Positions 1-32,000 are shown, counted from the first letter of the stretch. The stretch is DNA of 32,000 nt from Pseudomonas aeruginosa (GCF_001457615.1 NZ_LN831024.1:5040001-5072000); one strand, 5' to 3'. Notes: a model not told the origin generated them from the sequence alone. Numbers and translations: made by a program.

Positions 1-68
1 AGGCTGTCCAGTTCCAGACCACCGGGGGCCAGCAATTGCTGGCTGACGGATGACAACAACTCGCTCAT
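1..68 (-). CDS. tldD: TldD-family metalloprotease, first 22 codons only (gene runs off the left edge)
   Basis: Reverse-strand ATG at 68-66 opens MSELLSSVSQQLLAPGGLELDS. This parallels the E. coli TldD N-terminus as I remember it (MSLNLVSEQLLAANGL). It lies downstream of yhdP, as in the mreBCD-yhdE-rng-yhdP-tldD synteny. Confidence 0.5.
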   Translation of the reverse strand, partial: MSELLSSVSQQLLAPGGLELDS

Positions 69-70
69 AT

Positions 71-918
71 TCACTCCGTACGCGCCGGCCGCGGTTCGGC
101 CGGCGGGAAAAATCGTCTGTGCGCCACCACCGGCATGCGCCGGCGGATATCCGCCTGTTCTGCGGCGTCGCGCACCGCCAGCAGCACCGCTTCGCCCTGC
201 GGCCGCTCGGCCAGGACCCGGCCCCAGGGATCGACGATGGCCGAATGGCCGAACGTCTCCCGGCCCCGTGGGTGAACGCCACCCTGTCCGGCCGCCAGCA
301 GGTAGCACTGGGTCTCGATGGCACGGGCGCGGACCAGTACCTGCCAGTGCGCCGCGCCGGTCACCGCGGTGAACGCCGACGGCGCCGTGATCAGTTCCGC
401 GCCGGCCTCGCGCAGGGCGGTATAGAGCTCCGGAAAACGCAGGTCGTAGCAGACCGTCAGGCCGAGGCGGCCGACCGGCGTATCCGCCACCACGATCTTC
501 TGACCGAAAGCATAGTCGTCGGATTCACGATAGCGGCCCCGCGCATCGGCTACATCCACATCGAACAGGTGCAGCTTGTCGTAGCGGGCGACCCGCTCTC
601 CGTGCTCGTCGATCAGCAGCGAACAGGCATTCGCCTTCGCCTCGGGTTGCCCATCCGGCGGCAGCGGCAACGTTCCGGCGACTATCCACAACCTGAGGTC
701 GCGAGCGGCGGAATTCAACCACGGCAGGATAGGCCCGTTCCCCGCGCCTCGGCGCGCCCCAGTTCGGCCAGGTCGCGCCGGCCCATGGCGGCGAAGTTTT
801 CCGGTAGCACGGCGAGCCGCGCCCCGCCCTCGGCGGCCTGTTCCAGCAGGCGACGGGCGGCGGCCAGGTTGGCCGTCACGTCGTCCTGGCTGACCATCTG
901 GATCACGGCAATGGACAT
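71..918 (-). pseudogene. Carbon-nitrogen hydrolase (nitrilase superfamily, Nit/omega-amidase-like) split by a 1-nt frameshift
   Basis: ATG at 918-916 is preceded by AAGGAGGAAACC. The N-terminal frame reads MSIAVIQMVSQDD...LAVLPENF (catalytic Glu) and stops at 717-715. A second frame (718->71) continues with ...NGPILPWLNSAARDLRLWIVAG...RYDKLHLFD (Lys)...LTVCYDLRFPE (Cys). The span 71-918 is 848 nt (3n-1). The frames switch at about 737-743, at a G4 run (743-740 on the coding strand). Confidence 0.8.
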
Positions 919-967
919 GGTTTCCTCCTTGCGGACGAAAGCGCCGCGTCGCGGCACCGGGCGCCGC

Positions 968-3900
968 TCAGCGGGGCTTCTCGAATGGCTTGTCGAAGCT
1001 GATCTTCGGATCCTGCCAGGGGCCCTTGACGCTGTATTGCACGCTGGCGAAGCGCGAGACCCGGTCGCCGAGCAGCTTGTCGACGACGAAGACCGCGCCG
1101 CCGACTGCCGGACCGCCGACTATCAGTGCCGCCAGGGTCAGGTTGTTGGTCAATGGCAAGGTCACCAGCAGCTTGGCGTCGATCCGATCGTGAGCCAGGT
1201 CCAGGGTACCGTTCAACTCCAGGTTGCTCGACGGCCCTTCCAGCTTCAGCGGCTCGCGGGTGACGTAGACGCCGTCGGTGGCGGAGAGAACCCCCTTCAC
1301 CCGGTCATAGCTCAGTCCCTTGCCGAGGATGTCCGAGAAATCCAGGCGCAGCCGGCGGTTGATCGCGTTGAAATTGAGCAGGCCAAACACTCGCAGCGCC
1401 TGGGCGCTGCCTTCGACCTCGACGAACTGCCCCTTGCGCAGCGATGCATCCATGCTGCCGCTGAAGCGCTTCAGGGCCATGTAGGCCGGCGATCCCGGCC
1501 ACTGGCCGTTGATATCCATGCGGAAACGTTCGCTGGTGGCACTCGGCGCGAAATTCCAGGCCTTGAGCACATCCGCCAGGTTCTTGCCCTCGATCCGGCC
1601 CTGATAGGTGCTGCGGGTATTGCCCGGACTGCCGTCCCAACGCAGGCTGCCGTTGACGTGCAGGCCACGCAGGTCGAGGTCCAGGTCGTTGAACGCCACG
1701 CCGTTGCTGCCCGGCCGTACCTTCAGGCTCCAGGCGCCCAGCGGCTGGCCGCCGAGGGCGACCTGGCCGATCTTCACGTCTACCGCCGGCAGGCTGCGCG
1801 GATCGACGGCGGCCAGCGGGTCCGAGTCCTCCACCTTGTTCTCGTCGGGAAGGGTCGACTTCGGCAGGTTCAGGCGGTCCAGATCGACCACGATCGGCGC
1901 GCCCCTGGCATCCGGCAGGACCAGGCGCCCCGATGCGAGGTCGCTGACCAGCACCAGTTGCCAGGCCCGCTCCTGGCGGGCCAGGTCGACGGTCAGGTTC
2001 TTCAGCTCCTGGCCGAAGCCCTTGAAGCTGTCGATGCGCAGGTCGGCGCCGCGCAGCAGGCCCGCAGCGCTACTGGCGGCCTGGTCGCCGTTGCCGTAGC
2101 GCTTCAGGGTGGCCTGCCAGGCGTCCCAGTCCAGTTCCGCCAGACGCCCGCGCACCCGCAGCCCCTGTGCCGAGGGCAGCAACGCCGGGTCACCGCCCAG
2201 GCGCAGGGCGCCGCGTCCGTTCAGCGGCTTGTCCGCCGGGGCCGCATAGGCCAGGCTGGCGAGGCCGTCGTAACGCGCCCAGTAACGTCGTTCGGCGCCA
2301 TCCAGGGTCATCCGCCATTGGGTCGGCCGCGCCTGGGCGGCCGTCTTGCCGAACGGCGCCGGCAGGTCGACGACGGCGCCCTTGAGATCCGAATCGATCT
2401 GCAATTGGCTGTCCTTGCCATCCAGCAGCAGGTTGAGCTGGAACGGCAGGCGTCCCGAGACCGGCAACGGACGCTGGCCAGCGCCGAGCCAGTCGCTCAG
2501 CGACTTGACCGCCACCTGGCCGTTGAGCAGCAAGCGCGTGCGCGCATCGCCGCGCCCCTCGGCGACGATCCGCCCGCGTACCTCGTTGCCCAGCACCCGG
2601 GCCTGCACCGCCGGGGCGCTCAGGCCCTTGGCCAGGTCGAACCGGAAGTCGCCCTTCACTTCGCTCATATCCAGCTTCGGACTGGGCATCTTCAGGGTCG
2701 CGCCCACGGTGGAGAAATCCACGACCACCCCGGTCTTGCCGGCCTCGTCGTGGTCCAGCGGAATATCCAGCTTCAGGTGGCCCTGCAAGGGCCCATCGCC
2801 CTCCCAGCCGGCGAAGATCTTGCGGGTCGGGATCGGCGCTTCCTGGAGCAGCTTGATGCCGTCCTTCAGGTTACTGTCGACGGCCCCATCCACATACAGG
2901 TGCGGCGTCTGTCCCGGACGGCCGAGGGGAATGTCGACCTTGACGTCGCTGACCCGGGAATTCAGCAGATTCCCGCTGGAGGCCAGCACGCGGACTCCGG
3001 AATCCTCGACGAACACCTCGCCGACCGTTTTGCTCAAGGCGGGCCAGCCGGGCTGGTAGGCCAGCTCGCCGTCGCGGACCTTGAAGTAGAGGTTCATGAC
3101 GTGGGCTTCGGCCGCCGCGCCGCGGTTCAGCGAGCCCTGCCACTGGAAGTAGCCCTGCTCGACATGGCCACTGCGGATCGCCGTCTTCAACCAGTTCGCC
3201 AGGCTTTTGTTCATTCCCGGCAACTGGGTCGGCAGGTACTTGGCGGTGAAGCGCGCGTCGCCGTCGCTGAGGCCGACCTGCAGGTCCATGTAGTCTTCAG
3301 CGCCGGGATCGCGCATCAGGCGGATCAGCATGTCGCCGGCCAGGCTGCCCTCCTCGCCCTCGACCCGCATCAGGTGGCTGCCGAGGGTGAAGGCGCGGTC
3401 GTCCAGGCTCCAGAACATCCGCGTGCGAGCCTCGCGGTAGCGCCACGGCTCGGGAAATACCTTGGCCAGGTGCAGCATGAAATCCTGCGCCGATGCGTCG
3501 AGCTGGCCTCCGGCCAGGGTGCCGGTCAAGGTGCCGCTGACGTTTTCCACCGCCGGGACCTCATGGAACGCCGAGATACCGACCTTTTCCAGGTTGGTTG
3601 CGTAGCTGACCCGCTCGGGCACCTCTCGCTGCGGCCAGAAATCGGCGTTCAGGTTGTGCAGGATGCCCTTCGGCTTCAGGCCCGCCACCCACTCCGCCGC
3701 CGCGTCCGGCAGCGGCGCCAGCGCTTCTATCGCCGGCACCAGGGGCGTCAGGTCGACGCGGTCGGCCTGCAGCTTCCAGTGTGGCTCGTTGTTCTGCTGG
3801 TCGCGACGCAACAGTAACTCCACCTCGCCCCAGCGCTGCTCGCCGAAATTCGCCGCCAGGTCGCCGACCCGAACCTTCCAGCCCTGCGCTTCGCGATCGA

Positions 3901-4807
3901 AGAACAGGTTCATGCCCAGGTCGTTGATTTCCACCGGCTTGCGCGCGGCATACGACGCCTTCAACTGCGGCGCCAGCAGCCGTGCCACCAGCCGTTGCGC
4001 CTTGCCGTCGCGCCAGTCGAACCAGAAGTCGCCGCCGGCCTTGGCCCGGACGATCGTCCATTCCTGGGTCAGACCGGCCGGCAACCATTGTGCCCAGTCG
4101 CTCTGCGGCAGGCTGAGATAGAACCTGGCGCTGCTGCGCGGCCAGTCCTCACTGTCGATCCGCCCTTCGGCGTGCAGCGCCAGGGGTTGGCCATCCGGCA
4201 GTTGCAGGCGGGCATCGAGACTCTGCCCACCAACCGATGAACTGCGCAGGGTCGCGCCGACCGCGCTGAGCGACAACGCTGCGCTTCCCCGCGGCGCCAC
4301 CTCCAGTTGACTGTCCAGCAGCGAGATGCGTTGGGTCTGCAGCAGGAATTGCAGGAGTTTCCGGGGATCGCTGGGCTTGTCACTGTGCGGCAGGCCATCC
4401 AGGCTCCACTGGCCATCCTCGCCTTCGCGCAGGGTCAGCTTGAGTCCCTCCAGCTCCAGGCTGCCGATCCGCACCTGGCGCGCCAGCAGGCTGCCGAGCA
4501 GGTCCGGCGCCAGCCGCACCCGCGCCAGGCGCAGACTCTGTTCGCCGTCGCCGACCTGAATGTCGCGCGCTACCACCAGAGGCTCGAAGCCGCGCCAGGA
4601 GCCCGTCAGCTCGGCAATCCGCACCGGTATGCCGAGTTGCTTGCCAGCTTCGTCCTCCAGCTGCTGGCGGTATTCGGCCACCAGCGGCACCAGTTGCCGG
4701 CCAAGGCTGACGTACAGCGCCAGCAGCACCAGTACCAGGGCGCACAGACCCAGGACGATCCGTAGCAGTCGCGTTCCGAGGCTTCCCACATCCGCCATTT
4801 CAGCCAT
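968..4807 (-). CDS. yhdP: YhdP-like AsmA-family envelope protein (inner-membrane anchored, periplasm-spanning; implicated in phospholipid transport to the outer membrane)
   Basis: 1279-aa ORF with an N-terminal TM helix (LLRIVLGLCALVLVLLALYVSL), a long beta-rich body and a C-terminal ...SVQYSVKGPWQDPKISF tail typical of YhdP/DUF3971 proteins. It lies immediately downstream of rng, as in enterobacteria. An alternative ATG exists at 4798. Confidence 0.85.
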   Translation of the reverse strand: MAEMADVGSLGTRLLRIVLGLCALVLVLLALYVSLGRQLVPLVAEYRQQLEDEAGKQLGIPVRIAELTGSWRGFEPLVVARDIQVGDGEQSLRLARVRLAPDLLGSLLARQVRIGSLELEGLKLTLREGEDGQWSLDGLPHSDKPSDPRKLLQFLLQTQRISLLDSQLEVAPRGSAALSLSAVGATLRSSSVGGQSLDARLQLPDGQPLALHAEGRIDSEDWPRSSARFYLSLPQSDWAQWLPAGLTQEWTIVRAKAGGDFWFDWRDGKAQRLVARLLAPQLKASYAARKPVEINDLGMNLFFDREAQGWKVRVGDLAANFGEQRWGEVELLLRRDQQNNEPHWKLQADRVDLTPLVPAIEALAPLPDAAAEWVAGLKPKGILHNLNADFWPQREVPERVSYATNLEKVGISAFHEVPAVENVSGTLTGTLAGGQLDASAQDFMLHLAKVFPEPWRYREARTRMFWSLDDRAFTLGSHLMRVEGEEGSLAGDMLIRLMRDPGAEDYMDLQVGLSDGDARFTAKYLPTQLPGMNKSLANWLKTAIRSGHVEQGYFQWQGSLNRGAAAEAHVMNLYFKVRDGELAYQPGWPALSKTVGEVFVEDSGVRVLASSGNLLNSRVSDVKVDIPLGRPGQTPHLYVDGAVDSNLKDGIKLLQEAPIPTRKIFAGWEGDGPLQGHLKLDIPLDHDEAGKTGVVVDFSTVGATLKMPSPKLDMSEVKGDFRFDLAKGLSAPAVQARVLGNEVRGRIVAEGRGDARTRLLLNGQVAVKSLSDWLGAGQRPLPVSGRLPFQLNLLLDGKDSQLQIDSDLKGAVVDLPAPFGKTAAQARPTQWRMTLDGAERRYWARYDGLASLAYAAPADKPLNGRGALRLGGDPALLPSAQGLRVRGRLAELDWDAWQATLKRYGNGDQAASSAAGLLRGADLRIDSFKGFGQELKNLTVDLARQERAWQLVLVSDLASGRLVLPDARGAPIVVDLDRLNLPKSTLPDENKVEDSDPLAAVDPRSLPAVDVKIGQVALGGQPLGAWSLKVRPGSNGVAFNDLDLDLRGLHVNGSLRWDGSPGNTRSTYQGRIEGKNLADVLKAWNFAPSATSERFRMDINGQWPGSPAYMALKRFSGSMDASLRKGQFVEVEGSAQALRVFGLLNFNAINRRLRLDFSDILGKGLSYDRVKGVLSATDGVYVTREPLKLEGPSSNLELNGTLDLAHDRIDAKLLVTLPLTNNLTLAALIVGGPAVGGAVFVVDKLLGDRVSRFASVQYSVKGPWQDPKISFDKPFEKPR

Positions 4808-4812
4808 ACGCC

Positions 4813-6270
4813 TCAGAGCAGGACCACGTCATATTGCTCCTGCGAGTACATCGCCTCGACCTGGAACTTGATGGTGCGGCCGATGAACGCCTCGAGATCG
4901 GCGACGTTACCCGACTCCTCGTCGAGCAGCCGGTCCACCACCTTCTGGTTGGCCAGCACCAAGTAGGAGTCGGCCTGGTAGGCACGCGCCTCGCGGAGGA
5001 TCTCACGGAAAATCTCGTAGCAGGTGGTTTCCGCAGTCTTCAGCATGCCGCGTCCCTGGCAGCAGGGGCACGGCTCGCAGAGGATCTGCACCAGGCTTTC
5101 GCGGGTGCGCTTGCGGGTCATCTGCACCAGGCCCAACTCGGTGATGCCGATGATGTTGGTCTTCGCGTGGTCGCGCTCCAGTTGCTTCTCCAGGGTGCGC
5201 AGGACCTGCCGGCGATGCTCCTCGTCCTCCATGTCGATGAAGTCGATGATGATGATCCCGCCCAGGTTGCGCAGGCGCAGCTGGCGGGCGATCGCGGTGG
5301 CCGCCTCGAGGTTGGTCTTGAAGATGGTTTCCTCGAGGTTGCGATGGCCGACGAAGGCGCCGGTGTTCACGTCGATGGTGGTCATCGCCTCGGTCGGATC
5401 GACGATCAGGTAGCCGCCGGACTTCAGCAGTACCTTGCGCTCCAGGGCTTTCTGGATTTCGTCCTCGACGCCGTAGAGATCGAAGATCGGTCGCTCGCCC
5501 GGGTAGTGTTCGAGGCGATCGGAAATCTCCGGCATCAATTCTTCGACGAAGGAAGTGATCTTCTGGAAGTTCTCTCGCGAGTCGATGCGGATCTTCTCGA
5601 TCCGCGGGTTCACCAGGTCGCGCAGGGTACGGATCGCCAGGGACAGGTCTTCGTAGATCACCGAAGGCGCGCCGACGGTCTGGATCTGCGCGGCGATCTG
5701 GTCCCATAGCCGGCGAAGGTAGCGGATGTCGGCGAGAATCTCGTCCTCGCCCGCGCCTTCCGCGGCGGTGCGCAGGATGAAGCCGCCCTGCCCCTCGATG
5801 CCTTCCGCCGCCACGCAGTCGGCCACCACCTTCTTCAGGCGCTCGCGCTCGACTTCGTCCTCGATCCGCAGGGATATCCCGACATGACTGGTGCGCGGCA
5901 TGTACACCAGATAGCGCGAAGGAATCGACAGGTGGGTGGTCAGCCGTGCGCCCTTGGTGCCGATCGGATCCTTGGTCACCTGCACCACCAGCGCCTGCCC
6001 CTCATGGACCAGGGCACTGATGCTTTCCACGGCACTGCCTTCGCGATTGGATATCTCGGCGGCATGGATGAACGCCGCACGTTCCAGGCCGATGTCGACG
6101 AACGCCGCCTGCATCCCCGGCAGTACCCGTACCACCCGCCCCTTGTAGATATTGCCGACGATGCCGCGCCGCTGGGTGCGTTCGACATGCACTTCCTGCA
6201 GGACGCCGTTTTCCACCACCGCCACGCGCGACTCCATCGGCGTGATATTGATCAGGATCTCTTCGCTCAT
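4813..6270 (-). CDS. rng: Ribonuclease G
   Basis: 485 aa. Starts MSEEILINITPMESRVAVVENGVLQEVHVER..GNIYKGRVVRVLPGMQAAFVDIG (S1 domain followed by the RNase E/G catalytic core). AAGGA lies upstream of the ATG at 6270. Sits in the maf-rng-yhdP synteny. Confidence 0.95.
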   Translation of the reverse strand: MSEEILINITPMESRVAVVENGVLQEVHVERTQRRGIVGNIYKGRVVRVLPGMQAAFVDIGLERAAFIHAAEISNREGSAVESISALVHEGQALVVQVTKDPIGTKGARLTTHLSIPSRYLVYMPRTSHVGISLRIEDEVERERLKKVVADCVAAEGIEGQGGFILRTAAEGAGEDEILADIRYLRRLWDQIAAQIQTVGAPSVIYEDLSLAIRTLRDLVNPRIEKIRIDSRENFQKITSFVEELMPEISDRLEHYPGERPIFDLYGVEDEIQKALERKVLLKSGGYLIVDPTEAMTTIDVNTGAFVGHRNLEETIFKTNLEAATAIARQLRLRNLGGIIIIDFIDMEDEEHRRQVLRTLEKQLERDHAKTNIIGITELGLVQMTRKRTRESLVQILCEPCPCCQGRGMLKTAETTCYEIFREILREARAYQADSYLVLANQKVVDRLLDEESGNVADLEAFIGRTIKFQVEAMYSQEQYDVVLL

Positions 6271-6303
6271 GCGTCCACTGTCCTTATTTCGGCGCGTTAG
6301 GCG

Positions 6304-6909
6304 TTACGGCGGGTTGCCACCCACGGGCTGCCAGCAAGGGATGCCGAATTCCCTCAACAGTTCCGCAGTTTCACACAAAGGCAGCCCGACCACCGCACTG
6401 TAACTGCCTTCGATGCGGCTGACGAATATCGCTCCGAGGCCCTGGATCGCATATCCGCCCGCCTTGTCCGCCGGCTCGCCGCTCTGCCAGTAGCGCAGCG
6501 CTTCTTCCGGGGCGACCTGGCGGAAGCGCACCCGGCACTCCACTACCCGCGCCTCGACGCCGCCAGCGGCGGCCAGGGCCACGGCGGTGAGAACCTGGTG
6601 TTCGCGCCCGGACAGCGCAGCCAGCATGGCCAGCCCCTCGGCCTGGTCCACGGGCTTGCCGAGAATTCGCCCGTCGATCACCACCGAGGTATCCGCGCCC
6701 AGGACATAACCGTCCTCGCCGCGCCCTTCCAGCATAGCCAGCCCGGCGGCCGCCTTGCCGCGCGCCAGGCGCTCGACGTAGGCGGCGGGCGCTTCGTTCG
6801 GCAAGGGGGACTCGTCGATAGCGGTGGCGAGCACGGACAGCGGAACGCCGATCTGGGTCAGCAGTTCACGGCGACGGGGCGAGGCGGAGGCGAGATACAG
6901 CGACGGCAT
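6304..6909 (-). CDS. maf: Maf/YhdE-type nucleoside triphosphate pyrophosphatase (septum-formation inhibitor family)
   Basis: 201 aa. Carries [17 protein letters not shown]... and ...KAGGYAIQG, the Maf-family hallmarks. Located between mreD and rng. Confidence 0.9.
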
Positions 6910-6970
6910 GGAGGCTCCCGGGAAACGCGTCGGGCGATGCGCCGATCACCCGTTTCGAAGAATGACGTAT

Positions 6971-6995
6971 CCGCCGCAGCATAGCTGCGAAGCGG
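6971..6995 (-). terminator. Candidate hairpin just after the mreD stop (weak terminator or attenuator between mreBCD and maf-rng)
   Basis: CCGC-CGCAGC-ATA-GCTGCG-AA-GCGG forms a 10-bp stem with a 2-nt bulge and starts 2 nt downstream of the mreD stop. The downstream minus-strand sequence AUACGUCAUUCUUCG is only weakly U-rich. Confidence 0.3.
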
Positions 6996-6997
6996 AC

Positions 6998-7492
6998 CTA
7001 CCTCACGTTGAGACGCAGGCGGACGAACTGCAGCAGGGCGTACACCCAGGGCCAGAGCAGCGCGCTGACCAGGGCCGGAAGCAGGAAGGTCAGGGTCGGC
7101 GGGCGATTGCCGGTCAGGGCGTTGAGCCAGAGCTGGAGCAGTTGCGCCAGGCCGTAGACCACCACCAGCACCAGGCACTGCTGCCAGGCCGGGAACATGC
7201 GCAGGCGCTGGTGCAGGGACAGCACGAGGAAGGTGATCAGGCCGAGGATCAGCGCGTTCTGCCCGAGCAGGTTGCCGTAGAGCACGTCCTGGGCCAGGCC
7301 GAGCAGCCAGGCGGTGACCATCCCGACGCGCTCGGGCAGCAGCAACACCCAGTAGGTCAGCAGCATCGCCAGCCACAGCGGGCGGCCGATCTCGGTGAAG
7401 GTAGGCATCGGCGCTACGGCCAGCACCAGCCCGACCAGCAGGCTCAGCCAGATCACCCAGACATTGTTCGAACCCTGGGTCGCGCGAGCCAT
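6998..7492 (-). CDS. mreD: Rod shape-determining protein MreD
   Basis: 164-aa polytopic hydrophobic protein. Its ATG overlaps the mreC stop by 1 nt (TGATG at 7494-7490). mreB-mreC-mreD order. Confidence 0.9.
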   Translation of the reverse strand: MARATQGSNNVWVIWLSLLVGLVLAVAPMPTFTEIGRPLWLAMLLTYWVLLLPERVGMVTAWLLGLAQDVLYGNLLGQNALILGLITFLVLSLHQRLRMFPAWQQCLVLVVVYGLAQLLQLWLNALTGNRPPTLTFLLPALVSALLWPWVYALLQFVRLRLNVR

Positions 7493-8532
7493 CAGCGGCG
7501 CCCCCCGTTGGCCGCCGGAGCGGCAGGCTGCGTGGGAGCTGGCGCGGGCGCGGCGGCGGGCTGCTGCGCAGCGCCCTGGGCTGCCGGGGTGGCCGGCGAC
7601 GGCGCGGCGGCCGGTTGCGCGGCAGGCTGGGGCGCCTGGGCGCCGGCGGCGGCTTTCTTGTCCGCCTCTTCCTGGGCCTCGGCGGCGTCGTTGGCGCGCT
7701 GTTCCGGGGTGCGACTGTCGCTGAACACCAGCAGCACGTAGCGGCTACGGTTCATCTTCGCGGTCGGCACCGCGCGCACCACGGCGAACGGCTGGCCGGA
7801 ATCGTGGATCACTTCCTTGACCGTGGCCACCGGATAGCCGGCGGGGAAGCGTTGCCCCAGGCCGGAGCTGACCAGTAGGTCGCCTTCCTTGATGTCGGCG
7901 GTGTCGGCGACGTAGCGCAATTCCAGACGCTCGGGATTGCCGGTACCGACGGCGATGGCGCGCAGGCCGTTGCGATTGACCTGCACCGGGATACTGTGGG
8001 TGGTGTCGGTGAGCAGCAGGACCCGCGCGGTATAGGGCATCACCTCGACCACCTGGCCCATCAGGCCGCTGGCATCGAGCACCGGCTGGCCGACGAAGAC
8101 GCCGTCGTTCTCGCCCTTGTCGATCATGATGCGTTGGGTGAAGGGGTTCGGATCGACGCCGATCAGCTCGCTGACCAGTACCTTGTCGTCGACCAGCGCG
8201 GCGGAATTGAGCAGCTCGCGCAGGCGCACGTTCTGCTCGGTGAGCGCGGCGAGTTTCTGCACCCGGCGCTGCATCAGCAGGGACTCGGCCTTGAGGCGTT
8301 CGTTCTCGGCGATCAGCTCGCTACGGCTGCTGAACTGGTCGCGCACGCCTTCCCAGGCGCGCACCGGCATTTCCGCCAGGCCGTAGAAAGGCGTGAGCAC
8401 CATCCCCAGCTTGCTACGGACGGGCTCCAGATAGTCGAACCGGGCGTCCACCACCATCAGGCTGACCGACAGCACGGCCAGCACCAACAGGCGAACGCCC
8501 AGCGACGGGCCTTTGGAGAATAGCGGTTTGAT
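7492..8532 (-). CDS. mreC: Rod shape-determining protein MreC (start proposed at a non-canonical ATC at 8532; conservative TTG start at 8487)
   Basis: The frame is open from an in-frame TAG (8544-8542). The codons from 8532 encode (I)KPLFSKGPSLGVRLLVLAVL, which parallels the E. coli MreC N-terminus MKPIFSRGPSLQIRLILAVL. AGGAG (8543-8539) lies 6 nt before ATC 8532. No ATG or GTG occurs upstream of TTG 8487. The body has a coiled coil plus beta domains, and the C-terminal 72 aa form an Ala/Pro/Gln-rich tail. Confidence 0.85.
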   Translation of the reverse strand: MKPLFSKGPSLGVRLLVLAVLSVSLMVVDARFDYLEPVRSKLGMVLTPFYGLAEMPVRAWEGVRDQFSSRSELIAENERLKAESLLMQRRVQKLAALTEQNVRLRELLNSAALVDDKVLVSELIGVDPNPFTQRIMIDKGENDGVFVGQPVLDASGLMGQVVEVMPYTARVLLLTDTTHSIPVQVNRNGLRAIAVGTGNPERLELRYVADTADIKEGDLLVSSGLGQRFPAGYPVATVKEVIHDSGQPFAVVRAVPTAKMNRSRYVLLVFSDSRTPEQRANDAAEAQEEADKKAAAGAQAPQPAAQPAAAPSPATPAAQGAAQQPAAAPAPAPTQPAAPAANGGRR

Positions 8533-8563
8533 GATCCGCTCCTAGGCGACGATGCTCGCCACC

Positions 8564-9613
<1,050 letters not shown>

Positions 9614-9632
9614 CTAGGCGAAGCGTGGGTGA

Positions 9633-9660
9633 AAAATACGCGGGTAAAAAAGTGCGGCAA
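9633..9660 (-). promoter_or_regulatory. Candidate sigma-70 promoter for mreB
   Basis: On the minus strand: TTGCCG (9660-9655), a 16-nt spacer, then TATTTT (9638-9633). It sits in the AT-richer 239-bp divergent mreB/gatC spacer. Pattern match only. Confidence 0.25.
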
Positions 9661-9681
9661 ACTCTAACAACGACGGGGATT

Positions 9682-9709
9682 TTGGGCAAGGCGGGCAATA
9701 TGCTAAATT
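9682..9709 (+). promoter_or_regulatory. Candidate sigma-70 promoter for gatCAB
   Basis: TTGGGC (9682-9687), a 16-nt spacer, then TAAATT (9704-9709). This would give a leader of about 125 nt before the gatC ATG. Pattern match only. Confidence 0.25.
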
Positions 9710-9840
9710 GCAGGCTTTTCCCGGCCCCACAAGGCCCGTCCAGGCGGAATTAGACCGCCGACCGCGGCATCCGTTCCCTGCCTTATATAACGCATGGCGC
9801 CCCGCCGCCCTTCCAAGGCCGCTTTTGCTGGAGACTCCCG

Positions 9841-10131
9841 ATGGCGCTTGAACGCTCCGACGTGGAAAAAATCGCCCATCTCGCCCGCCTGGGCCTGAGC
9901 GAGGCCGATCTTCCGCGCACCACCGAGACCCTGAACAACATCCTCGGCCTGATCGACCAGATGCAGGCGGTCGACACCAGCGGCGTCGAACCGCTCGCCC
10001 ATCCGCTGGAAGCCACCCAGCGCCTGCGCCCGGACGCGGTCACCGAGACCGATCACCGCGACGCCTACCAGACCATCGCCCCCGCCGTGGAAGAAGGTCT
10101 GTACCTGGTTCCGAAAGTCATCGAGTCATAA
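9841..10131 (+). CDS. gatC: Glu/Asp-tRNA amidotransferase subunit C
   Basis: 96 aa. Starts [24 protein letters not shown].... GGAG lies 7 nt upstream. Followed by gatA after 12 nt. Confidence 0.95.
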
Positions 10132-10143
10132 GGACGCGGACAC

Positions 10144-11598
10144 ATGCTGCATCAATTGACCCTCGCCGAGATCGCCCGCGCCCTCGCCGACAAGCAATTT
10201 TCCGCCGAAGAGCTGACCCGCACCCTGCTCGGTCGCATCCGGCAGCTGGATCCCCAGCTCAACAGTTTCATCAGCATCACCGACGACCTGGCCATCGCCC
10301 AGGCCAAGGCAGCCGACGAACGGCGCGCCAACGGCGAGAACGGCGCCCTGCTCGGCGCGCCGATCGCCCACAAGGACCTGTTCTGCACCCAGGGCGTACG
10401 CACCAGCTGCGGTTCGAAGATGCTCGACAACTTCGTCTCGCCCTACGACGCCACCGTGGTCGAGAAGCTCACCGCCGCCGGCGCCGTTACCCTCGGCAAG
10501 CTGAACATGGATGAATTCGCCATGGGCTCGTCGAACCAGTCCAGCCACTACGGCGCGGTGAAGAACCCCTGGAGCCTCGACCGCGTGCCGGGCGGCTCCT
10601 CCGGCGGTTCCGCCGCGGCAGTCGCCGCGCGCCTGCTGCCGGCCGCCACCGGCACCGATACCGGCGGCTCGATCCGCCAACCGGCGGCGCTGACCAACCT
10701 CACCGGGATCAAGCCAACCTACGGCCGGGTTTCCCGCTGGGGCATGATCGCCTACGCCTCCAGCCTCGACCAGGGCGGCCCGCTGGCGCGCACCGCCGAG
10801 GACTGCGCGCTGATGCTGGGGGTGATGGCCGGATTCGATCCGAAGGACTCGACCAGCGTCGAACAGCCGGTGGACGACTACCTGGCCGCCCTGCAGAAGC
10901 CGCTGAGCGGCCTGCGCATCGGCCTGCCGCGGGAATACTTCGGCGCCGGCCTCGACAGCCGCATCGCCGACGCGGTGCTGGCCGTGGTCGAGGAGCTGAA
11001 GACGCTCGGCGCCACGGTGAAGGACATTTCCCTGCCGAACATGCAGCACGCCATCCCGGCCTACTACGTAATCGCGCCGGCCGAGGCGTCCTCCAACCTG
11101 TCGCGCTTCGACGGCGTGCGCTATGGCTATCGTTGCGACGCCCCGCAGAACCTGGAAGACCTGTACAAGCGCTCGCGCGCGGAAGGCTTCGGCAGCGAAG
11201 TGAAGAACCGCATCATGGTCGGCACCTACGCACTCTCGGCCGGCTACTACGATGCCTATTACCTGCAGGCTCAGAAGATTCGCCGGCTGATCAAGAACGA
11301 CTTCGTCAGCGCCTTTGCCGAAGTGGACGTGATCCTCGGCCCGACCACGCCGAACCCGGCCTGGAAGATCGGCGAGAAAAACGACGACCCGGTTTCCCAG
11401 TACCTGGAAGACATCTACACCATCACCGCCAACCTCGCCGGCCTGCCGGGGCTGTCCATGCCCGCCGGCTTCGTCGACGGCCTGCCGGTGGGTGTCCAGT
11501 TGCTCGCGCCCTACTTCCAGGAAGGCCGCCTGCTCAACGTCGCGCACCAGTACCAGCAGGTCAGCGACTGGCACACCCGCACCCCGGCCGGCTTCTAA
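10144..11598 (+). CDS. gatA: Glu/Asp-tRNA amidotransferase subunit A
   Basis: 484 aa. Contains the amidase signature ...[13 protein letters not shown].... AAGGA lies upstream of the ATG. Confidence 0.97.
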
Positions 11599-11625
11599 GC
11601 CATGGCAACGCCACGCAGTCCCCTC

Positions 11626-11679
11626 CCCTCTCCCGGCGCGGAGAGGGCGACCCGCAGGGTCGGCAGCGGGACTGCGCAG
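11626..11679. other. GC-rich palindromic structures in the 106-nt gatA-gatB spacer
   Basis: Three elements: hairpin CCCTCTCC(C)-GGCG-(G)GGAGAGGG (11626-11647), hairpin CGACCC-GCA-GGGTCG (11648-11662), and the palindrome CTGCGCAG (11672-11679). No U-tract follows any of them. Confidence 0.5.
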
Positions 11680-11704
11680 GCACAGAAGGATTGAGGAACA
11701 CCAC

Positions 11705-13150
11705 ATGCAATGGGAAACCGTGATCGGGCTGGAAATCCACGCACAGCTCGCCACCCAATCGAAGATCTTCTCCGGCAGCTCGACCGCCTTCGGCGCCGCG
11801 CCGAATACCCAAGCCAGCCTGGTCGACCTGGCCATGCCGGGCACCCTGCCGGTGCTCAACGAGGAGGCCGTACGCATGGCCTGCCTGTTCGGCCTGGCGA
11901 TCGACGCACGGATCGACCGGCAGAACGTGTTCGCCCGCAAGAACTACTTCTACCCCGACCTGCCGAAGGGCTACCAGACCAGCCAGATGGACCATCCCAT
12001 CGTCGGCAAGGGCCATCTCGACATCACCCTGGAAGACGGCACCAGCAAGCGCATCGGCATCACCCGCGCGCACCTGGAGGAGGACGCCGGCAAGAGCCTG
12101 CACGAAGACTTCCAGGGCATGAGCGGCATCGACCTGAACCGCGCCGGCACGCCGTTGCTGGAGATCGTTTCCGAGCCGGACATCCGCAGCGCCAAGGAAG
12201 CCGTGGCCTACGTCAAGGCGATCCACGCCCTGGTGCGCTACCTGGGCATCTGCGACGGCAACATGGCCGAGGGCTCGCTGCGCTGCGACTGCAACGTCTC
12301 GGTACGACCGAAGGGCCAGGCCGAATTCGGCACCCGCGCCGAGATCAAGAACGTCAACTCCTTCCGCTTCATCGAGAAGGCGATCAACCATGAGATCCAG
12401 CGCCAGATCGAGCTGATCGAGGACGGCGGCAAGGTAGTCCAGGAAACCCGCCTGTACGACCCGAACAAGGACGAGACCCGCTCCATGCGCGGCAAGGAAG
12501 AAGCCAACGACTACCGTTACTTCCCCTGTCCCGACCTGCTGCCGGTGGTCATCGAGCCCGAGTACCTGGCGAAGCTGCGCGAGCAACTGCCGGAACTGCC
12601 GGTGCAGAAGCGCGAACGCTTCGAGAGCCAGTACGGCCTGTCCGCCTACGATGCCAGCGTGCTGTCCGCCAGCCGCGAGATGGCCGACTACTTCGAGAAG
12701 GTCCAGGGCATCTGCGGCGACGCCAAGCTGGCGGCCAACTGGGTGATGGTCGAGCTGGGCAGCCTGCTCAACAAGGACGGCCTGGAGATCGAGCAGTCTC
12801 CGGTGTCCGCCGAGCAACTGGGCGGCATGATCCTGCGCATCAAGGACAACACCATCTCCGGCAAGATCGCCAAGATGGTCTTCGAAGCCATGGCCAACGG
12901 CGAGGGTTCCGCCGACCAGATCATCGAGGCCAAGGGCCTGAAGCAGGTCACCGACAGTGGCGCCATCGAGAAGATGCTCGACGAGGTGCTGGCGGCCAAC
13001 GTCGAGCAGGTCGAGCAGTACCGCGCCGCCGACGAGGCCAAGCGCGGCAAGATGTTCGGCTTCTTCGTCGGCCAGGCGATGAAGGCCTCGAAAGGCAAGG
13101 CCAACCCGCAGCAGGTGAACGAGTTGCTGAAGAAAAAGCTCGAAGCGTGA
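11705..13150 (+). CDS. gatB: Glu/Asp-tRNA amidotransferase subunit B
   Basis: The ATG at 11705 opens [25 protein letters not shown]... (481 aa). The 71 upstream codons of the track ORF (from 11492) overlap the gatA 3' end and are Arg/Ser/Pro-rich junk. Has a GatB/YqeY C-terminal domain. Confidence 0.96.
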
Positions 13151-13159
13151 GTCAAAGCC

Positions 13160-13190
13160 AGACGCCGGGTTCGCCCGGCGTCTTCTTGTC
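13160..13190 (+). terminator. Rho-independent terminator after gatB
   Basis: AGACGCCGGG-TTCG-CCCGGCGTCT forms a perfect 10-bp stem with a tetraloop, followed by TCTTGTC. It begins 10 nt after the gatB stop. Confidence 0.75.
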
Positions 13191-13209
13191 CGCCAGGAGC
13201 CTGTTGTCC

Positions 13210-13587
13210 ATGCCCACCCCATCCGCCGCCGCGCGCCTCGCCCTCGCCGTCCTGCCCCTGTTCCTCGCCGGCTGCTCCAGCCTCGCCGGCAGCGGTTCCG
13301 CGGATACCGGCGAAGCCTCCTACTATGGCAGCCGCCACGCAGGCCTGCGTACCGCCAGCGGCGAGCGCTACAACCCCAACGCAATGACCGCTGCCCACCG
13401 CACGTTGCCGTTCGGCACCCGCGTGCGGGTAACCAACCTCGACAACCGCCGCAGCGTGGTGGTGCGGATCAACGATCGCGGGCCGTTCCGCCGCGGACGG
13501 ATCATCGATGTATCGCGCAAGGCCGCCGAAGGCCTGGGTATGATCCGCAGCGGCGTGGCGCCGGTTCAGATAGAGTCGCTGGATTGA
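13210..13587 (+). CDS. Small RlpA-like (double-psi beta-barrel) lipoprotein
   Basis: The ATG at 13210 gives MPTPSAAARLALAVLPLFLAGC with a lipobox (LAGC). This is followed by the RlpA/DPBB core ASYYGSRHAGLRTASGERYNPNAMTAAHRTLPFGTRVRVTNLDNRRSVVVRINDRGPF. The GTG at 13147 is rejected because it would place the terminator hairpin inside the coding sequence, ahead of the signal peptide. Confidence 0.8.
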   Translation: MPTPSAAARLALAVLPLFLAGCSSLAGSGSADTGEASYYGSRHAGLRTASGERYNPNAMTAAHRTLPFGTRVRVTNLDNRRSVVVRINDRGPFRRGRIIDVSRKAAEGLGMIRSGVAPVQIESLD

Positions 13588-13618
13588 GCCACCTTCTACC
13601 CACGACAGGAACCTTCCG

Positions 13619-14005
13619 ATGAGCGAACAAGGCAAGACCGGCCTGGAGATCCGACGTGAAGTCATGGGCGACGCCTTCGTCGAGCGCGCCATGGGCAACG
13701 CCACCGCCTTCACCCAGCCATTGCAGGACTTCGTCAACGAGCATGCCTGGGGCTCGGTCTGGGCCCGCGAGGCGCTGCCGCGCAAGACCCGCAGCCTGAT
13801 TACCCTGGCCGCCCTGACCGCCCTGAAATGCCCGCAGGAACTCAAGGGGCACGTGCGCGGTGCGCTGAACAACGGCTGCACGGTGGAGGAAATCCGCGAG
13901 GCACTGCTGCACTGCGCGGTCTATGCCGGGGTGCCGGCGGCGATCGATGCGTTCCGTGCGGCGCAGGAAGCGATCGATACCTGGCAGGGCGAACAGCCCG
14001 CCTGA
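13619..14005 (+). CDS. Carboxymuconolactone decarboxylase (CMD/PcaC-like, AhpD-fold) family protein
   Basis: 128 aa. Contains ...AWGSVWAREALPRKTRSLITLAALTAL...EEIREALLHCAVYAGVPAAIDAF, the typical gamma-CMD family core. AGGAA lies upstream. Confidence 0.8.
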   Translation: MSEQGKTGLEIRREVMGDAFVERAMGNATAFTQPLQDFVNEHAWGSVWAREALPRKTRSLITLAALTALKCPQELKGHVRGALNNGCTVEEIREALLHCAVYAGVPAAIDAFRAAQEAIDTWQGEQPA

Positions 14006-14078
14006 GCCCAGGAGCCATTCGCAGCGGCATGAGCGCCGCCGTCAGGCCACGGGTTGATAACACCGATGCCTGAGCGAC

Positions 14079-14107
14079 GGCGAATAACGCCAGGGGCGTT
14101 ATCCGCC
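14079..14107. repeat. REP-like imperfect palindrome between convergent genes (possible bidirectional terminator or mRNA stabiliser)
   Basis: GGCGAATAACGCC-AGG-GGCGTTATCCGCC forms a 13-bp stem with 1 mismatch and a 3-nt loop. There is no U-tract on either strand. The flank ...GCGTTATCCGCCCTA is reminiscent of enterobacterial REP ends. Confidence 0.45.
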
Positions 14108-14129
14108 CTATGGGACCGAGCGCAGGCGC

Positions 14130-14921
14130 CTACGGATAACTGAAGCGCTTCACCAGCGTCAGCTCGCCAGGCTTGCGCATCGGCACCAGGAAGGTTTCCT
14201 GTTTCTCGTTCGGCGTGCCCTCTTCGGTGACCAGGGTGATGCGCGCCGTGGTCAGGTCCTGGGCGGCCTGTTCGGCGCCATCCTCGCTGCTGCCGTAGCC
14301 ACCGCCGAAGTAGTTGACGTAGACCAGGTAGGGCCCCTTCTGCGGCGTCGGCGTGGCGATGATTTCCGGGCCGTAGCCGGTGGTGACGTCGACATCCAGG
14401 GTCGCGCCGTTGGCCAGCGAACGATTGCCATACCAGACATGGTCGCCGTCCGGGGTCACCAGGTGCAGGTCGAGGTCGGTGTTGTCGCTGTCCCAGGACA
14501 GCAGCACGCGCAGCTTGGCCGGCACTTCCCCGCCGCCGCCACCGTGATAGAACTGGACCCGTCGCGACTGCCCGGCGGCGTTGCGCACCTCGACGCTGTT
14601 GCTGCCGGACGGGAAGGCGAACGGGCGGTCGAAGCTGCCATCGGCGTCCACCTTCAGTGGCATGCTCACACCGTTCACCACCAGCGTCGCCGGGCGGTCC
14701 TTGGGCTGGCTCTCGATCGCGCCGCGAATGCGCGCGGTGGTCGCCTGGTCGGCGGCGACGTTGACCGAGGACGCCGGGTAGTTCACCACCTGCCGGTAAT
14801 TGGCGGCGGAACCGTCGCCGGCACGCCAGCCGGAGACCGGCGTATCCAGTTTCACGGGGTTGTCCGCCCAGGCGACGAGGGGAAGGCAACTGAGCAGGGC
14901 GGCAAGGGACATTCGGTTCAT
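14130..14921 (-). CDS. magF: MagF, DUF2135/YfaP-family exported protein (paralogue of MagA)
   Basis: The ATG at 14921 lies 4 nt after the magE stop and gives the signal peptide MNRMSLAALLSCLPLVAWA|D. Blocks shared with MagA: RVQFY, LDLHLVTPDG, YLVYVNYFG, ETFLVPMR..GELTLVKRFSY. It is the last gene of the operon. Confidence 0.85.
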   Translation of the reverse strand: MNRMSLAALLSCLPLVAWADNPVKLDTPVSGWRAGDGSAANYRQVVNYPASSVNVAADQATTARIRGAIESQPKDRPATLVVNGVSMPLKVDADGSFDRPFAFPSGSNSVEVRNAAGQSRRVQFYHGGGGGEVPAKLRVLLSWDSDNTDLDLHLVTPDGDHVWYGNRSLANGATLDVDVTTGYGPEIIATPTPQKGPYLVYVNYFGGGYGSSEDGAEQAAQDLTTARITLVTEEGTPNEKQETFLVPMRKPGELTLVKRFSYP

Positions 14922-14925
14922 GGAG

Positions 14926-16575
14926 TCATTCCAGTAGCAGGCGCCGGGCCAGGCTTTCGACATAGTTTTCGTCCTGGCCGCTGGGATGGGCGCGGAAGGC
15001 CAGGTGCAGGTATTCGTGGGTGAGGTCCAAGCGTTCCTGTAGGGAATACAGGCCGCGGACGAAGATGCGTTCGCGCTCGCGATCGACATAGGGCCGCCCG
15101 GAAGCCAGGCGGCACACGGAAAAACTCGGAATCTCCTCGTAGCCGGGCTCTCGGTCGAGACGCTCGCGCCACTGCCGGCGCTGCTTGCGCAGCCAGTCTT
15201 CGGCAGCCGGCAACGGCTGGCAGGCGGCCACCGGGTTGTCCCAGCGGCTCAGGCTGCTGCGCGGGAAAGCCTGGGCGAGGATGCTGTCGTAGCCCAGTCC
15301 CTGCCCGGCTTGCTCCACCGCGTGCTTCCAGGACAGGCGCGCCGGACCAGGCTGGTCGGAGTGATAGTTGACGGTCGCCCCGGCCAGCACCAGGTCGGCG
15401 CTCCAGGCAGCGATCCGCCGCGTCGGCGCGCTGGCCGGGCGCGGCGCCACGCGCTGGCGCTGGCTGCTGTCATCGATGGCCAGGCATTCGCCGCGCGGCG
15501 CGGCGTTTTGCAATAGATAGGTGCGAATGGTCACCGCCAGCGCGCGAGCGGCTTCCTTCGGCTGCGCCGAGGCTTCGCGCTCCAGCACCCGCGCCACGTA
15601 CTCTTCGCGCGAAACCCGCGCGACCAGGCGCGGCACGCCATCCACCCGTTGCAGGAAGAGGTCGCCGGCGCTGGCGATGTCCAGTCGATTGCCGTTGGCG
15701 AAGAGCACTTGCTGCGGACCATGCAGCAGGCCTTCGGCGGCCGGGTGGCCGGAGGGATCGCTGACCGAGCGCAGCGGATAGCGGCTGAACAGGTTCACTT
15801 CCACGCAACGGCCCGGATCGGCCGGCCACGGACTCGGCAGGAAGCGCCCGAGCACCTCGGCGTAGCGGTCCAGAATCATCTTGCTGGTTCCCGGGCCGCC
15901 GAGCCAGAGCGGCGTTCCATCGACCAGCCAGCCAGCGAAACCGCCCTGGCGCGCCTGCGGGTCATGGTCGTCGAGCCAGCTCCAGGTCTTCACCCGCAGG
16001 CGGCCGCCAAGGCTGGCCACGGCATGGCCGTCGCCGGCCTGCAACGCCACGTCGAGCAGTACCCGCCGCGCCTCGCCCTGGGCCGGCAGTTGCTGCAACT
16101 GCTCCAGAAGCTCCTTAACCGGCACCCGCGTCTGCGGTTGCAGCCGTTCCAGATCGAGCAACCAGGCCGGTGCCTGGCGCGCCTGCCAGTAGCCGCGCCA
16201 GGCCTCCGGCCGCAAGGCGAGGCGCTGCGGCTCGAAATACAGCCCGCAGGAGCGCACCAGGGCGCGGTCACGACCGATCGTCTGGCCATTCTCGCAGCAG
16301 TAGACCTCCTCGCGGCTGCGCCCCTGGCAGGTATAGGGCGGCTCGGCCTGGCCGGTGTCGCTCAGCCAGGCGAAGACGAACAGTTTCCACAGGCTGCCCA
16401 GCGGAGCCTGCAAATCGGCCGGCAACGGCCGGCGCTCGAGTACCCGCTGGCGATCCAGGCTCACCAGTTCGTAGCCCTGGGTCGTGCGCCAGGCCAGCTG
16501 GACCGGCGCCTCCGCTGCGCGAAGCAGCAACGGCACGGCGCACAGCAGGACCAGCCAGGCGCGCAACGCAATCAC
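14926..16575 (-). CDS. magE: MagE, DUF2300/YfaQ-family exported protein with a SpoIID-like motif
   Basis: The GTG start at 16575 overlaps the magD stop (GTGA, 16572-16575). Signal peptide [23 protein letters not shown]. 549 aa. Contains the internal motif [34 protein letters not shown] (15612-15502). Confidence 0.85.
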
Positions 16576-19500
16576 TCGACCTTGACCTTGGCCAGCGCCG
16601 GCTTGGCTTCCAGGGCCTGCTGTTCCGGCGCGTAGAGACGCAGGTAGCGGGCCGGTGGCAGGTTGAAGCTGCCTTTCTGGGAGAAACGCACCAGGTGACG
16701 GAAACGCTGCTCGCCACTCAGGCTGTCCACCGGCACCCCGTAGAACAACTCGCCCGGTTCGTTGCGCGCGCGCTCCAGGGTGGTCGCTTCGTCGCCGGCC
16801 AGGCCGCTGATCTTGATGCCCCAGGTGGTGCGCTCGACATCCGCGCCGGGCGGCAGCGGCAGTTCCAGCATGCCGTAGCGTAGAGCGGTGTCTTCCGGAA
16901 CGTTCAGGGTCACTTCGTCGAGATACAGTTCGTCGCTGGAAAGCGGCTTGTCGCCAACCTCCTCGACCTTGAACTCGAACGCCCCCTCACCGGGCACCAG
17001 GCGCAGCAGACGACGGCTGATCTGCACCGGCAGTTGCCCGCTCGGCGCCTGGGCGCTGCGGTAGCTGAGCGCAACCGGCAACGGCCGGGCCGGCGCCTCG
17101 TCCAGGTCGACCCAGCTCGGAATGCCGCGGCCGCGCCATTGCCAGTAGGTTTCGCCGCTGGCGCCGCGCTGCGCCTGCCAGTCCTTCGGCGGCTGCGGCA
17201 GCTTGCCCTGCGGCGCCTGGGCCAACGCGCCCTGCAGCCAGGTCAGGGCCAGGGCGCGTTCCAGGGTCGATTGCGCCGGCGCCAGGCGTTGCAGCAGAGC
17301 GCTGACCTGCTGGCCATCCACGGCCGAGCGAGAGGCCAGCAAGGCATCGGTGAACGGCAAGCCGGCCTCACGCAGGCGCTGCGTCGCCGTCTCGGCCTGG
17401 GCGGCCAGCGGAGCGGGCACCGCGACCCGCAGTTGCCGTGCCAGGTCCACCGCCAGCACTCGCGCCGCGGCCAGGCCGACGGCCGAGTCCGGGTCGCCCA
17501 GCACCAGGCCGTCGTCGGCCTCCAGCGGCTCCGCGCGCGCCTGCCCTTCGCCGGCGTTGGCCAGGTCGTTGAGCAGGCCGCCGAGCAGGGTGTTCACCGG
17601 CAACTGCATGTCGCGGGCGAAAGCCAGGATCAGCGCACGCTGCAGCAGCGGGGTCTGCGTCGCCTGCTTGGCGTAGGGCTCGAGGATGCGCTGCCAGTGT
17701 TCGGCCGGCAGTTGGATCTCCAGTGCGCGGCTGGCGTACCAATCGGCGTAGTAGGCGTAGGCGGTGAGGAAAGCGTCGCCATCGACGTCGCCGCCCCACC
17801 AGGCGAACCAGGCGTCCGGGCCGGCCATCTGCACCAGGCGCAGGCGACTGTTCTGCATGATCAGGCGCAGGCGGTCGCGAATCCGCGGCTCGCCGCCGGC
17901 CAGCGCCGGATAGGCGATGCTCAGCGGCAGCAGTTGGCTGGCGGTCTGCTCGACGCCGCCGTAGGGATATTCCAGCAGGTCATCGAGATTGCCCAGGTAG
18001 GCCGCGGCCGGGCCATCGGCCAGGCGCAGGCGTACGTCGCGGGCGTCCGCCGGCAGTTGCAGCGGGTTGCTCGCCGCCGCCAGGCTGAGGTTCTGCGCCT
18101 GCTCCACCTGCCAGCCGTCGGCCAGCAGGTTGAAGCGCACCGCCAGGCGGTCGCGGACCTGCCCGTCCTGGCGCAGCTCGGCGCTCCAGTCGCCATCGCT
18201 GAGCGGCTGTTGCGCCAGCGGTATGTAGTTGACTCCCTTGGCCAGCTCCAGGGGCTGGCTGCGCTGGCTGCCAGGCGGCCCGCTGAGCAGCTCGGCCTTG
18301 ACCGGCTGTTCGCCCTGGTTGAAGACGAACAGGCCGAGGTCGGGCTGGTCACCCTGGCGGAAGCGGGTCGGCCCGCTCCATTTCAGGTACAGCGGCTTCT
18401 CCGAGCGAAGGAACTGCTTCTTCTGGCCGACCTGGCCGTTGTCGTCGATGGCCCGTGCGGTGATCCGCCAGCGGGTCAGCGAGTCGGGCATGCGGAAGCT
18501 GAAGCTGGCCTTGCCCTGGGCGTCGGTGACCAGCTCCGGCTGCCAGGCGGCGGTGTCGACATCCTCGCGGCGCGGCCGCTCCAGTACCTTGACGCCGCGC
18601 TCGCTGCGGTTCGCCCGTCCGGGTGCGCTGGTGCTGCCGGGCAACGCCACGTCGTAGCTGATGAAGGCCAGGCTGGCGCTGGTGCGCACGTTGTTGCGCC
18701 GCGGATGGTAGAAGAACTGGTCGATGCCGGGGGCGATCTCCGCCTGCAGGGCATAGACCATCTCATCCACCACGCTGACGGTCAGGTGGCTGGAAACCGG
18801 TTTGCCGGCGAAGCGCGTGGCCAGGGTCACGGTCACCGTCTCGCCCGGTTCGTAGCGCTCCTTGTCGGTGGCGATGTCGATCTCTACCTGGGGCATGCCG
18901 ACCTTGATCCCGGCGTTCTGGAAGCTGTAGTCGCCGCCCTTGGTGTAGAGCACCGAGAAGGTCAGGTTCGGTGAGAACTCCTCGCGCACCGGGATCCACA
19001 CGCGGTACTGGGTCGGATTGAGTTTTTCCAGGCGCAGCCAGTCGGCGCCCTTGGACAGCAGGGCGGTGGCCTCGACCTTGTCGCGCTCCAGGGACAACAG
19101 CGCATCCTCCACCGGCTCGGGGAAGGTGATCAGTGCGGAGGCTTCCTCGCCGGTGCGGTACTCGGGCTTGTCGAACACCACCTCGACGGTGCCCGGCACC
19201 GACTTCACGCCCTCGCCGCTCACCGAGTGGCCGGTGGCGCCAAGGAGCTGGCCCTTGTCGTCGCGCAGCTCCACGGAATAGGTACCGGGGCGCTCGAAGG
19301 TCAGCGCGAAGCGGCCGTCGGCGACCGGACCGCTGTCGGTGGCGCGGTCCTCCAGGCGGATCCACTGGTAGCTGCTCGGCTTGAGCGGGGTCGGCTGTTC
19401 GCTGGCATAGCTGAACTCGACCTTCTCGCCGGCGGCGCTGAAGCGCTGCGGCGCGCTCAGGCGGTAGCGCGCGGCGCCGCGCTCGATGAGGATCTCCTTG

Positions 19501-21122
19501 CTGGTCTTGACCCGGTAGGCGGCGCCGTCGCTGGCGAAGATGGTCAGCATGTAGCGACTGGGTTTCTCGGCCGGCGGCAATTCGATGGCGGCGCGGCCCT
19601 CGCCGTCGGTGGTCAGTTCGGTGCTGCTCAGTTCCACCGGGAACTGGCCGAGATACTGCAGTTCGTTGTCCACCATCGACAACTGCTGGGCGCGCAGGCT
19701 CAGTTGCAGGCGCGCGTTGGCCACCGGCTTGCCGTCCGGATAGAGCAGGACGATCTCGCCCTTCACCGGCTCGGCGGTCTTGAAGTCCGGCTTGGCCAGG
19801 TCGAGGGCGACTTCGAAGTGCGGCTTGATGTATTCGGCGACGCGGAAGGCGCTGCTGTAGGTCTGCCCGCGGTAGTCGAAGCGCAACTCGTAGCCGCCGG
19901 CGACGGCGTTCTCCGGCAGTTGGAAGCGGCCATTGGCGCCGCTCTTCGCGTCGAAGCGGAGGTCCAGGCTTTGCAATACCGTGCCGCTGGCGTCGATCAC
20001 GCTCAGGCGCACCGGCGCGCTGGCGGCGGCCTGGGATTGCCGGGCGTCCTTGAACTCGCGGCCGACCATCTTCAACGAGACCCAGTCGCCCGGCCGGTAC
20101 AGCGGGCGGTCGGTGAAGGCGTAGATCTTGGTGTCGTAGATCTCGCTGTCGTAATAGAAGTTCTCGGAGACGAAGACCCCGCCCTCGCGGTCCTCGCCGA
20201 TCACGTAGGAGCGCTCCGGACTGGCGTGCTTGAGCCGCAGCAGGCCGTCGGCGTCGGTATTGCCGCTGCTCATCACGCCCAGGCCGTCGGTCCACAGCAC
20301 CTTGGTGTCGGGCACCGGGGTGCCTTCGTGCTTGCGTGCGGTCCAGACCAGCAGCTCGTCGCCGGCGACCTTGCTCACCGCCACGCTGTTGGAGACGAAC
20401 ACCACGGTGGTGGCGCGGTACTTGCCGACAAGCGCCTCGACCAGGTACAGGCCCGGCTTCAGCTTGCCCAGCGGGATGTAGACATTGCCCGGCACGACGT
20501 TGATGAACTCGCTGGAGGAACCGGCCAGCTTTACGTCCTGCGGCGGCTCGATGGGCTTGGCGTCCCACAGCGGATAGCGGAACTGGCTGACCAGCGGCAG
20601 GCCGGGAATCGGCGCGTATTGCGGCTGCGCGTCGTAGGGCGTCGGCGCGGTCATGGCGTTGCCCATCTTCAGCTCGGGCACCGCCTCGGTGACCTGTTGC
20701 CGCGACTCGTAGGAGAAGGCGCGCTGCATCACCCGGCGCGACTTGCGATACCAGTTGTCCCAGAGATAGGCCAGGGTGTTCGACAGGCCTTCGCCCTTGA
20801 ACTGTCCCTCGGCCAGGACCCGGTGCAGGTTCTTCTGCCGCTTGAGGAACTCCAGCGGCTGTTCGATCCGGTACAGGCGCACGTCGACCCCGCCATAGGG
20901 CTCCATGCGGTAGCGCCGGTAGTCGCGGCCGGGCGCTTCGAGACGGACCCGCGCTTCCTCGTCGGTGGCGAAGCTGCTGTCGGCGAGCAGGAAGAAGGAT
21001 TCGCCGGCCATCGGCGTGTAGCCGCTCGGTTCCACCGTGTCTTCCGCCTGGACGGCGGCGAACGGCAGCAGGACCAGGGCGGCGACCGCCAGGCTACGGC
21101 TGAAACGGCGCAGGTTGCTCAT
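16572..21122 (-). CDS. magD: MagD, alpha-2-macroglobulin-like protein (YfaS type, no thioester cysteine)
   Basis: The ATG at 21122 gives the signal peptide [26 protein letters not shown]|ED and a 1516-aa product. It has a repetitive beta-rich (MG-domain-like) architecture. Where thioester A2Ms have the CxEQ thioester motif, this protein has [16 protein letters not shown] (17969-17946). The track ORF start at 21230 adds 36 non-signal residues and is rejected. Confidence 0.92.
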
Positions 21123-21148
21123 TGCTGTGGTCTTCACTGGGACGCGAT

Positions 21149-21799
21149 TCATTGAGAGAGGAAAGCCAGCCGATAGATGCCGATAAAGTTGGGATTGGAT
21201 TCGTCGGGGATCCATCGGGTGTCCTTCCATGTCATGAGTTGTTGCAGGCTGACCGAGCGCATGCCGTTATCGGTCGGGGTGCTGCTGCCGGTGTGATAGG
21301 CGATGGAGCGGCCCATCCAGATCATCAGGTGCTGGTCGTCGCCCTGGTCGTAGAACATCAGGTCGCCGGGGCGCGCCTGGTTGAGGTCGCGACCGACCAG
21401 CCGGCTGTTGAACTGCACCAGCTTGATCGCATTCACATAGGGCCCGACCTGGCCGCCACCCTGCTGCCAGTTCTGCGCCAGGCGCCGTTGCTCGGGACTG
21501 AGCGCCAGCTCCGGGGGCAGGTAGCGGTTGGACAGGCCGTTGGCGCGCAGCCACTTGCCATCGTGGACTTTCAGCGCCTCGTTGGCGGCGAAGCGCACCA
21601 GGCCGGCGCAGTCCTGCTGGTGCCAGCGCGGACTCGGCCCTTGGCGCAACTGTTCCTGGGCGATGCGCACGAACCAGGCGCGGAATACCTGCGATTGCTG
21701 CGGGTCGAGCGTTACCGCGGGCTCGCCGCGGGCAACGCCGCTGGCCAGCAGGAGCAGCGCCAGGCCGAAGGCAGTCAGGCGTCTCACAGCGACCGCCAT
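21149..21799 (-). CDS. magC: MagC, DUF1175/YfaT-family NlpC/P60-like exported protein
   Basis: Signal peptide [23 protein letters not shown]. Has an NlpC/P60-type Cys motif [10 protein letters not shown] (Cys codon 21610-21608) and a His motif [10 protein letters not shown] (21331-21329). The start is uncertain: ATG 21799 overlaps the magB end by 16 nt, and GTG 21820 and ATG 21814 are alternatives. Confidence 0.85.
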
Positions 21800-23553
21800 T
21801 CCAGCGGCAGCCATTGCCACGGTGCGTTGGCCTGGCTTCCGGCAGGCAGCCCGAGGGCGTAGCTGCCCTTGCCGGCGAGGGTTTTCAGGCGCGGCATCAG
21901 GTAGGTGTCGGCGGCATTGCGGAATACCGGCTCCATGTCCTGCGGCAGGCTGTCGAGGGTTTCCCGTTGCAGCAGTTCGGAGAGCGGCTGCGGCGCCAGG
22001 TAGGCCGGTACCAGCGCATCCTTCGGCAACACCTCGGCGAGCGGCGGATAGCGTTTGTCGAGGGTGTCCAGGGCCTTGCCGAGCAACTGGTCGTCGAGGG
22101 AGAACAGCAGGGTCTGGCCATGGCGCGCCATGCCGATGCGGAAGAACGCGCGGCCGCTGATGCTCTCCGGGTTGTCCGCCTGGCTGGCCGGATAGGCGCC
22201 GAAGTTCGAGCTGACCTGGCGGGTCCAGCGGCGGGTCTGGCCATCCACCCGGTCTTCCACCGGGAAGCTGCCACCCTCGACCTTGGCTTCCTTCGCGCCG
22301 ATCACGCGACCGAACAGCTTGCCCAGCTCGTCGTCGAGTTCGGCACTGGCCGGCGCGCTCAACTGGCCCACCAGCAGCGGCGAATGCAGCCGCGAACTGG
22401 CGTACCAGCAGAGACCGGCAGCGCCGCTGAGATGCTCGGAGAAGGCCTGGGCCATCTTCTGCTCGGCCCCCAGACGCTCCAGCATCACCCCGTACAGGCC
22501 AGGGGTGACCGGCAGCGCCACGCAGGCGCTGGCGCCCATCGGCATGGCCTGCCAGACCGGGGCGAAGTCCAGCGGCGGCTGGCGTTCCACCTCGTTCAGC
22601 GCCAGGTAGCTGCTCCAGCCCTGCTCGCCCTTCTCGAAGCGCACCCCGGCGAAGCTCGGGATGAAGCGCTGGTAGCCCATGGCCAGGACGCTGGCATTGA
22701 GGGTGATGCGCTGGCGCAGCTCGCCGCGGCCCGGCAGGCCGAAGCGCTCGGGGAACAGTTCGTCGCCGTCGAGCAGTGCCTCCAGGTCTTCGCTGGCCGG
22801 AGCGTTCAGCGGGCTGTCGTCGCTTTCGCCACCATCGTCGAAGAGCATCCGTGGGTTCGACAGCAACAACAGCCGGTCGCCCTTGGACAGGAACAGCATC
22901 GCCTTGTCGTTGCCGTAGCGCAGGCGATAGACCGAGGTTCCCGCCAACTCGCCGACCTTGCGCAACTGCTGGTCGTCGGCGGCGATATGGGCCAGCGGCT
23001 CGAGCACCCGCGCCAGGCCGCCGCGCTTGAGCACCACCACGAAGTCGCGCAGGCGGCCGTCGGCGCCGCGCCAGAGGGCGACCTGGGCCGGTTGGTCGAG
23101 CAGTTCCTCGACCAGGCTGTCCTTCAGGGTCAGGTCGTGCTCGTAGATGATCCGCCGCAACGTACCGGTCAGGCCGAGGCGGTCGCCATTGTTCTCGTAA
23201 TAGAAGACGAAGTCCTCGGTCAGGGTATCGCGCAGCAACGGCACCTCGAGGATTTCCTTCGGCAGGCGGCTCAGCGACACGCTCTCGATCAGCGCGTCGG
23301 GCTTGCGCAGGTCACGGTAGGCACGTGGCGCGTCGGCGTCCGCGGGTGCCTGGGCGCCGATCGGCTGGCCGAGGTCCTCTTCGGCCGGGCGCCCTCCGCC
23401 GAGCCGCTCCAGCCAGCCCATCTGCCAGGCCAGCACACCGCCGGCGGCCAGCGCGGCGACGATCCCCAGCACCGGCCACAGGGCGCTTCGGGTGCGCGCA
23501 GCGGCGGGCGCAGGGGTTCCGTTGGCAGGGCTGGGGGTGTTGTTCTCGCTCAT
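21784..23553 (-). CDS. magB: MagB, DUF2138/YfaA-family protein with a single N-terminal TM anchor
   Basis: 589 aa. Starts [23 protein letters not shown], followed by a TM helix [20 protein letters not shown] and then a large periplasmic domain. GGGA (23567-23564) lies upstream of the ATG. Confidence 0.85.
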
Positions 23554-23591
23554 GGTTCGCTAATCCCGTGTCATCCGTACGAGGGGATGCT

Positions 23592-24401
23592 TCAGTAGGT
23601 AAAGGTCTTGACCAGCACCAGGTCACCGATGGTGCGCAGGGGCACGACGAAGGTCTCGTGCTTCTCGTCGACGCTGTTTTCGTTGAACACCAGGTTGACC
23701 TGCGCGGTGATCACGTCCTGTACGTTGCTGCCGGCCTGGAAGTTGTAGCCCTGGTTGTTGAGGTTGCCCCAGTAGTTCACGTAGATCAGGTAGGTGCCGT
23801 GCAGCGGCGCGCCCATGGTGAACATCTCCGGGCCGGGCCCGTCGACGCCGTCCGGATCGAGGCCGCCGCTGTTGCTCAGGCGCGGATGCGCCCAGTAGGC
23901 GTGCTGGCCATCGGGGGTGACGATATGCAGGTCGAGCTCGGCCTTCGGATCGTCCCAACCCAGCACCACGCGCACGCGCGGCGGCAGTTGGGAGCGATTG
24001 GCCTCGTAGAACTGTACGCGCTTGAGGATCTTGCCGTCGGCGCTGCCGACCTGGACGCCGTTGGAGCCGTGGCCGAACGCATAGGGGCGGACGAAGCGCC
24101 CGGCGCCGTCGGTATAGAGAGGGAGAGGATTGCCGTTGACCACCAGGCGCTGGGCGCGCTCGGTGCCGACCAGTTCGCGCAGGTGTCCTTCGATCAGGCT
24201 GCGGCCGCGCTGGCCGCCGCGATCGATGGGCGGAGTCGGATAGGCGACACGCGGGGCATCGGGCTGTTCGAGCAGGCCGGAATAGCGCCAGCCTGCCGTC
24301 GGACCATCCAGGTCCACCGAAGGCTCGGCTAGTGCAGGCAGCCCGAAGGCCAGTCCGAACAGCACCGACAGGCAGCCGGCACTCGAACCGAAGATACGCA
24401 T
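23592..24401 (-). CDS. magA: MagA, DUF2135/YfaP-family exported protein (paralogue of MagF), first gene of the operon
   Basis: The ATG at 24401 is preceded by CCAGGGATTGATC, with GGGA 6 nt upstream. Signal peptide MRIFGSSAGCLSVLFGLAFGLPALA|EP. Motifs RVQFY, LDLHIVTPDG, YLIYVNYWG and ETFVVPLR..GDLVLVKTFTY. The track start TTG 24407 adds 2 codons. Confidence 0.85.
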   Translation of the reverse strand: MRIFGSSAGCLSVLFGLAFGLPALAEPSVDLDGPTAGWRYSGLLEQPDAPRVAYPTPPIDRGGQRGRSLIEGHLRELVGTERAQRLVVNGNPLPLYTDGAGRFVRPYAFGHGSNGVQVGSADGKILKRVQFYEANRSQLPPRVRVVLGWDDPKAELDLHIVTPDGQHAYWAHPRLSNSGGLDPDGVDGPGPEMFTMGAPLHGTYLIYVNYWGNLNNQGYNFQAGSNVQDVITAQVNLVFNENSVDEKHETFVVPLRTIGDLVLVKTFTY

Positions 24402-24470
24402 GATCAATCCCTGGTCGTGCGATTCATGAAAGTTGCATCTTAACGATTGCGCTGTCCGCTGGATATCCCC
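24402..24470 (-). promoter_or_regulatory. magA 5' leader with GGA motifs (candidate RsmA/CsrA binding sites)
   Basis: GGA motifs on the minus strand at 24411-24408 (CCAGGGAUUG, overlapping the SD), 24457-24455 (AGCGGACAG) and 24468-24466 (within GGGGAUAUCC; GGATATCC is an 8-bp palindrome). I could not identify a convincing sigma-70 promoter in 24402-24510. Confidence 0.35.
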
Positions 24471-24510
24471 GGCGACCGGCGGAATGTGCGAAATCCACCG
24501 CGATTCGACG

Positions 24511-24548
24511 GAAAGCGGAAAGTATAGGGGGCGCCATGCGGCGCCCCC
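24511..24548 (-). terminator. Rho-independent terminator of roxSR
   Basis: GGGGGCGCC-ATGC-GGCGCCCCC forms a perfect 9-bp GC stem (24527-24548), starting 16 nt after the roxR stop. On the minus strand it is followed by UAUACUUUCCGCUUUC. Confidence 0.7.
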
Positions 24549-24563
24549 GTTGTCATTTACGCT

Positions 24564-25124
24564 TCAGCGCCGTACCGGCCGCTTCTGCAGCTTGCGCTGC
24601 AAGGTCCGTCGATGCATGCCCAGGGCGCGGGCGGTGGCGGAGATGTTGCCCTCGTGCTCGGCGAGCACGCGCTGGATGTGCTCCCATTGCAGGCGATCCA
24701 CCGACATCGGGTTTTCCGGCACCAGGGTGTCCAGGTCGGCGTGCTCGGAGAGCAGCGCGGCCAACACGTCATCGGCATCCGCCGGCTTGCACAGGTAGTT
24801 GCAGGCGCCGCGCTTGATCGCCTCCACCGCGGTGGCGATGCTGGAATAGCCGGTGAGGATCACCACCCGCATGTCCGCGTGCAGCTCCAGCAGCTTCGGC
24901 AGCAGCACCAGGCCGGAGTCGCCTTCCATCTTCAGGTCGAGCACGGCATAGTCCGGCGTGTCCTGCTGGGCCAGCGCCAGGCCTTCCTCGGCGGAGCCGG
25001 CGGTGCTGACCCGCAGGCCGCGACGGCTCATGGCCCGCGCCAGGACCCGGGTAAAGGTGGGATCGTCGTCCACCAGCAGGAGATGGGGTTGTTCTTCCCC
25101 TTCGAAGAGCAGCTCTTCAGACAT
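24564..25124 (-). CDS. roxR: RegA/PrrA/ActR-family response regulator RoxR
   Basis: 186 aa. Receiver domain (HLLLVDDD...VLDLKM...ILTGY...) followed by the family's C-terminal HTH ...NISATARALGMHRRTLQRKLQKRP. Confidence 0.93.
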   Translation of the reverse strand: MSEELLFEGEEQPHLLLVDDDPTFTRVLARAMSRRGLRVSTAGSAEEGLALAQQDTPDYAVLDLKMEGDSGLVLLPKLLELHADMRVVILTGYSSIATAVEAIKRGACNYLCKPADADDVLAALLSEHADLDTLVPENPMSVDRLQWEHIQRVLAEHEGNISATARALGMHRRTLQRKLQKRPVRR

Positions 25125-25149
25125 AGGCAGGGCCTCTCAGACGGATCAC

Positions 25150-26418
25150 TCAAGCCATTCCGTAGCTGCGCGGCAAGCGCAGTTCGGTCAGAGTGCCGCC
25201 ATCTTCGTGGTTATACAACTTCACCGTTCCACCAGCGCGGGTCACGCTGGCCTGACTGAGAAACAGGCCGAGGCCGAAGCCCTTGCCCTTGGTGGTGAAG
25301 AACGGTTTGCCGATCTGTTCGGCGATCGCCAGGGGCACCCCGACGCCGTGGTCGCGGATACTCAGGCAGATACTGCTGCTGTCCCAGTCCAGGCGGATGT
25401 CGAGGTCGTCGGGACAGGCGTCCGCCGCATTGTTCAGCAGGTTCAGCAGAGCCTGGCTGAGGTCGGTCGGCGGGGTCAGGCGCGGCGCGGAGCCGAGGCC
25501 CAGGCACTGGTAGCGGTAGGAAGCCTCCGGACGCATCAGGTGCCAGCGGCGCAGCACCGATTCCAGCCATTCCGCGGCGCTTTGCTCCTCGATCGCCTGA
25601 CGGCGGTCGGCCTCGGCCGCCCGTACCAGTTGCTGGAGGGTGTGCTTGCACTGCTTGACCTGTTCCTGGAGCAATGCCAGGTCTTCCTGCAGGGTCGGGT
25701 CCTGCGGGCGCTCCTGGCGCAGCTCGTTGAGCAGCACGCTCATGGTCGCCAGCGGCGTACCCAGTTCGTGCGCGGCACCGGCCGCCTGGGTGGCCACCGC
25801 GAGCAACTGCTGGTCGCGCATGCTTTCCTCGCGCCGCTCGGCCTGCATGTGCGCCTGCCAGCGCAGGGCCTCGGACATCTTCACCACGAAGAAGGTGATG
25901 AAGGCCGCCGACAGGGCGAAGTTCAGCCACATGCCGAACAGGTGCAGGTTGATCAGCATCGCCTCGTGCTGAACCGCCTGCAGGTGCAGCGGGTGGTACC
26001 AGATCAGCAGCAGGGTGTAGCCAGTCAGGGCCAGGCCGGAGAGCACCATGGAGTAGATCCAGGGCAGGGTCGCAGCGGCGATGGTCAGCGGTACCAGGTA
26101 ATAGGAGACGAAGGGGTTGGTCGAGCCGCCCGAGTAATACAGCAAGGTGCTGTGGATGATCAGGTCGCAGGCCAATTGTACCGCGTACTCCTGGTCGGTC
26201 ACCGGCCACGGCGCGCGCAGGCGCAGCGCGGTGAACAGAATCAGGCAGGCGGACAGGCCAAGGGTCAGGCCGAGCGCCAGCCACGGCAGCGGCAACAGGT
26301 CGGAGAGCCAGGCGAAACCCACCGAGCCGGCCTGCGCGGCCAGCACGAGAATACGGATGAGGAGCAGACGGCCAAGGTTCTGGCGACTGGCGGAGAGCAG
26401 GAAAACCGGTGCGCGCAT
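25150..26418 (-). CDS. roxS: RegB/PrrB-family redox-sensing histidine kinase RoxS
   Basis: The ATG at 26418 (GGAAG upstream) gives 422 aa. N-terminal polytopic membrane domain containing the RegB quinone-site heptad GGSTNPF (26130-26110), an H-box AAHELGTPLATM and an ATPase domain (NLLNNAADA...GFGLGLFL). The track start at 26505 adds 29 non-homologous residues. Confidence 0.9.
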   Translation of the reverse strand: MRAPVFLLSASRQNLGRLLLIRILVLAAQAGSVGFAWLSDLLPLPWLALGLTLGLSACLILFTALRLRAPWPVTDQEYAVQLACDLIIHSTLLYYSGGSTNPFVSYYLVPLTIAAATLPWIYSMVLSGLALTGYTLLLIWYHPLHLQAVQHEAMLINLHLFGMWLNFALSAAFITFFVVKMSEALRWQAHMQAERREESMRDQQLLAVATQAAGAAHELGTPLATMSVLLNELRQERPQDPTLQEDLALLQEQVKQCKHTLQQLVRAAEADRRQAIEEQSAAEWLESVLRRWHLMRPEASYRYQCLGLGSAPRLTPPTDLSQALLNLLNNAADACPDDLDIRLDWDSSSICLSIRDHGVGVPLAIAEQIGKPFFTTKGKGFGLGLFLSQASVTRAGGTVKLYNHEDGGTLTELRLPRSYGMA

Positions 26419-26615
26419 GTTTTCTTCCGGAATAAGCGCGAGTATAGCCAAGACGCTGTCGGCAACTCTGCGGCAAAGTGACTCAGAAACCTCGCAGGTC
26501 GCCATCCTGCCCTGTTTCGCCGAGCGCTGTCAGGGCTCAGATCAGTAAATTTCACGTTTTTTCCGAAATCGCCTAACCCGTTCCGGGAAAAGCCTTCGTC
26601 TCATGGTCCAAGACT

Positions 26616-26640
26616 GGCGTATAGGCGTGTTTGCCACGCC
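26616..26640. promoter_or_regulatory. Repeat cluster in the roxS/SIMPL divergent control region (candidate operator)
   Basis: GGCGT-ATA-GGCGTG-TTTGC-CACGCC: a direct repeat of GGCGT plus the inverted repeat GGCGTG-N5-CACGCC. It lies 55-80 nt upstream of the 26695 ATG. Confidence 0.3.
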
Positions 26641-26694
26641 TGCCGGAACGATGCTCTACAGTGTGAATTCAGCCTTAGTACAAGGAGTTGCCCA

Positions 26695-27405
26695 ATGTCT
26701 GCGATTTCCCGCCTGGCCGCCGCCGTCACCCTCTGCGCCGCCAGCCTCTCGGCCGTCGCCGAGGAAGCGCCGCGCTACAACCAGGTCTCGCTGCACGCCG
26801 AAGTCAGCCAGCAGGTGGCCCACGACCTGATGCAGGTCACCCTCTACAGCGAAAACCAGGGCAGCGATCCGGCCAAGCTCGCCGCCGAGACCACCAGCGT
26901 CCTCAACGCCGCCGTCGCCGACGCGCGCAAGGTCAAGGGCGTGACCATCAGCCTGGGCAGTCGCAACAGCTATCCGGTCTACGACGACAAGGGCCAGAAG
27001 ATCACCGGCTGGCGCGAGCGCGCCGAGCTGCGCCTGGAAAGCTCCGACTTCGCCGCCCTCGGCCAGCTTTCCGCCGACCTGCTGGGCAAGCTGAAGATGG
27101 GCGGCATGGACTTCAGCATCGCCGATGCGACCCGCAAGAAGAACGAGGACCAATTGATGAAAGGCGCCGTGGACGCGTTCAAGGAGCGCGCCCAGTTGCT
27201 CACCGAGGCGCTCGGCGGCAAGGGCTACAAGCTGGTCAGCCTGAGCGTGAACAGCGCCGGCGCACCGCGCCCGTACCCGGTGATGCGGATGGCGGCGATG
27301 AAGGCCGACGCCAGCTTCGGTGGCGCCCAGGCGCCGGAGATCGAGGCCGGGACCAGCCAGGTCACGGTCAACGCCGACGGTGTGATCGAGGTGCAGATGC
27401 CCTGA
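26695..27405 (+). CDS. SIMPL/DUF541 (YggE-like) exported protein
   Basis: AAGGAG lies 8 nt upstream. Signal peptide MSAISRLAAAVTLCAASLSAVA|EE. 236 aa with the SIMPL-type layout (...RYNQVSLHAEVSQQV...GKGYKLVSLSVN...EIEAGTSQVTVNADGVIEV). Confidence 0.8.
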   Translation: MSAISRLAAAVTLCAASLSAVAEEAPRYNQVSLHAEVSQQVAHDLMQVTLYSENQGSDPAKLAAETTSVLNAAVADARKVKGVTISLGSRNSYPVYDDKGQKITGWRERAELRLESSDFAALGQLSADLLGKLKMGGMDFSIADATRKKNEDQLMKGAVDAFKERAQLLTEALGGKGYKLVSLSVNSAGAPRPYPVMRMAAMKADASFGGAQAPEIEAGTSQVTVNADGVIEVQMP

Positions 27406-27423
27406 TCCGGTCGGCGCGCACCA

Positions 27424-27456
27424 CAAGAGGCAGCCTCCGGGCTGCCTCTTGCGTTT
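27424..27456 (+). terminator. Rho-independent terminator after the SIMPL gene
   Basis: CAAGAGGCAGCC-TCCG-GGCTGCCTCTTG forms a perfect 12-bp stem, followed by CGTTTCC. It begins 19 nt after the stop. Confidence 0.8.
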
Positions 27457-27473
27457 CCACTGTCTCTCGCGCA

Positions 27474-27510
27474 GCAAACGCGGCCTGCGTCGCGTTTGCG
27501 CAAATTCGAA
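27474..27510 (+). promoter_or_regulatory. Hairpin plus perfect palindromes upstream of dppA1 (candidate upstream operator)
   Basis: GCAAACGCG-N8-CGCGTTTGC (27474-27499) overlaps the 10-bp perfect palindrome TTTGCGCAAA (27495-27504), which is followed by TTCGAA (27505-27510). This sits about 75 nt upstream of the sigma-54-like element. Confidence 0.3.
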
Positions 27511-27574
27511 AATGCGACATTCCCTTTCAAACGGATAACAACATCTACACTGAACCGACCTCGACGCTTGCGGC

Positions 27575-27590
27575 CGGCACATGCCCTGCA
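27575..27590 (+). promoter_or_regulatory. Candidate sigma-54 (RpoN) -24/-12 promoter for dppA1
   Basis: CGGCAC-ATGCC-CTGCA compared with the consensus TGGCAC-N5-TTGCA. GG is at 27576-27577 and GC at 27588-27589, with the exact GG-N10-GC spacing. It lies 68 nt upstream of the dppA1 ATG. Confidence 0.35.
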
Positions 27591-27657
27591 TAGCTTCGCG
27601 CAAGACAGCTCACGAGGCTGTCCCTCGCAGACAATCAAAATAACCAGAGGTCACTCC

Positions 27658-29271
27658 ATGCGTAGAAACGCCGTCATCCGCTCCGCGATCATGCCCTCGC
27701 TGCTCGGCGCAGCGCTGGTCGCCGCCGTTCCCCAGGCCTTCGCCAGCAACCTGATCTTCTGCTCGGAAGGCAGCCCGGCCGGCTTCGATCCCGCCCAGTA
27801 CACCACCGGTACCGATTTCGACGCCGCGGCGGAAACCGTCTTCAACCGCCTGACCCAGTTCGAGCGCGGCGGCACCAAGGTCCTTCCCGGCCTCGCGGAA
27901 AGCTGGGACGTCAGCGACGACGGCAAGACCTATACCTTCCACCTGCGCAAGGGCGTGAAGTTCCACAGCACCGACTACTTCAAGCCGACCCGCGAATTCA
28001 ATGCCGACGACGTGCTGTTCACCTTCGAACGCATGCTCGACAAGGATCATCCGTTCCGCAAGGCCTACCCCACCGAGTTTCCCTACTTCACCGACATGGG
28101 CCTGGACAAGAACATCGCCAGGGTCGAGAAGCTCGACGAGCATACGGTGAAGTTCACCCTCAACGAGGTCGACGCGGCCTTCATCCAGAACCTGGCGATG
28201 CCCTTCCCATCGATCCAGTCCGCCGAATACGCCGCGCAACTGCTCAAGCAGGGCAAGGCCAGCGACATCAACCAGAAGCCGATCGGCACCGGCCCGTTCG
28301 TGTTCAGCCGCTACCAGAAGGATGCGCAGATCCGCTTCAAGGGCAACAAGGACTACTGGAAGCCGGACGAGGTGAAGGTCGACAACCTGATCTTCGCCAT
28401 CAACACCGACGCCTCGGTGCGCGCGCAGAAGCTCAAGGCCGGCGAGTGCCAGATCACCCTCAACCCGCGCCCCGCCGACCTCGACGCGCTGAAGAAGGAC
28501 CCGAACCTGAACCTGCCGTCGCAGGCCGGCTTCAACCTCGGCTACATCGCCTACAACGTCACCCACAAGCCGTTCGACAAGCTGGAAGTACGCCAGGCGC
28601 TGGACATGGCGGTGAACAAGAAGGCCATCATCGACGCCGTCTACCAGGGCGCCGGCCAGTTGGCGAGCAACGGCATGCCACCGACCCAGTGGTCCTACGA
28701 CGAGACCATCAAGGACGCGCCCTACGATCCGGCCAAGGCCAGGGAGCTGCTGAAGAAGGCCGGCGTCGCCGAGGGCACCGAGATCACCCTGTGGGCCATG
28801 CCGGTACAACGCCCCTACAACCCCAACGCCAAGCTGATGGCGGAAATGCTGCAGAACGATTGGGCGAAGATCGGTATCAAGGCGAAGATCGTCACCTACG
28901 AATGGGGCGAATACATCAAGCGCGCCAAGGGCGGCGAGCATGACGCCATGCTGATCGGCTGGAGCGGCGACAACGGCGACCCGGACAACTGGCTCGGCAC
29001 CCTCTACGGCTGCGACGCGGTGGACGGCAACAACTTCTCCAAATGGTGCGACGTCGGCTACGACAAGCTGGTCAAGGATGCCAAGCGCACCACCGACCAG
29101 GGCAAGCGCACCGAGCTGTACAAGCAGGCCCAGCACATCCTCAAGGAACAGGTGCCGATCACCCCGATCGCCCACTCCACCGTGTACCAGCCGATGCGCA
29201 AGACGGTACACGACTTCAGGATCAGTCCCTTCGGCCTGAACTCGTTCTACGAGGTCAGCGTCGGCAAGTAG
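27658..29271 (+). CDS. dppA1: Dipeptide ABC-transporter substrate-binding protein (family 5 SBP)
   Basis: The ATG at 27658 (AGAGG upstream) gives the signal peptide [29 protein letters not shown]|S and 537 aa. Contains the family-5 signature region ...[37 protein letters not shown]. The track start at 27496 is a 54-codon artefactual extension. Confidence 0.9.
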
Positions 29272-29286
29272 CTTCGCCTGCCAGCC

Positions 29287-29342
29287 GCGCCGCCCCGCCA
29301 CGAGCGAGGCGGCGCCTCTCCCCGGGGCGGCCGACCCGGCCG
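29287..29342 (+). other. GC-rich hairpins in the dppA1-dppA2 spacer (possible weak attenuator)
   Basis: GCGCCGCC...GGCGGCGC forms an 8-bp stem plus an inner 3 bp (29287-29315). Nearby are CCCCGGGG (29320-29327) and CGGCCG-ACC-CGGCCG (29328-29342). No U-tract. Confidence 0.3.
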
Positions 29343-29364
29343 TCCCACTCCAGAGGAGTCATCC

Positions 29365-30963
29365 ATGCGACCACGCTCTGCCCTGCGCTACAGCCTGCTG
29401 CTGCTCGCCCTCGCCGCCAGCGCCGCCATCCAGGCCCAGCCGAAGACCCTGGCGGTGTGCACCGAAGCGGCGCCGGAAGGGTTCGATCCGGCCCGCTATA
29501 CCTCCGGCTACACCTTCGACGCCTCAGCCCATCCGCTGTACAACGCGCTGGCCGCGTTCGCTCCGGGCAGCGCCACGGTGATCCCGGCCCTGGCGGAAAG
29601 CTGGGACGTCTCCGCTGACGGCCTCGTCTACACCTTCCGCCTGCGCCAAGGCGTGAAATTCCACAGCACCGACTACTTCAAGCCAACCCGCGAATTCGAC
29701 GCCGACGACGTGCTGTTCAGCTTCCAGCGCATGCTCGATCCGCAGCACCCCGCCCACGACCTTTCGCCCAGCGGCTACCCCTACGCCGACGCCATGCAAC
29801 TGCGCGACATCATCGAGCGCATCGAGAAGATCGACGAACATCAGGTGCGCTTCGTCCTCAAGCACCCGGAGGCGCCGTTCCTCGCCGACCTGGCCATGCC
29901 GTTCGGCTCGATCCTCTCCGCCGAATATGCCGGCCAACTGATCGCCAGGGGCAAGGGCGACGAACTCAACAGCAAGCCGATCGGCACCGGCCCGTTCGTC
30001 TTCACCCGCTACCGCAAGGATGCCCAGGTGCGCTACGCAGCCAACCCCGACTACTGGAAGGGCAAGCCGGCCATCGACCACCTGGTGCTGGCGATCACCC
30101 TCGACCCCAACGTGCGCGTGCAGCGCCTGCGCCGCAACGAATGCCAGATCGCCCTGACGCCCAAGCCCGAAGACGTCGCCGCGTTACGCCAGGACCCGCA
30201 ACTGACGGTGCTGGAAGAAGCGGCGATGATCACCTCACACGCCGCGATCAACACCCGGCACGAACCGTTCGACGACCCGCGCGTGCGCCGGGCGATCGCC
30301 ATGGGCTTCAACAAGTCGTCCTACCTGAAGATCGTCTTCGGCGACCAGGCCCGCCCGGCCATCGGCCCCTACCCGCCGATGCTGCTCGGCTACGACGACA
30401 GCATCCGCGACTGGCCCTACGACCCCGAACGGGCCAAGGCCCTGCTGAAGGAAGCCGGCGTCACCCCGGACACACCCCTGAACCTCTACATCAGCACCGG
30501 CAGCGGCCCCGGCGGCAACCCGGCGCGAGTGGCGCAACTGATCCAGTCCGACCTGGCCGCCATCGGCATCCGGGTGAACATCCGCCAGTTCGAGTGGGGC
30601 GAGATGGTCAAGCGTACCAAGGCCGGCGAACACGACATGATGCTCTACAGCTGGATCGGCGATAACGGCGACCCGGACAACTTCCTCACCCACAACCTCG
30701 GCTGCGCCTCGGTGGAGTCCGGGGAAAATCGCGCGCGCTGGTGCGACAAGGGCTTCGACGAAGCCATCCGCAAGGCGCGCATGAGCAACGACGAGAGCCA
30801 ACGGGTAGCGTTGTACAAGGAAGCGCAGCGGATCTTCCACGAGCAGATGCCCTGGTTGCCGCTGGCGCATCCGTTGATGTTCGACGCGCAACGCAAGAAC
30901 GTCAGCGGCTACCGCATGAGCCCGATGTCGGCGCGGGACTTTTCGCGGGTGAAGCTGGACTGA
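29365..30963 (+). CDS. dppA2: Dipeptide ABC-transporter substrate-binding protein, tandem paralogue
   Basis: GAGGAG lies 7 nt upstream. Signal peptide [24 protein letters not shown]|QP. 532 aa, colinear with DppA1 (...[37 protein letters not shown]...). Confidence 0.9.
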
Positions 30964-30970
30964 TCGCTGC

Positions 30971-31013
30971 GCCGCACGCGGGAAGCCCTGGCCCTTGCCT
31001 TCCCGCGTGCGGC
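30971..31013. terminator. Bidirectional terminator hairpin between convergent dppA2 and mdpA
   Basis: GCCGCACGCGGGAAG-N13-CTTCCCGCGTGCGGC forms a perfect 15-bp stem. GTTATCGTT follows on the plus strand. It lies 8 nt after the dppA2 stop and 18 nt after the mdpA stop. Confidence 0.7.
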
Positions 31014-31030
31014 GTTATCGTTCGGCCGGC

Positions 31031-32000
31031 TCAGCCGCCGAGGCCGAAGGGATCGTCGATGGACGGACTCGGTTGGGTGAACCAGCGTGGTCCTTCCTCC
31101 GTCATGTAGAAGTGATCCTCCAGGCGAATGCCGAACTCGCCGGGCACGCAGATCATCGGTTCGTTGCTGAAGCACATGCCGACATCCAGCGGCGTGCGAT
31201 CGCCACGCACCAGGTACGGGCCTTCGTGGACATCCATGCCGATGCCATGCCCGGTGCGGTGCGGCAGGCCAGGCAGGCGGTAGTCCGGCCCCAGGCCGTT
31301 GGCCTCCAGCGAACGCCGCGCGGCGGCGTCCACCGCCTCGCAGGGCTGGCCCAGACGCGCGGCCTCGAAGGCCGCCAGTTGGGCGTCGCGCTCCATCCCC
31401 CAGAATTCGCGCTGGCGTGCGCTGGGCGTGCCGAACACATAGCTGCGGGTGATATCCGACTGGTAGCCGTGCACCTGGCAGCCGGTATCGATCAGCACCA
31501 TGTCGCCATCCTTCAGCACCTGCGCATGCTTCACCCCATGCGGGAAGGCACTGGCGGCACCGAACAGGACGATGCAGAAGGTCGAACCGGGCGCGCCCAC
31601 CTTGCGGTGCGCCTGGTGGATGAACTCGGCGACTTCGGTGGTGCTGATGCCTTCGCGGAGAATGCTCGCCGCGGCCTTCTGCACTTCCAGGGTCATGTCC
31701 TTGGCCCGCTGCATCAGCGCCAGCTCCTCGGCCGACTTGCGCATCCGTCCCTGGTCGATCAGCGGCGCGGCGCTGACGAAGTTCCTGCCCGGCGCCTGTT
31801 GGCGCAAGCGCTCGAACATGCCGAACGGCAGGCTCGGACACAGTGCGACCGTGCTGCGCTCGCCCACGCCGAGCGCCTCCAGGCGATCGAGCAGCAGGCG
31901 ATAGGGATCCTGGTGTTCCTCCCAGGTGTGGATGGCGCCATCGACCACCTGGAAGTCGCGCACCGTACCTTCCTCGAAGGCCGGCGCAAGGTATTCGAGG
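31031..32000 (-). CDS. mdpA: M24-family metallo-dipeptidase (Xaa-Pro dipeptidase-like), 3' part; the gene continues past the right edge
   Basis: The frame stays open to position 32000 (...LEYLAPAFEEGTVRDFQVVDG...), so the GTG at 31963 is not the start. Pita-bread metal-ligand blocks are present: MVLIDTGCQVHGYQSDITR, HRTGHGIGMDVHE, FSNEPM, IRLEDH. Confidence 0.88.
   Translation of the reverse strand, partial: LEYLAPAFEEGTVRDFQVVDGAIHTWEEHQDPYRLLLDRLEALGVGERSTVALCPSLPFGMFERLRQQAPGRNFVSAAPLIDQGRMRKSAEELALMQRAKDMTLEVQKAAASILREGISTTEVAEFIHQAHRKVGAPGSTFCIVLFGAASAFPHGVKHAQVLKDGDMVLIDTGCQVHGYQSDITRSYVFGTPSARQREFWGMERDAQLAAFEAARLGQPCEAVDAAARRSLEANGLGPDYRLPGLPHRTGHGIGMDVHEGPYLVRGDRTPLDVGMCFSNEPMICVPGEFGIRLEDHFYMTEEGPRWFTQPSPSIDDPFGLGG

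Follow-up and report, generated by a model that had tools for sequence, protein, structure and literature searches.

The window analysed here, a stretch of 32,000 nucleotides of Pseudomonas aeruginosa DNA (NZ_LN831024.1:5040001-5072000), contains six closely spaced minus-strand genes, magA to magF (Table 1). The six open reading frames have the ends given in the table and no internal stops. Starting from magA, the genes are separated by 38 nt, overlap by 16 nt (when magC is started from 21799), are separated by 26 nt, overlap by 4 nt (GTGA) and are separated by 4 nt. An earlier annotation, made by a model from the sequence only (the sequence-only reading), had given the same coordinates and spacings, and the ORF check confirmed every gene end. 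MagC as deposited (PDB 7BK8, 212 aa) begins at GTG 21787, so that magC and the magB stop share 4 nt, a second overlap of the GTGA type; databases also contain the 216-aa form that starts at ATG 21799.

Table 1 Features of the mag locus and its flanks (positions counted from the first nucleotide of the window)
Feature	Position	Strand	Description
hairpin after roxR	24527-24548	-	G+C-rich, 9-bp all-GC stem; U-rich tail to ~24511; bounds the mag transcription unit upstream
magA leader	24402-24475	-	two GGA motifs, candidate RsmA sites
magA	24401-23592	-	DUF2135 (YfaP-family), 269 aa, predicted exported, MagF paralogue
magB	23553-21784	-	DUF2138, 589 aa, one N-terminal transmembrane helix (residues 26-48)
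magC	21787-21149	-	DUF1175, NlpC/P60-like, 212 aa from GTG 21787; alternative ATG 21799 gives 216 aa
magD	21122-16572	-	alpha-2-macroglobulin homologue, 1516 aa, signal peptide
degenerate MagD thioester site	17946-17966	-	P-Y-G-G-V-E-Q, residues 1053-1059; Gly in place of the CxEQ Cys
magE	16575-14926	-	DUF2300 (YfaQ-family), 549 aa, signal peptide; GTG start overlaps magD stop (GTGA)
MagE module 1	15832-16503	-	residues ~25-248, beta-lactamase/PBP-transpeptidase-like fold
MagE module 2	15241-15828	-	residues ~250-445, SpoIID-like, lytic-transglycosylase-like
MagE module 3	14929-15240	-	residues 446-549, small zincin-like domain
HExxH codons of MagE	15004-15018	-	H520-E521-x-x-H524
magF	14921-14130	-	DUF2135 (YfaP-family), 263 aa, predicted exported
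hairpin between convergent magF and CMD-family gene	14079-14107		13-bp stem, one G-U pair; downstream boundary
CMD-family gene	13619-14005	+	neighbour of magF, convergent

Flanks, leader and export signals

Upstream of the mag block is a response regulator gene whose product has a Fis-type HTH, followed further out by a histidine kinase gene. The block had been described beforehand as insulated by a terminator on the roxR side and a palindrome on the other side. Both are present as structures: the terminator scan and RNA fold gave -27.3 kcal/mol (z = -2.85) for the roxR-side hairpin, which carries the U-rich tail, and the hairpin at the magF end folded with -33.2 kcal/mol (z = -1.79) and had no U tract beside it on either strand. 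As terminators both are putative. Inside the mag block, promoter-like and terminator-like sites did not exceed chance in the sequence scan.

The first GGA of the magA leader (24468-24466) forms part of the loop of a small hairpin, and the second (24410-24408, in ACCAGGGAUUGAUCAUG) overlaps the Shine-Dalgarno region. The leader as a whole folds no better than shuffled sequences (z = 0.85). In 75 of 81 Pseudomonas loci a GGA occurs at most 20 nt from the start of magA, although Shine-Dalgarno sequences contain GGA anyway. RsmA is known to bind the PA4492 leader directly (mBio 2013), and the six Mag proteins are produced from one RsmA-repressed, Gac/Rsm-controlled unit (mBio 2013; Sci Rep 2018). 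A published primer for verification of magA deletion seems, when compared by eye, to fit the magA leader of the window.

MagA, MagC, MagD, MagE and MagF have signal-peptide-like N-termini, and MagB has a hydrophobic helix at its N-terminus. The five signal peptides and the MagB helix proposed in the sequence-only reading fit these N-termini and agree with the published SignalP table for P. aeruginosa. Export of every Mag product is nevertheless a prediction; in a fractionation study MagE was found in the cytoplasm and MagC was not detected (mBio 2013).

Identity of the locus

In a protein database search all six products matched P. aeruginosa proteins exactly. The exact match of MagD is named 'alpha-2-macroglobulin MagD' by NCBI, and the MagC sequence is identical to 'MagC' of PDB 7BK8. 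Together with Pfam E-values down to 1e-290, the exact matches for all six products rule out chance. The locus at 24401-14130 is thus the magABCDEF operon of P. aeruginosa (PA4492-PA4487), as had been proposed together with its E. coli counterpart yfaA-T-S-Q-P. Compared with magABCDEF of strain PAO1, a type II bacterial Mag complex, there was nothing of substance different. The exact MagD allele of the window was found on 9 contigs, and other alleles in the 90% cluster to which it belongs are much more frequent (on 652 and 347 contigs).

The mag locus is real, already named and experimentally studied, and it is no discovery. The operon, its signal peptides, the MagB membrane anchor, RsmA control and the MagA/B/D/F complex have been in print since 2013 (mBio) and 2018 (Sci Rep), peptidoglycan binding by MagC since 2021 (FEBS Lett 2021, as cited in other literature), and protection from peptidoglycan-targeting type VI effectors since 2025 (Nat Commun 2025).

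Conservation and related systems

All of the 80 Pseudomonas-group species loci had A-B-C-D-E-F intact, colinear and on one strand; only about 28 of them shared the downstream flank and about 10 shared roxR. The same-strand DUF2138, DUF1175, DUF2300 and DUF2135 neighbours of the window stand in the B-C-D-E-F order, which also occurs in E. coli and in those distant metagenomic loci that span the whole block (L082, L083 and L088); in shorter metagenomic contigs the D-E-F end is visible. Co-occurrence of the families across genomes, which had been suggested as a check on the operon, was found both in the species loci and as a five-gene core in E. coli. A relative with the conserved MagE motif was present in 487 stretches, i.e. 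in no more than 487 of the 185,579 species genomes.

The E. coli cluster yfaA-yfaT-yfaS-yfaQ-yfaP has the order and strand of magB-C-D-E-F, with identities of 45% (YfaA to MagB), 75% (YfaT to MagC), 53% (YfaS to MagD), 52% (YfaQ to MagE) and 53% (YfaP to MagF). It shares a 4-nt yfaA/yfaT overlap and a 4-nt yfaQ/yfaP gap. However, it consists of five genes and lacks a magA-like DUF2135 gene in front, gyrA being upstream instead. In E. coli K-12 yfaS is a pseudogene, and the thioester site of YfaS reads GGVIN.

The type I alpha-2-macroglobulins (E. coli ECAM/YfhM, Salmonella Sa-A2M) have in common with MagD an architecture of MG domains and a bait region, a location in the periplasm and the protease-trap principle. 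They are lipoproteins with a CLEQ thioester, paired with PBP1c/pbpC (mBio 2013), whereas MagD has no Cys, lipobox or pbpC neighbour and its membrane attachment depends on MagB. Assignment of the locus to type I (ECAM/YfhM-like) was rejected: there are 0 Cys in MagD, and the neighbours are roxR and the CMD-family gene. PBP1c was not found among the larger ORFs of the window that were scanned.

Products of the operon

The Pfam profile search agreed with the domain contents that the sequence-only reading had assigned to all six products. MagA (52 bits; exact match Q9HVS9_PSEAE) and MagF (71 bits) both belong to DUF2135 and are 41% identical to each other; each binds MagD 1:1 (Sci Rep 2018). MagB matches DUF2138 with 964 bits and NCBIfam PRK11410 with 777 bits; it anchors the complex in the inner membrane and stabilises it (Sci Rep 2018).

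MagC scored 207 bits for DUF1175 and 19.4 bits for NLPC_P60, which is below the Pfam cut-off of 23. In an alignment with RipA/RipB, residues C60, H153 and H165 fall on the catalytic positions, the DCAGLVRF segment and a second segment covering the catalytic Cys and His, and D59, C60 and H165 are retained in 84 of 84 loci. MagC shares with the NlpC/P60 hydrolases a Cys-His-His alignment in a papain-like fold, whereas its family score lies under the curated threshold. The 2021 MagC paper reportedly found no peptidoglycan hydrolysis by this protein. MagC is an NlpC/P60-like peptidoglycan binder (FEBS Lett 2021, as cited in other literature; structure PDB 7BK8), and DUF1175 is classed in the literature as catalytically inactive but peptidoglycan-binding.

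For the 16572-21122 product, a search for A2M/MG domains had been suggested, and MG2 (89.1 bits), A2M (78.1 bits) and A2M_BRD (58.7 bits) were all above their cut-offs; a bMG10 domain was found too. MagD contains zero cysteines, and hence neither a lipobox Cys nor a thioester Cys. In orthologues from other mag-type operons the thioester site reads PYGCVEQ, PYGCTEQ, PNGCVEQ or PFGCIEQ, and G-C-x-E-Q is kept in 16 of 80 Pseudomonas-group orthologues and in 5 of 5 distant lineages. MagD is an exported protein that the single-pass MagB keeps at the inner membrane (Sci Rep 2018), and it is cut from 165 to 100 kDa in vivo (literature). Once its bait region is cleaved, it can trap a protease non-covalently in vitro (Sci Rep 2018). 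The view of the A2M homologue as a protease trap, put forward in the sequence-only reading, agrees with mBio 2013 and Sci Rep 2018.

Three enzyme-like modules in MagE

MagE matched Pfam DUF2300 (295 bits) and SpoIID (27.8-30 bits, cut-off 23), and its AlphaFold model had a pLDDT of 94.2 and a pTM of 0.86. In a Foldseek search of the PDB the first module matched beta-lactamases of classes A and D as well as the transpeptidase domain of PBP3 (E 1.5e-5 to 4e-4, TM 0.45-0.59). Its S61-x-x-K64, S109 and K196-T197 were invariant (55/55); in the wider set S61, K64, S109 and K196 were present in 89 of 89 loci and T197 in 88 of 89. In the model S61 opens helix 60-74 and K196-T197 is on strand 193-201, as expected for the fold. 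The catalytic competence of this module is uncertain, because S109-C-G replaces SxN and KT(F/W/Y) replaces KTG.

The family profile of the second module matched SpoIID 4RWR (E = 5e-4). Its invariant residues are Y326, R329, R333, E334, D369, Q374 and R375, of which E334 corresponds in the alignment to the catalytic Glu of C. difficile SpoIID, E101. The family match and the aligned Glu place this module with the SpoIID/LytB lytic-transglycosylase-like domains, with a putative enzymatic activity.

The third module (domain model pLDDT 95.6) has its HExxH on helix 512-526, after three strands, and the motif is invariant (55/55 and 89/89). Nearly all of its best Foldseek matches in the PDB are HExxH metallopeptidases (selecase, IrrE, abylysin, BepA and the BlaR1 protease domain), although these zincin fold matches are weak, the best one having E = 0.03 and prob 0.89 (TM ~0.45). 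Weak Pfam matches to Peptidase_M78 were seen in 5 of 29 family members and to SprT-like in 4 of 29, and the MagE C-terminus had no significant sequence-profile match in the PDB. Possible third zinc ligands are H530 (48/55), E536 (52/55) and E540, a position that is always acidic. We found no mention of the HExxH module of MagE in the searchable literature.

Like BlaR1/MecR1, MagE pairs a class-D-beta-lactamase/PBP-like SxxK and KT module with an HExxH module. However, the domain order differs, MagE has the extra SpoIID-like module and no membrane-embedded protease, and the fold score of its C-terminus against BlaR1 is poor (E 0.6-1.1); the likeness is an analogy only. E. coli YfaQ has been described as transpeptidase-like and SpoIID-like, with an envelope phenotype (published YfaQ study). 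Deletion of magE disturbs MagD processing, and MagE forms no stable complex with MagD (Sci Rep 2018).

Function of the Mag complex

In all likelihood, magABCDEF encodes a complex in the periplasm that defends the envelope and has a thioester-less alpha-2-macroglobulin at its centre. Cells that have lost magD, or the operon, become more sensitive to the peptidoglycan-degrading T6SS effectors VgrG3 and Tae1; VgrG3 is a glycan hydrolase, and the authors leave the mechanism of protection open (Nat Commun 2025). We propose that the complex would bridge the inner membrane, through MagB, and the sacculus, through MagC and MagE, and would intercept incoming hydrolases before the wall is damaged, with MagE as an enzymatic or sensory accessory. 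The PBP-like module of MagE may address the peptide stem of peptidoglycan and the SpoIID-like module the glycan strand, and the zincin-like module would be the best candidate activity for the MagE-dependent maturation of MagD.

Several observations stand against this explanation. How a protease trap neutralises VgrG3 is unexplained. MagE was in the cytoplasmic fraction and makes no stable MagD complex, and MagC was absent from the 2013 proteomics. DUF1175 is classed as inactive in the literature, although C60, H153 and H165 of MagC align with catalytic residues, and the zincin assignment of the MagE C-terminus depends on weak fold scores.

The sequence-only reading had coupled the complex to the sacculus rather than regarding it as a free protease inhibitor. 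The coupling is supported by peptidoglycan binding of MagC and by T6SS protection, yet it was already published. As for the second half of the claim, MagD is indeed held at the inner membrane via MagB, but protease trapping itself has been shown in vitro. The statement that the roles of the five partners were unresolved is dated, as there are published roles for the MagB anchor, MagA/MagF binding, MagC peptidoglycan binding and the effect of magE deletion.

That the six genes are mere neighbours and form no single functional unit has next to no probability. The promoter scan did not detect a sigma-70-like promoter anywhere in the region, upstream of magA included, which would fit such a reading; on the other hand the junctions overlap or are just 4-38 nt long, order and strand are identical in all 80 loci though the flanks differ, the products are purified together and stabilise one another, and MagD levels are controlled by RsmA at the magA leader (literature). 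The mere-neighbours reading is effectively refuted. A mainly anti-host role has a higher probability: during chronic infection MagD would trap host proteases such as neutrophil elastase, or antimicrobial peptides, once they have passed the outer membrane, and the other Mag proteins would just fold, anchor and stabilise it. MagD changes conformation on exposure to elastase, expression is increased in the RetS/RsmA 'chronic infection' state, and magB, magD and magE transposon mutants showed attenuation in a rat lung model and in Drosophila (mBio 2013); with an engineered bait, MagD trapped TEV protease stably (Sci Rep 2018). We consider this role rather unlikely, since intact operons occur in many Pseudomonas species from soil and plants and in lineages of environmental metagenomes without a vertebrate host, the clearest loss-of-function phenotype concerns bacterial peptidoglycan-targeting T6SS effectors (Nat Commun 2025), and two of the partners have conserved peptidoglycan-enzyme-like sites that pure chaperones would not need.

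In another reading the system would be mainly a housekeeping module for peptidoglycan remodelling and cell shape, with MagE and MagC acting on the cell's own sacculus and MagD as their scaffold or regulator instead of a trap for foreign enzymes. Deletion of yfaQ in E. coli results in wider cells, with a phenotype profile that correlates with those of mepK, mepS and nlpI mutants (published YfaQ study), the PBP-like, SpoIID-like and HExxH residues of MagE are invariant, and MagC, with its NlpC/P60-like Cys-His-His, is at 75% identity to E. coli the best-conserved product of the operon. This role appears less probable still than the anti-host one. The operon is dispensable and patchy, both in the small share of species genomes with MagE-motif relatives and in the yfaS pseudogene of E. 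coli K-12, its RsmA/GacA regulation alongside T6SS suggests a conditional defence role, and DUF1175 is classed as inactive in the literature.

With envelope defence as the preferred reading, the present work adds to what was known a survey of colinearity across Pseudomonas-group loci, with a five-gene core B-C-D-E-F in E. coli and distant metagenomic lineages, and three enzyme-like MagE modules with invariant residues. It also adds that the thioester CxEQ is retained by many MagD orthologues, and because of this the equation of type II with thioester-less fails for the family as a whole.

Identity of the operon and published background

The six products were all found among Pseudomonas aeruginosa proteins by exact-sequence look-up, MagA being Q9HVS9_PSEAE, and the locus is therefore magABCDEF (PA4492-PA4487), as had been proposed from the sequence alone. 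The large protein is named "alpha-2-macroglobulin MagD" at NCBI. The predicted domains were all confirmed by Pfam: DUF2135 in MagA and MagF, which are paralogues sharing 41 % identity, DUF2138 in MagB (964 bits), DUF1175 in MagC together with an NlpC/P60 match below threshold, MG2, A2M and A2M_BRD in MagD, each above its cut-off, and DUF2300 and SpoIID (27.8 bits against a cut-off of 23) in MagE. The suggested equivalence with the yfa cluster of E. coli also held. The genes yfaA-yfaT-yfaS-yfaQ-yfaP of E. coli K-12 follow the order of magB-C-D-E-F, and the protein identities are 45 % for MagB/YfaA, 53 % for MagD/YfaS and for MagF/YfaP, 52 % for MagE/YfaQ and 75 % for MagC/YfaT, the most conserved of the products. 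The E. coli K-12 cluster differs in having no magA equivalent and in that yfaS is a pseudogene.

The system is already known, as a named operon that has been studied both structurally and genetically. The name was given in mBio 2013, where signal peptides on MagA, MagC, MagD, MagE and MagF and a transmembrane helix at residues 26-48 of MagB were tabulated, RetS/RsmA control was found to act through the magA leader, and the T6SS protein TssM1 co-precipitated. It has been published that RsmA represses mag expression, that MagD is exported and is clipped in vivo, and that MagA, MagB, MagD and MagF form a complex in which MagB anchors MagD. MagB was described as anchor and stabiliser, and deletion of magE led to abnormal MagD forms (Sci Rep 2018). 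MagC was reported to be an NlpC/P60-like peptidoglycan binder (FEBS Lett 2021), and its structure is 7BK8. The view in the sequence-only reading that the roles of the partners are unresolved is thus partly outdated, as the results on MagB, MagC and the magE deletion were published in 2018-2021. The proposed coupling of the complex to the sacculus is supported and is likewise already in print: in addition to the peptidoglycan binding by MagC, in a CRISPRi screen the mag operon, which is regulated by GacA, was found to confer protection from VgrG3 and Tae1, two T6SS effectors that target peptidoglycan (Nat Commun 2025).

Gene organisation and boundaries

Six open reading frames free of internal stops lie on the reverse strand (Table), in a window with a G+C content of about 67 %. 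The junctions were as first read: from magA to magF they measure 38 nt, -16 nt, 26 nt, -4 nt (GTGA) and 4 nt. The overlap of 16 nt depends on the start of magC at ATG 21799, which is a legitimate alternative present in databases, but MagC as deposited (PDB 7BK8) has 212 aa and begins at GTG 21787. With this start magC and the magB stop share a GTGA overlap, the same device as at the magD/magE junction, and yfaA and yfaT of E. coli overlap by 4 nt in the same manner.

Table. Features of the mag locus and its surroundings (positions within the window)
Feature	Position	Strand	Remark
YhdP-family protein gene	968-4807	-	envelope/morphogenesis neighbour
mreB (Pfam MreB_Mbl) and two flanking ORFs	6998-9601	-	envelope/morphogenesis neighbour
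DPBB ('lytic transglycolase', RlpA-like) protein gene	13147-13587	+	envelope/morphogenesis neighbour
CMD-family protein gene	13619-14005	+	neighbour, convergent with magF
Downstream hairpin	14079-14107		13 bp, between magF and the CMD-family gene
magF	14130-14921	-	
magE	14926-16575	-	
MagE module 3	14929-15240	-	residues 446-549 (last 104); three strands, then a helix
MagE, second DUF2300 match	about 14983-15339	-	residues about 413-531
MagE H520-E521-x-x-H524 codons	15004-15018	-	
MagE, first DUF2300 match	about 15955-16323	-	residues about 85-207
magD	16572-21122	-	
MagD thioester position	17946-17966	-	reads P-Y-G-G-V-E-Q
magC	21149-21787 or 21799	-	GTG or ATG start
magB/magC junction	21784-21799	-	
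magB	21784-23553	-	
magA	23592-24401	-	
magA leader, GGA motif	24402-24414	-	
magA leader, GGA motif	24456-24475	-	
Upstream hairpin	24527-24548		behind response-regulator and histidine-kinase gene pair

Both hairpins that had been put forward as boundaries of the block are present. The upstream one, on the roxR side, has a 9-bp all-GC stem and a U-rich tail (z = -2.85), and the downstream one is without a U tract. A promoter/terminator scan gave no promoter-like sites and five terminator-like sites, where chance alone would give 5.8, and of the five only the roxR hairpin was convincing; within the mag block, promoter-like and terminator-like matches were not above chance. No known RNA family was found in the whole window (Rfam, gathering thresholds), and a derivation of the mag block from a plasmid was rejected, as a megablast of the block against PLSDB gave no match.

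One of the two GGA motifs of the magA leader is located within the loop of a small hairpin and the other overlaps the ribosome-binding site, an arrangement in keeping with the RsmA control that has been published. In 75 of 81 Pseudomonas loci a GGA is present close to the start of magA, where it is indistinguishable from an ordinary Shine-Dalgarno sequence. A structured magA leader was considered and rejected, the fold being no better than that of shuffled sequences (z = 0.85).

Conservation of the block

One genome per species was scanned with the MagE family alignment, and 487 stretches were found to encode a MagE relative. The best 80 of these loci are all from Pseudomonas-group species, and in all 80 the order A-B-C-D-E-F is kept on a single strand. 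The flanks vary: gatB/DPBB is common to only about 28 and roxR to only about 10 of the 80 loci, and the P. fluorescens-group loci examined have neither. The mag block therefore stays whole as its surroundings change. The siting of the operon beside envelope and morphogenesis genes, including the two ORFs flanking mreB, which from the PAO1 gene order we take to be mreC and mreD, is probably incidental, since no more than about a third of the Pseudomonas species loci have this flank.

Distant MagE relatives (27-35 % identity) were obtained by contig look-up. Distant contigs that span the full block carry B-C-D-E-F, and the conserved core therefore consists of five genes; in one locus magC had been missed by the gene caller and was recovered by tblastn, and on the shorter contigs the D-E-F end is visible. 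E. coli and the distant loci other than L082 have a single DUF2135 gene, and judging from these gene arrangements the variable part of the system is the copy number and position of DUF2135. The distant metagenomic locus L082 has two DUF2135 genes in tandem after magE (9079-10870 of that locus) and not one at each end of the operon.

The conserved site of MagC

In an alignment with mycobacterial RipA/RipB, C60 (in DCAGLVRF) and H153 of MagC occupy the positions of the catalytic Cys and His, and H165 falls on the third triad position. The positions scored across loci were D59, C60 and H165, and all 84 loci retain them. Two residues of the NlpC/P60 site, the Cys and the His at the third position, are thus conserved, though DUF1175 has been classed as "inactive ... 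binding to peptidoglycan" in a 2023 classification paper citing FEBS Lett 2021. The site may act on a substrate or under a condition yet untried, or it may be used for binding only.

The thioester site of MagD

MagD contains no cysteines, and the position of the thioester motif C-x-E-Q is accordingly altered (Table); in E. coli K-12 YfaS the site reads GGVIN. The lack of a thioester is the published "type II" character of such macroglobulins. G-C-V-E-Q is, on the other hand, found in the A2M protein of 16 of the 80 Pseudomonas-group loci, among them those of Aquipseudomonas alcaligenes, P. indica and P. turukhanskensis, and G-C-(V/T/I)-E-Q in all five independent distant metagenomic lineages (loci with C-x-E-Q: L017, L024-L026, L028-L035, L037, L042, L051 and L077, and the distant L082-L089). 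The aligned A2M segments have a single Cys in 27 loci, and where the aligned G-C-x-E-Q motif is present it supplies one. As these orthologues keep CxEQ, the equation of type II with a missing thioester holds for the window but fails for the operon family. This is most simply read as the repeated loss of an ancestral thioester.

The modules of MagE

A MagE model was built with AlphaFold from an alignment of 55 diverse family representatives, 27-58 % identical to MagE (pLDDT 94.2, pTM 0.86). Model and alignment together divide the protein into three modules, and in each of them canonical catalytic positions are occupied by invariant residues. Module 1 (residues about 25-248) matches class A/D beta-lactamases and the transpeptidase domain of PBP3 in Foldseek (E down to 1.5e-5, TM 0.45-0.59); S61-x-x-K64 starts the helix 60-74, S109 is at the SxN motif position and a strand carries K196-T197. 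Module 2 (residues about 250-445) resembles SpoIID; the family profile matches SpoIID 4RWR with E = 5e-4. In the alignment with SpoIID of C. difficile, the invariant E334 falls on E101, which we take to be the catalytic Glu of that protein. Modules 1 and 2 have been reported earlier for E. coli YfaQ, which was described as transpeptidase-like and SpoIID-like (mSystems 2025). The HExxH module of MagE/YfaQ was not mentioned in the literature searched.

Module 3 carries the invariant H520-E521-x-x-H524 on its helix and was modelled alone with a pLDDT of 95.6. Its best PDB fold matches are weak (best E = 0.03, prob 0.89, TM about 0.45) and almost all are HExxH metallopeptidases, among them selecase, IrrE/PprI, an M48-like peptidase, abylysin, BepA, the BlaR1 protease domain and Wss1. 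Sub-threshold Pfam matches to Peptidase_M78 and SprT-like were obtained in 5 and 4, respectively, of 29 MagE family members. Against PDB sequences the profile of module 3 gave no match, and the MagE C-terminus as a single sequence gave only chance matches to angiogenin. H530 was considered as the third zinc ligand of a metzincin-like HExxHxxxxxH motif and is not favoured, because some orthologues, that of E. coli among them, have T or Y at this position.

The DUF2300 model of Pfam strongly matches two regions of MagE (Table), and the annotation of E. coli YfaQ reads 'tandem DUF2300'. A tandem repeat was rejected, as the two sub-alignments gave an hhalign probability of 0.13 % and the topologies predicted for the two regions are not alike; the Pfam model looks like a composite, with no true repeat. 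The signal peptide of MagE and its six conserved cysteines point to a periplasmic protein, which runs counter to the 2013 fractionation, where MagE was reported in the cytoplasmic fraction. As the deletion of magE perturbs MagD processing, we infer that MagE is a reasonable candidate for the processing peptidase.

Discussion

The Mag complex would, as we picture it, bridge the inner membrane and the sacculus and intercept incoming hydrolases, with MagE supplying peptidoglycan-directed recognition and possibly a proteolytic maturation step as well. Periplasmic MagE would read the sacculus, the PBP-like module the peptide stem and the SpoIID-like module the glycan strand, and the C-terminal HExxH zincin-like module would clip MagD from 165 to 100 kDa. 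Once clipped, the macroglobulin would be armed or moved to the places where the wall is under attack, a scheme that recalls BlaR1. P. aeruginosa and E. coli would represent derived, thioester-less states of a MagD/YfaS family which, since CxEQ is retained in many orthologues, may ancestrally have been a thioester trap. That MagE is a built-in activating enzyme clipping MagD, with this ancestry as the corollary, is a speculative proposal which we consider improbable.

Two rival readings may each be partly true. Bait-engineered MagD traps TEV protease non-covalently, and 1:1 binary complexes were shown (Sci Rep 2018); in the first reading, Mag would be mainly an anti-host protease inhibitor. E. 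coli cells deleted for yfaQ are wider, and their phenotype profile has links to mepK, mepS and nlpI, in work that draws no connection between YfaQ and the macroglobulin operon (mSystems 2025); in the second reading, Mag would be a housekeeping module of peptidoglycan remodelling, with MagD as a scaffold. How a protease trap would block a glycan hydrolase such as VgrG3 is to be explained under the protective function.

The observation of a self-contained alpha-2-macroglobulin operon is confirmed, its interpretation is supported and the system is known, so that the locus itself adds nothing new. The additions made here, the HExxH module of MagE and the thioester-retaining orthologues, are modest and testable. 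H520, E521 and H524 provide a precise candidate catalytic site that could account for the dependence of MagD processing on magE. The thioester-bearing MagD orthologues in otherwise identical operons provide a comparative system for the role of the thioester in the complex. The remaining importance of the system lies in how a thioester-less macroglobulin complex protects peptidoglycan from injected hydrolases.
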